Part shown: positions 1 to 64,000 of the stretch, piece by piece
Numbering within the stretch: the first letter of the stretch is position 1
Layout: each line of letters starts with the position of its first letter
NCBI GenBank assembly: GCA_000091205.1
Contig: AP006494.2
Length of the DNA: 64,000 nucleotides
Strand: one strand, 5' to 3'
Origin: Cyanidioschyzon merolae
Lineage: Eukaryota
Program-made: the position numbers and the translations under genes
The notes under the pieces: generated by a model
Database searches by the model: none
What the model was told of the DNA's origin: nothing
The model's input: only the letters and a program-made list of their open reading frames with translations

Positions 1-699
1 CAATCTCACATAGGTGCATGCTGTCTGTATCTGTCTTTCATCCTATGTATACATATGATGATGTCCACATGCATGCAGTGCGCCACTGGTACTGCACGGA
101 TCATGGCCAGATCGACTGCGGCGTGTGCGCTTGCGCGGATGCAGGTATTTTTTAGTGGACAAAACGTTTACATAGGCCAGCGTTCTCCGATTATGTGCTT
201 TTTCCTCTCTTTTTGTGGGGGTTCAGTGCACGGTGAAGTATCCATCAAACGCCCTACCTCCAAGTTACACTACCCATACTTCTTCTCGGATTTTCAGGTC
301 GTTTCATACGTTCTGTTTTGTGCCTAGTACCTGCCCTAATCATCCGCCTTTGCGCTTGAACCGCTGGGGCGGATAGTTCATAGAGACAGAACGGCGTTGC
401 CGTACCACACAGAGGACGTCAGCTCGAGGCGCGCGGATGCAGGTGCCTGCGCGATCGCTCGGCAGCGCGGCGCGAATGCCGTCCGGATTGGCGCATTGCT
501 CCGTGTGGGCTGCGGCACGCACGCACGCACGCACGCACGCTTGATTCCTGTATATCAGGCACGCATACAGGGCACGTCCTCGGGTGCAGCGTCTCGACTC
601 GTGTTGATTGTCGAGCAAACGCTGGCTGCAGCTCTTTGGCAGAAACTTCAGTATTTCACTCAGTTCAGAGTGCTTTTGCTTCGCTCTAGACGCTGCAGG

Positions 700-1734
700 A
701 TGCAGGGTGTCCGCGCGGTCGGCCTCAGCAGCGTGCGACGTGTGTACGCAGCGGCGCGTGCACACGTGCAGTCGAGCACACCTGGTGGTGGTGGTGGTGG
801 TGGTGGTGGTGTTGGAAACTTCCTGTCCTCAAGCAATGAAAAGGCGCTCGGAGGTGTGCGCTTTGCAAGTTTAAAAGCCGTGAGGAACCGCATGCGTTCC
901 ATAGCATCGATCGGCAAGATCACAAAAGCCATGAAAATGGTGGCTGCTGCGAAGCTTCGCGGTACACAGGCCCGTCAGGATCTAAGCAGACCTTTCGCGG
1001 CAAGCGTGCGTCAGTTCTTTGACTTGCTACCACTTGAGAAGCTCGGTTCTGAGACAAAGGCCGGTGTGGCGGAGCCGAAACGACGTCTCTTGGTCGTTAT
1101 TACTTCGGATCGCGGCTTGTGTGGTTCAGTCAACACCAACGTCTGCCGTCTGGCGCGCCAAATGCTCCCGCATGGCGCAGCAAGCCCCGTCTCCGATGGT
1201 GTCGAGACCAACATCATGGTGATAGGCGACAAGGGCCGGGACGCGCTCCAACGCACGAGTGCAGCTTTCTTCACGACCACGTTCCGGGACGTTTTCAAAG
1301 CTCCAGTATCTTTCCCACAAGCCGTGATCATTGCCGAGGAAATTCTAGCGCAAAGTCCTGATGAGGTCGTCATTTTCTACAACCGTTTCAAGTCCGCGAT
1401 TAGCCAGGTGCCAACGCAGCAGCCCTTACTGGGCCTGCAACTGCTCATGGACAACGCCAGCGTCTTTGATGGCTACGAGTTCGACTCAGACATGGATTCG
1501 TCGCAGGTAATGGTGGATCTTTTCGAGTTCGAAGTAGCCACACAGCTTTACGGGGCTTTACTTGAGAACGCGACCAGCGAGCAAGCAGCGCGAATGTCGG
1601 CGATGGACAACGCCTCGACGAATGCTGCGGAAATGCTCGACAAATTAACCCTTCAGTACAACCGCGAACGTCAAGCTGTCATTACGACAGAGCTTGTTGA
1701 AATTGTTGCCGGGGCCTCTGCGCTTCAAAAGTAA
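700..1734 (+). CDS. F1 ATP synthase gamma subunit (mitochondrial type). The ORF opens at 397, but the likely start is the Met at 700 (MQGVRAV...).
   Basis: The translation carries the gamma-chain N-terminal signature ASLKAVRNRMRSIASIGKITKAMKMVAAAKL and the C-terminal signature ...MLDKLTLQYNRERQAVITTELVEIVAGASAL. The N-terminus is presequence-like and includes a Gly9 run. Confidence 0.85.
   Translation: MQGVRAVGLSSVRRVYAAARAHVQSSTPGGGGGGGGGVGNFLSSSNEKALGGVRFASLKAVRNRMRSIASIGKITKAMKMVAAAKLRGTQARQDLSRPFAASVRQFFDLLPLEKLGSETKAGVAEPKRRLLVVITSDRGLCGSVNTNVCRLARQMLPHGAASPVSDGVETNIMVIGDKGRDALQRTSAAFFTTTFRDVFKAPVSFPQAVIIAEEILAQSPDEVVIFYNRFKSAISQVPTQQPLLGLQLLMDNASVFDGYEFDSDMDSSQVMVDLFEFEVATQLYGALLENATSEQAARMSAMDNASTNAAEMLDKLTLQYNRERQAVITTELVEIVAGASALQK
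784..812. repeat. (GGT)10 microsatellite coding a poly-Gly tract inside the ATP synthase gamma presequence
   Basis: A perfect run of ggtggtggt... is visible and translates as GGGGGGGGG in the gene frame. Confidence 0.9.
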
Positions 1735-2054
1735 CGGATTACGATGCATGCTAGGCAGATATTTAAAAATGACGTTCACGCGACAGGTCTTTTGCACTCG
1801 GTGGGAGCGTACGAAACCTGTCACCAGTACGAGCGAAAAAGCGACAAAAATCCACAGGATTTCGTGCAGTGCACGGGTTTCTCGCTGCTAGCATGGTGCG
1901 CGATAAGCACACCCCGGCAGCGTCATTCTATTTTGCATGTGACGACTGATCATCGGCCTTTCACCAGTTGTTTCAACGGTGCCTGCAGGGGAGCGTGGCG
2001 TCGTGTATCCGCGCGCAAATTTGGTTCAGTCCATTGGAAATGTACAAACGCAGA

Positions 2055-3338
2055 TCATTGCTGCGCACAGCTCACTCGCTGGGCACCACCGGGGATCCCA
2101 TTCGCGCCATGATCATCGTCGGTTTCGTAAATGTCACGAGGGCCTTCATCCATACCTGCTCGCAGTTGCGATTCATCAAAGTCGATGAGCTCAACGTCTT
2201 CCTTTTCGCTGCCGTCGACGCCATCGAGCTCCGGTTCTGCGCACCGTTGGCCGAGTGCCTCTTCAAGTGCTGGTCGATACTTCAGTTCGATAGTACGCGG
2301 AAATTCAATCTTGAATTTGACTACAAGGACGCCATGCTGGGTTGGTCTCCGATAAATTGGCATACCTTCTCCGGCAATGGTTTTGAGCGGCATCGATCCA
2401 TCAATGACCTCACCGGGACGCGACCGCACCACAAGCGTGCGATCATCGAGCGTCCGTATCGTAAAACAGACACCGCATAGTGCCTCGACCAGCTTGATGG
2501 GTTGTTCCATCAGCAGCGTGGAGCCTTGGCGCTGAAACACCGGGTGAGATTTCTGCTGCAGAACGACAACGATATCACCAGGCTCCACACCGGGTTCCTC
2601 GTCGGCCTCGCCTCTGAGAACAATCTTTTGTCCATGCGACATGCCTTTGTCGATATGAACTTCAATCACGGCGCGGTCTTCAATAACGCGCTCACCCTTG
2701 CAGGTTGGGCACTGGTACTTGCGTGGTACGGAACGTCCAGAGCCACTACATTCAGAGCAAACGGACTGAATTTGCTGCACCATTCCCGGAGCAAGCTGCC
2801 GTATTCTAACCTCCATTCCGGTGCCCCGGCATCCACTGCAGGTAAATGACACGTTGCGCGGGGCATCTGGACTGGCACCCGAGCCTTTGCACGCAGTGCA
2901 CACGCGTTTGCGCTGAATCGCGAGTTTTGTCGTTTTGCCGTTATACAAGTCTTCCAGGCTTACACGCAGCGGATGGACAACGTCTTCAGCCTTGCGTGGT
3001 CCGCGCGAGCGACCTGCGAGACCACCACCGAATAATGCTTCGAATATGTCCATGGGGTCACGGAAGCCGGGCATACCGCCGCCTTCTTTGAGGCCTTCTT
3101 CACCGAGCTCATCGTAAATTCTGCGCTTTTCAGGATCCGAAAGCACCTCATATGCGACTGTTAGCTCTTTAAACTTCTCTTGAGTATCGGCATCAGGATT
3201 CTTGTCCGGGTGCAGTCGCAGGGCCATCCGCTTGTACGCTTTCTTGATTTCCTCTGTGGTAGCGTCACGGCTTACCCCGAGCAGTTCGTAGTAAGCGGTG
3301 TTATTCACTTGCCCCCTACCGGACAAACGACCAAACAT
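2055..3338 (-). CDS. DnaJ/Hsp40 chaperone, type A (J domain, four CxxCxGxG zinc-finger repeats, C-terminal CaaX-like CAQQ)
   Basis: The J domain reads [34 protein letters not shown]. Zinc-finger repeats [24 protein letters not shown] and CPTCKGER are present. The protein ends in CAQQ, a farnesylation box like the CASQ of Ydj1. Confidence 0.85.
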
Positions 3339-3465
3339 TTTTTAAAGTTTCTTTTCTGTTTCGTTCTTAAGGGCTTGCCACGAAAGTAGCAGCTTTTCTT
3401 CAACGAAACGCACTCGAGGGTGTCCGTACGGTAGAAGCCCACAGAACCCAGCAATGTTCGAGCAA

Positions 3466-3530
3466 CTGCTGCTGCCGCCGCCACGAATATGACCGCCGCC
3501 GCCGCCGCCGCTGCTGGCGCCACTGCCACT
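3466..3530. repeat. Imperfect (GCC/GCT)n trinucleotide repeat in the DnaJ upstream region
   Basis: The run ccgccgccgccgccgccgctgctggcgccactgcc is visible, and it produces spurious poly-Ala/Gly ORFs on both strands. Confidence 0.7.
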
Positions 3531-4722
3531 GAGCGCCCACCGGCGCATTCTGGAATCGTCGACGTTTGATGCGCGATGCGACGATCGCAAAGCATTTCAG
3601 TGGACTATGGATCATCTTCGAAAGCGGGATACACACTGACTTACGGAAAAGCGTCCATCATGCTGCTGCACCCTATCTCCGATATCCGTTACCTGTTCCC
3701 GGGTGTACTGGTTATTCTCGCAGGTTCCACTGTGCGCCTAAGCTGTCTTGAGCACCCGCAATAGCGCCTGTGCCGTTGAAGCAAATGCATCACGGGGACA
3801 GAACGGCTTTGACCTACAACTGAGGGCGTCGGCTCAAGGCGTGGTTTGCGCGATACGGGTCCGGAGTACATAATCATGCTGGGGGCCAGCAACCTGCGCA
3901 GACTGACCTGCTGCCCGCGGCAGCGCGAAGCGATAGACTAGGAGTCCACTAGAATCAGAGCGACGCTAAGACGCAGCCTAACTGCCCCTAATCCCGGAAT
4001 AAACTGCGTTCCGGACGAGTTGTTCAGATCTCGGCACGGCACCCGCGAATGGGTGGAACATGAAGCAAGCGCCTGGCGGACTCGTCCGGCCCGCGGGACC
4101 TTCCGCCTAGGAGGCAAACTTTCGACAATATGGAAACCTTTTCCCCTGTTTTAAAGTTTACCGTAGAGGGGGAAAGAAATATGTATATACATGCTGGTGC
4201 ATCGAGAGTCTCTGTTCCTTATTCTTAATAGGGCGCTCGATACGCGCACCTGGGAGATCTGGCTGTAACGAGACACGACGCGCATCTCGCCTTTGAAGCG
4301 AAACGCGATGCTCATAGTTAGCGTGCTAGTCTATCGTACAAGATGTATTTGCGTTACAGTCGTAGCCAAGTATAGTGTCTCATCTCAGTTTTGTTTCAGC
4401 CTTCAAGTGGCTATGTTCAAGTGATCATTACGAGTTTATAACATACGCGTTCAAAGTGGGTTCTTCATCAAAACTAAAGATAGAAAGTTCTGGAAAAGGA
4501 AGTAGAGGATCCTGGAGGGTGGCTGTAGCCGGCCGCCGAAAAACAAAACGAAAAACAGTGCCGAGCAAAGAGCAACAGGTGATGACGAAGAAGCAGGAGG
4601 GTGAGCCAGACATCAGAAGCTGCCCGAGAGACGACAGTACGACGAGATGGATATGAAAGCGTTTCCTCTACGCCTAATCAAGGATTCCTACGAGCAAAAG
4701 TAGCAAGAGGCTATCAGAAACC

Positions 4723-6700
4723 GTGCCGAGTCGTACTCCAGCAATGTTTGTAACGCATCTTTTCGGACTAATGCATTTGGTTAATGGGATGGAAGAGGAC
4801 GTGACGGATATCATAGCAGTCGATATTCCGGGTGAAATTTTCAACAAGACCTTTATTCGTCACATGATGCTTGGCACCGGGGAAACGTCGAGGAGAAATG
4901 AACGAGTACACGCCTTACACGAAAATCACGCCGAATACCGCTTCAACGGTACTAGATACAGGGGCGACGCAGATATTTACCGCCACGGGACAATGAAGTA
5001 CCTCACGAATTTGAAGAACCAATTCACCATGAACATGAAAGGCTTCATGATACGCTCCATCTTTGCGCTGTACCCGGGCCTGTCTCGCAGAGGGACACAG
5101 GCCATCATCGACGGCATCGCGAACGATAGTAAGAATGAACAGAAGATCGAATTCGTCGACGATAAGACATCACACAGGAGAAAGAACGAGGCTTCTGTAA
5201 TCCGTGCGGCAATTAAAGAGCACCGTGCAGTCTTGGGCCTTGTCAACCCAGCAGAGAAGCTAAGAAATATGAAAAAAGATGATGAAAGATGTTATCCCCT
5301 AATCCTGCGCTATTTCGTGTTTCTGGAGCGAGAACTCGAACGCATGCTGGAGATGACGCTGAATGAGGAAGAAAATGAAGAGTCGCAGAAATGGAAGGCT
5401 GTCCTAATGGAGAACCGCTTCAATGTCGTTCCGTTATGCAACATCAAGTCACAATTTGTGGCTATAGACTCCAGCGTCCTTCATGGCATGATCAGGGAGA
5501 TCTGTCCGGAGTTCGATGTTAGCAGGAAGGAGAACTCCGGTGAAAACCGGGAGACGTACTGGAAGAATATCCTCGATTTCAAACGTCTCAAAACGAGTAA
5601 GCAAAAGGTATTCACTGGGTTGATCGAAACCGATGGGGTAACCATTTGTGGACACTATCGGATGTTGATGGCAGATCGTCCTGGTCCGTCTTCGATATCG
5701 CCCGTGACGAAGCATGAAATAAAGAAGAAGGTGGATCCTTCGACGCAGCAGATGCAGGAGAACGACTTTCGTTGTCGGCCTTGACCCCGGGAACACGAAT
5801 ATCGTTACAATCGCAGGACCCACGCGAGAGGAAGATGGTATCAAAGGCAAGTTGCGTCAGAAAGACATACGGCTTTGGAAGTTCTCAAGAGCTGGGTACT
5901 GCCGAGAGTTTGGGTTAATGAATCCAAGGATATAGAATGAGAAGCGGAACGCAGGAGTGAAGAAGCACCTAGAAGCGATCGGTAGCATAGCGAGCCGCGA
6001 AGCAAACTGTCAAGCTTTTCGGGATTTGATAGAAACTCAAGCTGCTCATCAGGAGAAGCAGTGGAAAGAGTATACAAAGCCCCGGTGGGTTCGTCAGCGT
6101 ATGAACTTGTACGGAGGGAGACAGCGTACATTCACCAACTCCTTCAATGATTGTACGCCCTCAAGAAGGACACGAGTCAAAGGCTCGTAGTGGCTAGCGG
6201 AGCAGGGCGCTGGGCGTCCAGAAAATGGAAGCATACCGGCTCCATCGACAAGAGCGTACAAGGAGTGCGCAGAGCGTTTTGTCACTGAATTGGTGGATGA
6301 GTTCCGAACGGCCTACGTGCATCATGAACGGGGGTTTACACTCCTGCCAGTCGAGATGGATGGTGCCAACCGAACGCTGAGGATACAGAAAAGTACGGAG
6401 AGCGGACAGAGCACAAAATGACACAGTGAGCGCGAGTTCGAGGACTCCTTGCACTGGTGAGTACAAGCGGTGGCATGGAACGCATGCAGTTTGTGGACCT
6501 GGACTTCAACGCTGGTATTGATATCAGGGGATATGAGGTGCTGGCGCGGAGACCCGAGGAGCTGACACGAGCGAACTTTGTGGGCAGCTTCTCAGGGTCG
6601 AAGCGCACAAGGAGAAACTGAAGCTTACAGCAATCGGCCGGTCGAAAAAGGCTGGGAGGCGTCTGCAGGTCGGTGTATATAAATACACGCGACAGACGTA
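4723..6700 (+). mobile_element. Degenerate Fanzor/TnpB-like (IS605 OrfB / OMEGA-family RuvC nuclease) element, copy A. The coding region is broken by at least one 1-bp frameshift and several in-frame stops, and a conserved terminal region extends about 80 bp past the stop.
   Basis: Frame 1 (4723..5784) gives a 353-aa N-terminal ORF. After a 1-bp frameshift near 5765-5770 the translation continues as [19 protein letters not shown], a RuvC-I-like motif of the GIDPGxxNxxT type. Stops fall at 5934, 6188 and 6419. A frame-1 segment near 6484 reads MQFVDLDFNAGIDIRGY, matching the RuvC-III consensus DxDxNAAxNI. The ORF stops at 6616. The sequence ...gaaactgaagc..aaaaggctgggaggcgtctg... runs on to about 6690 and is conserved in two other copies. 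The region is AT-richer than the flanking gene islands. Confidence 0.45.
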
Positions 6701-8693
6701 CGGTACGAAAACACGTCGATTAATGCCTGTACGCCCGGTGTACGCATTGAGGGGGCTCTTCGTTCGTTTGACGGAACGTTCGCATTGAAAGGAATTCCCG
6801 CTTGTGCGCTTGCTATCGGCGCTCGGAGAGTTCAGCCGGGAATGCGTGCTGCAGAAGCGCGCGCAAAAAGTTCATAATGCATATAGGAACAAAACTGCCC
6901 ACAATGTGTGTTGATAAGAGGTAAACATAATAACATGGGTCATGCTGGTGAGTTCGAGACGCTTTCTCTGGGACACGGGATAGGTGATTCGCAGCGTTGC
7001 AGAGTATGGTTGTCTTGTAAGTAACAGAGTTCTTCAGTGGCTGTTGGAGCGCTGCATCCACTGCAGACTGCAATCTCACCCGATCGCCTGCTTGGGAAAG
7101 GCCGACTTGTTTCCATGTTGTTCAAATTTTCCAAAAGACTTGTGAAACGTTGTCATGTCGATTCGTCATAAAACCGGTAAAAATCAAACAGTAAGTTGGA
7201 GGTACAGGTCGCGAACCCAACGAGCTGGCACGACGTTGCAACGATGTGTAAGCACGCGTTGAGCGGTTACCTCTTGCCTCTACGGTTTTTTGGCAATGAT
7301 TTCCGGTGCAATGGTCAACGAGTGCTCGTTCCATGTAAACATTGCTTATCCTGCCTGGTGGATAGCAACATCATGAAGCCAGCATATTCTAGGTGCAGGC
7401 GCGGGTACCTGCCGAAAAATGACGCTAGAGTCAGATGAGTGTCCCTAGGTGTCAATGCAGCAGGCCGCTAAAGCATTTCGTTTCGCTTGGTCTTCGAGAA
7501 AGAGACGCAGGGCATGTCCATCTGCATGACCAGCGGTTGCAATTGCATGCACCGGAGGTTGCATCCACAGGTCAATACTCAAATCCAGGAGCAGCAGCTT
7601 CCGAATGGTGGATGAAAAACGCCAAAGTCAATGCCAGAGACGCGCTGAAAACCGTGTTGATGGACGGGATGTGTACACGTGATCTCAGATCTCGATCAGG
7701 TTCCACGAAATGCTCCGTTCCTGTTTTTGTGTCGATTTCGCCCCAAAACCTGCATCCGAACCATGTATACAGTGCACAGAATGAGGGCAATCATGTTTAG
7801 CTGCTGCGCGTAACGTCCAAACCGCTGCCCAAGATGCCTGTGAAAACTGCTTCACGCTAGTTTTTCGTTCCCTGGCGCCGCAGTTAACGAGCCAGACGGT
7901 AGAATACTCGAGTTCCACGAGTGGTTGAACCAATGCGCCTGCCCTGGCGTTTGCGATCGACCAGTATCCCTCGGGAATGCGCTTCAGGCGGCTTAAGTTC
8001 GCTCCTTTTCACTTGCACATCCTCGCATTTCGTTGCGATCGGTTGCGTCGAGTTGTGAGCACATTTGCCGAATATAATCCGTACTGCGTCTGCAGCTTGT
8101 GCATTTGCTACCTGCTCGTCCAATGTCACCACAGTAGCCAGGTTCCGTGCGGTCGCGTCGGAGAATCTCCAGCTCGCTGGACGGACAGAAAGCCCGGCGC
8201 CGCTCTCTCTCGTAGTTTGTTCCTCATCTCGCCATCTTTTCAATACGTTTCAGCGGCAAATGTACGGCATAGATGAGGCATCACACGACAACAGTCTCAA
8301 AGTTTGAATCAACGGTACGCTTTAAAGATGTAGAGCACGATGTGTTCAAGATTTATCAGCTTTCGTCGACCGCATTTGTTTCAATTCATGTATCACATTG
8401 CGGAAAACAAGTCGTTTTCGTTTTTAAAAGAATTCAGAGCGGCAAGCAGCCTCGAAAGTGCCAGGGTCTGGCGCCGCCTTCTCCGCTGCTGAGTAAGCAA
8501 GAGCGTTTGCACCTGTCATCACGCTCCAGAACGAACACTTACGTGTCAGGCGTGCCTTTCGGTCTCGCGACGGCATCTTGACCTTTCTCGCGTACTTTGA
8601 TCATCAAGCGCTTCGGAGGCGGTCAGCGCGCTTTCATAGGGCACGGCCGTACGCAGGTTCATGAGTCGGGCGACGTGGAGACCAACCCGCATC

Positions 8694-10037
8694 TCATTTA
8701 AACAGTTTGCGTCTAAGGAGGGTGCGGTCGAACCTCGTGGTGCGCTTCACCGGTATATACCGCCACAGCACTGCCATCGAGCTGCCCATAAGCGCCATCC
8801 ACACCACGCTCACCGCTGAGGGCACCCGAACAGCAAATTCTTTGAAATGGAGTTTCGCGAGCAGAAACCCAAAGGCAGAGCTCTTCATCGCAGTTTCGAT
8901 AGCAATTGTTCGACAAACGACTTCATTGTACCCGAGAAAACGGGGGATAAAGTAACCAAGGCCACCGCCGAGTAAGTGCAGTAGAAATACAGGGATCTGG
9001 AGCGAGAGGCCCGCTGCGAGAATAGGTTGAGCCACCTGTGCAACTGCACTGCCTACCAGAAGACACGTTGAAATCACGCCTATCAAGGGAGAGAAAGGTA
9101 AAATCCGCTGTACAATGCGATTCGCATAGCGATTCAATAGCATGCCCGTAGCGATCGGAGCAAGCACCACCTGCAGCGTAGAGAGGGCGATCCCCAGGGC
9201 ATCCACGGAAACGACGGCACCGATGAGGACCTTGCAAAGGAACGGTGTCATGAAGATGGCACCTATCGTGGAGCACGTTGTCATCATCACGCTAAGCGCG
9301 ACATTTCCATTAGCAATATAGGTGCAGAGATTGCTCGCTTGGCCACCATTGATGGAACCGACGAGCACAAGGCCGGCGATTAGCTCCGGGGAGAGCCCCA
9401 TCAAGTGCCCTAGCAGCAGCGCCAGTAAAGGCATAAGGGCGTAGCATCCAAGGAAGCCGACGCCGATCGCACCAGGGCGTCGGAGGACTCGAGCAAAGTC
9501 ACGCGGCGTCAACGTAATGCCCATGGAAAGCATGAGTATGGCGAGGCCTAGCGTAAAATACGAAGTAGACACCCAGAGGAAAGTCTCTGGGCGCCGCAGA
9601 GCAATGACAGCTGAAATGAGCGTCCAGAGAGGAAAAAGATTTGTCGCCAGCGTCGAGTACCGAACAAAGCGCTCCCATAGCGACGCGCGCACCGGACTGG
9701 AGCTTTCCAGTGTTGTTGAGGGCGCGAGTGCGCTACCACCGGCAGCCGATCCGAGCGGTGACCCCGCCGCACCAGACCCTGATAGAGAGGATTTCGCCTG
9801 GAGCTTTTGCATGTCGTCTCGATCACTGCTACCAAACTGACATCCACGCAGTCGCAGAGGAGCCGGCAGCGCTGCGACTGGTTGCTGCCGCGGGACGCCC
9901 TGCCGCAGCGACTTGCCCACTGGGTTGGTGCGGCCTGACCATCGAGTCGCGGGTGACCAAATCCTAGAGTAGCCAGCACAAGTTGTTAAGAAACTTAACT
10001 CACCTAAATGTAAGCTGTAGCGTGGCATCGCTACCAA
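8694..10037 (-). CDS. Bile acid:sodium symporter (BASS/SBF) family transporter, plastid-type, with a long transit-peptide-like N-terminus
   Basis: The translation contains GSINGGQASNLCTYIANGNVALSVMMTTCSTIGAIFMTPFL and LAPIATGMLLNRYANRIVQRILPFSPLIGVISTCLLVGSAV, typical of SBF-family membrane cores. It has multiple hydrophobic spans and about 120 aa of S/R/A-rich N-terminal extension. Confidence 0.8.
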   Translation of the reverse strand: MVAMPRYSLHLGELSFLTTCAGYSRIWSPATRWSGRTNPVGKSLRQGVPRQQPVAALPAPLRLRGCQFGSSDRDDMQKLQAKSSLSGSGAAGSPLGSAAGGSALAPSTTLESSSPVRASLWERFVRYSTLATNLFPLWTLISAVIALRRPETFLWVSTSYFTLGLAILMLSMGITLTPRDFARVLRRPGAIGVGFLGCYALMPLLALLLGHLMGLSPELIAGLVLVGSINGGQASNLCTYIANGNVALSVMMTTCSTIGAIFMTPFLCKVLIGAVVSVDALGIALSTLQVVLAPIATGMLLNRYANRIVQRILPFSPLIGVISTCLLVGSAVAQVAQPILAAGLSLQIPVFLLHLLGGGLGYFIPRFLGYNEVVCRTIAIETAMKSSAFGFLLAKLHFKEFAVRVPSAVSVVWMALMGSSMAVLWRYIPVKRTTRFDRTLLRRKLFK

Positions 10038-10685
10038 ACCGAACCAACGTCAAGGTAGTGTACCTTTCGTACCTGCGTCAGGCGTTCCGGGCACTTGAAG
10101 CGATGCCGCCGGCGCAGGCGCAGCACCGCTTGTGTCCATTTTTGTATCCAAACACCGTTGTTCGGTACGGCAGTTGCGTACTCGCTGAAGCTACGTATGG
10201 AGTCAGGTGCACCGAACCAGACTCCCTAGTACAAGGGATTTCTATAGAAGATCAGGAAAGAGACCCCGGAACTTGTAGAGATCAGCTCAGATTCAAATGG
10301 CCTCGGAGGAAAGTTGTCGTCGACGACAGAGGTCAGAGCGCTGTGGCGACAGAGGCACTGCGGGCGCTTGACCTACAGTGGGCGCCTCCTGCGGCGCAAC
10401 CAGCGTTGGCGCTGCTGTTGCCCTCCAGATAAAGACCGGTTTTGGATTGCCATTGCGGGCGTTGGCTTGGCGCAAAGTTTATCCGACGCGGACCGAAGTC
10501 TCGTCGTCGGTTTGGGCTCTAAAATGGATGCGCAGGCGAGCCTGCTGCCGGGAGCGGTGCTGGATGGCACGCTGAAGGAGCTCGGCAGCCAAAGCGAAGC
10601 CTCGACGTAGGCCGCGCTAGCCTGCATCGTTCCAAAAGAACGGTGCCGTGGTCGACCTGCACCTGCCTCGCCTCAGCATCTACCG

Positions 10686-13367
10686 TCACTGAGACGGTGC
10701 GTCTGGCGCGAATGCCTCCATTAGGGCGCGGACGCGTTCAGCATCGACACCGACCGCACGGCGTTCCTCCACGGAGTAGTGGCGATGGAGGACAGCAACA
10801 AATTCGCTTAGCACTTCTTGTACGTTTTCCCGCAAGATCTCGGTCAGGACTCGACTTCCATGTGGTCCAAAGAGACGTTGCCAAAAATCCAGGATTTGCC
10901 GTAAAGCAACAGGTTGCGTTTCGAGGTTCGGATCGATGGGGACGCGGTCAAAACGCAGCAGAACGGTAGCCCAGATCTCTCGAACGCAATCGACCGTTGC
11001 AGTAGTGCCAGCTTCCCCCTTCAGAGCGGCAACATTGCTGGATGCCGCCACCTCAGCGAGAAAAACAAGTAGAGGCTGTAAAAGTTCTCGAAGTGCACGA
11101 AATACCACAGCTTCGTATGCAGCTCGGAGCTCGTCTCTTAAAGTTTCCTTCGAGTTGAGGTCCATACGTTTTGGAATGAGGTCTCGCACAGAGCCGAACA
11201 GATGACGAAGACTCACCTGACCTCGAATGATACGGGAAACCCCTGCGCGGAATTCGTCAAACGATAAATATCGGAGTTGTCGCTCTTGATCCACGATATC
11301 GAGTTGCTCAAAGAGCATAAGATTTTGGTGCAAAATCAGCAGCTGCTTGAGATAGAAAAGCTCCGCACTGTCACTGGTGGCGGCATGCGGATCCAGACGA
11401 GGCGAACTCAGCGGGCTGCGTTGGACACTGCCCTGTGTTTGACCAGGCGCCGAGGCTTTTCGCAAACTCGCTAGCGCTAACACGGAACTCTTGTCGGGTT
11501 CAAGGCTCTCTCTAGAAGCCGGCGGCTCTAGCAATGCAAGCCTCCTAGCTGCCGTTTGCAGATTTCGAATACAAGCTTCGATGGCCTCTCGGGCGAGACC
11601 CGCGAACACCAGGGCGTCAATGCGACCATGGAGAAGTGCCAAAACCTGAAGCGTAAGCAGTGTTGCTCGATAGACCGCCGACGACGGTGTACTAGTCACT
11701 GGCTGCGTGTTAGGGCCCTCCAGTGACAACTGCTGTGGCCCATGTCCCCGATTAGGACGTTGGAAATGAGCGTAGAGAGCCTGCAGGTCTCCGTCTGATG
11801 GCTGAAAACGGAGAATTTGATCACGAATGAATAACTGCGCTCGATAGATTGTGCGCTCACGGGTGTCCGCCAATAACGAAGTAACCGGCTCTGTAAAGCA
11901 TGACGCAACCAGATCTGAAGTCGAACGCGAAAGCTCAGTTTCCATCGCTTCTTTCTGCAGAAAATCAATGCATCGAACGAGCGCGTCAAGATCACTTTCC
12001 TGCAGCACTCGCGGCAGAATGTAGATCGAGATAAGGTCAGCGATTGATCGCAGCCACTGACGGAGCGCAGATAAGGGTTGCGCTTTTGCCCCAAGAGATA
12101 CACGAAGCAGCATATCCTGGGTAGTCTCGGATGAGGGCAGCATCAGAGCCTGAAAGAGCTGGAGCTCCATGGTACAAACTTTAAGCAGCATCGTCGTTGT
12201 CGAACGTGCTGCGAGATCCAGCTCTTCAGCGCTTGCAGCAAGTCGTGCCTGCTCTTGGGCCAGCGGAAGCACGAGTCGTCGTCGTTGCTCCACAAAAAGC
12301 ATCTCGCATTTTGCGAAGAACTGCATGGTCTCAGGAGAATCGGCGGGTGCCAGGTTACAGATGGCATCCATGAACTGGCGAGTCTGCTTGCTTAGCTGCC
12401 GGAAGCGAAGGTTGACGATTGCATCTTCGCGATCAGGAGCTTGTAGCCGTCGCTGGTCGGCAGGTAATCGGGAAAGCTCCATAGCAAGGCCTGACGTTAG
12501 GTGTCTCACCAGGACTCCAAGATGCGAACAAGTGAGCTCTCGCGCTCGCTGCAGGATTTTTTCGAGCCGGTCATGTTCCGTGGCGCTCCAAACGCTGTTG
12601 CTGCTGTTGCTGCTCCCGTGTGCTGCAGCCAGTTCCGCTGAGTGTGCGAGAGCACCGCTGTGCTGCATACGCTCCTGGCACATACCCAACGCAACGAGCA
12701 CGTCGTGAATATCGTTACCTACACCGTCCGCATCCAACGAAGAGGTTCGAAGCGAGGCCATCTCGACCGTATCCAGCTTCTGACTTAAGCGCTCCAATTC
12801 TTCCCATAACTCCAAGCGCTCACGCATGCTTTGTGCTTTTCGTTCCAGCACCGTCTTCTTTGTGTACGCGTCCTTGAGTGTAGCTCGAAACATCGAGAGA
12901 TCTTTTTGTGCTTGCGTGCAGCGAGTCTCCATTTCCTCAAGAGTGGTTAGGAAACTTTGTACTTGCTCGAGGGCGTTCCGCACTCTCTCCAGATCCACTT
13001 CTATGTCGTGCTGAATGCGTTCGAGAGCGCTGCGTCGTACGTCCTCTAGCTGTAGATCAATCACGTCGAGTTCGGTGCCGAGAGCCGATTCTTGTTCAGG
13101 CGTAAAGTCTCCGGATGTATCCGCTCGGAAAACGCTTGATTCCTGATCATCTTCTGCGACTGTTTCGAAGAAATCGGCCCTGCTGAAGAGCTCACGCGCC
13201 CTCAGGAACAGTTGCTCTTGAGTCTCGCGTAGTGCGGGGTCCCCGTCGTAGACGGCATCAAGAGACTCCCACCGCGCGAAGGTATCCTCTGCAACTTTCA
13301 TACAAGCAGCAAGCGGTGGAAAAGTTTCTCCTAACCTTGAAACGCGAAGGAACTGAAATATTGGCAA
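10686..13367 (-). CDS. Large coiled-coil protein, possibly a COG3/Sec34-like Golgi tethering complex subunit (identity uncertain)
   Basis: This is an 893-aa uninterrupted ORF. Its N-terminal coiled-coil segment ...CTQAQKDLSMFRATLKDAYTKKTVLERKAQSMRERLELWEELERLSQKLD... resembles the Sec34 domain pattern (CE.LL.EQ..L.....L.YFEELE.I..RLN). The rest is helical-repeat-like. Confidence 0.4.
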   Translation of the reverse strand: MPIFQFLRVSRLGETFPPLAACMKVAEDTFARWESLDAVYDGDPALRETQEQLFLRARELFSRADFFETVAEDDQESSVFRADTSGDFTPEQESALGTELDVIDLQLEDVRRSALERIQHDIEVDLERVRNALEQVQSFLTTLEEMETRCTQAQKDLSMFRATLKDAYTKKTVLERKAQSMRERLELWEELERLSQKLDTVEMASLRTSSLDADGVGNDIHDVLVALGMCQERMQHSGALAHSAELAAAHGSSNSSNSVWSATEHDRLEKILQRARELTCSHLGVLVRHLTSGLAMELSRLPADQRRLQAPDREDAIVNLRFRQLSKQTRQFMDAICNLAPADSPETMQFFAKCEMLFVEQRRRLVLPLAQEQARLAASAEELDLAARSTTTMLLKVCTMELQLFQALMLPSSETTQDMLLRVSLGAKAQPLSALRQWLRSIADLISIYILPRVLQESDLDALVRCIDFLQKEAMETELSRSTSDLVASCFTEPVTSLLADTRERTIYRAQLFIRDQILRFQPSDGDLQALYAHFQRPNRGHGPQQLSLEGPNTQPVTSTPSSAVYRATLLTLQVLALLHGRIDALVFAGLAREAIEACIRNLQTAARRLALLEPPASRESLEPDKSSVLALASLRKASAPGQTQGSVQRSPLSSPRLDPHAATSDSAELFYLKQLLILHQNLMLFEQLDIVDQERQLRYLSFDEFRAGVSRIIRGQVSLRHLFGSVRDLIPKRMDLNSKETLRDELRAAYEAVVFRALRELLQPLLVFLAEVAASSNVAALKGEAGTTATVDCVREIWATVLLRFDRVPIDPNLETQPVALRQILDFWQRLFGPHGSRVLTEILRENVQEVLSEFVAVLHRHYSVEERRAVGVDAERVRALMEAFAPDAPSQ

Positions 13368-15101
13368 CGAAGCACAGGCTCACCGTGAAAGAAGCACCGG
13401 GTTTCGCACGAGCGACGTGGTCCTTACTCGCGTCGGATTGAAATGCATCACTAAACTGCTCGTTCCGTTCCAGATTTGCGTTTTTTCTCCGAATTTTTTT
13501 TATAGATCTATAGCATATACACTCGAAGTGCAGCAATTGGGACTTGCGAACTTCCACGTCGATTTAGAATTCGCGGTCGTCTTTGCATGGTGGCAGCTTC
13601 GATTCTTTGCCTTTGGAATTCGGTACGTCCCAGGAATCAAGATGATTTGCGACTCCCTCAAGGAAGGATGCGTGAAATAACCGATATCATCATCAATGCA
13701 TGCGTGAACGTCTCCGCTAATCTCCTTTCTTTACGCGTAGCACGCCCAAATCCTGAATTCTAAAGCTTATGCATTTTTCTGTTTCAGGGCAAATAATGAG
13801 TGCTGCAATTCGTGCCGCTCCATGTGCAAAGAAAAACGCCCAAAGTCCTCACTTGATTACTTGTTCATAATCACATACTAAAAGTTAACTGAGCTTATTA
13901 AGTCAAAGAGTCGATACCATTCAAAAGACAAATCCTCTTCTCTTCGCGCCCATTAAAGAAACGGTATTCGGTATCAGCGTGATATCCCTCATCGGATAGG
14001 CCCCAGAGGATCCCGCCCTGTCTGTTTCCATGGAAAAAAATCATGAACTCGGTCTCCAGTCATCCCAGCGTTCGCCTTCAGTGGCGACCGCGTCACTACT
14101 TCGGAAGACGGGAGCTTAGATGGACCGAAACTTCGCGACATGATCTCCAGCCTGGATTTTCATTCCGGTACATGTTTCAGTATGGACAGCATCGCGCTCC
14201 ATGAATCCTCTGTCGAATGGGGCAGCGTGCGCCTCCACCTGCAGCAGACAAAGCAGCCGCCGGGGCCAACTTCCAGACGATGCCCGTAATCGTAGGGTAC
14301 GGCACTGGGCGCGGAAGCGGAGCAGCATATCCTGGGAAGCCTTCTGTGCCTGTCAGGGGCATGCACCGATCCATGAAGCAGGCGTTCGCATACCACAGGC
14401 CGGAGCCCTGATGAGGAGGTATGGTGGGCGTACGGGCGCACCTGATTACGCTCAAGTGTCATCGCTGCGATGGACGCACCGAGGCTATATGGAAAGAAGA
14501 TGGAAACTTCAAGAGCAGCTTGCATCGCAACTACCGTCTGTGTATGCACCGTTTCGACTCCAGTCTGAAGCGGCAAAATCGGGGCTTAACTTTGCCAAAA
14601 ACATCCTTCCGTTGCTGACAAGAGAGCTGTAGTGAAAGGAGAGATCAGCGTGTTTGAAGCCAAAGATAAAAGGAGCAGGATGCAGTCGCAGAAAAGTCCT
14701 GCAACGGCTGGTGTTGATGACAATTGGACGAGGCCCAAACTCTAACATGTACATCTGAGTTAGAGAACTTCCATTCCATTCTGACACGATTCTATGAACG
14801 GTACGCGCTCTGTGGTATTTCGGTTTGCTCAGCGCTGTGGACCTCCGGAAATACCCACGCATGGGGTCTAAATTGGCAAACATTGTATTTCTAGGATTCA
14901 TGCACCGTCCGGACCCGTGTCCGACGACTGCTGCGGAGGCCGGCAAAATGTCGCTCTCTACTGGAAGCGGTTTCCCCCAGATCGACGGACACACGATGAA
15001 CATGACGATGCCAGGTTACAGTGAATGCGCGTGCGTTTCCGAAGCGGCTAAGAAATGTGCTCGAAAAGCGCGCATTCCGAGATGTTCAGTCATCTATACA
15101 T

Positions 15102-16010
15102 TCAGAGATCAAATACTTCAAAAGGCGGAGACTCCCAAACCTCAAATGGTCGTACATACGGTGCTGCAACAAGCAGCCGATTCATATCGAGTGCCATGAG
15201 GGTCTTATTCACTGCTTTTTCGGAAGCAGCTACGTTCAGAAGCAGATGCGCCAAAGTGCTTCGATGTATGGTTCCAAAACCGACCTTGCTTTCACTGACA
15301 ATAGCACGGCTGTCGGCGTCACCATGCTCGAGCGCGCCGGGGCGCACAATCGTATACGGCAGACCACTCTCACGGACATACTGTTCGACTCGAGATAGTT
15401 CCAGGAGAAGCGGCCTTAGTACATCAAATGCCTGCGACGGTATAGCGTCTTCAGAGTCACCGCAACCGAGTAAAGTCACGAGAACCAGTCGCGTTTTCGA
15501 TCGGGGCTCGTTCGTCTCCCCTTGCGCTCGTAGAAGGTCGATCACGACCTGGTTTTCGCGAAAGATGCTTCGTCTCCTCAGTCCTAGATCGTCATCGTTT
15601 ATCGAAAAGAGCGTTCTCGGGTTGTAGTGTTCCAGATCTGTTGCAGCGCACTCCAGAAAATCTACACCTGGACCCGGAAAGTGCAAACCAGCTCCAGCGC
15701 TGTGGCTCTCTATCGGGTCACGCGCACCGATAACACCGATAGCATCTGGCCGAAGAGATGGATCAGGTGTACGGGTCAATGCACCGACGAGCTCTTGACC
15801 AAGCGGCGAATTCGCGCCTGTGACGCAAACTCGTCCGAGTTTGCTGCGCGACTGTTGCATAGACAAACGTTGCTGGCGAGCCCGTAGCTCTCTTCGAATG
15901 CCTAGCGAATCTCGCTCTTCCAAAGCCCTAGAGATACACGGCAAAAACGCATAATGCTCTGTTCTCAACATAGGTAACGAACAAGCACAGGAACGGGAGT
16001 TGCACTTCAA
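15102..16010 (-). CDS. NAD(P)-binding Rossmann-fold protein (NAD(P)H-binding domain / atypical SDR, NmrA-like). The true start may be the internal Met at about 15860.
   Basis: The sequence VCVTGANSPLGQELVGAL is a GxxGxxG-like dinucleotide-binding motif, and LPYTIVRPGALEHGD is typical of the NAD(P)H-binding family. Confidence 0.5.
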   Translation of the reverse strand: MKCNSRSCACSLPMLRTEHYAFLPCISRALEERDSLGIRRELRARQQRLSMQQSRSKLGRVCVTGANSPLGQELVGALTRTPDPSLRPDAIGVIGARDPIESHSAGAGLHFPGPGVDFLECAATDLEHYNPRTLFSINDDDLGLRRRSIFRENQVVIDLLRAQGETNEPRSKTRLVLVTLLGCGDSEDAIPSQAFDVLRPLLLELSRVEQYVRESGLPYTIVRPGALEHGDADSRAIVSESKVGFGTIHRSTLAHLLLNVAASEKAVNKTLMALDMNRLLVAAPYVRPFEVWESPPFEVFDL

Positions 16011-16349
16011 TGAGCTCCGCAGCGCTTGCGCGTGAGATTCTCACGCGTAGCGACTTCCAGGCGGTGCGCGCTGAGAAAGACCCGCTGATCGGCACCGGCA
16101 ATGCAGACACAGAAGGCAGCGTTCTCGCTGCGAGACTCGTTCGAACAGCTTCAACGTGTTGGACCAGGTTTTCCTTATGAACAGCTTTTGTCCAGGTTCT
16201 GGTGCAAACCATGGATAGCTATGATACGTAATCTGCGGGCCGTGACATATGGGAATCATCGAAAGTACGGTTCGTAGTAAACGATAGCAAGAATCAGCCG
16301 GTGTGATATGCGAGGGACACCCTCGGCACAAAATTACGGCCTTCGACCA

Positions 16350-16885
16350 CAAAATTGTTCCACCTTCAGGTGAGTTTCATCAAGTGCGTTTTCGCGGTGT
16401 ATAGCAGACGCGTTCGAGGTGGGTTCACTCTAAGAAATAAAAAATCCATAGGAGAGATATGGGCGAAGAAGTCGGGGATCTGCTAGGGTCGGCATCGCCG
16501 GCTGCAGGAAAACACGAAGAAATCCTCTTTTCGCTGACCATGGGGCGAAAAAGAACAGCAACAAGAGCGACGATACTCGAGGGAAGGTGTTTGCCCAACG
16601 AGATGATGACGAGATTGTAGTGGCATATATGGCACGAGTATTAGGAATTTTTGCACCTGTGAATTCAGTCAGCGTCAATGCACGCATGGAGTTTGTGACC
16701 CGACACTTCAACGATGCTATTGGTATCAGACGATGTATGGTGCTAAAGACGAGACCCTAGGACCTGCCACGATCCATCTTTGTGGGGCAGCCTCTCAGGC
16801 TCGTAGTGTGTGAGCAGAAACTGAAACGGATTGCAGGCGGTCTGTCATAAAAAGGCTGGGTGGCGTCTGTGAGTGGGTATGTTTA
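16350..16885 (+). repeat. 5'-truncated paralogous fragment (copy B) of the Fanzor/TnpB-like element family. It retains a decayed RuvC-III region and the conserved terminal about 80 bp.
   Basis: The segment 16681-16760 translates MEFVTRHFNDAIGIRRCMVLKTRP*, which matches copy A's MQFVDLDFNAGIDIRGYEVLARRP. The downstream sequence ...gaaactgaaacggattgcaggcggtctgtcataaaaaggctgggtggcgtctgtgag... aligns with 6600-6690. Upstream about 350 bp align with copy C. Confidence 0.5.
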
Positions 16886-16992
16886 TTCACTTTGTGTTCG
16901 TGGAAATGTTTCCGTTTCACTGACTGTCTTGGACCAGACATCATCCTGGGTGCTCGCATTGCGCTTCGAAAGGCCATATGACGTGATGGGGT

Positions 16993-18183
16993 CACGGCAC
17001 CGCGGAGCACTGGCACGTCCACTTGACGACCGCCACTTCGGACGGTGCGCCCTGACTCGGCCTCCACAGAGAGGCACCCCGGTGCTGCCGCATCGCCCTG
17101 CATCCACAACGGCGGCATGCAGATCGCCCCAGCCAGCGTCGCTGTGTGTGGATCGTCGCGCATGCTCGGATCGCGCGATCCGCTCGCCTTCAATGCGACA
17201 GGTGCTCCAACGCTTTGCCACGTGTCCGTTGCTGAATGCGTGCAGTCGCGATCGCCGTCACGCACGCACGCATGCACACACGCGGGCGTATGGCGGTATT
17301 GAGGCGTTTGCATTGGCGGGCGCTCTTTCTGGCACTGCAGCCGGGTCCAGCGACAGGCACGTGGCTCAGGGAGCAAGTAGTAACGCCTCACCAGCATCGA
17401 GCTTGCGACGTGCAGGAGTGTACGCGGTGCATCGATGGAGACACGCCTACGGACACGTGTGCGACATTGGACTCTGGCAGTGAGCTGGCCTAGTCAGAAT
17501 GCACTGACGGAGAGATGCAAATGCACACCTATAAAGCATGGATTTCGGCGAGCAACCAGGAGCATTTACAGTACACCACCCGAAAGATCCATGCAAGCAA
17601 ACATTTCGCAGATACTCTGGGCGGCAACCAGGAAAACTGGACGTACACACATCCAGATCATACACACAGACCTGCGTCCCGCCCAAGGCCCTAGCTCGAG
17701 ACCCCCGCCGAGTCGCCACCGCTGAGCCAGCGCGTGTGCCACCGCCGCCCCGGATCGTCCAGACGCTCGTAGCCGTGCGAGCCGAAGCAATCCCGCTGGG
17801 CCTGAACCAGCTGGCTTGAGCGCAGCACCGCCTGTCGATACGTGTCGTAGTACGAAAGGCTCGCGGTCAGCGCCGGCGCCGGCACACCCAGCGATGCCGC
17901 CAGCCCGACAACACGCCTCCAGCTCTCGTGGCGACGTCCAATCTCCGCAGCCAGGTCAGCGTCCAGCAGCAGATTCGGCAGGCTGGGGTCTCGTCGAAAA
18001 GCGCCCTCGATCCGCTCAAGCAGCTGTGCCCGAATAATGCAGCCGCCCTTCCAGATGCGCGCAAGCTCCCCGAGATCCAGCGACCAGCCCTGCTCGCAGC
18101 TCGCTCGATGCAGCAGACTGAGACCCTGCGCGTAGCTACAGAGCTTGCTGCAGAAGAGTGCGTCCTCAATAGCAGCGATCAAC
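16993..18183. repeat. Segmental duplication copy A, at least 1.2 kb and about 98% identical to 62810..64000. It covers the 3' part of the 6PGDH gene plus about 700 bp downstream. The true extent is unknown because copy B runs off the window.
   Basis: Base-by-base comparison of 16993-18183 against 62810-64000 shows only scattered mismatches. Matching ORFs have near-identical translations (16860..17483 vs 62758..63324; 17435..17725 vs 63252..63542). The duplicated block contains a (CACG/CATG)n-like microsatellite. Confidence 0.85.
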
Positions 18184-19398
18184 GCTCGCTCCGCCGATGC
18201 ATCCGAACGCGACGTCGACGCCGACGCTCGTACAGAGCCAGACGCTAGGGCGGCGACACGCTCGGGAGCTGTGTCCGGTCCAGTTTCAGCTACAGCGCCA
18301 GCGGCTCCGGGTGAGGCACCGGCGGCCGCCAACTCGGAGGCGTGCCCCGTACCCGAGAGCCGCTCGGGTCCGCGGAGCACCCGCGACGCACGCTCGCGCT
18401 CGTCCTTCCGCGCTGAGAGGAAGCGCCCGTCGAGCGCGGCAGCGATGGTCGGCACCGCCACGCCCCGCCGCAGTGCCTCCGTCATCGTCCACAGGCCAGT
18501 GCCCTTGCTCTCACTCCGGTCGAGGATTTGGTCTACGAGCGCTGGCGCCGACGCTGCCGACGAAGACGTGTCAGGCACGCGTAGAATGCGCGCGGTAATC
18601 TCCACGAGGAAGCTTTGCAGGGCGCCCGCGTTCCACGAGGCAAATACTTCCGCAGCCGCCATCGCATCCAAGCCAACGGCACCCCGAAGCAGGTCGTATG
18701 CCTCGCCGATCAGCTGCATATCGCCGTACTCGATCCCGTTGTGCACCATCTTCACATAGTTCCCCGAGCCGCCCGGCCCAATGTAGGTAACGCACGGCCC
18801 AGAGCCGGGTACCTGCGCCGCAACCTGCTCCAGCAGCGGCGCAAGCTGCTGGTACGCCTCCCGTGAACCGCCCGGCATCAGGGAAGGCCCGTAGCGCGCA
18901 CCCTCCTCGCCACCGCTTACAGCCCATGCCTACGTACAGGAGGCCGCGTGCCGCGACAGACGCAGCACGTCGCTCCGTATTCTCGTACCACTCGTTGCCG
19001 CCGTCCACGATGATGTCGCCCGGCTCCAGAACCTCAGCCAGCGCCTCGACGGTTGCGTCGACTGCGCTCCCCGCCTTCACCAGCAGGAATACCCGCCGCG
19101 GACGCTTCAGCGAAAGCGCAAACGACCGCAGGTCCGCAAAGCCGGTAACGCTCCCGCTGGCTGTCGTGTCATCTGCCGCGAGCTCCCGCTGCGCCCGCTC
19201 AACAGTCTCCGCCGTCCGCGCATACGTTCGATTGTACACAGAGACTCGCCAGCCGTGCGACGCTAGGTTCAGTGCAAAGTTCTGACCCATGACCGCAAGG
19301 CCAATGACACCCGCGTCCGATATTGCGCGACCTGCAGGATGTGACGACGCGCTTTCCCGGACAGCACTCGACGGAGACGAGCCCTCCGTCGCAGACAT
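17691..19398 (-). pseudogene. 6-phosphogluconate dehydrogenase (decarboxylating), disrupted by a single-base insertion (+1 frameshift) near 18912. It is either a pseudogene or an assembly error, and it also carries a roughly 45-aa low-complexity insertion.
   Basis: The N-terminal part (from the Met at 19398) reads GVIGLAVMGQNFALNLASHGWRVSVYNRT...YVGMG. It continues in another frame as VSGGEEGARYGPSLMPGG...NGIEYGDMQLIGEAY...SKGTGLWT...FCSKLCSYAQG...DCFGSHGYERLD. The junction ggcatgggcTgtaagcggtggcgag shows one extra T relative to the expected GMGVSGGEEG. Confidence 0.7.
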
Positions 19399-19959
19399 GA
19401 CGGCAGCACCACATGCTTGTGCGCGGCGGCCTCGGAGCAGGCACCAGCGAGCGCTTCGGACCAAGCTCAGGCTCCATGTCGGGTACGTACGTCTGGGTGT
19501 CCAGGAGTGCGCACGCGGAGGCGCCCAGCGTCCGAAGCGCACCGCAGCGACAGGTGCAGCGGCCCAGCACAGCGCACCGCCACTGGGACTCCGGCGAGTG
19601 CCCGCTGTCGTCGCCATCCTTGAGACGATCCACAGGTGGTTTGCGTGACCGAGGGCGGCCGGCCTGTTCACCGGGTGCGCCTCCTCGGTCTGCCGCGCTC
19701 TAGACGGGGCAGCGCGCAGCGACTGGCCGTCTGGTGCTGCTTCCGGGACTCCTCAGCTGCCGATCCTGTGCCCCGGCGCGAGCACTCGGCAACTTGACGT
19801 CTGGTGCTCGCTCAAGTCTCTCACGGTCACTACGACAACACGCACGCTCAAAAGCTGAGCACAGCGAAAAACAAAACCGATCCGCGATGCACGGGGGTGC
19901 TGCAGATCGATGCAGTCCGCGTCACGAGTTCTCGCAGTAGCACGAATACCACCGACAAT

Positions 19960-19962
<3 letters not shown>

Positions 19963-20000
<38 letters not shown>
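19963..20000. repeat. (CAG)13 microsatellite
   Basis: A perfect run of cagcagcag... is visible. Confidence 0.9.
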
Positions 20001-20248
20001 GCAACGCAACGTACTCGGTCCACAAACAGCCGCAGTCAGCGACGAATGAGCGGCTCGCTCAGTAGCTCGCAACTGCAGCTCCAGCACGAGTACGCAACGG
20101 ATCGCAGACAGCCGCCACGAGGCCGCAGCGCTACGCACAGCGCGCGACGCACCGTCAAGCGCTATCCTGCGCTGGCGGCCGTCGCCGCAGCAACGCAGGC
20201 GGATCGAATGCGCACGGGTATATATATGAATATGGAACCTCAATCATC

Positions 20249-20369
20249 ACTTGCGTTCAAACCATAGCTGGAAACACCGCGTCCCATCTCGAATCGCGAA
20301 GTTAAGCAGCATTGGGCTCTCTGAGTACTGTGATGAGGGATCGCACGGGAAACGGGAGTGACGCTAGTT
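20249..20369 (+). rRNA. 5S ribosomal RNA gene (solitary copy)
   Basis: The sequence ACCATAGCTGGAAACACCGCGTCCCATCTCGAATCGCGAAGTTAAGCAGCATTGGGCTCTCTGAGTACTGTGATGAGGGATCGCACGGGAAACGGGAGTGACGCTAGT aligns along its whole length with eukaryotic 5S consensus blocks (CACCG..TCCCATC..GAA..CGAAGTTAAGC..TTGGGC..AGTACT..GATGGG..GGGAA). It is about 121 nt long. Helix I pairs ACTTGCGT with ACGCTAGT with one T/T mismatch. Confidence 0.8.
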
Positions 20370-20372
20370 CGC

Positions 20373-20376
20373 TTTT
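20373..20376 (+). terminator. Pol III T4 terminator immediately downstream of the 5S gene
   Basis: A TTTT run begins 3 nt after the predicted 5S 3' end. Confidence 0.5.
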
Positions 20377-22610
20377 GCCACCACGTCGCGCTGACCTGTT
20401 CTAAAGCGCGCAGCAGCAGACGCGAGCCGGGTAGTCTGGCGGGGAAGCACTGTGAGGCCGGCTTGCTCCGGAATACACTTGCAACCGGTGGTCCAGATCG
20501 ACGACGATAACGAGTGGGTAACTGCGGAGGCCTGGTTGCATAGAGCGATCTTGCAGCGCTACGGACCGCAACACCTGCCGATATTCTGGAGGAGGTGCGA
20601 TCGCCCCCGCACGACGAACCCCGTAGCACCCAGAGGGAGTACGCACCCGCGCTACACCATGAATGCTAAAAAGGGCGGCAGGGCAGGGGCTGTCGCCCCG
20701 AACGCGTATTGCAGACAAACTAGCGCGTCACGTTCCGGTGCGTCACATGCACGCAAACTCGGGTGCCGTACGTATTCATGGTGCTCGACACGCATTCTTC
20801 CCTATGGTAGTGTCAGATTGGAATGAAACACTGAATTGGTCGTTCGGTTTCTGCCTTTCCACTTTTGGATTCGATATATAGCTTCGACATTCCAAGCGCA
20901 GGAATGCTTGCGTACTGATTTACACGGCTTTCCTGGAGTCTGGGTCGTCTTTTCAAAACGACTTGTTCGATCCCTCTCTCTATTGTTCGTTACGGAAGCT
21001 ATATCAAGATGCTTCGCCACGCTACGGACAAAGGGCTCCTAAAATAATCGTTTTCATTATCCATTCCGTGCGTCCATGGCTCCGCTGCTCTCCATGCTTT
21101 ACTTGTAGCAAGCCCAAATCCCGAACTCTTTTACGTTGCGATCTTTCCGTATCTCGTCAACTTGTGCGCGTAGCAATTCTTACCGTTGGATCGATGAGAA
21201 AGGGCCATAAAAGTAATACCCCGACACATTGTTCACGAAATCATGTCGAAACCTCACGGAACCTCACACGTCAATAGTTGATTTCGTTCGGGCGAGGAAT
21301 CGTCCTTTCTTTCCGGTCATCGATGAAATTGTATACAACAACCGTGTGATACCTCTCAAGGGATACGCTTCCGGTGACTTCTGTTTCTTATTTTTGCATG
21401 GAAATGGGTATTGGCCTCGGGCTCTTGTCCTTGCAACGATCGCTTCCAACGGCGAGACGTCTCTGCTTTGCGCGGAAGGAGTGTCGACGAATCGAAATTT
21501 CCCGGTCTCCTATCCGGCCTAGATCCTCCATCTGGTACTTGTTTCATCATGAACAGAATCGAGTTCCACAAACCCTCTGTAGAATCGAATAGCGTGCGTT
21601 TGGTCGTACAGCGAATATAACAATCGTCTTGGAGGATCGCTCAGAAGAAGCCGATGATCTTCGGGTACGAGACCTGGCCTGGAAACAGAGAATCGCATGG
21701 TGCAGAGCCTCTGGTGCCCGTCGAAGGCATCTACCGAGCGGTAAAGCAAGCGTTCACCCGCCACAGGGCAGCGTCCTGAGGCGAAGGATCGGTAGACAGA
21801 TGGGAACACTCGACAACAGCCACGAATCACTCTTCCACAGGACACATCGAGTCTGGATTAAAAGAGCGTGTAAACGCCAAGTGATCCGTAGATCGCACCT
21901 TTTGCGTGCACATGAAATGCCTTGACAAAGACCTTAAACAGCGAAAACGGGACCCCAAAGCTGCCATCAACAACCCTCGGCCGCTGACAACAGAGCTGGC
22001 GGAAGAGGAGAGACCAGCGTATTAAAAGCCGAGGCCAAGAGGGAGGAAAAGGAAGCAGCTGCATGAAAAGCTCGCAATGGCTGGCATTGATGAAAGCGGG
22101 AAAGGACCCAAACCTGCCAGTGTACACCCGAGTTAGGTTTTTGAACCCGTTCTATTGTGGTCTGAGATGGGTGTATAAACGGACCCAGAGAGTGCGAAAC
22201 CTCCACTTTAAGATTTCATACAATTCATTAACATGTCCCTGGGGAATTAGGGCTTTTACAAAAAATGACTCGGCCTGTGCAGCGCAGTCTGCAGAGTATA
22301 AAGTAACATCCTCCGCTCTTTCAGAATCGTAGTTGACCAGGCTAGCTCGCAATGAGCAACGTTTTTGCTACAACCTACTCCATAACGTGAGCAAGAACGC
22401 GCACTTCCTGGTTGGCTCCATCAATTCCCGGGAAACATCGCTATAAGGTGCGGGTACCTGTTGGCGAAAGCAAAATCTCTTGCCCTTGCACCCCAAGCAG
22501 CTCTGAAGCTTCAGGATCGCACTAGAGTTGGCGGATCTCGTCTGCGCGCAAGCCGCGGCCGAAAAGATTTGCCCAACACCGTAACACAGAGCTAAACTAT
22601 CCAGCAAACA

Positions 22611-23510
22611 ATGTTTCTGTGGGCTTCGAGCCCGTGCTTGGTAATCGGACGTGGAGCGTTCCCTCTGGGGAAGAGTCGCTCGCTGACCTGTGGAGCAAAC
22701 AGGAGGAGAGTTTCGTCCCTTGGAAGCATAGATTCTTTGGGAGCAACGCTGGGTATTGCGCTCACTAGGGAACGAGGGAAGAACTCTAAACTTGCGACGC
22801 TTGTGCGGCGCCGGCTCCCAGAAGCTCGCATATACGAGCTGCCGTGCATCGCTCATAAGGTTCGGACAGATGCAGACCGCATCGTTCAGCTGCTGGCATC
22901 CGACGCCGATTCCATAGACTGGATTCTCATAACGTCACCGACCGCGGCTGAAGTTTTCGCCCAGGTCGTCCGGTCTGCACAGGAGCGTGGACTTCAACGG
23001 CTGCCACCGATAGCGTCTGTGGGTGCAGCTACGAATACGGCGCTTTTGAAATATTCCTTGCAAGCGAACTTCATACCATCGCGTGCGATTGGTGCATGTT
23101 TAGGCGACGAGTTACCCGTTGAGAAGTTGCCCAAGGTGCGTATTCTGTATCCGACCTCTGCGAGCGCGAGCGATGAAATTGAGAAACGTCTCCGCTCGCG
23201 AGTTCCCGCGGTAGAATTCATTCGCATAGATATGTACGATACCATCGAGGCGAAATGGACAACAGAGGACATTGACACTGCACGAAACAGTGTCGACCTT
23301 GTCACATTGGCTTCGCCTTCAGCTGTAAAGGTTTGGGCCCAGCGGGTTGGAACCAAGCAGCCAGCTGTGTGCATCGGAAAGACCTCAGCAGATGCAGCGA
23401 AAGAGGTCGGATTCAGCGAGGTGTACGCACCGTCTGATCCGGGTTTAGAGGCCTGGGTGGATACGCTCGTGCGAGTATTTGAACAGAAGCGCACTGAGAC
23501 TCGAGGATAA
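22611..23510 (+). CDS. Uroporphyrinogen-III synthase (HemD/UROS), with an N-terminal extension that suggests plastid targeting
   Basis: HemD-like blocks are present: DWILITSPTAAEVF, VGAATNTALL, VRILYPTSASASDEI, VDLVTLASPSAVKVW and VCIGKTSADAAKEVGF. Confidence 0.65.
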   Translation: MFLWASSPCLVIGRGAFPLGKSRSLTCGANRRRVSSLGSIDSLGATLGIALTRERGKNSKLATLVRRRLPEARIYELPCIAHKVRTDADRIVQLLASDADSIDWILITSPTAAEVFAQVVRSAQERGLQRLPPIASVGAATNTALLKYSLQANFIPSRAIGACLGDELPVEKLPKVRILYPTSASASDEIEKRLRSRVPAVEFIRIDMYDTIEAKWTTEDIDTARNSVDLVTLASPSAVKVWAQRVGTKQPAVCIGKTSADAAKEVGFSEVYAPSDPGLEAWVDTLVRVFEQKRTETRG

Positions 23511-23799
23511 AGTTCCGCGTAGTGCGCCACGACGCCGGTCGGACTGCGAGCATCAACCGTTGGATAGCGTGCAACCTTGGCACATGAAAAGTCATGCAAG
23601 GTACGATGGATGGCGCGCACACTGACCGGTTGGCGTGTATGGTTTTCCGACGCAAGCAGATGATCTGGATGCGCGTTATTCTCAGAGCAGCGCATTCTAG
23701 AATACGTGTATAGGCACGGCCTTTTTATTTTTTTGTTCTCTACCGCGTATTCAGCAAAAGGGATGTGTTCTGCAGATTGGAGAAAGGTTGTGGAATATG

Positions 23800-24600
23800 T
23801 TTTTGAAGTCACTGCGAGATTGCGAAGAAAGACCTGACTCGTACGCGTGGACAATGCTATTTTTTAGCAGGGGGATGGACGAACTTTGTCTTTGTGTTTA
23901 TGCGGAACATCATGCGCCCAAAACAGTACGGATCAAACTATGTCGACGACAAGACGATCCTCTAGTCAATCCATCCCACTCCATGCGTTCCCTTGGAAAC
24001 ACTTCGAAAGAATCCATAGCTTCCGAAGTTTCCCTATCATTGATATGTGCTTTGATGACGAGACACCGGTGGACAAAGAAAATGCACACTTGTTTAGGAG
24101 ACCTTTGCGCGTTAAACAACACACATCGATTTCGCGCTGAAATGCGAGCACTTAGATCAAGAGGGAAGGGTGTTCGTCGCACTCGATGAGATTTCACTCG
24201 TGGAAAACTGTAGACCAGTATATGGGTACGCTAAGCGAGGCGAACGGCTGTTCGTAAAGAAGAGACAGGCGAGCAGAACAACAACATCCCGCCTAGCGGC
24301 GATTCAGTCATATGATCGCCTGCGAATCGCTGAACAGATAGGATCCTTCAGCAGCGCATACTTCGTGGACGCACGATGTGGCTCCTCCGTTCCGCATTCC
24401 TCTGCCTTGCTTGTAAACCACGTCGCATTCGATTGCTCAAATACAGCTGTGGAGTACGAAGCTGAAAGGAATATTGAGATGCTCTCCGTGTCGGCCAGTT
24501 TTCCCTGCCCAGCTCTCTTTGAGCGTATCGTCTCTGTTGCCAAAAGTCATTCGACGCGTATTGATAAATAGCAGAGTCCTTCGCGCTTCTGACACGGAAT
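23800..24600 (+). mobile_element. Decayed Tc1/mariner-IS630-like DDE transposase remnant
   Basis: The ORF 24170..24571 gives MFVALDEISLVENCRPVYGYAKRGERLFVKKRQASRTTTSRLAAIQSYD, which matches the start of the DDE domain (vvflDEsgf....ygwa.kGer...tviaAls.dG). The later stretch ...FPCPALFERI resembles the PYSPDLNPIE region. The copy is truncated and compressed and sits in an AT-rich spacer. Confidence 0.35.
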
Positions 24601-25507
24601 TTCTTCGATAAGTCGGTCTCTACGTTCATCAGCCCTGAATCCATCCGCTCCTCCTCAGCTCGTGCACGGATGAGAGCGGAAAGATGAGATTCAGGCCATG
24701 GGGGTCGCGCAATGGAGACGGTAACGAAAAGGTACTCAATGAGTAGTAGACAGACATACTGAAAAGGAATCTCGGTCAAATCATCAGTATGATGCGTCAG
24801 AATCCTGAGGGAAAATGGAATGGCGTATAGCGGCCATCTTCATGCAATCCTAGACCGTACACGAGAAGGAGAAGAGACCGCCGGACGTAGAAAAGAAAGA
24901 TCCTTCCAAAGGAAACGTGCATGTACAGTAAGTAGAACGAGTCGGAGCAGAAATACCAGTCTGGAAACTTGTCAAAGCGCTCCTAGTAAAACACGTCAAC
25001 GGGGCCAAGGTCTCAGAAACGCAACATGCAGGGCGTCATTGGGGATTGCGTCGATCCGTACTCGAGAAAGCCTCGCCTAGCTTACCTCGCCTTTAAACAG
25101 CTCGTTAAGAAACTGTTCGCACGAGTTCTGGACACAGGGCTGCCAGCTGTCCATATTACTATAAGATTTTTCAATCGAACCTTTCGCGCGACAACATAAC
25201 TGTGTCCCCGGGCATAAGATGCAGTAAGACGAGAGTGTATACTCAGTGAAGAGCACGAACGCTTTCCAATAGATTTTGACACGTCGCCGCACGACGTCGA
25301 CGACGGGAACATCGAGACAGCGCCGGCGCCAGGGAGTATCAAACGAACCGCCAAAACGAAAACCGTATGCGGGTCGCTGTCGAGCGCCTCATGATGCGCA
25401 ACCTGTGAATGAAGTACCCATACCTCACTGAACCAGAAAGATGGTGACTGATCCAACGCATTCTTCGGGCGTCTATGGAGGCAAATGACGAATAGGGCTT
25501 CGCGGGA

Positions 25508-25792
25508 GTGCATGCGTTGTTACCGAGTTCAGAAGCAACAGTTCCACGAAAACGAGGCTCTCTTCATATGGTCCAAGCTCAGGATGTTACCCTCGGCCTC
25601 GGAGCAATGCACGTCGTATTCAACGGATGGACGATACACGATGTCTTCTTTGCATGTATACTTCGCTACATGGTTTTCATGAACGCAGCCCTGCAGTGCA
25701 AAGCAGACTTCCTCATGGAACCCGAATGCCCCGCCCGTCTCGAGCTGCTTTTCGACATGGTCCCTGTACGTGGCATCAGGACCATTAGATAA
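25508..25792 (+). repeat. Member 1 of an unclassified protein-coding dispersed repeat family, homologous to 37118..37456 on the minus strand
   Basis: The translation MHVVFNGWTIHDVFFACILRYMVFMNAALQCKADFLMEPECPARLELLFDMVPV aligns with MDVTSNAWTERDEFLAFSLRYVVSLTRTLQCKAEFLLGSEHALCFQKLLLDVTPV at roughly 50% identity and the same start position. Both copies lie in AT-rich, ORF-poor spacers. Confidence 0.4.
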
Positions 25793-27403
25793 CCGTGGGC
25801 GCTTCTGTTCGGTACCAAATGGCGTCCTCAGTGAGCCGTGGCTGGTGCCTGTGAGCAAATACGAGCACTCAGCCGGTGTCAAGAAGAGCACACAGGGTGC
25901 TCGTTCAATTTTTCTGGTTTACAGGAAGGGAACACAGAGAGGTTTACAGGTTCTATGGAGACCGATGGAATATCGATCTGCATGCAATTTTGTAGAACTA
26001 TGCCCGAATCGAGCAACGAGATGCATTCTTATCCGTTTACAGTAGTTGAAAAGAGAGGCATGTAACGGGCGGAAATCTCGAATAGAAGAAATCCATGGCC
26101 GTCGTCAAAGCTTTGAATCACAAGGCTAGTGCCTGCTGCCTAAGCATAAAGCTGATGAAGCTGCTCAACTTTCCCCGAGCTGGATAGCAACAAGAACCAG
26201 GCATGATGGACTTCAGAAGGGATATCAGCGAATGAAATGTCTGGGCCAGGACGCAGCTCGACTTTCGGAGCACCGCATCAGTCGGGGAGAGATACTTTGT
26301 ACGCTTCGTTCAGAGAGAAAATGAGCGCCTGACTGGCACACAGAAACGATCTTTGATGGGCGTGCATGAGACTGCGCTGAGGTTGCAAACGGTCTCGGAT
26401 GTACAAATGCAATAAGCGTGCATTCGACAACTTGTTTGGTCAGTTGGAGACGGAAATGACCGATAAGCTGCGTCGTTTGATGGTAGCCTATGGCGCTAGA
26501 CGTGCTGTAGCGTGCGGTCGCTGTATTCCGGCGACCCCGCGACGGAAGCATACAGCGAGTGCAGGAATCGATGCTGTAGGATTCCCATCAATGCGTTGAC
26601 GGCGACATTCATGCACCACGAGCACAGGTGCACGTCGGAAAATGCCAGAGAAAAGGAAACTGCAATACAGAGCGACGCGCTAGATGGTTTCCAGAAAGCT
26701 AAGCAAAAGTCATATGGCAAGGAATAGGAAAGCGAATGGCTTGCTATGTTGTAAATCAACCTGTAACCATGCGCGCAAGAACTTTTTGCAACCAGACTCG
26801 CATGCCCTGATCAGCAACCGGTAATGTATCGTGCTTCCCAAGCGTCCAGCGGCTTTGAGTCAAGCGATTTCTCGAGAAAATGGTTTCGTACTCAGCGTAC
26901 GCATTGTGCTGAAACACTGAAGGTATCTAACCAAAAAAACCAGTTGCCAGGAGAGGAACGGAGAAAGACTTGCCTCGGGTAGTGCAGTGGTAGCGCACGG
27001 CCGGGCGATCCACCAATGCTAGAGCACCTTCTATACACAACAGCAACGATTTCTCTGGGCAATTCCTGAGCAATAATGGTGTTCCATCATTCAATACCAC
27101 TGAACGTCAACTCCTGCCACAGGCAGACCTTACTTCGAGCCATCGTGCGCCAGGTTCTATGTCGGACGAGTGCCACCTGCCCGTTTTCCAAACATTAGAT
27201 GTCACACAGAGCTGGTGCCTTGAAACCTTTTGCCAATATCCTAGGACCAAGACTTACAGGCATACGCTCGCGTCTTCCGCCAGCGACGACTGAAGGACGC
27301 GTTGCTGCATTGTGCTGCGGCAACTCGGGTTACTCCGTGAAACCAACGGTTACTCATCGAATCCCTGTCAAGTAGGTTCCACAAAAGCGATCAGCTGACG
27401 AGC

Positions 27404-27643
27404 CTAGCAAACGTGACCGCCACGGAGCGCCAGAACCAGATGAAGGACCGAGCCTCCCTCTATGTTATACTCTCTTGCGGAACGATCGTCGGCGAGCTGT
27501 TTTCCTCCAAAGATCAATCGTTGCTGCTGCGGCGGTATGCCTTCCTTTTCCTCTATGCGCTCCTTGATCCTCTGTATAGGGTCATGCGGTTCAATATCTA
27601 ACTCGACCTCCTTGCCTGTTAAAGTCTTGACTTTAACCAGCAT
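27404..27643 (-). CDS. NEDD8: NEDD8/RUB1 ubiquitin-like protein. The ORF extends upstream to 27730, but the conserved start is MLVKVKTL at 27643.
   Basis: The translation [76 protein letters not shown] followed by the tail HVC is nearly identical in pattern to NEDD8. Confidence 0.9.
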
Positions 27644-27932
27644 CGTTTCGCTGGGTTCGCTTCGTAGCTGGAAACAGAACAGTTTTCCAGGATATTGATG
27701 CGGTGGCCTGCACGCTGTCCCAGCCAGCATGGGGTGGTGGGGGCGTCGTCCACAGCGCGCGCCTTTTCCGCGCCATACTTCGCAACTTCATTTGGAGCTG
27801 CAAAGGTGAAAGGAGTCGCGGATTCACGCTGTACACCTTGTCACGGGTCCTTGTTTGATTGTGTCTGTTTACTGGAAGCAGAAAGAGGTCTGACGTGCGA
27901 CAGCACTCTGGAGCTGATAAAATGAATTAGCA

Positions 27933-29993
27933 ATGCGAAAGGAATTGTCAAGTTCAGCATCCTCTGACCTTGTGATGGAGGCGGCCTGCAAGTGCCACGA
28001 ACCGAGTCACCACCAAGTTCGTGGCCTCGAAAGCTCCTTTATTACTGTACCATCGCAAGCATTATTCCGTTTATTGTCGAAGAAAGAGCTAGGCAACGAA
28101 CGACGACAAACGACGATAAACGTGAAGTCTCGCTGTTACACCTTCAGCATCTTGTACGGACAGGGAGTTCGGTACGCGCATAGTGACGTACGCCAGAGAC
28201 TTTCTGTTTCTGAACGAGCGTTTCTAACTTTCAGTAACGTAACTGATAATAGATTGTTTTTAGAAGTGACTCAGCTGCATGCTAAAACGTTGCGAGCGTG
28301 TTCAGAGCATGGGATATCTCACAGGGGCAGGGTGTCGAAGCTCGCGGAATCCGATGCCCCAGTGGCGCCTGTGGAGGGGGCCGCCACCCTGGGCGATCCC
28401 GATACACACGCAGTCAGCTACGAAGACGCTTTGGTCGAATTCCGTGAAACGGGCGACTACAAGCGTCTTTGGAGAGATATTCGTGCGCTGCGAGAGGCGC
28501 AAACTCCGATTGAGAACGGCCAGCTGAATACCCTAATGATGGCATGCATTAGGCGGAAGAAGCCGGATGTTGCAATTCGCATTTTCCATGAACTGGAGCC
28601 TTTGGTTTTGGGCTCTCCGAATATCGAATGCTACACGACGCTGATTGTGGCATACGGTCGCCTTCGTCAGGCCGACAAGGCTGTCGAAATACTCAACGAG
28701 CTGCAAGCTCGGTGCCGAACATTAAACAACGAGGAGCAGAGCGACAACCTGGCATTGTGCCCGTCGCTACGCACCTATAATGCGGTAATGAATGCATGCG
28801 TGGCCGCTGGGGACGTTGACAAAGCTCATCAAGTGTTCGGGGAGATGGTTGATGCTCAGGGCATTGCACCGAATGAAGTCAGCTATAACATCCTCCTCAA
28901 GTCTCATGCGAGGCGCGGTCGCGTGGAGGCAATGCAGCTGGTACTTGACCAGATGCGTGCAGCGGGCTGCGCGCCGTCGCTTGTGACCTATACCACTTTA
29001 GTCAAAGGCTACGTGACCGCTAACAAGCTCGAAAAAGCAGAGGAAGTTTTGAACGATATATTGTACAAGAAACGCCTGGAGCCGGACAGTCACCTCTTCA
29101 ACTGTCTTCTCGAAGGCTATGTGCGAGCAAATGATTGGAAAAAGGCGCTTAAGCTCGCGGATACAATGCGACAGCATGGTACCATGCCGGATGGCTACAC
29201 CAATACGCAGCTTGTGAAGGTTTGCATACAAGCCGGCCGCTTTGATCTGGCAGAGAAAATCGTAGAACGCATGCCACGGCCGTTGCCTTTGCAAATCTAT
29301 TCGATGATGATCAGCGGTTACGGTGATAGTGGTCGCCTCTGGAGTGCCCTGCGCCTCGCGAAGGAAATGCGTAATGATGGGGTTCATGAGAACGTTCGAA
29401 CCGTTTCAGCGCAGATGAGCGCTTGTCTGCAGGCACGAGAGCCGGCGCTTGCGCTCAGCGTCTTTCTTCGAGTGATGCGCGAGGATCCGTCTTTTGTGCC
29501 CGATCAGGTCATATACACGCTGCTTATTCGAGCGAATGGTCTGCGAGCAGATGTTGACAGCGCTTATCAGATTTTTTCACTGGTGAAGACCAAGTATTAC
29601 ACTGTTCGAACCGAGGTCTATAACGCGCTCATAGAAGCAGCGATGCTTAGTGGTCGAGACGATCTCGCGCTATCGGCACTCGATGAACTTATCGAGAAGA
29701 GTCCAGGCGTGAACGAGCAGACTTTTCAAGATTTGACTTGTGTCTGTCTCGTCGACCAGCAAAAGCAGTTTCGATTCCTGTCTCAAGTATGGAATCGTTT
29801 GCGGCCTCTAGGGGCACCAATAGATGGCCGCTTCTACGCTCGCTTTCTAGAGGTTACGAGTCATGTGGGCGACCTGGAGCTGGCACGAACCCTAATCCGT
29901 GATCGTTGGGCCGGCCACTTTTTAATTAATGGTGCAACAGCACAAGAAGTGCGTTCTCTGGAAGCATATGTAGCCGGACGGGAGGCTGCTTGA
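27933..29993 (+). CDS. Pentatricopeptide repeat (PPR) protein, likely organelle-targeted
   Basis: The sequence shows tandem 35-aa helical repeats, for example TYNAVMNACVAAGDVDKAHQVFGEMVDAQGIAPNEVSYNILLKSHARRGRVEAMQLVLDQMRAAGCAPSLVTYTTLVKGY. Confidence 0.7.
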   Translation: MRKELSSSASSDLVMEAACKCHEPSHHQVRGLESSFITVPSQALFRLLSKKELGNERRQTTINVKSRCYTFSILYGQGVRYAHSDVRQRLSVSERAFLTFSNVTDNRLFLEVTQLHAKTLRACSEHGISHRGRVSKLAESDAPVAPVEGAATLGDPDTHAVSYEDALVEFRETGDYKRLWRDIRALREAQTPIENGQLNTLMMACIRRKKPDVAIRIFHELEPLVLGSPNIECYTTLIVAYGRLRQADKAVEILNELQARCRTLNNEEQSDNLALCPSLRTYNAVMNACVAAGDVDKAHQVFGEMVDAQGIAPNEVSYNILLKSHARRGRVEAMQLVLDQMRAAGCAPSLVTYTTLVKGYVTANKLEKAEEVLNDILYKKRLEPDSHLFNCLLEGYVRANDWKKALKLADTMRQHGTMPDGYTNTQLVKVCIQAGRFDLAEKIVERMPRPLPLQIYSMMISGYGDSGRLWSALRLAKEMRNDGVHENVRTVSAQMSACLQAREPALALSVFLRVMREDPSFVPDQVIYTLLIRANGLRADVDSAYQIFSLVKTKYYTVRTEVYNALIEAAMLSGRDDLALSALDELIEKSPGVNEQTFQDLTCVCLVDQQKQFRFLSQVWNRLRPLGAPIDGRFYARFLEVTSHVGDLELARTLIRDRWAGHFLINGATAQEVRSLEAYVAGREAA

Positions 29994-32790
29994 AAACCAG
30001 GAAGCCGGGCTTTGGGGGCGTTGTTGGTACCAGCACTCGAGACTAGTCTGCCTGTGCGCGCGCGTGAAGTGTCTTGCGAAAGTGTCTGTAAAGTGCCGAG
30101 GGTATTGCTGAAGCGTCGACGCGATCGCAGTTTGTGCCCTAGCTTGGGACAATGCGTGGCTCCAACGGGCGAATGACGACCCCGCACGGCATTTCGTTAC
30201 GTAGGCCCAGCAGCAAACGTTCGAGACGACTCGTTTTAAGCTTGCTGAATGTCGCTGTCTTGAAGCTTCATGCGCGAATGGATGCCCGTACTTGTCAAGA
30301 TTGGCTGCAGACAAATCGCTATTCGAAGGCGCTCGCACCGCAGGTTCTGCATACGCACCCGACATTGCTGGTGACCAAGCACAGAAGAGGACGATTGCGC
30401 GCTTATCGTGCGGAGAAGGCAAGTGATCTGCTTGGCGTTGCGTATCCTGCACGTCCCCAGAAAGCACCTCGGTTGGGGCTACAATTCTAGCGCCGCTCAT
30501 GACTTGGTCATGAGCCTCTGAAACGGTTTATTTGGAGAATAGTGATCGGTCCTGTTGGAGTCTGAGACACTCGAGGGAGCCAGCGTGGTGTGCGCTAACT
30601 TATGCCGATTCCAGTCGGTGTGCGTGCCGTCTGGAGGTGGCGATGGCCGTCTTAACGCACACAGACGAGTAAGCTTTCGCTCGGAATGAGCGTGCATCGC
30701 ACGTCGTCTCATGAGCGAGCAGGTCGGGTATCTGTGGCGCGGTTCGCAACCCCGCGCTCTGGGCTCGAATGCAGAAGGGATTCAGTGCTCTTCGAGCACG
30801 GGTGTTCATGTGATTCTAAATGGTATATCGGCAGTTACTGGGGCAGCATGCAAGCAGATATACTGGAGAGACAGCTTGCGCACGAGTGATAGAGCATCGC
30901 ATTCGGCGTCTGTACCCAGAGAAGACCGTCCAGCTTTTAACAGCCTCCGCAATTGACAGGATACCATCGAGGATCATTCCGCCTCTGACGGAAAAGTCCG
31001 TAGCATGCGGTGCTACTCCATGAGCGCACGAAACACGGATGCACCCCGTGGACAGCCTGGCCAATGAAAAGCGCTATCCAAACAGACGCATGCGTAGACC
31101 TTAGGTCAAGGATTGCCGATGGTAACCTCCATTGTTTTCGCCACATCAGCGCAACTTTGGGCACGTCGTTAGACACCGACGATTCCATATTTGCTTTTTT
31201 TCTCACAGGAACGACAAAGTTCCGCCGCAACCAGCGAAAATCATCGTTGATTCATACTCGTCTCTGTGCTCAGGAATTCATTGTTTTGGGGGGAGGGCTT
31301 CTACCATCAATGCTTTTGGCTGGCATTTTCAGCGCCTGCTGCAACGGAAACGCGACAGTCTTCTCGAGTAAACGTGGAGCCACTGGGGCGCTTGCGCCTC
31401 TGGTAGTTTTGAAAGCTGCCTAGAGCGTTTACGCTTCTAGGGATTCGCTCGCGGGCGTCTAGGGCTGCCCGACCGCCGGTCAGCGGAAGCAGGCCTCGGC
31501 AAGGCGAGGCGTTGGCTCCAGAGCTGACTCTATGCACGCCTCAGACGTGCGAACTGTGCTGAGGGATGTAGATGGGCTGCTCTTTCAGCGGCCGCCGTGG
31601 AGAGTGCTCGCGAAAATTCTTCGTCTAGAGCCCCGAAATCATCTCGTTGCCCAGAGCGTTGCCCCAATTCCGGGGGATTTTCCTGTTGCGTCGGTCGGTG
31701 CTTTTATTCTCGAGGCCATGGGGCAAAGTGGGCTCGCTCTGCTCCACGCGAGCTCGCAGCGCGTCTCCGGAACGAGCGTCGTGGCTCGAATCAGTGGCTT
31801 CAAGTGGCCGCGAGACCTCCCCGCAGCTGTAGTCGATCACGGAGTTGTGGTAGAGGTGAAGTTGGTGCGAGTGAGGGAGAGCGGGTTCGGACTTGTTCGC
31901 GCCACCATAGCAAGCAACGCTGGACACTCGCTGCATATTGGACCAACCGAGATACTGTACAAGATGCTTTAAAACAAAAGCTCCTGCTCAAGACGAATGC
32001 GACCTGTTCTGGAACAATATCTTTCTTGCACATTTGACGTCGTGTACGTAAGCCGCTTCAGACGGAGCGTCTGTGCTCACGATGGACTTGTATCCGCGTC
32101 GGGTATCCGCTGAAACCGATACGCTTTGATTTTTTCCCCAGAGAGCCATGAAGAGCTCGAATCGTATTTCATGGAATGCTGAAAATGATATGGGGCAGGA
32201 CTCTTTGATCGCTCGGAATGTACGCAGACATTCCAAAGCGGACGTCCTGATGAAATCTGCGGAGACTCAAATACTGCTTTGGAATTTACAGATGCCATGT
32301 TTATCTGCGAGTCCAGCGTCTCACGCAGCGATTCGTGCCCTAGTGAAACGCGACATTAGAGGCGGTTTCTCCGTAGGCCGTGTCAGCAAGTATCATGTCA
32401 CTAGTACAACTCGAAGCGAGGTCGCAGAGGAAACGCGTTCATTGCAACATGTGAGCGCTTCGCAGACCTGCAGGCGAGTGTGCTCAACACGATATAGTGC
32501 CCCGCCTCTCCACCTGGGCCTCTGCGAACGTAACGCGATTTCACAAGTTCCCCGAGAAGGCCAGGGGCAGTCCAGGATCGATATCCCCGACGCATGCGTT
32601 CCATACGGGTTGAAGGCGCCATGTCCCAAAGTTCTTGTCCCAAATCGTGGCGCATTCTGCTAAGCTAAGGCGAAAATGCTCACGAAATCCCTGTTGGAAG
32701 CTATTCCGCTTCACCACGACTCTGCCGACTGCAATGAACCGGAGAGTCGCATGCCACGAAAACGTATTCGCTCGGGGTTACGTTTGCGCA

Positions 32791-33381
32791 TTACACCCGC
32801 GGGGCCATAAACGCATCCGGCATTCGTTCCACGGTGTACTTGTGCTGCGCGATGTACATAATAGGCACACCGGGAATTTTCCGCAACCGTCGCCGCAAAT
32901 CCCGATCGCAGGTGGCGACGATGAATACACGATGGGCCATAACCCGCTCAACTATGCAATCATCTGCATAAGTCCCTTTGTGTGTGCACTTGAGGCGCTG
33001 CACCAGCGAAGCGTCTCTGACAATACGCAGTGCTACGCGGTACTTGCGTCCGAGCTTCTCGAGTTCTGCAACAACACAGTCCGTCACACAAGCTTTCGCG
33101 GGGGCAAACAGGCAATCCATTAGACCCTTTTGAAGATCGATTCGGTTCTGAATAGAAAAATTGATGAAGTTTGTGTCGATAAGCACTCGAAAGGGTGGCC
33201 CGAGCGCCGTGTTGTACTGAAAGAACAGCTCTGGAGGCACTGCGCCCAGGCGCTCCTCATCGCGAGGTCGCTGAACAAGTGGTGCCAGCTTTTCTTTAGA
33301 TTTTTCCTTCTGAATAATCCGCTCATCCTTTGGATTCAAAACTCTCGTAAAGCCGCTCTCGAGACGCCGCTTTCTGCCCAT
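32791..33381 (-). CDS. FCF1: rRNA-processing PIN-domain endonuclease FCF1/UTP24. The start is the Met of [11 protein letters not shown]; the ORF extends 28 codons further upstream.
   Basis: The translation contains [131 protein letters not shown], which matches the FCF1 family almost residue for residue. Confidence 0.88.
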
Positions 33382-34094
33382 GGAAGCGAACAGCGGACAC
33401 AGGTCCAAACCAAGGTTCGCTCGCTTGGAGCGCTCACCGGCGCGCTTGCAGCCTGTGGATCGCACATCGCACGCGTGTGTCGAGGCTGTGCATCCTTGTC
33501 GACGTGCGCGAGACCGAGCGGAGCACTTGTATGTCTATCGGTGGCGATTGAGGTGACCGCGAATCGGGTATCTTATGCCCATGTCAGAAGAGAGTCGAAC
33601 GTCTCCACTAGACTATCTCCGCGCAAGCGCTAAAGTTTGGGTATCTTCCGATTGACATGAACCGTAGCCCTTGCAGCGCATGCGTGCAAGGGCTACGGTT
33701 CATGTCAATCGGAAGATACCCAAACTTTAGCACGTGGATGCCCGATTTCAGGGAAAGCGCTACATCTGTCTCATTCCGATATCGGCGTAGATGGCAACTG
33801 CAATCCCGCATCGAATGGAATCTAGTCATTCGCATCGATGCAGGTGCATCGAGAACGGCATACCGCCTGCGGCATGCGATACATCCGCTGAGGCCGGAAC
33901 GTTGTCCACTGCCCAGGTGGCGCCGATGCCGGCGTGCCGAGCCGTCGCCATGAACGCTCGTCGCGTGCCAACGCAATATTGCGGATTCCAGGTTTGCAGC
34001 TCAGGTGCTGTGAGCCGTGCATCGTTTGCTTGAACAAACAGGTTCGAGGAAACCTGAGCTTGAAAAGAGACTTTTTGTAGAAACTTAGCACCGA

Positions 34095-35402
34095 GTGATA
34101 CGCAAACTTGACATGGCTTTCGCAATTTCGATCGGCTTCTCCGGCACCAAGATGCAGCGCAGCTCGGTGGCTAATTCACGGGCGAGCTCGCTGCGAACCC
34201 GGCGCTTGCACGCGTTCGCCGGGTTTCCGCTTGTTGGAGCTCGTGCATCTGAGTTCTCGGGGGCACATCCACTTGGTCGACGGCAAGCGCTGAGGAGCAT
34301 GGGGCAGCGTCATGGAATCCAGGGCCTCCAGTGCCGGAGCGCAGCGATAATCGTGAATCCTCCGTCGGGTGGACACGCCTCCATCGGTCTCTACCTCGCG
34401 CGGCAGCTGTTATCTCTTGATTTAGAAGTGTATCTGCTTGTGGCGGGCCAAGAAGACAAATACCGCTCCAAGCAGCCGAACAGCGCCCTCTTGGGTCTTC
34501 GCGAAGCGGAACCCCACGCAGCGTCTTTCCATATCTCGTTCGGTGACGCCGACGATCCCTCGATACTCATGAATATGGTCCAGACACGCCGCCCATCGGC
34601 GGGACCAATCGCAGCCTTCATAGATAATCGATCGCAGACGTTGGATGAGGCCCTTCTGCTGCATAAATTTGCCATGGGACTCAACGCGGAACGGTATCTC
34701 TACGTGAGCTCCTGCGGCATCTACGAGCCGGGTGACTACGCGCCATTCATCGAGACAGACCAGGTGAGGCAAAGCGCGGGTCAGGCGCAGGTGGAATCAC
34801 GTTTTTTGCGGGACAGTGTGATCCCATTTGCAGCCTTTCGTCCGATGTATATCATTGGCAAACACGCGGCGAAACTTGACTATACAAATTTCTTCCTCGA
34901 CCGAATCACGAGGAAACGACCCATACCTTTACCCGGAAAAGGCAATGCATTTGTCAGTCTGACGCATGCTGAGGATGTTGCCAGCATGCTTGCTTGTGCT
35001 GTACTAGCGCGACCGGACGAGGTGTCTGGCCAAGTATTCAACGCAGTGTCGCCGCGGTATGTGACGCTCAAGGGACTCGCAGAGATGTGTCACCGCGTCG
35101 TTCACGGCGACAAGTCGAAACCGGAGATCATCTATTACGATCCGGTGAAGCTTGGCATTGACCCCAAGGAGGCAACAGGTCTACCGTTCCGGGTTTCGTA
35201 TCCATTTATCGCAGATCCTGGCAAAGCGATGCGTTTGCTCGCTTGGCAGCCGCGTCACGACCGCACGCTGCAAAATGATCTGCAGGAAATGTACGAGGAG
35301 TATCTTGAACTCGGACTGCACGAGCGTCGCGTCGATTTAACCAACGATGATCGAATCGCGCGCAGTGTGGGAGCAGCTGCGAAAGCGGCCGCAGCGAAGT
35401 AA
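34095..35402 (+). CDS. CSP41-like chloroplast stem-loop-binding protein (NAD-dependent epimerase/dehydratase fold). The N-terminus is transit-peptide-like and the exact start is uncertain.
   Basis: CSP41-like blocks are present: IIVNPPSGGHASIGLYLARQLL, YLYVSSCGIYEPGDYAPFIE, FRPMYIIGKHAAKLDYTNFFLDRITRKRPIPLPGKGN and IIYYDPVKLGIDPKEA. Confidence 0.75.
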   Translation: MIRKLDMAFAISIGFSGTKMQRSSVANSRASSLRTRRLHAFAGFPLVGARASEFSGAHPLGRRQALRSMGQRHGIQGLQCRSAAIIVNPPSGGHASIGLYLARQLLSLDLEVYLLVAGQEDKYRSKQPNSALLGLREAEPHAASFHISFGDADDPSILMNMVQTRRPSAGPIAAFIDNRSQTLDEALLLHKFAMGLNAERYLYVSSCGIYEPGDYAPFIETDQVRQSAGQAQVESRFLRDSVIPFAAFRPMYIIGKHAAKLDYTNFFLDRITRKRPIPLPGKGNAFVSLTHAEDVASMLACAVLARPDEVSGQVFNAVSPRYVTLKGLAEMCHRVVHGDKSKPEIIYYDPVKLGIDPKEATGLPFRVSYPFIADPGKAMRLLAWQPRHDRTLQNDLQEMYEEYLELGLHERRVDLTNDDRIARSVGAAAKAAAAK

Positions 35403-35796
35403 GGGCGAAGACCCTAATGGGGTTTTAGAAAAGGAATTCTAAGCGAAGCGGCATGATTCCGGGCAGACGAGGATTTCGTGCGAGGCGGCTGCCGTATCCA
35501 AATATCTATGACATGTAATTCACCGGGGTCACCGAGCCGTATGAGATCCGCGAATCCGGCGGCACACGCGAAAGGATGCGTTGCACCGATCTATGCGAGG
35601 CTTGTAGTCGACACAGCAATCTCATGATGGAAACAACGAGCACCGCGCTTACTCATGCATCGTATGCACGCTCCCAAACCGGCAAGATTATCTTTCCAAT
35701 GAAGGACGCCGAAGACTGCGTATTCTACGGAGGCAACGTTGTTCGTGGACTCATTGCATTCTTAGCGACGACCGAGAATGCAGGTGTGATCCACAT

Positions 35797-35821
35797 CGTG
35801 TGTGTGTGTGTGTGTGTGTGT
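35797..35821. repeat. (GT)12 dinucleotide microsatellite
   Basis: The run gtgtgtgtgtgtgtgtgtgtgtg is visible. Confidence 0.9.
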
Positions 35822-37117
35822 CTCGGCAAGCCCCAAAGCCGCACGCATCAAGGGCTCCAACTGGAACTGCCAACGCTGGCTGGAGTTCGGGACCGTTCGC
35901 GCATCTGCTTTGTTCGCCATGCGTACGATTCGCTCTGTGTTCCATCGGATCCGTCGAGGTGCATGCACATTGCACAAGTTTGTGCGAACCACAAGGCATG
36001 CTGGTGCGAATGACCAGATGGCGCGAAACGCTGAAGATGAGAATTAGACACGCAAGAGGGAGATTATGGTGCTTTTAAATAAAGCGGTCTTCGGGTCTGG
36101 AAAGTACTCGATTCCGTGAGCTCTGGCTGGTACGATGCCGCCACCGAGGCGGTGTGCGCACATTTGGAAACGACGACGCGGGTGTGCTCCTGCCAGCGAC
36201 GCACGAGATCGAAACTAGTTGGTAGATAGTGTTCACAGACGTAAAGATATGCTCAGTAGTTTCGAACAATGGAATACTGTTATTGTTCATGAAATCTTCA
36301 GGAAAATCTTCTAGGCATTTGCATAGGGCGTTGCAGCCTTGCTGGATCGCTGCGCCGCAATCGTGCATAGACGCAACCAAGGATACACGACCTCTTCTCA
36401 TGGCTAGCAGTTTGTACTCATCGGAAATCCTCGGGATTTCAGCGCAGAGCCCAACTTGACTATGGAACGATTTCCTCGAAAGCTCGATCGACGGAAAGCC
36501 GCTGGATTCTCCATGTACAAAAAACATTGCCAGATGTTGATCGAAGCATTCACGCACTTTAACAGTTGTCGGCTACAACCAAACAACGCAGCTTATCGGT
36601 CATTTCCCACATATTCCAACTCACTGAGCTAGTTCGTGAATGCACGATTTTGCGTCCGTGGAATCGAAACTGTTGGCGAGTCAGGTGCGGAGTCATGCAC
36701 GCCTATCGACGATCATTCCCGTCAGCTATTTGGAGGTTCATATTCTCTCTCCGTGGGACCTCAAAAGTATCCCACGCCGCTCGATACATTGCACACAGCG
36801 TCGCAATGCATCATGATGCCGTCACTCCATTTGCCTGTGTGCCGCCTGGCGTCCATCGTACCCGATTCTCAATGATACTGAGCCTTTGAGAAACTGGGTA
36901 ACCTCATGTATTTCCCATTCAGGTCATTGACTCTGTCTTCTTGACTCGCATATGCGGGCACAGAAGTGAGATTCTTCAAACGTGGATCCACGCGCACCAC
37001 ATAGCCCTTCGCCTCACGAAACTTGAACTGTTGAAAATGGAAATCGATGCGCGACTCAGCCCTGGGTGTCAGAAAGTGCATGCATATTGATATCTCGACA
37101 CTCTTCATGGTATCTGT

Positions 37118-37456
37118 TCACTTCTGTTCATTGCTTCGCTTCAAATGTGGAACATTGAACGAGCTCCGCCAGTGATGCTGGCGAATTCGTACGAATGTTT
37201 CGTGGTTGCTCGCAACGACTGCCCGCAGACCACTGAGTAGGTGGTAACACAGAGTAAACAGGTAGCTACGATTACGGAATATGGCTTGACACACAGGGGT
37301 CACATCCAGTAGGAGCTTTTGGAAGCAGAGGGCGTGCTCAGATCCGAGGAGAAATTCTGCTTTGCATTGGAGAGTTCTGGTCAGGGAAACCACGTAGCGT
37401 AAACTGAAAGCGAGGAACTCATCACGTTCCGTCCATGCATTGGATGTGACGTCCAT
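37118..37456 (-). repeat. Member 2 of the unclassified protein-coding dispersed repeat family (see 25508..25792)
   Basis: See the alignment given for 25508..25792; the conserved core is LQCKA[ED]FL. Confidence 0.4.
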
Positions 37457-39426
37457 TGCTCCCAGGCCGAGAGCAACTCCATGAGCTTGGACGCTCTACA
37501 GCCCGTCTCGTTCTCGGTGCGACATCGCTTCTGGACTCGCTACCGACACAAGCGCATCCGCCTCAAGCTCTCCATTTGCCATCATGGACACACCACGAAT
37601 ATTTTAATACAGTCCCCAATTTTCGGGGCAAGCGAGGCTAGAACAGCCTCAAGGTATTTCTCGCGGAGCGCTTGATACTGACTCGCATTTGATGTTTGCG
37701 GTTGGTCTGATACCTTTCGGCACCTGCGATGAAGGTGCTCCGGTCGCCGGCGTGTCAGAGAAGTCGGGGACGCGGATGTACAAGTCCCGAATCCTGCGCT
37801 CAGGCTGTAATGCATCTGCTGGACGGAGTATCACTTGTGCTGTCGAATGAATTTTTATTCGAAAAGTATCGGGAGAATCTGGACATTGCCCGCCCTGTGT
37901 ACACAGCGCTTTCGAACAGTTGCTTTCCTGGATACGTCAGGGCGAAGGAAGCTATGTGATCCGTTATAGAATGAGAATTTACTCGATTCCGAATGGTCGC
38001 CTCCATTGTATACTGTCGAATATGCTCCCCGTTGATGAATTTTTTCAGATGACCATTAAAGTGTATTCAAACTAGTCTCTCGTGGACGAAGATTACTCTC
38101 TTCTGTCCCAGTCCGGGCTATTTGCAGGACGATGCTTCTCTCTATTTTGTGGTGATTCCTTCTCCTTCCCTTTGGTTCGCTTTCTTGTTTACCCTTGGCG
38201 TCGCATTCTTTTTGTCGCTAGGCTCTATATCAGTTTTTTCCAGGGGATGCACAGGCACTGGGTAGACGGTAAGATTAGAGGTCGCCTTTGCTGCGTATGG
38301 AACAGTCATCTATTGCGAAAGTACTTTTCGTCTCCTCCTCCGTGGCGAGCACGCCCACGGATGGAATGCGCTTTTCTGCTCGATCCTGCGCACGAGCAGA
38401 GGAGCAGCGCAACTATCATTGTCTAGTGAAGTTAGAGAACTACTTGTTGAGAACCGATCTGTCAAATAGCTTCGGCGCAAATGATTTGAACCAGCTATCT
38501 ATTGATCAGCCCGCGAAAAAGTCGCTTTTGACGACAACGAAGGCGTCTTGCGCACGACTTGACCATGCACCATAGGTTGGTTCGAAGCGCAGCTTAACAC
38601 CAATCACAGCGGCGAACCCCTTGACCGCTTATCAATGATGGGCAGTAACCTTGTGCTGCAAGAGGATAGAGAAACATGGGAAGGGGAAGTCATCAATCAT
38701 TTCCGCAAAGGATGAATCGTCGAGCGACCTCGTCCGTCTCGCGATTTTTCCGGGCCGCCGCACAGCTGAATCATTTCCTGGTCTGATCTTGTCATCCTTT
38801 TCGATTACTCCTACCTTCGACTTATGGTTAACCATGCATGAAAGCATACATGCAGGTTTACGATTCACCCAAAAGAAGTCTTATTGAGTGGGACGGAAAC
38901 TCATTCCTCCTACGATGCACGTTCCTGGTTCACAACAAAACTGATGGGATGTTCGTGAACATCGACGGCCTCCAAGAGAATCGTGGGTTCTTTGTCTATC
39001 CGCCGCTCCTCATTACCATTCGTATCAAAGGTGCAGAATTTTCACAACCTGTGATTTTTTGCTAGCGTTTCTAATAGAATATATGCAATGGAATTCATGG
39101 GCAAGAAGAAATTCTTGTTGATATAGATAGATACGTTCTGTTTCCGATGCAAGACGCTCAAGATGTAGTATTCGACAGGCGTGGTTCATCCACCTGCTTC
39201 CGGTAGCAGAACTGACTTGTACACTTTAGACCGTATTGTTCAAGCTCCCAGTGGCAGCTGAAAGCCTCTCCTCCACGGCTGTCCAATACAACGCACACAT
39301 TTCTGATACTGGATACCTGCGAGACAAACAAAACGAAAACAAAAAGGTCTTCCTGATACAGGTATTCCGAAATTCGCTTTCCTTTATACAGTAGACTGGA
39401 AGCGTTTCCCTGAGCATCGCCGAACG

Positions 39427-41416
39427 ATGTGGTCCATCGTGACCGGAAACCGTTTGTTTGGGGTGCTGTCTACAACGGGTACCAGGTTTCCGGCCGGGGC
39501 ATACCTCGCCAAGTCGAGCGCTGCAGCGCCGCAGATCTCTCGCGAAGGTTCACGCGGTACAATTCGTCGCTTTAGTAGTGATACTGACAAAGAAACGGGA
39601 GTCAAACAACCAAGTGACGACGAAACATCGCTAGAGTTTCCGCACGCCCTCAACGTACACTATGACGCGTTGAACGCGCCGCCGTCTCCAACGAAACAGC
39701 CGCTGTCGGTAGCGAACGACCCGCCGGCTTCGGCAGCGAAAGCAGCCGCCGCTGCTCTGGATGCACTGCTGAGCGAGACAGCGGCGGCTCCACTGCCAAA
39801 GACACCGACGCGCGAGTTGACTTTTCTGGAGTCTGTGGACTTGTTTTTCGATGAAGCCGCGAAGCTTACCACGGTATCGCCGGCCCTCTTGGGACATATC
39901 AAGGAATGCAACAACCTGCTTGAGTTCACGTTTCCTATTCTACGCACAAACGGACAGATTGAACTGATCAGAGGGTATCGAGCCCAGCACTCGCATCATC
40001 GTTTGCCTACAAAAGGCGGAATTCGGTATGACGTGCGCGTGTCGGAAGATGAGGTGAAGGCGCTGGCTGCGTTAATGACTTTCAAGTGCGCAACGGTAGA
40101 TGTTCCGTTCGGTGGCGCCAAAGGCGGCGTCGTCATCGATCGAACCAAATACGATGACATGGAACTGGAGCGCATCACGCGTCGCTTCACAGTGGAACTT
40201 ATCAAGCGCAACGCAATTGGGCCCGCGGTCGACGTTCCAGCGCCCGACTATGGAACCGGGCCGAGGGAAATGGGCTGGATGAAGGACACCTACGAGGCAT
40301 TCAATCCGAATGATATTGATCGTATTGCCTGCGTCACCGGGAAGCCAATAAACTTGGGCGGAATCCGCGGCCGCGATAACGCCACGGGCCTCGGTGTTTT
40401 CTTCGGAATCCGTGAGTTCCTCGCCCGCACAGATGTGGTCGAACGATACGGTATCCGGAAAGGACCAGGAATTGAGGGAAAAGATGTCGTGGTCCAGGGT
40501 CTGGGAAACGTCGGGTACTGGAGCTCGCGTTTCATGTGCGAGCTAGGCCGTGCCCGAATCGTGGCGATCGCAGAGCGTGACGGATTCCTCGTCTCCCGAT
40601 CGCCGAATGGCCTCGATCCGACTGACGTGAAGCGACATTTCGCGATGCACGGCCACTTGCGCGGCTACGAGGGTCCTCTGAACGTTGGCCAGGGCCAGGT
40701 GGAGTACGTTCCGGGGGATCCTTGCCAGGCGCTTGAACTCGAATGCGATATTCTCATTCCCGCGGCATTGGAAAGCGTCATCCATGGCGGAAATGCATCG
40801 CGGATCCAGGCGGCCGTCATTGCGGAAGCGGCCAACGGTCCTGTCACCTATGCAGCAGATCGCTATTTCAAAACGAGTCGCAAACTGGGTGTCGACTGCC
40901 CGCTCATCATTCCCGATTTGCTTCTGAACGCCGGAGGCGTAACAGTCTCCTACTTTGAGTGGGTGAAAAATCTTGGTCATCTTCGTTTCGGGAGAATGAC
41001 GCGCCGCGTAGAGGAAAAATCCATGCGAGCGATCGCGAACGTGTTGGAACGGCATGGCATGAAGCTGGAAGAGCGCGACCTCAAGGAGCTCGAGGCTGGT
41101 GCCGACGAGGCTACACTTGTTCGAAGTGGGCTCGAAGACACCATATGTGCTGCTGTCGAAGAGACTTGGAATACGGCAAGAGAAATGAACTGCGATCTGC
41201 GACTCGCAGCGTACTGCAATGCCATACGCAAGATCGCTTTAGATGTAAGTTGGTGGAGAACGCGGCTCCTCTGCTGTGCCCCGCAGATGTTTCAAAGCGA
41301 TCGGCAGCTTAGGAGCTGGTGGCAGTCAAGCCAAGTGCACAGAACAAAACTAACCAATGTGGGAACGGATGATTGCAACCCGGAATCAGTATGCTACCTC
41401 TGGAATTTTCCCGTAA
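39427..41416 (+). CDS. Glutamate dehydrogenase (animal GLUD-like), with a long N-terminal presequence. It has two exons: 39427..41244 and 41390..41416.
   Basis: GDH motifs are present: KGGIRYDVRVSEDEVKALAALMTFKCATVDVPFGGAKGGVVID and VDVPAPDYGTGPREMGWMKDTYEAF. The first exon ends at ...AIRKIALD, followed by GTAAGT at 41245. A CTAAC branch point lies at 41350 and an AG at 41388-41389. The second exon encodes YATSGIFP*, which matches the canonical C-terminus pattern YNEAGVTFT. Without splicing, the ORF would read through about 80 unrelated residues. Confidence 0.85.
41245..41389 (+). other. Spliceosomal intron (145 nt, phase 0) in the GDH gene
   Basis: The intron has a GTAAGT donor, a CTAAC branch point 34 nt upstream of the acceptor, and a CAG acceptor. 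Splicing restores the conserved GDH C-terminus. Confidence 0.65.
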
Positions 41417-42928
41417 ATTTCTTAGTAATCGTAAAAACGTGGCTCAAACCGAGAATTTGTTTACGGCGAAATTAGTTTCAATCCAGAAAACGTACGCTAC
41501 GGATGAAATTTTCCTCAAATATTTCGAAGAAGTCTTAAACAAGGCTCTGTTCTGGATATGGAGATAGACGTATTTTCAGCACACGGTGCATACGCAATCT
41601 TCTCGTATGGGGGCAACACACGCTCATGTTCATCGATGTGCTGCGTGCATCCGCGAGTGGCCTGGCTAACCCGCGCGCGAGAGAGAAAGCAACGCTGCGA
41701 ATTCGAATCAGAGCACCATGCGAGCCGCATTCGCCTATTCAAGAGACAGAGCGCGTTCATTGCAAGGTTGCCTATCATGTGTGCTGCTGTGCTACGGCGC
41801 AGGGATATGGGCCTACCCTATGGACCGGCTCTCCGGTGCTCGTAACAGTTGCGACGTGTTCGGTAAAATCCCGGGAGACGAGCATTTTCAGCGCATCGCA
41901 GCCTGGATTCCGTGCGACGCTCGCGACCCGCGGTGCGCTGCAGCGCTGCCCAGCGTGTCCCGGAAGAAAGTTTCTCGCTCTCCATAAGTCGATGCTTAAA
42001 AGCGCTGTCGAAACACCGTGAAGCTTGTGCTGACCAGGCAGAACCAGCTATGCTGCGCATCTGGAGGATTCCCGGATCGATCGACCTTCTTTCCCTTTCC
42101 GAAACTCAATACCAAATGTGTGTGCTCATGACAGTATATTTAGAACAGTCGAGGTTCAACTTTGTTTGTTTGCAACATTCGCGCAGCCTGGTTGATTCTG
42201 GTTCGAATGACCAATCCTTCTCCGTGAAAACAGGTGCACGAAATTGTATCGAACATCTCGGGTAGCGCAGCGATGGTGTAGACGCAGACTGACGCCACGA
42301 TACTTACCAGCCGCTCGTGGCTGCACTATCCCTTGAACCGTCGGCATCCAAAGCGTAGCCGCGGTGCATGCATACTGTCCTCAGGTTCGGGCTGTCCTGA
42401 ACGAAATCTGTACCTTCACAAGAAGCTCGCCCATCGTGACCCTGGGAAGGCGATTCGAACCGGATGCTGCAGGATGCACGACCACCGCCCGCTGCGGCGG
42501 CGTGAACCGATACAGCGATGCTTTCTTTATTCTGTAGAGGCAGATATGCTATCCACGTATCCCCGAGAGTGTGGTTGCCATTGGCATCTGGGCAAGCAGC
42601 CAAATTTCCACATCAGGTCCCGCCTCGACGCAAGCGTGCTTCGGGTTGGAACTCCAGATACCCCGCTCATCCACGCTTTCCGCGTCACGTCGTTCAGCAC
42701 ATGCTGCGCAGCGATGGGCACCGGCGCCAACAGGTGTCGACAGCGGCCTGCGCCTCAAATCGATCATGGAGATGGAGGCGACAAATGGGACAATCCGAAC
42801 CGGAAGTCGAGCGAGATGCGAGTCTGCAGCGGCATGGCGCGCGCGCGCAGATGCGATCAGGAATTCGAAAGACGATGTCTGCGGCTTTTTCTTGGCGCTT
42901 TCCGCAGCGTGATCGAGAATTGACGTCC

Positions 42929-44080
42929 ATGAACTCACAAGTAATGCACGGTACGAAAAGAGTTGGAGCTCCTCACGAAAATGGGTTCGAAGATATTGCA
43001 TTCGGAGAAACTTTCTCTCCTGAAATCAAAGAGAAAGGCGGCACGAGCGCAGTGATCGTCGGGCTTGACGGCAGCGAGCGTGGCGACACTAGGGTGCGTT
43101 CTCACGTACCTGCTATTTTTAAAGCGGAGGAAGCTGACCGTTATACGCTCTTCCCCATCAAGCATCCGAAGATTTTCGAATTTTATAAGAGGCACGTGGC
43201 ATCGTTTTGGACAGCAGAAGAGATTGATCTAGCGGCGGATATGGATCACTGGCGGAACCGTCTCACGGAGGCTGAGCGCTATTTCGTTTCACACGTGCTG
43301 GCGTTCTTTGCAGCTTCAGATGGAATCGTCCTTGAAAACCTCGCGGAGCGTTTCATGCGCGATGTTGAAATTCCTGAAGCTCGCTGCTTTTATGGATTTC
43401 AAATCGCTATGGAAAACATCCACTCGGAGACGTATAGTCTGCTCATCGATGCCTACGTGAAGGACCCAGAGGAGCGAACGCACCTCTTTCGTGCGATGGA
43501 GACGATGCCTTGCGTACGGCGCAAAGCATACTGGGCAATTCGGTGGATCGGCAGCGATGCTAGCTTCCAGGAGCGCCTGGTCGCCTTCGCGGCGGTGGAG
43601 GGTATCTTCTTCAGCGGTTCGTTCTGCGCCATCTTTTGGTTGAAGAAACGTGGACTGATGCCGGGTCTTACTTTTAGTAACGAACTCATCAGTCGCGACG
43701 AGGGTCTGCACTGTGATTTTGCTTGCCACCTCTACAGTATGCTGCCTGCAGAAGAGCGCGTCCCAGCGGAGCGTATCCACTCTATGATTCGAGACGCGGT
43801 CGAATGCGAGAAGGAATTCGTCTGCGACGCACTGCCAGTGAGCCTAATCGGCATGAATCAGCAACTGATGAGCGCATACATTGAGTTTGTCGCAGACCGC
43901 CTGCTGGTAGAGCTCGGATACGATCGTTTGTGGAACACACCCAACCCATTCGACTGGATGGAGCTTATCTCGCTCCAGGGAAAGACCAACTTTTTCGAAA
44001 AGAGAGTCGGTGAGTACCAGAAGGCCAACGTTACCACCAGCGCAACAGACAACGTCTTCGCGCTCGACATAGAATTTTGA
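42929..44080 (+). CDS. Ribonucleotide reductase small subunit (R2). The ORF opens at 42518; the likely start is MNSQ at 42929 or the Met at 42875.
   Basis: R2 iron-centre region motifs are present: [75 protein letters not shown] and [43 protein letters not shown]. The C-terminus reads ...NVFALDIEF. Confidence 0.88.
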
Positions 44081-45611
44081 GCCCCACTGGTACCACATTC
44101 TAGAGGAAGCGCCCGTGAACCGATCTATCGAGCATTGACTCACCTACGAGCCTGCGATCGAGGCTTCGAACGGTACGACACTCGAGGGCGAACCATTCGA
44201 CTTTGGTCTGGTTCTATACTCGACGTTCGTTGTTGTAGAAACGGGCGGCGAACGCTCCTTCGCACCCAGAGCCCTTCTGAATGGTGCGTATCATGTACGA
44301 GATTTCGGATTTATGCGTCCATCTGCAAACATCTGCATCTTCTGTGCTACTCAGATAGAATCGACATCCAAGCGACACGCTTGTACCCCATGATAGGTGC
44401 AGTTCTCGAGCTAGCGACTGTTTCCAAAAATGAGTTCCGCTCCTCTGCCCAGCTTCTCGAGCTGTTGCCTCGTCCGTAAAACGCAGAATGAGTCAATGTT
44501 GCGTGTCCCCGAACGCATGTCACAATCGGCGTACGTCTGCGGAAACCAAGCACCCATGCAAGTCGGCAAGTTCCAAATATCGCTGCCGCCGCTGCGCGCA
44601 CCCGTTCGGGTGAGACTCGAAAAGCACGGAAACTCGTGTGCGGCTGAGAGGTTCGTTCCCTCGGTCAGCAGCGTCGTTTCTCCGCTGTGATGAGCGACGA
44701 AGCCGTCCCCCGATGAAGCGCTCTCAGAGAACCGCATGCCGCATATAGCGCCACATAGACGCGAAACCCACGGGAACGCCCCACGCTGGGCCCTGCGCAG
44801 TCGGCACTGTCGCGTGCGCAGCGCCGTTGCAGGCGCGAACGGAAGACTCGGCACGCACCGGGTCGCGTGAACGTACCGGTCGTGTTGAAGAAAAGTTCGG
44901 TATATGGGTAATAGATTAGCGCTCTGGAACGGAGTGGTGGTCGCTTCCCTGACTGCTGATCAATATCGCACGCCCGCAAGCTCCTTACCTATACTCTTCA
45001 TGCATTCCGCTGTTGAAATAATCGGCCTGTGGGATCAGCGGTGCGTCAAGCATCCAGCGCTGTAGTGAGCACGCACTCGCTATTGCCTGTTCATTCGTGC
45101 GCAGATCGGCAGCTTCGTGTTGCACTTGAAGGCTTCGGCGACTCGATGCGCTGCAACGCTGGATCGGAGGAACGCGTGCATGAATGTCGCTGCAGGAATC
45201 ATGCATACTGGACACTCCGGACATGCGGCAGTGTGTGCACGCGATCTTCCGATGCGCCAGCCAGCTACTGATCGCGCCTATAGCACGCGGACACGTATGC
45301 GCTAGCGTTCCGTGCAGAGCCATCCGTCCAGGCGCGCACGATCGCTATGCACCAATGAATGAGCGCTTTCTAACATTTCCGCACGCTCTGAACGTTTTTG
45401 TACAAGCGTTGGCGCGGGGACGGCTTATGCACTCGTTGAAGACCGGTCGCAATAGCACTGCGTTTCAAGAGGCGTGTCCACGGCCTGCGCAGCGAGAAGC
45501 TGCAGTTTGTTTGGTCAACAACTAGCACTCGCAGCGTGAGCCATTCAACGTGTACTGGCACCGAGCGAAAACGTCCACAACGATTGCAAAAGCTGCGTTA
45601 TATTTCACCCC

Positions 45612-46946
45612 TTGTCGAATGAGCGCAGTGTCGCAGTTTACGCTCCGTTTTCTATGAGTGACACAATCCACCGGATAAAACACTTTTCTCGTGGCAGCCG
45701 TCGATGTTGCGTCGTGCTCCAGGATAAGAACGGGCCGTGTCCGCTGGTAGCACTGACGAACACCCTCCTTTTACGGGGAAGCCTGGCCCCTTTTCCTGCG
45801 GACATGGAGTACGTTTCGAGCGACTGGCTCTGCAACGTTCTCGCTGAATACCTTTTCGAAAAGCAAATACCGGCTTTGAGCGCGAACGCTGACCGGGTCG
45901 CTGACCTTGAATATGGCGTTGCGGACGTTGTCCAGCTTCTCCCGGTGCTTCAGCACGGCATGGATGTGAATGTCGGGTTCAGGGACTGCACGGATTACGA
46001 GCTAACTGCAGAGACGACCCTTTTTGACGTTTTTGGGGTCCTTCTGCTTCACGGATGGCTCGCTGACCCCTCGGACCAAGACGCCTACGAAGCGGTGTCA
46101 AGACGGCGCTATAACGCAGCGCTGGAAGTGCTCTTGCAGCACCCGACAGACGCGTTATCGCAGATGTGCTCGGAATCGGAGCCGGGAGCATCGGCAAACC
46201 TGGATGTGCTTCGCTCGTCGCCAGAAATTGCTTCGGCGCAAGTGCGAACCGAGATCTTCGCGAAAACTGCTCGCGCCGCAATATCCACAGATCGTGCCGC
46301 GGGAACACGTTCAACGGTCGAGAGCAATCCCTCTTGCCAGACGAGGCGCACTGCCGCAACGATGTCTCCAACTAAGGAGGCTCAAGAAGCTGAAGAATCC
46401 GAACGAGGAGCGGAAGCAGCTCATATACGCCGCTTCATAGAGAACTCGCCGACGCAGCTTACGTATCGGGGGTTGATTCGCCTGCATGAAATTCTGCGCG
46501 AGGGCGAGTATGCAGTGTTCTTCCGAAACAATCACTTTTCCACCATAACGAAGCACGACGGTGTCCTCTACGTGCTCGTGACCGACGAGGGCCTGGCCAT
46601 GACTCGAGGGGTGTTTTGGGAACGATTCGATGACCTGGATGGGGATACGGTGTTTGTCGATGAGAACTGGGAGCCGGCGAATGCAGCACGATGCATGCCA
46701 GACGCTCTCGAAAGCGCCTCAGCAGCGAACCGCTCTGCAGCGCATCGGACTCAGACCGGCCCTGTCGCAGGCGAGCGGTATGCAAAAGACCCAGCGATGC
46801 GTGCTTTTTCGCCGCCACGCCAGAAACCGGACGCCTCAGCGGGAACTTGGACGCCAAAAGCGCTAAAACCAACCTCACAGAAAAAGACAGCAGCTACAAC
46901 GTGTGCGGGTCAGTCGCCAAGGCACTCTCGGTGCAGCGTGCAATGA
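45612..46946 (+). CDS. MINDY-family (FAM63/DUF544) Lys48-specific deubiquitinase
   Basis: The translation matches MINDY-1/2 blocks: VVLQDKNGPCPLVALTNTLLLRGS, LQHGMDVNVGF, LLHGWLADP and QLTYRGLIRLHEILREGEYAVFFRNNHFSTITKHDGVLYVLVTDEGL. Confidence 0.8.
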   Translation: MSNERSVAVYAPFSMSDTIHRIKHFSRGSRRCCVVLQDKNGPCPLVALTNTLLLRGSLAPFPADMEYVSSDWLCNVLAEYLFEKQIPALSANADRVADLEYGVADVVQLLPVLQHGMDVNVGFRDCTDYELTAETTLFDVFGVLLLHGWLADPSDQDAYEAVSRRRYNAALEVLLQHPTDALSQMCSESEPGASANLDVLRSSPEIASAQVRTEIFAKTARAAISTDRAAGTRSTVESNPSCQTRRTAATMSPTKEAQEAEESERGAEAAHIRRFIENSPTQLTYRGLIRLHEILREGEYAVFFRNNHFSTITKHDGVLYVLVTDEGLAMTRGVFWERFDDLDGDTVFVDENWEPANAARCMPDALESASAANRSAAHRTQTGPVAGERYAKDPAMRAFSPPRQKPDASAGTWTPKALKPTSQKKTAATTCAGQSPRHSRCSVQ

Positions 46947-47482
46947 TTGTGCTGCAGAAAGGAGGGCATGCATACAAGTTTATGCTTTGCGCTGAGTCGA
47001 TGCAAGGTTGCTGGTTAGGCGCGTCGTGCCAGCATCCAGATACATTTGTTATCGAGAGCAGATGCTCTGGCGCAAGCCATGCACTGAAACGAAATCGTTG
47101 CCAAACCGTGATCTCCCGTGTGCGTCACCTGTTGTGGTGACACCGTCGGAAATGAGTGCAATCGCGTGAAACTCGTTTCTCTTTCAAGAACGGAATCGCG
47201 TGCCGTTTACGCAGCGCCCACGCGCCTCGCATGCAGCAGTTTCGTCGTCTCCAAAGCGATGGTGAGTCATGCATCACGCTTCACGCGGAATGCAACACAG
47301 CCTGAGCATAACTTGTACCCCGCTGTGGTGTGTCGTGCGCGAAACTGCCTTCACTCACTGACGTCGCGACGAGCAGTCCGTGGTGTGCGTACACGGATCA
47401 TGAGCAAGCCCCAGCTCAGAGTAAAATGGAACAGGTCCACTGAGCTAACTCGTGTATAGACGCTCAAGTTTGTGTCTATTTT

Positions 47483-48112
47483 CACTGCCATGAACACCAG
47501 CATCTGGAAACTATGTCCGCGACTGCTTCCTGTTCCTGTATTGCGCATCACCGGCTTTGACGACGCCGGTCGCGCCAGTCCGCCCGCCTCTATTCTCAAC
47601 AGTCGAAGGATGCTGAAAACAGCGTCCGCGTTCCGATTTCGCCGTTCACCGCTGCTTCCGGCACATCGCATACACACACAAATACGGAGATCTACGCTAG
47701 CCGTGTCATTTCCATCTTGGTTGCATACAGCCTCGGTACGCGCTTCACAGCGCCGACACCGCGCTGTGGTTACCTGCACTCATTCGTTCTCTGCACGTCG
47801 ACCTGCGTCGAAGACCACCCTGTGGCGCGTGAACGCTCGCTTCATCGCTCGGCACACGCCGCTCACGAGTGTAGAACGCTCAGCTCGATACACACCTCGA
47901 TAGCAGCGCCCAGAGCTGCACACACTACAAGTACAGGCCTCCTCTGGGCGATCTGCTACGTGCGTACTCTATCCGCTACAGGTGCAAGCGCACGGTGTTC
48001 GATTCGATAGACAATTCGTGTACTGCGATATTGTCCATGATCAAAGAGGTGATCGGAAATCCAGTCCAGACTGGAGAACAAGTCGACACGTTTCGATCGG
48101 TCTATAGTCCTT
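47483..48112. repeat. About 630-bp dispersed repeat, copy 1 (direct repeat of 59466..60086, about 97% identical)
   Basis: Both copies run from cactgccatgaacaccagcatctggaaactatgtccgcgac... to ...caagtcgacacgt(t/c)t(c/t)gatcggtctatagtcctt. Their internal ORFs are near-identical (47351..47779 vs 59363..59752). Flanks diverge at both ends. I see no obvious terminal inverted repeat or target-site duplication. Confidence 0.85.
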
Positions 48113-48249
48113 CTGTGGATCACGGTGACGGACGTTTCACTGGAATGAGTCGCAAGGATGGCTCACGTCCGAGCCCAGGGCCCTTTTTCCGCGCAAACGC
48201 ACGCGACGGGATCCTCGAGGGGGCAGCGTATCCCCCGGGAGCTACGAAG

Positions 48250-48280
48250 CTGCCGCTGCTGCTGCTGCTGCTGCTTCCGC
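48250..48280. repeat. (GCT)n trinucleotide microsatellite
   Basis: The run gctgccgctgctgctgctgctgctgcttccgcttgcc is visible. Confidence 0.8.
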
Positions 48281-48960
48281 TTGCCGTTTCGTTGATGGTC
48301 ACATCAATCGGAGGATATGTCATTCGAGTGGACTCGATAATTTGGCGAGACGAGCATAGAGACCGTTCAGCATGAGCTTGTGAACGAGGCGCCAACGGAC
48401 GACGTCGATTTTTTGTTTCTGTCGTCCATCCAGCGGAACGATTTGCTGCACCCACAAGTTGCCTTGAAACCGAAATATCGAGAACCTGAAAAATGCGCCA
48501 TTTCAGCATGCCACATGCCAGCAAAGGGCGAAGCGTCTGTACTGGTACGTATGCATTTGATAATGATATCGTTTAGGTTACGAAGCGCTGTTCGAGTGCG
48601 TTGCGAAATCATCTCGATTCTGATGAAGTCGGGAATTCCAGTGGCAGAGACAAAACACAGTCATTTCGACGAGACGACCGAGACTCCTTCTAACACCTAT
48701 GAATCTATACGCCCTTAGCATTGCGTGTTGAATGCCGATGCCGAATGCCTCCAAAAAAAACACAGGTTCGGAAAAAGCGAAATCCAGAAAGAGCCTAACC
48801 ATTGCACTCTCCCATATCATCTGATGCTGGTGAAGACGCACTGGTGCGACGCCCAGCGCTCCCGCTCATCTCCATGACCGGTCATCCGCTGTGAAGTCAA
48901 TCTCGAATGCGGGTCCATTGCTGTCACCATATCCATTGTTTACAAACGATTATCAGAACC

Positions 48961-51900
48961 TTAAGACGAGATCGGTTCTTTGACATCTCGACTCGCGGCC
49001 GGTGCAACGCGACGCAGTTTATTGGCAGCACGTTCCATGCCTCGACGGATTTGCTCCGAGATCTCCTTGTACTTGGGATGGTACTCTTGGAGGGATTTCA
49101 CTTCCAGCGTCTGACTCTGCATGGTGCGAATTGCCGCAGCTGCCGCTCGTGCCGCTGCGATGGTTGTGATGATGGGTACCTTGGTCATCAGCGCCGCGCG
49201 ACGAACGTTCCGAGCAGAGTCCGCAGGCACCGACGGCGTGATGATGAACAGATCGATATCGCCGTTCTTGATGGCGTCGAGAACATCGGGACGCCCTTCG
49301 CCGGCCTTGTGAATCATCTCTACTCGAGCGTCATCGATACCAGCAGCGACTAGCGCAGCGTGTGTGCCTCGGGTGGCCAGAACTCGAAAGCCCATATCCA
49401 GCAAGTCGCGAACGAGCGCCGGAGCTGCTGCTTTGTCTGCGTCCTTCAACGATAGCAGCACCGTGCCAGACTTGGGTAGCGGCGTTCCGGCAGCAGCCTG
49501 GGACTTTGCATAAGCCGCTCCAAAAGAGTAGTCGGTGCCCATGACTTCACCAGTCGAGCGCATCTCTGGACTCAGAAGGGTATCGGCGCCAGCAAATTTG
49601 TCGAATGGTAGCACGCTCTCTTTCACAGATATCGCTCGCGGGAGAATCTCCGTCGTGTACCCGAGTTCGTCGAGGTTCGCACCCGCCATCAGCATACTGG
49701 CGATCTTGGCAATCGGTACGCCGATCGCTTTGCTCACGAAGGGTACGGTGCGCGAGGCCCGGGGATTCGCCTCCAAAATATAGACGTCGCTGCCCTGGAC
49801 TGCCCACTGGATATTGATCAAACCCACGACCTGGAGGCGACGAGCGAGCGCTGCAGTCCACTGACGAATCTGCACCAGCACCTCATACGGCAGGGACACG
49901 GTGGGTATGCTGCACGCGCTGTCCCCACTGTGGATTCCCGCCTGCTCAATGTGCTCCATGATACCGCCGATAACCACGCGTCCGGTGGAGTCTGCGAGCG
50001 CATCGACATCCACCTCTGTCGCATTAAGGAGGAATTTGTCGATCAGGACAGGATGCTCGGATTCCACGACGACCTCTTCGGCCATGTACCGTTCGAGCTC
50101 ACTTGCGGAATAAACGATCTCCATTCCTCGACCGCCGAGAACATAGGAAGGCCGCACCACAACCGGGTACCCGATTTCCTCAGCAACGCGCTTGGCATCC
50201 TGGTAGCTGCGGGCAATGCCATTCTCTGGCTGGCGAATGCGCAGCTCGCGCAGTATCGCCTGGAACCGATCCCGATCCTCGGCTGCGTCGATCGAGTCCG
50301 GACTGGTGCCCAGAACCCGCGTGTACACACCTGCAGCTTTCGCTTCGTCGCTGTTCAGGTATTCTTGCAGAGGAACAGCGAGCCTCAGTGGAGTCTGCCC
50401 GCCGAACGTAAGAATGATGCCATCCGGCTTCTCCGCTTCAAGGATCGAGATAACATCCTCCAGTGTGAGCGGCTCAAAGTAGAGGCGATCGCTGGTATCG
50501 TAGTCGGTCGATACGGTCTCGGGATTCGAGTTCACCATAATGGTTTCAAAACCTGCATCGCGGAGCGCAAAGCAAGCCTGACAACACACATAATCGAACT
50601 CGATGCCTTGCCCGATGCGATTCGGACCACCTCCGAGGATTATGATTTTCGGCTTGCTCGGGTCCGAGGGTGGAACCTCGGATTCCATCCCAGCAGCGAT
50701 AAAACTTCCATGGAAGCTGGATCCATCGCCTGTGGTGCCGTCGCTGCGCAGATCGAGGACACTGCCCCCGGTGGTACTGCCATCGCCATTGCCCCCGACA
50801 GCGTCATCGTCCCAGGCGTTGCAGGACTCGTACGTTGAGTACAGGTACGGCGTGTAGGCCTCAAACTCTGCACTGCAGGTATCGACCCGTTTGTAGACAG
50901 GGCGGATACCCAGAGATTTGCGATAGCGACGGACCTCAGTCTCTGTAACGCCCAGCTTGCGAAGTGCAAAGGCTATTTGTCGATCACTGAAGCCGTTCCG
51001 CTTCAACGTGAACATGGTGAGCCGATCGATATCTTGAAGCGATTTTTTGCTGCGCAGCGATTCGCCCAAATCAAAGAGTTCCTTCATGTTCTGCAGGAAC
51101 CAGTGATCGTAGCTGGAAAGCGCGTTGATCTCGTCTACGGTCATGCCAGCCTGGAAGGCCTGCCGAACTCGAAAGATGCGATTCGGCCGCGGTATGCGCA
51201 GCGCTGCCTCGAGCTCAGTTCGAGATAGAACCTCTTCGTCTTTGGCGTCAAGGCCCCAGCCGTGTCGCCCAATCTCGAGGGAGCGAAGACCTTTCTGAAA
51301 TGACTCCTTAAAGCTACGCCCGATCGACATGGCTTCCCCAACGGATTTCATCTGCGTTGTCAGGACGTCGCTCGTTCCGGGGAACTTTTCGAACGCAAAG
51401 CGCGGAAATTTGCACACTATATAATCCAGAGCTGGTTCAAAAGCTGCAACGGTGTCTCGCGTTATGTCATTTTTGATTTCCGGTAAAGAGAGGCCAGTTG
51501 CCAACTTTGCAGCGACCTTCGCAATCGGATACCCGGTTGCTTTGGATGCTAGGGCCGAGGAGCGGCTCACTCGAGGATTCATTTCGATCACGATTACATT
51601 CGTGGTACGCGGACAGACCGCAAACTGGATGTTGCTGCCGCCGGTCTCGACACCAATCTCGCGAATGATTGCGATTGACATGTCGCGCAGGCGCTGATAC
51701 TCCTTGTCGGTGAGCGTCATCGTTGGCGCCACCGTGAAGCTATCCCCCGTGTGAATACCCATGGGATCGACGTTCTCAATGCTGCAGATTATAACGACGT
51801 TATCCATCTTATCCCGAACAACTTCAAGCTCGAATTCTTTCCAACCCAAGAGAGACTGTTCGACTAATATCTGCGAGACGGGAGAGGCCTCGAGACCGCC

Positions 51901-52911
51901 AGCGGCAATTTCCTCGAACTCCTCGCGATTGTAGGCGATGCCACCGCCAGTGCCGCCCAGTGTGTACGCTGGTCGGATGATAAGCGGGAAACGACCTATC
52001 TGTGCAGCAACAGCCCTGGCCTCCTCCATGTTGTTTGCGATGCCACTGGGGCAGCACGGTACATCGATCCGTTCCATGGCTTCACGAAATGCTAAGCGAT
52101 CTTCGCCTTTCCGGATCGCCTCCAGATTCGCACCGATTAGACGCACATTGTACTTCTCGAGGATGCCTTTTTTGGCAAGTTGCATCGCCATATTGAGGCC
52201 GGTTTGGCCACCCATGGTTGGGAGAAGCACCTGCGGGCGCTCTCGCTCGATGATCATTTCCAAAGCCTCCACCGTGATCGGCTCGATGTAAGTTCGGTCA
52301 GCGGTTTCCGGATCAGTCATAATCGACGCCGGATTGCTGTTCACGAGCACAACTTCGTATCCAAGAGAACGCAGCGCCTTGCATGCTTGCGTCCCTGAGT
52401 AATCAAACTCGCATGCTTGCCCTATACGGATCGCTCCAGAACCAATGACAAGCACTTTGTCAAAGTCCCGTTCTCTGTCTTTCGGAGGGAGGACGTCCAA
52501 CCACGGCGGTGTTGGAGGTCCGACGTTCATCCAGCGTTTGTGACCATCGACACCCTCCATGCGCAACCCGTATGAACCAGTGGGACCGGCTCGTGAGCGT
52601 TTTTTGAATTGCGGCACCGGTGCAAACGTAGAGGCTCCGAAGAACAAGTTCTCGCCGCTGAAACTTGTAGCGCCCGGTGCTGCGACATAGAGGCGCCTTC
52701 CCCTTTGACCCGTGGGCCTCGCTTTTCTGGAAGCTGACCCGCATCGCCCGTGAGCCGTTGCGGCCCTTCTGTCTATGGATACGACACCGGTTTGGTGTTG
52801 CACAAAGGCCACCGACCGTTGCGAGGGAGACGCCCGCTTTCCATCCGCTTCTCCCGGAACAACGAACAAGAAGCGGTTCTTACGGGCACTGCTGCAGTTG
52901 ATCGTTTGCAT
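48961..52911 (-). CDS. Carbamoyl-phosphate synthase large subunit (CarB-type, standalone), with an S/T/R-rich N-terminal extension that is either a transit peptide or an over-extended ORF. The conserved core starts near 52430.
   Basis: The two ATP-grasp halves are present: [30 protein letters not shown] and [30 protein letters not shown]. An oligomerisation domain and a C-terminal MGS-like domain ([15 protein letters not shown]...) are present. The 1316-aa ORF is uninterrupted. Confidence 0.9.
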
Positions 52912-53199
52912 CAGACCACAGATCGGAAACCAAACTCCTGAAGTACCGCTTCAGTCTGTCAGCGGCGAGTCTGAACGAACTGTTCTCAACAGAAGGTTTT
53001 CCATGACCAACGGTTGGCTGCGCGATGAGGCCACTGGCGTCTACCACAGCAGCGAGTCTCATTTGTCGCAATTGCGCCGTTGTGTTGCGAATGAAGTGCC
53101 GGACGATCTAGGGCGACGGCGGCGTTTCGGCAGCGTCGATACGCCCGTGGATGCCCAGCGCGCGCTCCAATGAGCTTTCGGATCTGCATGCGCTGTTTC

Positions 53200-53750
53200 T
53201 CGTTTTTCAATTCCATTGCGTTCCACCCGCCGGTGTGTGTTATCAGATGCTCTTTCGCTGTTTATAGCAAACGTGTTCGATGTTCGTTCATGTGAAGACC
53301 TAAAAAATCCAAGGGAAAACGATGGACATGAAAATCGGAGATCCTGGGACCCGGTCACGCCGGCTGCAGGAAAAACACGCAAAAATTCCTACGCTCGCCG
53401 ACTATCGAGCGATGCAACGGAAGAACAAGCAGAACGGAGATATGAGAGAAAAAGAGTTTGCCCGACGAGACGATTTGGAGGCAGTAGTGACAATGTGGGC
53501 ACGAGCTCTAGGAATCCTCGCGTTGGTGAGTGCAACCAGAGGCAATAGACGCATAGAGTTGGAAAGCGAGACCACAACCCCGCCATCAACACCGGACGAC
53601 GCGTGGTGCGGAAGAAAAGACCCGAGGAGCTGACGCGATCGAACCTCGTGGACAGCCTTTCAGGATCGAAGTATATAGGCCGAAACTGAAGCTTATAGCA
53701 GGCAGCCAGTCCGAAAAGTTAGGGAGGCGTCCACGAGAGGATGTACATAT
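53200..53750 (+). repeat. 5'-truncated paralogous fragment (copy C) of the Fanzor/TnpB-like element family
   Basis: The region 53560-53740 aligns with copy A 6540-6690 (...agacccgaggagctgac.cga.cgaac.t.gtgg.cagc.t.tcagg.tcgaag...gaaactgaagctta.agca...aaaag.t.gggaggcgtc...). Its translation contains DHNPAINTGRRVVRKKRPEELTRSNLVDSLSGSKYI*, aligned against copy A's DLDFNAGIDIRGYEVLARRPEELTRANFVGSFSGSKRTRRN*. A further 350 bp upstream align with copy B. Confidence 0.5.
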
Positions 53751-54305
53751 TTACCCTCTACGATCGTGAAACGTGATTCGTTTTAATGATCACATCTGTT
53801 GCTTGGGGTCAAGAATCCATTTTTTAGCGAAGACTTGTATCGTGTAAGCTATGCAGGAATACGTTTTCATAGAATTGTATGGAGCACGTTGACGACAACC
53901 GTTGTGCTGACCTGAGAGGGACGGAATTCGCGGAAAATGGCTTGGATTTTTATCCAGGTGTACTTACGATCCCCCGTCTGAGCGGATGGAACGTAGTTGA
54001 ACTGCTCAGCATTTGCGGGCGTACTTGCGCCGAGGGGGAGCTCCAATCCTACGCATCAATTCCATGTTAGACGAGTTGCAATATGCCGGCGGGTGAAGTT
54101 CTGACCCAGGACCATGAAATAAGCAAAGACTTGACAACAAGTGTCCATTCAAGCGATGACCAGGGAAGAGATCCGATTTCCTCCGTGGGCGCCAGTTCGA
54201 TCGAGGTTGTCGGAAACGTGCTTACCTGAACGAGGCCATGCGTCGGCCCCGTAACCAGGGCCAAAGCACGTCGTTTCAAGGCCTGCAGTGGAGAGCGCGC
54301 TCCGA

Positions 54306-54580
54306 CCCCCGGTCTTCGGGACCGTCAGTCGTCGAAGCCGCCCCCGTCTTTTTCATGCAATGCTCCTGCATGGCTTTGATAGTGATGCAAGCTTGAAGCT
54401 CAGTGCGACGTCGAATGCCCCGACACGTCTGCTTTGCGCGAACCCCCGGTCTGCGGGAGCGGCAGTCGTCGAAGCCGCCCCCGTCTTTTTCATGCAATGC
54501 TCCTGCATGGCGTTGATAGTGATGCAAGCTTGAAGCTCAGTGCGACGTCGAATGCCCCGACACATCTACTTTGCACGATC
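54306..54580. repeat. Tandem repeat of 2 x 137 bp
   Basis: The unit cccccggtct[t/g]cggga(c/g)cg(t/g)cagtcgtcgaagccgcccccgtctttttcatgcaatgctcctgcatggc[t/g]ttgatagtgatgcaagcttgaagctcagtgcgacgtcgaatgccccgacac is repeated head-to-tail with about 95% identity. The repeat produces duplicated spurious ORFs (54276..54527 and 54353..54565). Confidence 0.85.
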
Positions 54581-55783
54581 GAAAGTGCTGCGCTTCCCCG
54601 CAGCCGCTGCGCAGCGATGCGAAGCGGCACGTTGCATGCCTGGGTGCCGCCCGCGAGCCCCTTTCGGACCCATGGATCATTGGGCAGACTTGGATGCCCC
54701 CACATGCCGGATGCTTTCCGTCAGAACCCCGTACTCATACTGCAAGCGCGCCCGTGAGCCCGAACCTCGTGCAGCAGACGCTGTCGCCCATGTGCACCTA
54801 TTGGTGATGTGTCCGCGACAACAGCTAGGCTCGATGTCACCGCGGATGCAAGCTCGATGCTCGTCCGAATGCATTTCTGTTCCTGTGCGTATAGGGCTGG
54901 ATCACGTTCCGAATACATGGACGGGTGCCACAGACTGGAAAGCGTACTCTATTCAGGGCGATCTGTGCGCTATATTTTGAGTATGACGCACATCAGTCCC
55001 GGAGTCGTATGAAAAGCTCTAATGCGTTCGAAAACAGGCGGAAAAGGCTGATGGAAATCCGCCCGCGGACGCGATGCGCTCGGGCATTCGCCACAGAACA
55101 ATGCTTTCGCAACGGCGCCAACGTTTCACTGAGCACGACTCGAACGCAGAGCGTATATCGTAAAATTTCTTTGTCGCAAGCGCTGGCTTCGAGTAACGGA
55201 CCCTTGTCGACATCGAATACTCAGCTTTACGCTTCACGCTCTGTGCGATAGCAACTGAATGAATGTCCACCATTCGAAAACAAGCATGTCCAAACAGGCG
55301 TTTCCCGCACTCGTACATGAATGTGCAGCAACACAACAATGCAATCAGGTTCATGGAAGATATTCGCATCTACGCAAAAAGAATCATGTCTCGATCTGCA
55401 CCGCTGATCAGGTGCGACGATCGATACAAAGTGCGATCCGAGTACCCGGAATGCGTTCCGCGAGCCGGCGACCTTTGCAGCAATCCGGAAAAGCAACGAT
55501 CCTTGTCGGTCTGATGCTACGATCGATACAGAACGCGATTCGTGTATCAGAATCGCCATCTATGCATATGGCCCTGCGTGCGATCGAAAAACAAAGCAAC
55601 GATCAGCTTACGAGTCGCAGCCGGTATCACCTGAAACTCTGAGGCGCCGCCAGAGCTTGGCCACAGAACGTCGATTGCCCAATGCTGGAGATGCCGTCGA
55701 TGCTCGATCCCCAGAGGGCCGCACGCAACCGCTTTCAGCCAAGTCGTTCGACGAGCTCTGCCACAAGCAATCCGCCTCATGCG

Positions 55784-58282
55784 CTAGCGCGGCGCAGAAA
55801 CCCTGTCTTGTTCGATCCCAAAGATGGCTCGAATGCCTCGCAGCGTAGCGCGTTCCATCAGATTCGTGACAATGTCCATGAGCAAGCGCTTGCCCTCTCG
55901 TTTGGATCCAATCAATTGCAGAATGGGAAGGAATTTGCGACTGTCTACTGCATAGGGCAGGAGGAGCGATTGGATGCTCGGGGTCTCTGAGACACCGCGA
56001 ATGCTGCGTGCCAGAGCCGAATTCGCAAGCGCCAGCGAAAGCGCCTTTTGAAAATATATCATCGACTTGGTCGGTACCGGTCGTTTGCCTTGCAGTAACT
56101 GCGTGTTGTAGCTGACGGTGTCTAAAATAAGCTGATCAAACTCGTTGACCAGGTCTTCGGCCAAATGTCGACGGATAATATCACCGCGCGGACTCAGGAT
56201 GAATTCGAGAAGTTGGCTTGCAACAACGCTGAAGTCGTATTCAGAGGTCAGCGATGCTGAATCCAGCAGGCTCTCGAGGCGACTCCATCGAATACGGCCG
56301 TCCTTGAAAAGAAGCACGGACAGAGCGTTCTGAAGCTCTGGTGCGGGATCCGTCAGCAATCGCGATGCAATATACGGATACGCATTGTTGATGATCTTGA
56401 AATCTCGGCGGACTTGGATAGCGAGTCCCTCCAAAACGCCGAGGCAACGAATAATTGCTGTGTAATACGGAGGAAGGCGGAATGGAAACTTGTACATCAC
56501 TGAACCAAGCTTGTTGATTACCGACTTGAAGTTCAATTCGGATACCGAGGCATCCAGTACGTCCGGTAGAGCCCGATTCAGGGCAGCTACCAGTGGTGCA
56601 AGATCAGTATCAGGTGGAATGAAGCCTAATCTCACGTACAATCGGGCGAGTGATTCGAAATCTCGATTCACCATATGCATCACGGCCTCAATGATGCCAT
56701 AGCGTTGCGCTGGTTCTACTTCACTGACCATGCCAAAGTCAAGCCAGCACAGCTTGCCATCTCTCGTGGCGAGTAAATTACCCCCGTGCGGATCGGCGTG
56801 AAAGAAACCGTTCTCAAGCATCTGGCGCAGAGAACACTGAACCATGATCTCTACGAGTTTCTGCGCTTGGGCGTCGCTCAAACAGGGCGAGTTCAGGCGA
56901 ACTCCGTCCACCCAAGACAGGGTTACGACGCGGCGACGGGTGTACTGCCAGTAGATCTTGGGCACGACAACATCCGGGAGCGAGCCGTATAATTCCCGGA
57001 AACGTTCCGCATTCCGTGCTTCGTTCAGGTAATCGATCTCTTCGAAAATCAACTTGCCCAGTTCGTCGATGATGGAGACGAGATTGATATCTCGCCGCAG
57101 GAATGTCAGCATACGACTTAGGATGCCGCTCAATTCGCGGAGAATGTAGATATCCAGCGATATGATTTTCTCACAATCCGGTCTCTGGACTTTCACCGCA
57201 ACCGGCGTATCCTTTCCATCTCGTAGATATGCCTTGTACACCTGTCCTATGGATGCCGCAGCAACCGGTTCAGGTTCGATTCGAGAAAATATCTCATGAA
57301 CAGGTGCCTGCAACTCTTCCTCTATGATTCGATATGCATCCTCATTCTTGAAAGGTGGCAGGCGATCTTGCAACTTTTGCATCTCATCGAGATATTCGGG
57401 AGGCAGGAGATCGGGGCGGGACGCCAGCGCTTGTCCGGCCTTGATGAACGCAGGTCCCAAGTTTGAAAAAATCTGCAAAAATTCCGCAGCACGAATCTTT
57501 CTTCTCTCCTGCTCTTTTCCCATCTGGATGTCTAGAACCACTCGACCTATGAACACGAAAAGTGGTGCCGCGATTCGCGCCTGCCTTGTGCGGACAAGCA
57601 ACGTCTGCCGAGCATACTTCTCGCGCAACCGCTCTGGGTCGTATCGAACCGCAGGCGCCGCTGACTTGACGATGGTCTCGTAGTTCCAGGCGCTTGCGTC
57701 GTTCCCACGAGCGTCCATATGCATGCTGGCCCGCTCTTCGACACGTTTTATGATAGACCGTTCAAAATCCGCCGTCTGAAGAGGAGCCGCAACAGACGCC
57801 CTGCCTGTCAAGGCGGTGCTCGACTGTCTCGCGGTTTCACGCACGAGCTGGAGGGCACGCTGCGCCTCCAACAGGCGCCAGGAGCCAGTAGGCACCGTGT
57901 CTGCGTTGTGCTCGGGCACGTGGTTGGAGCTCGAACTGCCTGCACCTGGGGATGTGGGCCCTGCTACGCTCGCGCGTTCCGTTGCAATCATATACAGTCG
58001 ACGCGAATTGTAGACTCTTCGGTGACAGTTGCCTAGACCTGACTGACTGTACGGTCGCTCTTGATAAAGTCGACGTCCAAGCTCGCAATGCGCCCCAGGC
58101 GACGTTCCTGTCGGCAAAAATAGCCGCTGGATGCCGCTGAACTGGACGAAAAGCAGATAAAACCGACGCGAGTGACTACTCAGTGAACGAGTTGCATGCG
58201 CCATAGCACTGTCTTCACTGTTGAAACAAGGAAGCAACCGCTCGTGAGCCGAGTCAATCAACATATTGATCGACCTAGGCAC
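55784..58282 (-). CDS. ABC1/ADCK (UbiB-family) atypical protein kinase, resembling the plastid/mitochondrial ABC1K type
   Basis: ABC1-domain motifs are present: QIFSNLGPAFIKAGQALASRPDLLPPEY, ASIGQVYKAYLRDGKDTPVAVKVQRPD, FFHADPHGGNLLATRDGKLCWLDFGM and a following APH-like C-lobe. Confidence 0.8.
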   Translation of the reverse strand: MPRSINMLIDSAHERLLPCFNSEDSAMAHATRSLSSHSRRFYLLFVQFSGIQRLFLPTGTSPGAHCELGRRLYQERPYSQSGLGNCHRRVYNSRRLYMIATERASVAGPTSPGAGSSSSNHVPEHNADTVPTGSWRLLEAQRALQLVRETARQSSTALTGRASVAAPLQTADFERSIIKRVEERASMHMDARGNDASAWNYETIVKSAAPAVRYDPERLREKYARQTLLVRTRQARIAAPLFVFIGRVVLDIQMGKEQERRKIRAAEFLQIFSNLGPAFIKAGQALASRPDLLPPEYLDEMQKLQDRLPPFKNEDAYRIIEEELQAPVHEIFSRIEPEPVAAASIGQVYKAYLRDGKDTPVAVKVQRPDCEKIISLDIYILRELSGILSRMLTFLRRDINLVSIIDELGKLIFEEIDYLNEARNAERFRELYGSLPDVVVPKIYWQYTRRRVVTLSWVDGVRLNSPCLSDAQAQKLVEIMVQCSLRQMLENGFFHADPHGGNLLATRDGKLCWLDFGMVSEVEPAQRYGIIEAVMHMVNRDFESLARLYVRLGFIPPDTDLAPLVAALNRALPDVLDASVSELNFKSVINKLGSVMYKFPFRLPPYYTAIIRCLGVLEGLAIQVRRDFKIINNAYPYIASRLLTDPAPELQNALSVLLFKDGRIRWSRLESLLDSASLTSEYDFSVVASQLLEFILSPRGDIIRRHLAEDLVNEFDQLILDTVSYNTQLLQGKRPVPTKSMIYFQKALSLALANSALARSIRGVSETPSIQSLLLPYAVDSRKFLPILQLIGSKREGKRLLMDIVTNLMERATLRGIRAIFGIEQDRVSAPR

Positions 58283-59465
58283 TTACAAAGAGGCACAACC
58301 TGTCCGGTTTTAGCCAGGGTCTAGACCCCCCCAGCGCGAGTTCCTATTGTGCTCGAAGTGCGCTCCACAGCAGATATGCCACAAGCAGGTACGCTTTCTG
58401 AATACGGTCGCTGCGATGCCCTGCCGCGCGCTGCCCGCATGGATCACCTTTAGGAAACATCCGGATTCGCAGGTAGAGGCCTTGGGAAGCGTACCAGAAT
58501 ATGTAGCTTACTTTCCGATCTCGCTTTCATTTCATTTTGAATGTAGAATTGCAAGTACAGATTGCGGCCTTGATCTTTCCTAGTCTGCTGACATGACGTG
58601 GCCAAGGACGCATTAGAGAGAAGCTGGCAGAGGAAAATACAGAAAAGGCCTGGCGATCCAGGCTCGTGCAATATACTGATCTCTTGGTCGCACCGTACCG
58701 ACTCCACGAGCGCCGTACTCATCGAAGAAAGCGCTGCAGTCCCCAATGGGTACATTTCGGGTTGGTACAGGCCAGATGTTTCAGTGCTTCCGCAATCTTT
58801 CCACCCGCTGCATGCAATTGATATGGCAGAGACGCAGCTTCCGCTTCGATGTCGTGCGATTCCAGCATCCCGGAATAGACCTATACGAATGCAACGTTTA
58901 CGCATCAGACAAGGTTCCGTCAATGTATATTGAATACTTGCAACGACCAGAAATGCGTTCAACCTGCCATTGCACTGAGAAAGATCTGTGGAAACACAGC
59001 ATCCCCATTTTTTGACTGGATGCGGCAGCGGTCGTGCCTACAAGTTGGCGGCAGAAATCTCCTGAAACGTCTCCATGTAGCCAATGATGCGCCCATGGCT
59101 GGTTCTCCACGAACATCCGCAGTTCCCTGCACTCTGCTCATCATAGACTGCCATTCGGCCGAGTGACCCTTACAGAACCCATCTCGAAGCACCGCAGCTG
59201 CTCATGTAAAATAGGGAGTCTCATAGGCTGCCCGCTGTTTTACTGCATTTCCAAGACGACTCCCTAAACTGTGTAGCTCGTCGCCGTATCACTCCTGGTG
59301 CAGCATTGTCGCCAACGCGTGCACATTTTCTGGCACGAACTGCGTTGGCGTCGCTCCAGCGCTTACTGGAGATTCCGTTGCACCCATGTCCGACTAGAAA
59401 GAGACCGTTCCGAGCAGTATTCTCTGATGTAGACTCTAGACTTCAATTTTCTACTCACTGCCATG

Positions 59466-60086
59466 AACACCAGCATCTGGAAACTATGTCCGCGACTGCT
59501 TCCTGTTCCTGTATTGCGCATCACCGGCTTTGACGACGCCGGTCGCGCCAGTCCGCCCGCCTCTATTCTCAACAGTCGAAGGATGCTGAAAACAGCGTCC
59601 GCGCTCCGATTTCGCCGTTCACCGCTGCTTCCGGCACATCGCATACACACACAAATACGGAGATCTACGCTAGCCGTGTCATTTCCAGCTTGGTTGCATA
59701 CAGCCTCGGTACGCGCTTCACAGCGCCGACACCGCGCTGTGGTTCCCTGCACTCATTCGTTCTCTGCACGTCGACCTGCGTCGAAGACCACCCTGTGGCG
59801 CGTGAACGCTCGCTTCGTCGCTCGGCACACGCCGTTCACGAGTGTAGAATGCTCAGCTCGATACACACCTCGATATCAGCGCCCAGAGCTGCACACACTA
59901 CAAGTACAGGCCTCCTCTGGGCGATCTGCTACGTGCGTACTCTATCCGCTACAGGTGCAAGCGCACGGTGTTCGATTCGATAGACAATTCGTGTACTGCG
60001 ATATTGTCCATGATCAAAGAGGTGATCGGAAATCCAGTCCAGACTGGAGAACAAGTCGACACGTCTTGATCGGTCTATAGTCCTTT
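59466..60086. repeat. About 630-bp dispersed repeat, copy 2
   Basis: See the evidence for 47483..48112. Confidence 0.85.
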
Positions 60087-60466
60087 TCTCCCCTACCTCG
60101 CCTCTGACTCTTCTTCTTCTTCATTTGCTCCTCTTCGCTCGATGCTCGACGAGAGGAGGAATCTCTCGTCTTATTCCTGCCGCCGGCGATGGAGGCCCTC
60201 CAGGATGCTTGAGTTTTAGATCCATGCCTTTCACTTGGGTTTTCCATTTCTTCAAACGAACGCACTTCGAATGCATCTGCAATGAACCGCGAAAAGCCTG
60301 TCACACCGGTGTCGGGTACGCGCGAGATTCACCGCATCGCTAACCGAATCCGGCAAGCGAGCGCATCTTCATTTCGAGCACCGCTGAGGCCAGGCCTTGT
60401 AGAGCTCGAGTTCTGGGGCTGCGAACGCGTCGCTGGTGGGAAAGTCGCCACCAAGCAGGGCTGGTT

Positions 60467-62677
60467 GTGGCTATGACCTTCTGTAGACATTACGTCTACT
60501 TTATAGCGCCGTTTCATACGCGGCGTGAAACGCGTGCGTTCCTCAGGCCGCACCTCGTGAAAAAAGCGAGCCAGCAGCTGTGTCCGCAGCAGCAGCTACC
60601 GCAAAGTACCTACAAAAGCCGTGCGTTTCAGGCGTCGGGGACAACGCCCGGCCCACAGGTCCCGAGTTTACCGGAAAAAGGTGAAACTGGGGCAAGTTCG
60701 GATCGCTGGCAGCGACTGCGGCCGCAAATACTTGCGCTGCCTCGTTCGTGCGGTGTCTACTTTTTTCGGGACCGCAAAGGTCGTCTCCTGTACGTTGGCA
60801 AGTCGCTATGCATTCAGGAGCGTGTGGCCTCATATTTCCGAACCTCTTCCGTCGAACAACGAGGTAGACAAGTAATCGCTGCTCTAGACAGCGTTGATCG
60901 AGTGGAATACTTCGTGACTGGGAACGAAGTGGAGGCGCTCGCCGTCGAGTCCAACTTCATCCGTGAGCACCAGCCCCCCTACAATACACTACGCAAAGAT
61001 GACAAACGTTTTCCTTTTGTGCGCGTCACTTGGAGCGAAATGTATCCGCGCTTGGTGGTGACTCGCCAGAGGCCCCGCGTCAATCAGAACACTCGCGGTC
61101 GAGATCGCGTATATGGGCCTTTCGTCGATTCAAAGCTCCTCAACCATGTGCTTCGCTTTATTCAGCGCACTTTTCCGATGCGACAGCGGGCGCAGCCTCT
61201 TTTTCGGGATCGACCTTGTCTGAATTATGACATTGGTGTATGTCCGGGAGTCTGCCAGAAACAGGTAGACACAACGACATATCGAGAGGCTGTTCGCAGG
61301 GCCGAGCTCTGTTTGCAAGGCCGCGTAACACAGGTCTTGAGCGAATTACAAGCAGATATGCAGCACGCAGTTAAGAAAGAGGATTACGAACGCGCTGCAA
61401 GTCTACGCGACGCGATGCGGGCGCTGCAGCGGATAGCCGTCGAGTCAACGGTCGGCGTCGTTTCGAACCTGACACAACGGGTTCTGCTCATGAATGCCGA
61501 TTTTTCTGCCGATGTCGCCGCAGCGGCCATCACGCAAGATGGAAAGATTGTATCGATTGAACTTATCCAAATGCGGGATGGTATGGTGATGAATCGATTA
61601 CACTTCAGCCTTCGCGTTTCACCTCTGGTACGGGACACCGAAATGACCCACGCGCAGGGTTCGCGGGAGCAGTTGGATCACATCGCAGCTGCCGTATTAC
61701 AGCAAACGCTGATTGAGCATTATGCAAACCTTACGGATGCTAATGAGAATCCGGATGGGATTCTGGTTTATCCTGCTTTACAGGATCATTCGATCTTGGA
61801 AAAGTTATTTCAGGAGCGGTGGCGCTCCCGTCGAGTGCGTGTCGAAACACCTCGAACAGGATTACGGGCAGAGCTCGTACAACTGGCGAAAGAGAACGCG
61901 GAGGCGCATCTAAAGGATGCCTACAACCAGATCACGAACGCGGTGGGTCCGCTCGAAGATCTGGCCATGCGCCTTGGCCTTGCGCAACGTCCATTTCGAA
62001 TCGAATGCTTCGATATCAGTCATCTCAGTGGGACGTGCGTAGTCGCTTCGCAGTCCGTCTTTTTAGATGGTGTACCTGCACCGCATGCCTATCGTCGCTA
62101 TCGCCTGAATCAAAACGATTCTGACCCTGCGAAGGGCGCGAACGATCTCCTGAATATGCAACAGGTTCTGCGACGTCGTTTTCGACGTGCCGCAGAATCG
62201 GCGCCTGTCGACTTGCCGGATCTCGTGCTGATCGATGGTGGCATTGAGCAACTGAAAGCCGCATGCAGCGCCCTCGAAGCATGCGGACTCAGTCCACGGA
62301 CAGGAGCGCCTAATCTCATCGCCCTGGCGAAGCGAGATGAAGAGGTCTTCACCCTGCATTCAACGAGCCCTCTACAGCATTTTCGGGATGGATCCGTGGA
62401 CTCGATGGCGTTGCGCCTGCTTCGCCATATTCGTGACGAGGCGCACAACTTTGCCCTGCAATACCACCGCCAACTGCGAAACAGGGGCACTATGGCTTCC
62501 GTCCTGGAACGCATTCCTGGTTTAGGACCTGTGCGTATTCAAATCTTACTGAATCATTTTGGTTCGTTCGAGGGAATTTTCGGAGCTGGTTACCAGCAAT
62601 TGGCAGCGATTCCTCGGATCGGAGAGAAGTTGGCTCAGCGCATTCATGAGTATCTGCATGAAACGACTGGAAACTAG
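60467..62677 (+). CDS. uvrC: Full-length bacterial-type excinuclease ABC subunit C (UvrC), with a transit-peptide-like N-terminal extension of about 95 aa
   Basis: A GIY-YIG domain (LPRSCGVYFFRDRKGRLLYVGKSLCIQERVASYF, VEYFVTGNEVEALAVESNFIREHQPPYNTLRKDDKRFPFV) is present. It is followed by a UVR motif (EDYERAASLRDAMRALQRI). Then comes the RNase H-like endonuclease region (IECFDISHLSGTCVVASQSVF...PDLVLIDGGIEQL...LAKRDEEVF...IRDEAHNFALQYHRQLR). The protein ends with a C-terminal (HhH)2 (RIPGLGPVRIQILLNHFGSFEGIFGAGYQQLAAIPRIGEKLAQRI). The ORF is uninterrupted and its GC content matches neighbouring genes. Confidence 0.85.
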   Translation: MAMTFCRHYVYFIAPFHTRRETRAFLRPHLVKKASQQLCPQQQLPQSTYKSRAFQASGTTPGPQVPSLPEKGETGASSDRWQRLRPQILALPRSCGVYFFRDRKGRLLYVGKSLCIQERVASYFRTSSVEQRGRQVIAALDSVDRVEYFVTGNEVEALAVESNFIREHQPPYNTLRKDDKRFPFVRVTWSEMYPRLVVTRQRPRVNQNTRGRDRVYGPFVDSKLLNHVLRFIQRTFPMRQRAQPLFRDRPCLNYDIGVCPGVCQKQVDTTTYREAVRRAELCLQGRVTQVLSELQADMQHAVKKEDYERAASLRDAMRALQRIAVESTVGVVSNLTQRVLLMNADFSADVAAAAITQDGKIVSIELIQMRDGMVMNRLHFSLRVSPLVRDTEMTHAQGSREQLDHIAAAVLQQTLIEHYANLTDANENPDGILVYPALQDHSILEKLFQERWRSRRVRVETPRTGLRAELVQLAKENAEAHLKDAYNQITNAVGPLEDLAMRLGLAQRPFRIECFDISHLSGTCVVASQSVFLDGVPAPHAYRRYRLNQNDSDPAKGANDLLNMQQVLRRRFRRAAESAPVDLPDLVLIDGGIEQLKAACSALEACGLSPRTGAPNLIALAKRDEEVFTLHSTSPLQHFRDGSVDSMALRLLRHIRDEAHNFALQYHRQLRNRGTMASVLERIPGLGPVRIQILLNHFGSFEGIFGAGYQQLAAIPRIGEKLAQRIHEYLHETTGN

Positions 62678-62809
62678 GAACGCATGCTGCGTGAATTCGA
62701 GCTCAAGTGTCTTAAATACTTTCTTCAGATATTTGAAGAAATGCATCGCCACGAACATTGTGTTCGCCAATCGATCTGCCACCAGCGATTTCCGAATCCC
62801 TGACCGATC

Positions 62810-64000
62810 CACGGCACCGCGGAGCGCTGGCACGTCCACTCGACGACAGCCACTTCGGACGGTGCGCCCTGACTCGGCCTCCACAGAGAGGCACCCCGGT
62901 GCTGCCGCATCGCCCTGCATCCACAACGGCGGCATGCAGATCGCCCCAGCCAGCGTCGCTGTGTGTGGATCGTCGCGCATGCTCGGATCGCGCGATCCGC
63001 TCGCCTTCAATGCGACAGGTGCTCCAACGCTTTGCCACGTGTCCGTTGCTGAATGCGTGCAGTCGCTATCGCCGTCACGCACGCACGCATGCACGCATGC
63101 GGACGTATGGCGGTATTGAGGCGTGTGCATTGGCGGGCGCTCTTTCTGGCACTGCAGCCGGGTCCAGCGACAGGCACGTGGCTCAGGGAGCAAGTAGTAA
63201 CGCCTCACCAGCATCGAGCTTGCGACGTGCAGGAGTGTACGCGGTGCATCGATGGAGACACGCCTACGGACACGTGTGCGACATTGGACTCTGGCAGTGG
63301 GCTGGCCTAGTCAGAATGCACTGACGGAGAGATGCAAATGCACACCTATAAAGCATGGATTTCGGCGAGCAACCAGGAGCATTTACAGTACACCACCCGA
63401 AAGATCCATGCAAGCAAACATTTCGCAGATACTCTGGGCGGCAACCAGGAAAACTGGACGTACACACATCCAGATCATACACACAGACCTGCGTCCCGCC
63501 CAAGGCCCTAGCTCGAGACCTCCGCCGAGTCGCCACCGCTGAGCCAGCGCGTGTGCCACCGCCGCCCCGGATCGTCCAGACGCTCGTAGCCGTGCGAGCC
63601 GAAGCAATCCCGCTGGGCCTGAACCAGCTGGCTTGAGCGCAGCACCGCCTGTCGATACGTGTCGTAGTACGAAAGGCTCGCGGTCAGCGCCGGCGCCGGC
63701 ACACCCAGCGATGCCGCCAGCCCGACAACACGCCTCCAGCTCTCGTGGCGACGTCCAATCTCCGCAGCCAGGTCAGCGTCCAGCAGCAGATTCGGCAGGC
63801 TGGGGTCTCGTCGAAAAGCGCCCTCGATCCGCTCAAGCAGCTGTGCCCGAATAATGCAGCCGCCCTTCCAGATGCGCGCAAGCTCCCCGAGATCCAGCGA
63901 CCAGCCCTGCTCGCCGCTCGCTCGCTGCAGCAGACTGAGACCCTGCGCGTAGCTACAGAGCTTGCTGCAGAAGAGTGCGTCCTCAATAGCAGCGATCAAC
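62810..64000. repeat. Segmental duplication copy B, truncated by the window end. It is paralogous to 16993..18183.
   Basis: See the evidence for copy A. Confidence 0.85.
63508..64000 (-). CDS. Second copy of 6-phosphogluconate dehydrogenase. Only the 3' (C-terminal) portion is visible; the gene continues beyond the window end.
   Basis: The translation ...ALFCSKLCSYAQGLSLLQRASGEQGWSLDLGELARIWKGGCIIRAQLLERIEGAFRRDPSLPNLLLD...DCFGSHGYERLDDPGRRWHTRW differs from the 17691..18184 copy at only 3 residues. Confidence 0.75.
   Translation of the reverse strand, partial: LIAAIEDALFCSKLCSYAQGLSLLQRASGEQGWSLDLGELARIWKGGCIIRAQLLERIEGAFRRDPSLPNLLLDADLAAEIGRRHESWRRVVGLAASLGVPAPALTASLSYYDTYRQAVLRSSQLVQAQRDCFGSHGYERLDDPGRRWHTRWLSGGDSAEVSS

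Follow-up and report, generated by a model that had tools for sequence, protein, structure and literature searches.

A decayed Fanzor1 gene of a multi-copy family in a 64-kb window of Cyanidioschyzon merolae DNA

Fanzor1 proteins are eukaryotic RNA-guided DNA endonucleases of the TnpB/Cas12 type. Their RNA-guided mechanism has been published (PMC10432273, PMC11423790), and a report of 2013 already recorded them from stramenopiles and algae (PMC3627910). Yoon et al. 2023 (PMC10711439) give as Fanzor1 signatures a DPG motif in RuvC-I and a rearranged RuvC-II glutamate, with a spacing of six residues between this glutamate and the start of the zinc finger, and a CCCC zinc finger is common to the solved Fanzor1 and TnpB proteins (PMC10432273). 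Characterized examples include SpuFz1 of Spizellomyces punctatus (8GKH), PpFz1 of Parasitella parasitica (9CF0), and GtFz1 of Guillardia theta (9CER). Fanzor1 can also be the sole ORF of a transposon, as in the Chlamydomonas elements CRe-1, 2, and 3, which are nonautonomous, Fanzor1-only Helitron2 elements that insert after TTTT (Bao & Jurka 2013, PMC3627910).

Our analysis of a stretch of 64,000 nucleotides (the window) established that positions 4445 to 6689 of its plus strand hold a decayed Fanzor1 gene of the TnpB/Cas12 superfamily, belonging to a multi-copy family. It is very likely that about 3588-6795 represents a dead copy of a mobile element of ~3.2 kb, the sole gene of which encoded the Fanzor1 protein. 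Genes of this kind have been described before, and the family is an ordinary further member of Fanzor1. The first-pass annotation had proposed a decayed, multi-copy pseudogene of a Fanzor/TnpB-type RuvC nuclease, and family profile, PF07282, and fold search agree in bearing this out; its description of the family as uncharacterized was not entirely right, since Fanzor1 has been published since 2013 (PMC3627910).

Identity and decay of the gene

4445 to 6689, plus strand: decayed Fanzor1 ORF of ~748 codons (frame-aware alignment, family HMM in three frames)

The Fanzor1 identity is carried by the family profile, since the protein stitched together from the window copy, when searched alone, matched none of the Pfam models or PDB chains. 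We collected 54 close homologues and, at E ≤ 1e-3, 2,258 homologue cluster representatives; more than 336 loci are on hand for comparing 3' UTRs. In the PDB, a profile of 98 homologues matched Fanzor1 chains exclusively (9cf0, 2.6e-23; 8gkh, 8e-16; 9cer, 8.9e-10), and PF07282, the Cas12f1-like TNB domain, was matched by 22 of 70 family members (best E, 2.1e-8). Both a PDB match and a usable AlphaFold model required the deeper alignment: the profile of a shallow alignment of 17 sequences found no match in the PDB, and the model derived from that alignment was unusable (pLDDT, 39.6). Against the six-frame translation of the window, the family HMM detected three frame segments of the 4445-6689 relic with E values of 6e-65, 1e-46, and 9e-10.

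The fold was examined on the intact relative P0047, which is 36% identical to the window copy, rather than on the window copy. Its AlphaFold2 model (pLDDT, 87.4; pTM, 0.85) displays the bilobed REC/WED/RuvC/TNB fold, and in a Foldseek search of the PDB with this model the first seven ranks were all Fanzor1 (E, 8e-17 to 3e-14; TM, 0.52 to 0.72), followed by Cas12o and Cas12f at a much weaker E of ~5e-4 and a TM of ~0.2 to 0.35.

A frame-aware alignment to the near-intact relative P0002 plus the tail gave 56% amino acid identity end to end and located seven frameshifts (4605, 4762, 5768, 6151, 6227, 6364, and 6582) and three in-frame stops (4701 TAG, 5933 TAG, and 6427 TGA). Comparison of the N terminus with the relative P0017 furthermore revealed that the ancestral start codon, ATG, is now ACG (4445-4447). 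With the start codon lost, seven frameshifts, and three stops, the window copy cannot make a protein, and it is a fixed, dead transposon relic. An orthologous locus in a second sample (L083), 98.9% identical and free of indels, carries the same lesions. A 353-aa ORF at 4723-5784 does exist, as annotated earlier, although it is not the N terminus of the protein, the true start lying ~93 codons upstream at 4445. The 1-nt frameshift placed near 5767 was confirmed at ~5768, with the RuvC-I reading resuming at 5771; the stops reported at 6188 and 6419 are wrong-frame artifacts past earlier shifts. The region, called an AT-rich spacer, is only mildly AT-richer (GC, 0.50 versus 0.54 for the window).

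The absence of any Pfam or PDB match for the stitched protein alone would suit another origin, in which the RuvC motifs are fortuitous and what is repeated is the 3' portion of some other class of transposon, either LINE ORF2 or the helicase of a Helitron. The profile, PF07282, and Foldseek matches rule this out, leaving it a negligible probability: the full-length profile and fold matches to Fanzor1 span REC, WED, RuvC, and TNB, the catalytic columns are invariant in the family alignment, and the full-length relatives, of 600 to 700 aa, comprise this protein and nothing else. It is also highly improbable that the gene still functions and that introns, RNA editing, or programmed frameshifting take care of its lesions. 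Introns occur in the Fanzor genes of some eukaryotes, and the L083 orthologue is conserved at 98.9%; however, this identity is equally high across the noncoding flank. Moreover, ten separate lesions are spread over conserved domains, and at each of them the coding alignment continues directly from one side to the other, leaving no room for an insert. The ATG is gone, and a conserved RuvC-III arginine is mutated, whereas the adjoining host genes are long uninterrupted ORFs.

Catalytic motifs and the zinc-finger region

5771 to 5800, plus strand: RuvC-I motif, with the catalytic Asp codon at 5783-5785 inside the DPG signature
6290 to 6316, plus strand: RuvC-II motif LVDEFRTAY, with the catalytic Glu codon at 6299-6301
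6490 to 6525, plus strand: RuvC-III motif FVDLDFNAGIDI, with the Asp codon at 6502-6504

The three RuvC motifs lie where the first-pass annotation had placed them, and all three catalytic codons of the D-E-D triad are kept in the window copy. For RuvC-I, which reads GLDPGN in the window copy, the family alignment of 98 sequences has D in 98, P in 92, and G in 98, and the RuvC-II glutamate is present in all 98. This glutamate occupies the rearranged position: it is E593, and C1, which aligns with the CxxC of SpuFz1 and PpFz1, falls six residues later in column 600. RuvC-III, spanned by MQFVDLDFNAGIDIRGY at about 6484-6534, has the family consensus NRDxNAAxNI (D in 95/98); in the window copy, the conserved arginine preceding the aspartate has become leucine (6499-6501).

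The zinc finger is where the family departs from its relatives. The CCCC set is missing from the alignment, in which Cys is found at C1 in 11 of 98 sequences, at C2 in none of 98, and at C3 in 70 of 98, with no consistent C4. In the window copy, the region reads VHHERGF ... LLALVS, and VHHERGF, right after RuvC-II, takes the place of the first CxxC. The absence of CxxC from this copy had therefore been noted correctly, yet it is no sign of decay, since a whole clade of apparently intact proteins of 600 to 700 aa lacks the CCCC zinc finger. As PF07282 is still matched by 22 of 70 members, the TNB domain persists without its metal ligands. In the TNB region, His/His/Cys residues (THHE...C, LLWC) might provide a different metal site. 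The lack of the finger across the clade means that the nuclease activity of even its intact members is putative.

Compared with the characterized Fanzor1 proteins, the family is similar in full-length profile and fold, in the D-E-D triad, the DPG motif, and the shifted position of the RuvC-II glutamate, in its size of ~600 to 700 aa, in its residence as sole ORF in a eukaryotic mobile element of many copies, and in having relatives in giant-virus MAGs. It differs in that the window copy is a pseudogene, in the loss of the CCCC zinc finger from the TNB domain throughout its clade, and in its sequence, which is only 12% to 15% identical to the solved Fz1 proteins. TnpB of IS200/IS605 (ISDra2) and Cas12f belong to the same superfamily, to which both the PF07282 matches and the next-best folds point. 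In contrast to these proteins, which have D-hydrophobic-G, the window family has DPG and a shifted glutamate, and it combines a eukaryotic host with the lack of both TnpA and a zinc finger.

The repeat unit and its copies

3588 to 4444, plus strand: noncoding leader of ~855 bp, included in the repeat unit and preceding the ancestral ATG
6690 to 6795, plus strand: probable decayed 3' UTR and right end, placed with low confidence by alignment to the 3' ends of relatives
16357 to 16870, plus strand: internally deleted mini-copy, which may reach about 16975 (GCGCTTCGAAAGGCC from 16961)
53220 to 53731, plus strand: second mini-copy, with the same deletion junction
24948 to 26914, plus strand: older, more decayed Fanzor1 ORF relic (family HMM, E = 3.5e-5, 2.2e-15, and 3.9e-10; tblastn)
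36476 to 38051, minus strand: older, more decayed Fanzor1 ORF relic (family HMM, E = 1.2e-8, 2.8e-22, and 0.0046; tblastn, 5e-12)
158 to 433, plus strand: solo leader fragment, the first ~260 nt, following TTTTTT (nhmmer, E = 3.4e-42)
10372 to 10693, plus strand: internal leader fragment (nhmmer, E = 3.3e-8)

On sequence similarity, the repeat unit appears to run from about 3588 to 6795, including an 855-bp noncoding leader, a feature of the window unit that sets it apart from known Fanzor1 loci; the extent of 4723-6700 assigned before was too small. Similarity to relatives climbs above background at about 3590, and an nhmmer profile constructed solely with metagenome loci of relatives matched the leader at 3588-4478 with an E value of 2.4e-203. 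The leader was considered as a hidden gene and rejected, having no shared ORF and no 3-periodicity (0.196/0.189/0.197, versus 0.079/0.168/0.09 for the coding control). A structured RNA is equally unsupported, as the leader has no match in Rfam and its consensus fold is no better than those of column-shuffled or reverse-complement controls. Since the leader is as conserved as the ORF (71% to 74%), its conservation reflects common descent.

The window contains at least eight relics of the family, i.e., at least seven in addition to the 4445-6689 copy. The two loci previously listed as further family members are indeed related. Rather than 3' remnants of complete genes, however, they represent a single mini-element with an internal deletion, present twice. 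In the copy at 16357..16870, the leader end and the first ~65 codons are fused to the last ~75 codons, and the copy at 53220..53731 aligns with 16357-16867 across 518 bp at 68% identity.

The 3' end, mobility, and a possible mechanism

6582 to 6689, plus strand: true C-terminal coding tail, out of frame after the frameshift at 6582 and holding the 6619-6690 stretch

The 70 to 80 bp past the apparent stop had been taken as a conserved noncoding stretch encoding an omega-RNA scaffold and the right transposon end. The conservation was confirmed, whereas the stretch proved to be coding in the ancestral frame. As the apparent stop at 6619 follows the frameshift at 6582, and the ancestral ORF continues to 6689, the sequence conserved beyond that stop is the authentic C-terminal tail of the protein. 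This tail, GQLLRVEAHKEKLKLTAIGRSKKAGRRLQVG, is matched in many relatives, whose C terminus reads ...GQPLKVELYEKKLEAVVGGRSKKxGRRLHVSWRxxx before the stop. The three loci share ~240 bp of 3' end far in excess of chance, with 72% identity between 6430-6665 and 16632-16869 (E = 2.5e-30) and 69% between 6419-6663 and 53488-53731 (E = 1e-22).

Beyond the true stop, younger metagenome relatives carry a structured 3' UTR of 60 to 75 nt, consisting of a small GGCG...CGCC hairpin, in which no covariation was found, and a terminal hairpin of 9 to 19 bp with covarying arms; similarity among the copies stops a few nucleotides past it. Of 55 copies, 39 (33 distinct sequences) have a terminal hairpin of at least 9 bp, and true arm pairs fold at -15.96 kcal/mol, compared with -9.62 kcal/mol for chimeric pairs (p = 2e-9). 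Against shuffled sequences, the 3' UTRs of L048 and L030 reach z values of -4.8 and -3.9, respectively. The three 3' regions of the window fold no better than shuffles (z = +0.9, +0.3, and -0.5), so the terminal structure has not been retained in the window copies. At 6690..6795 we find no excess folding stability (z = +0.88), the nhmmer tail profile match ends at 6674, and CGTTCGTTTGACGGAACG from 6761 and CATTGAAAGG from 6783 are, with low confidence, possible remnants of the terminal hairpin. From these alignments and folds we infer that the structured 3' UTR of the relatives, with its terminal hairpin, is the best candidate for the right end or the omega-RNA, for which no Rfam family was matched. 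Its stem-loops lie just before the 3' boundary, which is where Fz1 omega-RNAs end (PMC11423790), and a hairpin at the right end is also a likeness to TnpB elements, as is a possible target motif just before the left end. Nevertheless, the function of the terminal hairpin could be that of a DNA element in transposition instead of an omega-RNA, and the two roles are mutually compatible.

The element encodes no transposase, its leader having neither an ORF nor codon periodicity, and its end features resemble those of nonautonomous carriers mobilized by Helitron2-type or other HUH enzymes. Among 12 independent left ends, seven follow four or more T residues (binomial, 4e-8), a tract that could itself belong to the element. 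At the element ends, there are no convincing target site duplications or clear terminal inverted repeats, with weak end similarity of 7 to 13 nt seen by eye, and a 5' terminal hairpin is unsupported, with left-end folds at -3.5 kcal/mol compared with -3.8 kcal/mol for shuffles (p = 0.82). A Y1 HUH TnpA gene, which adjoins tnpB in IS200/IS605, is lacking, as the leader holds no conserved ORF.

Two other readings of the 3' end compete with the 3' UTR as omega-RNA candidate. In one, 6619-6690, or the last ~240 nt of the three window copies, is an omega-RNA scaffold overlapping the ORF 3' end as in bacterial TnpB, and the conservation reflects RNA function. Such overlap has precedent in TnpB and some Fanzors (PMC10432273); both mini-elements keep exactly this ~240-nt segment, and each window copy can form a hairpin across the ancestral stop (-11.7, -8.0, and -6.9 kcal/mol). 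Against this, the stretch codes in the ancestral frame, with a protein-level match to relatives, and variation among 55 relatives follows the codon (0.079/0.168/0.09). RNAalifold, applied to the last ~320 nt of these relatives, returned a single weak helix without compensatory changes and no conserved structure in the final 260 nt of the ORF; owing to indels, it missed the terminal hairpins. The stop-codon hairpin does not covary in relatives (p = 0.40). Identity is uniform at 71% to 74% across leader and ORF, which argues for common descent and not local constraint. Overall, we consider an ORF-overlapping omega-RNA decidedly unlikely. The other reading has better prospects, although we do not favor it: the element may be a nonautonomous Helitron2-type or other HUH rolling-circle transposon that captured Fanzor1, the 3' hairpin being a DNA signal for RepHel acting in trans and not an RNA element. 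With CRe-1, 2, and 3 as precedent (PMC3627910), the family shares Fanzor1 as sole ORF without a transposase, the terminal 3' hairpin with compensatory changes in relatives (undetectable in the window copies), a T-rich 5' flank at seven of 12 left ends, the lack of regular target site duplications and terminal inverted repeats, and variable 5' ends. However, the expected 5' terminal hairpin and asymmetric terminal inverted repeats are unsupported, the termini are known approximately, the T tract may be part of the element, and DNA and RNA roles for the hairpin do not conflict.

By analogy with characterized Fanzor1 and TnpB, the protein of the active stage would have associated with an omega-RNA, the template of which was the element's 3' end, and with flanking host sequence serving as the guide it would have cut DNA beside a short target-adjacent motif (TAM). 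The 3' module of this system may have been the 60- to 75-nt structured 3' UTR of the younger relatives, and the T-rich tract that directly precedes the element may represent its insertion target or the TAM; both omega-RNA and TAM are candidates here, unlike in the characterized systems. The data also permit a broader scenario, which is rather unlikely to hold as a whole. In this scenario, the window copy would be a relic from a large clade of Fanzor1 (>2,000 clusters at 50% identity) lacking a specific description so far, intact members of 698 to 702 aa, such as P0047 and P0051, would be active without a CCCC zinc finger, the compact 60- to 75-nt 3' UTR would be the omega-RNA, with its long covarying hairpin doubling as a right-end signal of the Helitron2/HUH type, and the left T-rich tract would be the TAM.

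The family has so far been labeled only by a DUF (PF26935, DUF8286), on which we found no literature; by sequence and fold evidence, it can now be placed in Fanzor1. Since the clade lacks a zinc finger thought to be common to TnpB and Fanzor1, its intact environmental members, with their short, hairpin-ended 3' UTR, are reasonable candidates for testing the minimal TNB domain and omega-RNA needs of a Fanzor, and the end features may help explain how Fanzor1-only elements are mobilized. For the host genome, the locus carries little weight and is best annotated as a Fanzor1 pseudogene/repeat, not as a new system. The host itself is an intron-poor eukaryote.

Fanzor1 identity of the decayed gene

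Our data confirmed the central claim of the first-pass annotation, that the locus is a decayed Fanzor-type RuvC nuclease gene; the window holds a dead copy of an already known kind of gene. On its own, the protein stitched together from the window reading frames had no match in Pfam or among PDB chains. It has 54 strong homologues among metagenome proteins, one of which repeats the 353-aa ORF at 97% identity; the homologous metagenome proteins P0047 and P0051 (698-702 aa) are intact in appearance. Searching 1.84 billion representatives with a profile gave 2,258 clusters at E <= 1e-3, most of them 560-780 aa long. When a 98-member profile of the family was searched against all PDB sequences, only three matches were obtained, every one a Fanzor1 (Parasitella PpFz1, 2.6e-23; Spizellomyces SpuFz1, 8e-16; Guillardia GtFz1, 8.9e-10), with alignments extending from REC to the C-terminus. 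The Cas12f1-like TNB domain (Pfam PF07282) was matched individually by 22 of 70 members (best E = 2.1e-8). An AlphaFold2 model of P0047 (pLDDT 87.4, pTM 0.85; 70-sequence alignment as input) retrieved Fanzor1 chains as its top seven Foldseek hits in the PDB (E = 8e-17 to 3e-14, TM up to 0.72), followed by Cas12o and Cas12f at about 5e-4.

With respect to the RuvC residues, the Asp, Glu and second Asp are present in 98, 98 and 95 of the 98 aligned family members. The first Asp sits inside a DPG motif and the Glu precedes the first zinc-finger position by six residues, the two signatures that set Fanzors apart from most TnpBs (PMC10711439). Since profile, TNB domain, fold and D/E/D motif columns agree as independent lines of evidence, we place the family in Fanzor1. 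Full-length relatives of 25-30% identity are also encoded by giant-virus MAG contigs (L084-L087, IMG/VR), and presence in giant viruses is usual for Fanzor1.

The absent CxxC, previously taken as a sign of a pseudogene, is a clade-wide trait and not decay. Unlike SpuFz1 and ISDra2 TnpB, whose solved structures share a CCCC finger (PMC10432273), the family has Cys as first to fourth zinc ligand in 11, 0, 70 and ~0 of 98 sequences, respectively. This zinc-finger loss is a lead of modest interest, as is the compact 3' UTR, ending in a hairpin, that younger relatives carry.

Repeat unit, lesions and further copies

Derived solely from relatives, a nucleotide profile matched window 3588-4478 at E = 2.4e-203, similarity to relatives climbs from background at about 3590, and the window copy compares with them at a uniform 71-74% from about 3624-3650 to 6679. 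The repeat unit therefore comprises an 855-bp leader, a 2.25-kb ORF and a short tail; the extent first proposed was too small, as the leader from ~3588 belongs to the repeat. Full-length relatives measure 3.15-3.24 kb.

Fanzor1-family features in the window
3588-4444, non-coding leader, 855 bp
4445-6689 (+), decayed Fanzor1 ORF
24948-26914 (+), older Fanzor1 ORF relic
36476-38051 (-), older Fanzor1 ORF relic
158-433, leader fragment
10372-10693, leader fragment
60240-60295, leader fragment
16357-16870 and 53220-53731, mini-copies with mutual homology across ~515 bp

The leader has no ORF common to relatives, no codon periodicity and no Rfam match, and its consensus structure is no better than column-shuffled controls. 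It may have served as promoter, 5' UTR or left-end signal. A second 5' class of relatives begins only ~210 bp upstream of the ATG.

In a frame-aware dynamic-programming alignment, window 4400-6800 matches the near-intact metagenome protein P0002 and its tail end to end at 56% amino acid identity, revealing seven frameshifts (4605, 4762, 5768, 6151, 6227, 6364 and 6582) and three in-frame stops (4701, 5933 and 6427). The previously described 353-aa ORF at 4723-5784 exists, as do the one-base frame change at about 5768, with reading resumed from 5771, and the RuvC-III motif FVDLDFNAGIDI at 6490-6525; the stops claimed at 6188 and 6419 both fall in segments whose true frame has moved. In RuvC-III, mutation of the Arg has turned RD into LD. 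Comparison with the N-terminus of the related protein P0017, MRSFSRKKTNTKRKRIEKEVEDPGG, puts the ancestral start at 4445, where the codon is now ACG, which makes the 353-aa ORF an internal segment of the gene. Window 4231-6509 aligns without gaps, at 98.9% identity, to a 2,279-bp contig from a different sample, so the pseudogene and its lesions within this interval are also present at the orthologous locus in that second sample.

The two older relics are visible only at the protein-profile level, with no recognizable leader or tail. In both mini-copies, the leader end and first ~65 codons are fused to the last ~75 codons at an identical junction, which argues that they are copies of one internally deleted, protein-less Fanzor1 derivative that was itself amplified; their common leader/N-terminal part and shared deletion junction rule out 3' fragments of full genes.

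The 3' end in the window and in relatives

About 240 bp of the 3' end are indeed repeated at 16632-16869 (72%) and 53488-53731 (69%), as had been noted, but the 70-80 bp beyond the apparent stop, proposed to be a non-coding omega-RNA stretch, proved to be coding. The C-terminus of many relatives reads ...NF[VI]GQPLKVELYEKKLEAVVGGRSKKxGRRLHVSWRxxx*, and the equivalent window peptide, GQLLRVEAHKEKLKLTAIGRSKKAGRRLQVG, is read from 6582 on in another frame, the stop at 6619 being a product of the frameshift at 6582. What is conserved past 6619 is thus the final ~36 codons of the ancestral ORF, whose end lay at about 6689. Across 55 related copies, variation in this region has clear codon periodicity (0.079/0.168/0.09), and RNAalifold found there a single weak helix with no compensatory changes. 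In each of the three window copies, a hairpin of differing sequence spans the ancestral stop (6672-6688, 16871-16893 and 53734-53760; -11.7, -8.0 and -6.9 kcal/mol), which may be chance; its homologue in relatives is a weak hairpin without covariation.

A metagenome scan yielded >336 related loci, 80 of which were fetched; they match the subfamily consensus at 80-88% identity, and most are also broken. Similarity among them runs 55-70 nt beyond the true stop and then ends sharply. This 3' UTR contains a small GGCG...CGCC hairpin, without covariation, and a terminal hairpin of 9-19 bp. The latter occurs in 39 of 55 copies and takes 33 distinct sequences. Genuine pairings of 5' and 3' arms average -15.96 kcal/mol versus -9.62 for chimeric pairs (p = 2e-9), and whole 3' UTRs of the relatives L048 and L030 gave z = -4.8 and -3.9 against shuffles. 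In characterized Fanzor1 systems, the omega-RNA has stem-loops at its end, followed directly by a guide from flanking DNA, and very short scaffolds occur (PMC10432273, PMC11423790). By analogy with this layout, the relatives' structured 3' UTR is a credible right-end/omega-RNA candidate, although it is equally possible that the structure acts purely as DNA in transposition. This structure is preserved in relatives but not in the window, where the equivalent stretches are no more stable when folded than shuffled sequences (z = +0.88, +0.34 and -0.53) and remnants of the terminal hairpin at 6761, 6783 and, in a mini-copy, 16961 are doubtful.

Two relatives carry variant ends. At L036:2390-2440, a perfect 15-bp terminal hairpin, CCGGCGAGCACGCGC/GCGCGTGCTCGCCGG, occupies the position of the family hairpin with unrelated sequence, as if the structure had been swapped wholesale; at L013:700-800, the right-end ~50 nt, including the 3' hairpin, are duplicated in tandem.

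Mobility and genomic setting

The element has no transposase gene, and examination of its ends revealed no TSDs and no convincing TIRs. At least three classes of 5' end can be distinguished, and among 12 independent left ends, 7 directly follow a T run of at least 4 (binomial about 4e-8), namely, window 158-433 and the related loci L031, L017, L075, L007, L037 and L012. This T tract could be an insertion-target preference, a TAM or part of the element. The Helitron2-type elements CRe-1, 2 and 3 of Bao and Jurka combine a covarying 3' hairpin, a T-rich 5' flank and Fanzor1-only cargo (PMC3627910). Our element is alike in Fanzor1 as only cargo, in the 3' terminal hairpin with compensatory changes of its relatives and perhaps in the T-rich 5' flank; however, neither a 5' hairpin nor asymmetric TIRs, which this type should have, are supported here, and we regard a Helitron2-type origin as possible but somewhat improbable.

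The window consists of nuclear DNA from a eukaryote, and its host ORFs are long and uninterrupted; among them are ATP synthase gamma, DnaJ, COG3, a PPR protein, CPSase, RNR small subunit and a UvrC-like protein. The Fanzor1 relic lies in the spacer that separates the DnaJ gene from the following one. The complete bacterial-type UvrC ORF at 60467-62677 encodes GIY-YIG, UvrC RNase H and HhH domains, and its product may be organelle-targeted.

Follow-up and report, generated by a model that had tools for sequence, protein, structure and literature searches.

Copies B and C in a Cyanidioschyzon merolae contig as probable short internal-deletion derivatives of the CMe-1 Fanzor1 transposon

Two short repeats on contig AP006494.2 of the red alga Cyanidioschyzon merolae (GenBank assembly GCA_000091205.1) raise the question of whether they are remnants of a longer transposon that lost its 5' part or units with an organization of their own. 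Both lie within the 64,000-nucleotide stretch of DNA analysed here (the window), which encodes DnaJ and carbamoyl-phosphate synthase (CPS) proteins identical to BAM80663.1 and BAM80678.1 of C. merolae 10D. The initial annotation had read the two repeats, copies B and C, as 5'-truncated fragments of the same family as a longer copy, A, keeping only the 3' ~540 bp. Here, our comparisons correct the annotation of both; the host is a model red alga whose genome is very small and poor in repeats.

The parent family and the two-block architecture of copies B and C

CMe-1A is a Fanzor1 transposon family of C. merolae that was described by Bao & Jurka (2013, Mob DNA 4:12; PMC3627910) and is held in Repbase. 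In that paper, CMe-1 is entered as a Fanzor1, CMe-1A is assigned an age class of ~80% to the consensus, and neither terminal inverted repeats (TIRs) nor target-site duplications (TSDs) are recorded; a related short element, TE-N2_CMe, is included, and an internally deleted form is not described. Using the published 3169-bp CMe-1A consensus with its 734-aa Fanzor1 ORF as reference (Bao & Jurka 2013 Additional file 2, PMC3627910), we found copy A to be 79.6% identical to consensus positions 1–3092, with its parts in the order TE-N2-like 5' module, left-end module (~4375–4490), Fanzor1 pseudogene with several frameshifts, and right end. The consensus matches of A, B and C had E-values from 1e-24 to 0.

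The assignment of the parent protein to Fanzor1 was supported by hhalign: against a green-alga Fanzor1 (taken from Bao & Jurka Additional file 3, PMC3627910), the family profile (A4) reached a probability of 96.9% and an E-value of 1.6e-10, and the alignment spanned RuvC-I to RuvC-II. The catalytic residues D431, E603 and D672 are invariant in the CMe-1 family alignment. Between TSY and NRD, where a C4 zinc finger separating RuvC-II from RuvC-III would be expected, CMe-1 has just two Cys and two His, and the canonical CxxC...CxxC is absent; the Pfam match of the family to Cas12f1-like_TNB is faint (E = 0.51). Searches of Pfam returned nothing for the reconstructed copy-A protein or for the 103-aa ORF of copy C, and sub-threshold matches only for intact relatives of the CMe-1 Fanzor; the PDB returned no matches to the family, either with phmmer or with profiles, and the AlphaFold2 prediction for P0054, based on an alignment of 12 sequences, reached a mean pLDDT of 39, too low for fold comparison.

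Copies B (16357–16867) and C (53220–53731) align with each other at 68.3% identity over 518 bp (E = 8e-40), in line with the ~540 bp first estimated, and the conserved blocks quoted at that time are present in both. Comparison with the consensus revealed that each copy is composed of two blocks: B matches positions 810–1070 (66%) and 2855–3083 (67%), and C matches 790–969 (72%) and 2822–3081 (67%). In both, the left block of ~290 bp corresponds to consensus ~770–1070, that is, the 5' non-coding region and the first ~55 Fanzor codons, and the right block of ~320 bp corresponds to consensus ~2833–3085 followed by a tail of ~60–75 bp. Between the blocks, ~1.76 kb is absent at one junction common to B and C (GTAGTG/GCACAG); both parental ends are kept and the interior is missing, as in a non-autonomous internal-deletion derivative. 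Retroposition and splicing were rejected as origins of the deletion, as the junction lacks GT...AG and a poly-A tail is absent.

A reading of B and C as independently 5'-truncated (for example, abortive) copies that consist of a contiguous 3' ~540 bp only is very improbable. In both, the first ~770 bp of the consensus are missing and the start positions are similar (790 and 810), and 5' truncation coupled with internal deletion is frequent in the Chlamydomonas families CRe-1, 2 and 3 (Bao & Jurka, PMC3627910). However, the ~270 bp on the left side of each copy match A at 4375–4634 and consensus 790/810–1070 and are non-contiguous with 2822–3083, which already refutes truncation, together with the claim that only the 3' part was kept, and the same junction and left end recur at nine loci or more (see below). 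Since they lack consensus 1–~770 and 1071–~2833, B and C are derivatives of CMe-1A and not full members. The earlier proposal of truncated or deleted non-autonomous derivatives thus stands as regards non-autonomy, membership of A's family and the retained right end, but the mechanism is an internal deletion of ~1.76 kb with the left-end module retained.

Table 1. Copies of the CMe-1 family in the window and their parts (positions are those of the window)
Feature	Position	Strand	Description
Copy A	3582–6735 (end approximate)	+	Decayed, near full-length CMe-1A element; consensus match; orthologs in L001–L004
Copy B	16333–16938 (ends +/-~10 bp)	+	Probable complete ~600-bp internal-deletion derivative of the CMe-1 Fanzor1 transposon
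B, left-end non-coding module	16333–16458	+	Consensus ~770–905; has gtgtatagcagacgcgttcga (16399–16419)
B, Fanzor1 N-terminus remnant	16459–16622	+	ATG and ~55 codons, frameshifted; includes ccggctgcaggaaaacacg; junction at 16622/16623
B, Fanzor1 C-terminus remnant	16623–16824	+	Decayed RuvC-III, to ancestral stop tga (16822–16824)
B, 3' non-coding right end	16825–16938	+	GGGTGGCGTC (16858–16867); terminal hairpin ttcgtggaaatgtttccgtttcactga (16897–16923)
Copy C	53195–53803 (ends +/-~10 bp)	+	Probable complete short derivative
C, Fanzor1 N-terminus remnant	53322–53489	+	Deletion junction at 53489/53490
C, Fanzor1 C-terminus remnant	53490–53689	+	To stop tga (53687–53689)
C, 3' non-coding right end	53690–53803	+	GGGAGGCGTC (53722–53731); terminal hairpin gatcgtgaaacgtgattcgttttaatgatc (53762–53791)
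Copy D	60086–60340	-	Left-part-only fragment of the same family, consensus 841–1028

B and C are made up of CMe-1A sequence only, agree with its age class and likewise show no detectable TIR or TSD. They differ from CMe-1A in lacking the TE-N2-like 5' 635 bp, the following ~135 bp and, within the Fanzor1 gene, 1.76 kb, and their 3' tail (TATATATTTAC...GTCGTGGAAC...GTTTCACTGA) is unlike that of the published consensus; the same type of tail also occurs in A and in a few other full-length copies (L037, L046). The decayed RuvC-III region and the terminal segment are in common with A, as first described (A 6430–6665 and B 16632–16869 are 72% identical; A 6419–6663 and C 53488–53731, 69%). The initial annotation had also placed the two short copies nearer to one another than to A; identities across the final 240 bp are 71.7% for A–B, 70.1% for A–C and 67.7% for B–C, and what B and C have in common is the deletion junction. 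A GTC-N2-3-AAAAG-N3-GGGNGGCGTC motif occurs exactly three times in the window, once each in A, B and C, with none expected.

Both elements extend beyond the intervals first assigned to them (16350–16885 and 53200–53750; Table 1). Copy B ends ~55–70 bp, and not 110 bp, before the start of the 6PGDH segmental duplication at 16993. Copy C, placed next to a tandem repeat in the initial annotation, is ~500 bp away from it (a 137-bp unit in two copies, 54305–54578), and the CPS start codon lies ~280 bp downstream of the copy. Copy D is cut at the end of a 631-bp segmental duplicate (59455–60085).

Residues 647–721 of the CMe-1 protein match the C-terminus remnant of B by tblastn (E = 6e-16). The RuvC-III motif, NRDFNAAINI in the family consensus, reads TRHFNDAIGI in B and KRDHNPAINT in C, where it is readable only past a 1-nt frameshift. 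From these sequences, with RD changed to RH in B and the motif frameshifted in C, the fragments themselves are predicted to be non-catalytic. We also considered whether the short element encodes a protein of ~125 aa, in which a basic, NLS-like N-terminal segment would be fused in frame to the C-terminal RuvC-III. The junction does preserve the reading frame, three copies (L104, L119, L122) have one frame of ~125 codons with a single stop each, and a 103-aa ORF of C (53322–53633) spans the junction and then departs from the ancestral frame. On the other side, at least one stop or frameshift is present in 11 of the 11 copies examined, which leaves them no coding capacity, B and C are both out of the ancestral frame, the protein has no match in Pfam or the PDB, and an in-frame outcome has a prior probability of one in three. 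We therefore regard such a protein as extremely improbable.

Recurrence and decay of the short copies

The two-block short architecture is not confined to the window. Two-block short copies were identified at L009 (the same locus as L023 and L094), L076, L104, L109, L119 and L122, and the architecture is visible in a multiple alignment for L047 and L051. In all, the same ends and junction occur, between unrelated flanks, at seven or more other loci of hot-spring metagenome contigs, bringing the count to at least nine loci; metagenome contigs, as opposed to a scan of the 10D genome, are the source of most of the additional copies. The 5' boundary that had been noted for B and C is thus the left end shared by at least nine loci. 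The initial annotation had asked whether truncation points would scatter, as abortive 5' ends do, or mark a precise deletion, and whether the shared segment might belong to a larger unrelated repeat with no consistent terminus; one junction and one left end are shared, in place of scattered 5' ends, and the termini are consistent at both ends elsewhere. The same architecture at many unrelated loci, and in a 1.4-kb relative described below, identifies B and C as members of a multi-copy, MITE-like family of deletion derivatives. Beside the short copies with consistent termini, this 1.4-kb variant has a different interior.

The short copies are old, with pairwise identities of 65–72%. Identity is flat along the element, at 0.51–0.66 across segments compared with 0.20–0.24 in the flanks. 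In a neighbour-joining tree of the last 240 bp (no bootstrap), the deletion derivatives form one clade with A as sister. As the right-end motif was used to fish for copies, its apparent conservation is biased; among six copies found without it, GGGAGGCGTC is intact in three. No direct repeat beyond chance was detected between the flanks of the short copies as a TSD, and no TIR was detected in a comparison of the left end with the reverse-complemented right end (z ≤ 2 in 9 of 9 copies), although old age limits the power of both searches. At the left boundary no consistent TA was seen, and no conserved motif that could serve as a candidate TAM was visible 5' of it.

Copy B has an ortholog at a metagenome locus (L107) that is 99.3% identical. 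Copy C is present in all five strain contigs that cover its site (L126–L129, L131), and as these contigs are ~99.6% identical to the window and all carry C, they permit no test of constraint. The syntenic locus of Cyanidiococcus yangmingshanensis (L132) is without A and B and is too diverged (genes 72–78%) for boundaries to be placed. Nothing in copies B and C points to a present function, and both have the look of dead relics.

DDE_3-bearing relatives and the proposed origin of the short family

Relatives of the family pointed to a DDE-type transposon as the source. In two of them, L133 and L134, a DDE_3 gene lies directly upstream of an intact Fanzor1 (Pfam DDE_3, E = 7e-20, in L133; precomputed PF13358 in L134), and L133 is bounded by 32-nt TIRs with 81% complementarity. 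The 1.4-kb relatives have a DDE_3 transposase remnant between the left end of the short family and the Fanzor ATG, and have the same deletion junction; their 5' 930 bp match the L133/L134-type transposase by tblastx, and their Pfam DDE_3 match is weak and below the cut-off (E = 6e-4). Since the short-family left end is also that of these 1.4-kb relatives, it is a genuine terminus, unlike the arbitrary end that a truncation would leave. The DDE_3 transposase is also matched by tblastx in window elements E and F (E = 8e-19 and 4e-10). No DDE_3 transposase sequence was found in A, B or C, the TE-N2/CMe-1A 5' region gave no match to this transposase, and the 3' UTRs of L133 and L134 aligned significantly with the CMe right end in the coding part only.

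Taken together, B and C are very probably old insertions, no longer active, of a non-autonomous (MITE-like) element of ~600 bp derived from the CMe-1 Fanzor1 DNA transposon. In the ancestor, the order of parts would have been left end, DDE_3 transposase, Fanzor1 and right end. One ancestral internal deletion took out ~1.76 kb of the Fanzor1 gene, from consensus 1071 to ~2833, and fused the ends in frame, with microhomology of at most 3 nt. What remained is the left-end module, ~55 codons from the start of the gene, ~65 codons from its end with RuvC-III, and a 3' non-coding right end of ~115 nt with its hairpin. The deleted element was copied to many loci, probably mobilised in trans by an autonomous relative, and the copies would have decayed neutrally after insertion. 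Since the short copies have no TSD and no significant TIR, we infer the cut-and-paste DDE mechanism from the relatives. Two observations count against this origin: full-length CMe-1A/1B copies reach 120–770 bp 5' beyond the left terminus of the short and 1.4-kb forms, and the Fanzor deletion occurs both with and without a transposase remnant, so that recombination between copies or a second deletion is needed.

Alternatively, the family could be a rolling-circle (HUH) element of the Helitron2-like or IS200/IS605-like type, with a hairpin at each end, in place of a DDE element, a reading that we consider quite unlikely. It would fit the absence of both TIRs and TSDs, the constant 3' end with variable 5' content, the fact that the element stops just past a 3'-terminal hairpin, and a possible short left-end hairpin (CACC-N4-GGTG), and the Chlamydomonas Fanzor1 elements are Helitron2 (PMC3627910). 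However, a RepHel or Y1 gene was seen in no locus, the DDE_3 gene of the relatives sits where a Tc1/mariner-type organization expects it, with 32-nt TIRs in L133, and the left-end hairpin is just 3–4 bp and inconsistent among copies.

A DDE-derived origin places B and C close to MITEs and other deletion derivatives of cut-and-paste transposons. Like these, they are short, non-coding and multi-copy, with both parental ends and one junction, and mobilisation in trans is presumed; they differ in having no detectable TIRs or TSDs, in their great age, and in an interior that retains Fanzor and not transposase coding sequence. The internally deleted and 5'-truncated copies of the Chlamydomonas CRe-1, 2 and 3 Fanzor1 families offer a further parallel. 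Capture of Fanzor1 genes by Tc1/mariner-type transposons is known, for example, from PUl-1 to PUl-4 of Pythium (Bao & Jurka 2013, PMC3627910). Here too, in L133, L134, the 1.4-kb deletion type and window elements E and F, Fanzor lies directly downstream of DDE_3, in the same orientation and inside TIRs; A, B and C differ in that transposase sequence is absent. The results indicate that the CMe-1A Fanzor1 family, so far 'unclassified', has deletion derivatives that spread as short elements, and the link of the lineage to DDE_3 (Tc1/mariner-type) transposons is relevant to the spread of Fanzor genes in eukaryotes. The minimal retained sequence, left ~290 bp and right ~320 bp, provides a starting point for mapping cis-requirements and guide RNA.

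The right end and the guide-RNA question

In characterised Fanzors, the guide RNA (fRNA or omegaRNA) lies in the stretch formed by the last ORF codons and the 3' non-coding sequence as far as the right end (PMC10530073). The right end retained in the short family coincides with this Fanzor/TnpB guide-RNA region, and the founder could thus have carried a guide-RNA gene. A stronger reading is that B and C are, now or recently, functional guide-only elements: their right ends would be transcribed into a Fanzor guide RNA whose guide is the 3' flank, and Fanzor1 made by full-length copies would protect or home the short elements in trans. Beyond the coincidence of position, GGGAGGCGTC is kept both in A, B and C, where it is non-coding, and in the consensus type, where it is part of the ORF, and the 3' UTR of the distant relative L134 has GGGAGGCCGTC followed by TATATAT (alone not significant). 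The terminal hairpin, a structure with moderate support, likewise shows G:U pairs and compensatory changes on the sense strand, where 76% of cells pair compared with 28–50% for slid partners, and 14 double-change cells were counted against 7.3+/-2.2 in shuffles (1 of 500).

Against this, RNAalifold of 17 right ends gave a weak consensus of -4.8 kcal/mol with negligible covariation, and sliding-window folding revealed no region of the element that is better folded than the GC-rich genomic flanks; folded singly, the right-end tails gave z-scores that for the most part fell between -1.7 and +1.9. Rfam at gathering thresholds returned an unrelated 5S rRNA only, and permissive thresholds added sub-threshold snoRNA noise in B. 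Conservation is flat, with ~30% divergence among copies, no conserved candidate TAM was visible 5' of the left end, and no intact Fanzor1 gene was found within the window. A present or recent guide-only function of B and C is therefore unlikely.

An earlier state of this kind may be imagined for the short family as a whole, although we hold it to be unlikely. The family would be a former guide-only Fanzor1 satellite, that is, a MITE with a guide-RNA gene as its main cargo and a promoter-bearing left end. The RNA from each insertion would target that insertion's own empty site, so that Fanzor1 from full-length copies, acting in trans, would restore or retain the short element by break-induced repair. 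Bacterial non-autonomous IS200/IS605 derivatives (PATE-like elements) keep the transposon ends and the omegaRNA region. The parallel is conceptual: in both cases, a deletion derivative of a TnpB-family element keeps the right end that encodes, or here may encode, the guide RNA, but here the host is eukaryotic, the nuclease is Fanzor1 and not TnpB, the transposase is likely DDE and not Y1, and the RNA is hypothetical. If true, such a satellite would be a eukaryotic counterpart of the omegaRNA-bearing bacterial derivatives, and would account for the same 3' module in two differently built derivative families.

Composite make-up of repeats B and C

Comparison of the window with itself aligned the two ~600-bp repeats B and C (16357-16867 and 53220-53731) at 68.3% identity over 518 bp (E = 8e-40), and matched the 3′ end of A (6419/6430-6665), a decayed, near full-length copy of the Fanzor1 transposon family CMe-1A, to both at 69-72%. 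The sequence blocks quoted in the initial annotation are present in the window, and the 64 kb contain three instances of a right-end motif, GTC-N2-3-AAAAG-N3-GGGNGGCGTC, one in each of A, B and C, against a chance expectation of 0; together with the self-comparison, these observations establish that the repeat is real.

CMe-1A is a ~3-kb Fanzor1 element with ~150 copies in the Cyanidioschyzon merolae genome (Bao & Jurka 2013, PMC3627910). Its copies are ~80% identical to the consensus and lack terminal inverted repeats, its target-site duplication is not settled, and the consensus begins with 635 bp that equal another repeat, TE-N2_CMe (PMC3627910). The 3169-bp consensus (Additional file 2 of Bao & Jurka) served as the reference and was run against the window. 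A aligned from 3582 to 6674 with consensus positions 1-3092 at 79.6% identity, while B matched in two separate blocks (810-1070 and 2855-3083), as did C (790-969 and 2822-3081), which identifies both repeats as two-piece composites. The left piece covers the 5′ non-coding region together with the initial ~55 Fanzor1 codons, and the right piece continues from the final ~65 codons through the stop to the 3′ non-coding end. A more permissive comparison also located the left halves (B 16355-16522; C 53202-53473) in A, at 4391-4553 (E = 1e-14) and 4375-4634, respectively, ~2 kb upstream of its end. The initial annotation was right to regard B and C as non-autonomous relatives of A that keep its right end, but the two-block match refutes a plain 5′ truncation retaining only the 3′ ~540 bp. 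Its statement that B and C are closer to each other than to A is contradicted by plain identity (B-C, 67.7%; A vs B, 71.7%; A vs C, 70.1%).

The deletion removed consensus positions 1071 to ~2833 and left the junction GTAGTG/GCACAG (B 16622|16623; C 53489|53490). Since neither a GT...AG at this junction nor a poly-A tail is present in B and C, an origin as spliced retrocopies was rejected in favor of genomic deletion. The right boundary of the true element lies 56-70 nt past GGCGTC, giving the limits listed in the table.

Features in the window and at related loci
Feature	Sequence	Coordinates	Strand	Remark
A, decayed CMe-1A	window	3582-~6735	+
B, short element	window	~16333-16938
C, short element	window	~53195-53803
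D, fragment of short/CMe-1 family	window	60086-60340	-	fourth in window; left part only
E, Fanzor1 pseudogene	window	25050-26890	+	more divergent; just downstream of transposase match
F, Fanzor1 pseudogene	window	38048-36437	-	more divergent; just downstream of transposase match
Segmental duplication, 1191 bp, 99% identity	window	16993-18183; 62810-64000		3′ part of 6-phosphogluconate dehydrogenase gene
5S ribosomal RNA gene	window	20249-20369	+	Rfam RF00001, 91 bits
Tandem duplication, 137 bp x 2.0	window	54305-54578
1.4-kb copies	L026	5619-7047
1.4-kb copies	L108	3012-4421; 8620-9835
1.4-kb copies	L054	2732-4004; ~9600-11005
1.4-kb copies	L029	9692-10986
~78-bp tandem units	L091	7663-7892		proteins P0002, P0022 (L091, L092, L118)
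~78-bp tandem units	L092	9722-9892
~78-bp tandem units	L118	137-291
Syntenic region (L132), Cyanidiococcus yangmingshanensis	JANCYV010000007.1	470111-491394		6PGD, NAD-binding protein, COG3, SBF, DnaJ, ATP synthase gamma

A dispersed family of decayed deletion derivatives

Scanning metagenome contigs with the right-end motif recovered at least 120 loci, about half from Cyanidioschyzon-like genomes, and those listed include many full-length copies beside short elements. Among the matches listed, two-block short elements were found at L009 (identical to L023 and L094), L076, L104, L119, L122 and L109; a multiple alignment revealed the same architecture in L047 and L051, and L107 is the ortholog of B. 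Identity was 0.51-0.66 within the elements vs 0.20-0.24 in the flanks, which are thus unrelated, while all copies share the junction and both boundaries, the left one lying ~40 nt upstream of GTTCCAC. In a neighbor-joining tree of the last 240 bp, all the deletion derivatives formed one clade with full-length A as its sister. The simplest reading is that one founder element arose by deletion and was then amplified.

In the short copies, no target-site duplication and no significant terminal inverted repeat were found. C was present in all five close-strain contigs that include its region (~99.6% identical to the window). A and B are absent from the syntenic Cyanidiococcus region, where no CMe-1 sequence was detectable, at a divergence too high for exact empty sites; the SBF-DnaJ spacer measures 1.6 kb there vs 5.3 kb in C. 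merolae, where it holds A.

The founder fusion was in frame, and none of 11 copies examined kept the open frame. Paralog identity is flat along the element, the sole exception being the motif used for finding copies, and, of the six copies recovered independently of it, three retain the right-end block GGGAGGCGTC intact. Both B and C are dead copies, decayed roughly neutrally, and belong to a MITE-like family of deletion derivatives of a known Fanzor1 transposon.

In studied Fanzor systems, guide RNAs are encoded at the right end (PMC10530073). As the short elements kept this end, their founder may have carried a guide-RNA gene; present copies are unlikely to do so. Rfam returned no match for the element, local folding was no better than in the flanks, and RNAalifold on 17 right ends gave weak structure (-4.8 kcal/mol). 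Among structural features, only a 10-bp hairpin at the extreme 3′ end (TCGTGRAACG-loop-CGTTTCA(C)TGA) is supported; it pairs in 76% of cells vs 28-50% with slid partners and shows 14 double-change cells vs 7.3 ± 2.2 in shuffles (1/500). The frequency of G:U pairs assigns it to the sense strand. The evidence that this predicted hairpin is genuine is moderate, because the structure was derived from the sequences on which it was tested.

The Fanzor1 parent and its probable link to a DDE_3 transposase

Conceptual translation of A yielded RuvC-I, RuvC-II (VDEFRT) and a decayed RuvC-III (VDLDFNAGIDI) over several frames, and its metagenome relatives include apparently intact proteins of 698 and 731 aa. 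Pfam and PDB sequence searches with this family gave nothing significant, and the structure model was of too low quality for use. The family profile matched a green-alga Fanzor1 (Bao & Jurka supplement; probability 96.9%, E = 1.6e-10), and residues D431, E603 and D672 do not vary across the family alignment; taken with the published classification, these results support assignment of the parent gene to Fanzor1. In some full-length CMe-1 copies, the Fanzor linker is lengthened by 2-4 tandem ~78-bp (26-aa) units (consensus 2117-2196) just before RuvC-I.

A 1.4-kb non-autonomous type, absent from the window, was found among the loci listed at L026, L066, L108 (two copies), L029, L054 (two copies), L025 and L121. 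It shares the Fanzor deletion junction and both ends with B and C, the left end matching as ...TCTTTCAAC..TTTTGTTCCACC...AATGC.TTTT.GCGGTGTATAGCAG, and has ~930 bp more 5′ sequence. This extra part, a decayed transposase remnant, matches (tblastx) the DDE_3 transposase of L133 and L134, with a weak Pfam DDE_3 match below the cut-off (E = 6e-4). At these two loci, distant intact Fanzor relatives (P0052, P0054) lie directly downstream of the DDE_3 gene (Pfam E = 7e-20), and 32-nt terminal inverted repeats flank the L133 element (420-3810). Both gene pairs appear intact and come from metagenomes of other organisms; the L134 3′ UTR contains GGGAGGCCGTC followed by TATATAT, resembling the CMe right-end block. 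The same transposase matches the window at 24125-24550 (+) and 38742-38470 (-) (tblastx).

Given this gene order, the transposase matches and the common left end, the ancestor most likely carried, in order, a left end, a DDE_3 transposase, Fanzor1 and a right end, as in the known Fanzor1-in-Mariner elements of other eukaryotes. On that reading, loss of the transposase, of the central part of Fanzor or of both gave rise to CMe-1A, the 1.4-kb type and the short type. That the same two deletions occur in differing combinations implies recombination between copies. Full-length CMe-1A/1B copies reach 120-770 bp further 5′ than the left terminus common to the short and 1.4-kb types.

Other features of the window

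The decayed DDE_3-Fanzor1 elements containing E and F (24125-26890, +; 38742-36437, -) flank ~9.5 kb of sequence in opposite orientations, and part of one (25502-25714) is ~70% identical to part of the other (37561-37349). Positions 231-429 hold a fragment resembling CMe-1A consensus 60-256 (78%), within its TE-N2_CMe-like 5′ module. Fragment D is cut exactly at the end of a 631-bp segmental duplicate (59455-60085 = 47482-48112, 98.6%). The 1191-bp duplication begins 55-70 bp past the right end of B, and its second copy reaches the window end. The DnaJ and carbamoyl-phosphate synthase proteins match BAM80663.1 and BAM80678.1 of C. merolae 10D exactly. The 137-bp unit is single in the near-identical strain contigs L126 and L129, and its copy number is therefore polymorphic.

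Follow-up and report, generated by a model that had tools for sequence, protein, structure and literature searches.

A nuclear gene of the red alga Cyanidioschyzon merolae encodes a complete UvrC-type protein of cyanobacterial affinity with a probable plastid transit peptide

Nucleotide excision repair in plastids and mitochondria is still an unsettled matter, and in land plants the sole hint cited for it is a bare UVR-motif protein (PMC4824065). The locus described here, which was predicted from the DNA letters alone to encode an intact bacterial-type UvrC excinuclease amid eukaryotic genes, raises the question whether such a nuclease truly belongs to a eukaryotic nuclear genome, from where it was obtained and in which compartment of the cell it might act. 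The stretch of DNA that was analysed, in the following called the window, comprises 64,000 nucleotides of Cyanidioschyzon merolae, a red alga of hot springs, and belongs to an 859,119-bp record of C. merolae 10D that we take to be chromosome 12. With a probability of roughly 0.6, we read the gene as an expressed nuclear uvrC of cyanobacterial, that is endosymbiotic, origin, the product of which would be imported into the plastid and serve canonical, UvrB-dependent repair.

The open frame extends from position 60467 to 62677 on the plus strand and opens at a GTG codon (736 aa), which the original prediction had taken as its start; the annotated start, however, is the first ATG of the frame at 60473, which yields a coding sequence at 60473–62677 and a protein of 734 aa plus stop. 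The translation matches BAM80681.1/XP_005536717.1, “excinuclease ABC subunit C” of C. merolae 10D, at 100%, and the locus tag CML058C is the one given in published tables. Since the product is identical to this entry, the gene is already publicly annotated; it is not a discovery, having been part of the public annotation and of expression tables for years, and it is not unique to C. merolae, as it has relatives in other red algae. Our literature search found no functional study of UvrC or UvrB in Cyanidioschyzon, red algae or plastids and no localisation or biochemical data on CML058C, and the search of main texts for “excinuclease” together with Cyanidioschyzon returned nothing except an unrelated paper.

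The protein scores 456.9 bits against NCBIfam TIGR00194 (uvrC; cutoff 285.45) and thereby exceeds the threshold for a full-length equivalog. Five Pfam domains, all encoded on the plus strand, follow one another: the GIY-YIG 3′-incision nuclease domain (aa 95–173, positions 60749–60985; PF01541, 27.7 bits, cutoff 22.6), the UVR domain, i.e. the helical hairpin binding UvrB (aa 289–322, 61331–61432; PF02151, 36.1 bits, cutoff 21.5), a first, non-catalytic RNase H-like domain (UvrC_RNaseH, aa 353–483, 61523–61915; PF22920, 52.3 bits), the catalytic RNase H-like 5′-incision endonuclease (UvrC_RNaseH_dom, aa 502–663, 61970–62455; PF08459, 128.5 bits) and the C-terminal, DNA-binding (HhH)2 domain (HHH_5 at aa 680–731, 62504–62659; 41.9 bits, HHH_2 28.5 bits), which matches 1kft. 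Residues Y96, Y107, K110, R117, E159 and N171 of the GIY-YIG domain align with Y19, Y29, K32, R39, E76 and N88 of the T. maritima protein (numbering of 1YCZ) in the comparison with 1ycz/1yd6, and they are invariant across 47 sequences as well as across 15 eukaryote-type homologs. The same holds for the triad D514/D588/H658 of the endonuclease domain, both in 47 homologs and in the 15 eukaryote-type ones, and the DISH, DGG and DEAH motifs are kept in the alignment to 2nrt. Within the UVR domain, the core E-x-A-A-x-x-R-D is conserved (E306, A308, R312, D313). The AlphaFold model (mean pLDDT 80.6) has UvrC domains as its top PDB matches, with Foldseek TM scores of 0.87 to 1yd6 for the GIY-YIG domain and 0.84 to 2nrr for the catalytic RNase H-like domain.

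Between the GIY-YIG and UVR domains lies a cysteine cluster in the UvrC_M region (positions 61217–61255, plus strand), which is covered by precomputed PF27096 matches on homologs of CML058C. In E. coli UvrC, a cluster of four cysteines binds a [4Fe-4S] centre. Three cysteines, C249, C257 and C261, are invariant in both of our alignments, and no fourth conserved cysteine was seen upstream of them in the red-algal and cyanobacterial sequences. Pfam, TIGR00194 and the conserved catalytic residues agree with the prediction of an intact bacterial-type UvrC, and by sequence CML058C qualifies as encoding a full-length, catalytically competent protein of this family.

The predicted eukaryotic setting was confirmed by the domains of the neighbouring genes, which include MINDY, a PPR protein, Fcf1, a ubiquitin/NEDD8-like protein, COG3 and the small subunit of RNR, and by synteny in two other cyanidiophycean genomes. 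The gene order MINDY-CPSase-ABC1-UvrC is common to Cyanidiococcus and a related metagenome contig, and Cyanidium shows the order SBF-COG3-NAD_binding_10-UvrC-6PGD-MINDY-Fcf1-PPR-Ub-HEM4, a gene set equal to that of the window. Moreover, positions 59150–62940 have a collinear counterpart, at 99.4%, in L006, an independent metagenome contig that crosses both UvrC junctions. From the synteny in two cyanidiophycean genomes and the continuity of L006 across both junctions we conclude that contamination and chimerism, which had been named as possible refutations, are excluded and that CML058C is a true nuclear gene. Its composition is host-like, as was also predicted, with a GC content of 0.542, a GC3 of 0.548 and a codon-frequency correlation of 0.76 with the neighbouring genes, which among themselves range from 0.52 to 0.86. 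In the scan for bacterial signals, nothing resembling a promoter turned up, and terminator-like sites were not in excess. In the comparison with orthologs dS is saturated, and the dN of the mature part (0.15–0.28) corresponds to an omega of about 0.05; the gene is under purifying selection.

Repeats do bracket the gene, as had been noticed. A dispersed repeat of 631 bp (59455–60085, plus strand), of which a second copy lies at 47482–48112 (98.6% identity), is located outside the gene and ends 382 bp upstream of the open frame; it is also found in L006. On the other side, 133 bp past the UvrC stop codon, begins a segmental duplication (62810–64000) with the 6-phosphogluconate dehydrogenase gene CML059C on the minus strand, which is 99.0% identical over 1191 bp to positions 16993–18183 and continues beyond. 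The 6PGD domain of CML059C was confirmed, and the adjacency of UvrC and 6PGD is kept in Cyanidium. The repeats mark a local rearrangement of neighbouring genes and not the borders of the UvrC gene.

A phylogeny had been proposed for deciding between an endosymbiont origin and later transfer. In our neighbour-joining tree, which includes few early-branching cyanobacteria and leaves out Gloeobacter and Gloeomargarita, UvrC falls into a eukaryote-only clade beside the cyanobacteria (bootstrap 98 for the eukaryotes, 100 for the cyanobacteria and 100 for both jointly), and this clade forms the sister group of the sampled cyanobacteria as a whole and does not branch from within one of their derived groups. 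Among bacterial proteins, the nearest ones are cyanobacterial, with 36–41% identity to CML058C. All 14 listed HMMER matches that join C. merolae in this clade carry N-terminal extensions, of 32–138 aa. Cyanidium and Porphyridium are represented among them, as is an MMETSP transcript, and a profile search added Pyropia. The members identified by name are all red algae, with no green-plant or glaucophyte homolog among them. A green-algal origin of one sequence, P0140, was suspected from its Ala-rich leader and was rejected, as it is near-identical to the Pyropia protein in the tree.

At least three red-algal classes have kept UvrC, and since the clade spans Cyanidiophyceae, Porphyridiophyceae and Bangiophyceae, its acquisition predates the red-algal radiation. 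From the position of a eukaryote-only clade beside the cyanobacteria we conclude that an endosymbiont origin is favoured, although a neighbour-joining tree cannot tell such an origin apart from horizontal transfer at a very early date. CML058C would thus go back to a cyanobacterial uvrC, for which gene transfer from the endosymbiont that became the plastid is the simplest route. The gene is absent from the lists of horizontally transferred genes in the supplements of Cho 2023.

The N-terminus offers an indication of where the protein might act. An extension of about 95 aa had been predicted, and its presence was confirmed, but not its length: 93 residues precede the GVY motif, of which about 72 lie past the bacterial N-terminus and are missing from cyanobacterial UvrC in the alignment. 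This segment (aa 1–72, positions 60473–60688, plus strand) has a net charge of +7 with 4% acidic residues, and the first 75 residues contain 13% R+K, 4% D+E and 17% S+T. In the AlphaFold model it has a pLDDT below 50 and no predicted secondary structure, and its dN of 0.85–1.06 stands against the low values of the mature part. The presence of a presequence-like extension, disordered, basic and absent from bacterial homologs, is therefore in agreement with the original prediction. Phenylalanine occupies positions 3 and 10, the latter within an F[IL][AV]P motif (aa 10–13) that is kept in the three closest orthologs, reading FIAP in CML058C and FLVP and FLAP in the two closest ones. Beyond this short Phe motif the presequences of red-algal UvrCs are unalignable, and 10 of the 15 members of the eukaryote clade have an F within their first 10 residues. 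An N-terminal phenylalanine is needed for plastid import in glaucophytes and probably also in red algae (PMC2222254). With their disorder, basic charge, hydroxylated residues, scarcity of acidic ones, fast evolution and N-terminal Phe motif, aa 1–72 are a probable plastid transit peptide of the red-lineage type. A similar motif, FLFVVP, is borne by the neighbouring CPSase.

Expression of the gene had been proposed as a check, and CML058C is indeed transcribed. In microarray data on the light/dark cycle (PMC6606799), its signals between 0 and 24 h are 2084, 732, 9605, 15406, 16257, 10752 and 7741, a 22-fold swing with a peak at 12–16 h, which is the period of S phase and of plastid FtsZ expression. 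This peak is not in the hours of highest light, where one would most simply expect it if the gene served the repair of photodamage. RNA-seq also shows expression of the orthologs of Cyanidiococcus and Cyanidium (PMC13353863).

As predicted, the window holds neither UvrA nor UvrB: neither domain was present among its 25 ORFs of at least 200 aa, 21 of which were scanned against Pfam, the other four being out-of-frame overlaps of scanned genes. The search for partners elsewhere in the genome, which had been suggested as well, was successful for UvrB, but not for UvrA. CMG133C (BAM79644.1) is labelled “excinuclease ABC subunit B” in three published supplements and is taken as UvrB by this annotation label, whereas an “excinuclease ABC subunit A” does not occur in the published tables as far as they cover roughly chromosomes A to M, where no subunits other than B and C are listed. 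In the array data (PMC6606799), UvrB mRNA ranges from 62 to 116, near the array background, and UvrC mRNA reaches 16,257, values from different probes that are not quantitatively comparable. Such a low UvrB next to such a high UvrC signal is odd for obligate partners.

Several other explanations have to be weighed against import into the plastid and canonical repair. That the gene is a bacterial contaminant, an artefact of chimeric joining or a recent insertion now decaying between repeats might be suggested by the closeness of the repeats on both sides of the frame, but these reflect rearranged neighbours and not the gene's own borders, and the synteny kept in Cyanidiococcus and Cyanidium, the passage of L006 across both junctions, the host-like codon usage and an intact, transcribed frame under purifying selection rule this explanation out; the distance even to the nearest bacterial proteins also speaks against it, and we regard its probability as negligible. 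More serious, albeit unlikely, is that an early red alga acquired the gene horizontally from a cyanobacterium instead of inheriting it from the plastid ancestor, with the function unchanged. This would account for a clade in which only red algae are named, without green plants or glaucophytes, and Cyanidiophyceae are known for about 1% HGT-derived genes (PMC6629376). However, the same pattern is accounted for equally well if other Archaeplastida lost the gene differentially, several sequences of the eukaryote clade might stem from organisms other than red algae, and both the sister position of the clade to all sampled cyanobacteria and an acquisition that precedes the radiation of three red-algal classes argue against such a transfer.

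The two remaining alternatives concern the site and the mode of action of the same intact protein. That the protein enters the mitochondrion, alone or besides the plastid, and repairs mitochondrial DNA appears rather unlikely to us. The extension is basic and acid-poor, as mitochondrial presequences are, and many organellar DNA-maintenance proteins of algae and plants are dual-targeted. On the other hand, F3 and F10, together with an F[IL][AV]P motif that orthologs share, fit the plastid signal of the red lineage (PMC2222254), the model predicts no amphipathic helix in aa 1–72, and the ancestry of the protein is cyanobacterial and not alpha-proteobacterial. Still less likely, in our view, is that UvrC was repurposed as a structure-specific nuclease, which would act without recognition by UvrA-UvrB on intermediates of organelle replication or recombination at S phase and organelle division. 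The strong transcriptional swing with its peak in exactly this period, the UvrB mRNA about 100-fold below that of UvrC and the lack of an entry for UvrA in the tables for roughly chromosomes A to M speak for this idea, but the array signals of different probes cannot be compared quantitatively, the UvrB gene has been retained, and the UVR domain and both nuclease sites are strictly conserved in 15 of 15 eukaryote-type homologs, as canonical dual incision would expect.

Our preferred reading remains plastid import followed by canonical repair. UvrC would be synthesized in the cytosol with its disordered presequence of about 72 residues and the N-terminal phenylalanine motif, imported into the plastid and relieved of the presequence. 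There it might act as in bacteria, with the UVR domain docking onto the pre-incision complex of DNA and UvrB (CMG133C), the GIY-YIG domain cutting 3′ and the RNase H-like DDH domain 5′ of the lesion, while the (HhH)2 domain would hold the DNA. Uptake by the plastid, cooperation with UvrB (and with UvrA, should it exist in C. merolae) and excision repair of organelle DNA are what we infer. A broader proposal, which we put forward tentatively and to which we grant somewhat less than an even chance, is that red algae possess a working cyanobacterial-type UvrB+UvrC excision repair in the plastid, possibly without UvrA, which is timed to the window of S phase and organelle division and not to peak light. 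If true, it would provide the first clear example of a eukaryotic organelle that uses bacterial nucleotide excision repair. Red algae encode a complete UvrC, and C. merolae at least also a UvrB. The genome of this alga is open to modification through homologous recombination, and its cells, each with a single plastid and a single mitochondrion, can be synchronised. The value of CML058C lies in the fact that apparently nobody has followed the gene up, and that bacterial-type excision repair in organelles could be tested directly in this alga.

In comparison with known systems, CML058C resembles the bacterial and cyanobacterial UvrC proteins of TIGR00194 in its succession of GIY-YIG, Cys-rich, UVR, two RNase H-like and (HhH)2 regions and has the same two catalytic sites, at the 36–41% identity to cyanobacterial proteins given above. 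It differs from bacterial UvrC in being nucleus-encoded, in its additional N-terminal presequence of about 72 aa, in lineage-specific insertions of 4 aa after residue 200 and of about 10–13 aa after the UVR domain (aa 327–339), and in a transcription that is strongly rhythmic over day and night. Its closest counterparts are the red-algal proteins of the same clade (bootstrap 98), namely F1559_003661 of Cyanidiococcus (64% identity), KAK4534853.1 of Cyanidium (45%), and KAA8491244.1 of Porphyridium and MMPV_009853 of Pyropia (33–41%), all of which have N-terminal extensions and invariant catalytic residues, and within the Cyanidiophyceae also shared neighbouring genes. The plant “UvrB/C motif” protein AT2G03390, which has been cited as a hint of plastid excision repair, is likewise nuclear-encoded, plastid-targeted and equipped with a UVR motif (PMC4824065), but it consists only of this motif and a YccV-like domain without nuclease domains, whereas the red-algal protein is a complete UvrC. 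SLX1, XPG and XPF-ERCC1 are, like UvrC, structure-specific nucleases of DNA repair, and SLX1 even has the GIY-YIG fold (PMC1564403); however, their place of action is the nucleus, the UVR, RNase H-like and (HhH)2 arrangement is missing from them, and they share no common descent with CML058C.

The UvrC open reading frame (60467-62677, plus strand) begins with GTG, and translation from its earliest ATG at 60473 results in a protein of 734 residues, which matches the public entry BAM80681.1/XP_005536717.1 in every letter. The record carrying BAM80681.1 comprises 859,119 bp, and we take it to be chromosome 12. In published expression tables the gene has the locus tag CML058C and lies between CML057C (aarF-domain kinase) and CML059C (6-phosphogluconate dehydrogenase), an order that agrees with the ABC1 and 6PGD genes beside the UvrC frame in the window. 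GenBank, UniProt and several published tables already name CML058C as excinuclease ABC subunit C, and orthologs in other red algae bear the same annotation. From this we conclude that the original prediction correctly described a gene that was already known. We found no paper discussing CML058C in our literature search; a survey from 2006 listed UvrC among GIY-YIG proteins as confined to bacteria and some archaea (PMC1564403), and plastid excision repair in plants is still handled as unsettled (PMC4824065). The function of CML058C is testable in a genetically tractable organism.

Pfam revealed the full domain set on the frame, i.e. GIY-YIG, UVR, two RNase H-like UvrC domains and tandem helix-hairpin-helix motifs, and the curated NCBIfam equivalog model TIGR00194 scored 456.9 bits (cutoff: 285.45). 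Alignment to solved UvrC fragments showed an intact GIY-YIG active site (Y96, Y107, K110, R117, E159, N171) and an intact Asp-Asp-His triad of the 5'-incision domain (D514, D588, H658); none of these residues varies among 47 aligned homologs, and the same holds for the 15 eukaryote-type homologs. The same alignment served as input for an AlphaFold model (mean pLDDT 80.6), whose top PDB matches are the C-terminal half and the GIY-YIG domain of UvrC. Therefore, the complete UvrC architecture described from the sequence is correct.

Next to UvrC, the window harbors plainly eukaryotic genes, as originally predicted, among them MINDY, PPR, Fcf1, a ubiquitin/NEDD8-like protein, COG3 and ribonucleotide reductase small chain. 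A 672-kb contig of Cyanidiococcus yangmingshanensis shows the order MINDY-CPSase-ABC1-UvrC as in C. merolae, and a related metagenome contig also retains CPSase-ABC1-UvrC. The ortholog of Cyanidium caldarium, with just 45% identity to the C. merolae protein, is surrounded by the same gene set as in the window (SBF and COG3, then NAD_binding_10-UvrC-6PGD, followed by MINDY, Fcf1, PPR, ubiquitin-like and HEM4). An independently assembled hot-spring metagenome contig (L006) is collinear with positions 59150-62940 at 99.4% and crosses both junctions, that of the upstream repeat and that of the downstream duplication. GC, GC3 and codon frequencies of UvrC are inside the range of the neighbouring genes, which bears out the host-like composition noticed before. 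Between species, synonymous sites are saturated, with a dN of the mature protein of only 0.15-0.28. Based on conserved synteny, the spanning contig, host-like codons and low dN, we rejected an artefact, be it contamination or a chimeric contig.

The repeats reported to bracket UvrC are real. A 631-bp dispersed repeat (59455-60085 and 47482-48112, 98.6% identity) is located on either side of the CPSase-ABC1 gene pair; it also occurs in L006 and holds a 205-aa ORF (59463-60080) that had no match in Pfam. Downstream, a segment with the 6PGD gene (62810-64000) matches 16993-18183 with 99.0% identity, so that 6PGD is present as direct repeats (16993-19671 and 62810-64000; 99.0% over at least 1191 bp). 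The copy at 16993-19671, whose surroundings have a GC content of about 65%, appears as two ORFs that overlap each other (17691-18878 and 18571-19671), suggesting either a frameshift or another gene structure. We compared window positions 8694-46946 with positions 4077-22166 of the Cyanidium contig. There, the MINDY-to-HEM4 block directly follows NAD_binding_10-UvrC-6PGD, whereas in C. merolae this block is inverted, UvrC-6PGD is on its far side, and a second 6PGD copy has stayed behind at the former site; repeat boundaries and rearrangement breakpoints coincide. This comparison suggests that the repeats near UvrC are marks of local rearrangement rather than of UvrC insertion. That UvrC and 6PGD are neighbours appears to be the ancestral state.

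In a word-indexed search, the closest proteins outside red algae were all cyanobacterial (36-41% identity). In contrast, when 1.84 billion cluster representatives were scanned with HMMER in an unbiased manner, longer, N-terminally extended proteins ranked ahead of bacterial matches. Among them were those of Cyanidium caldarium and Porphyridium purpureum as well as that of an MMETSP transcript, and Pyropia vietnamensis UvrC came from a profile search. The origin of the gene had been left to a phylogeny, and in a neighbour-joining tree (200 bootstraps; 166 taxa in an earlier version) 16 eukaryote-type sequences formed a clade with a bootstrap of 98, the sampled cyanobacteria, Thermostichales among them, formed another (100), and both were joined (100), with Vampirovibrionales and other phyla outside. 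The simplest reading of this topology is a single ancient acquisition of uvrC from a cyanobacterium before red-algal diversification, most likely by endosymbiotic transfer; an early horizontal transfer is a possible alternative, which is compatible with the neighbour-joining method and the taxon sampling used. Further members of the eukaryote-type clade are encoded on L002 (Logan SRR23272274 contig, 109 kb), L004 and L009. One member (P0201) has compact eukaryotic genes alongside (Cmc1, DRG-like GTPase, protein kinase), P0140 is almost identical to Pyropia UvrC, and P0155 carries a hydrophobic leader, which might be the signal peptide of a complex plastid. A MAG-derived protein labelled "Oscillatoriaceae cyanobacterium" (P0335/P0332 entry) is placed outside the cyanobacterial clade, which otherwise has full support, and may represent a binning error.

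The predicted N-terminal extension is present, but instead of about 95 residues it exceeds cyanobacterial UvrC by about 72. In the AlphaFold model its pLDDT is below 50, and secondary structure is not predicted for it; its net charge is +7, acidic residues account for only 4% and Ser+Thr for 17%, and its rate of evolution is four to six times that of the remainder of UvrC. Only F-[IL]-[AV]-P (residues 10-13) is common to the three closest orthologs; in most members of the eukaryote-type clade, a Phe occurs among the first ten residues, and the neighbouring carbamoyl-phosphate synthase has a comparable FLFVVP near its start. Since an N-terminal phenylalanine is a hallmark of glaucophyte plastid transit peptides and, by sequence similarity, of red-algal ones (PMC2222254), these properties favour plastid import, with mitochondrial or dual targeting as possible alternatives.

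Expression, on which the original prediction had made the gene's reality depend, was evident: in a culture synchronised by 12 h light/12 h dark, the CML058C array signal over 0-24 h was 2084, 732, 9605, 15406, 16257, 10752 and 7741 (PMC6606799 Data Set S1), peaking while the majority of cells are in S phase, and orthologs are expressed in Cyanidiococcus and Cyanidium RNA-seq (PMC13353863). Of the partners expected for an organellar UvrABC-type system, subunit B was recovered: CMG133C is annotated as "excinuclease ABC subunit B" in the expression tables and a nickel-stress study, which gives C. merolae a UvrB gene as well. Subunit A has no entry in the published tables, as covered to about chromosome M. 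The CMG133C signal was only 62-116, near background, compared to up to 16,257 for UvrC on the same array (PMC6606799), and its RNA-seq values were low (13-33; PMC13353863 supplement), an unexpected mRNA ratio for obligate partners.

The nuclear-encoded precursor would be imported, most likely into the plastid, where mature UvrC would carry out dual incision of the bacterial kind on a complex of UvrB and DNA. The wide expression gap between UvrB and UvrC, the timing of UvrC in S phase and the missing UvrA entry could also indicate a modified or UvrA-independent mode of action, which is possible; however, the UVR domain and both nuclease sites are strictly conserved in all eukaryote-type homologs, and this supports the canonical dual-incision role of red-algal UvrC. 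Directly after the UVR domain, red-algal UvrC has a specific insertion (aa 327-339 of the 734-aa protein, window 61451-61489), which is predicted to be disordered (pLDDT <50) and which distinguishes it from cyanobacterial UvrC, where the UVR domain is not followed by this insertion.
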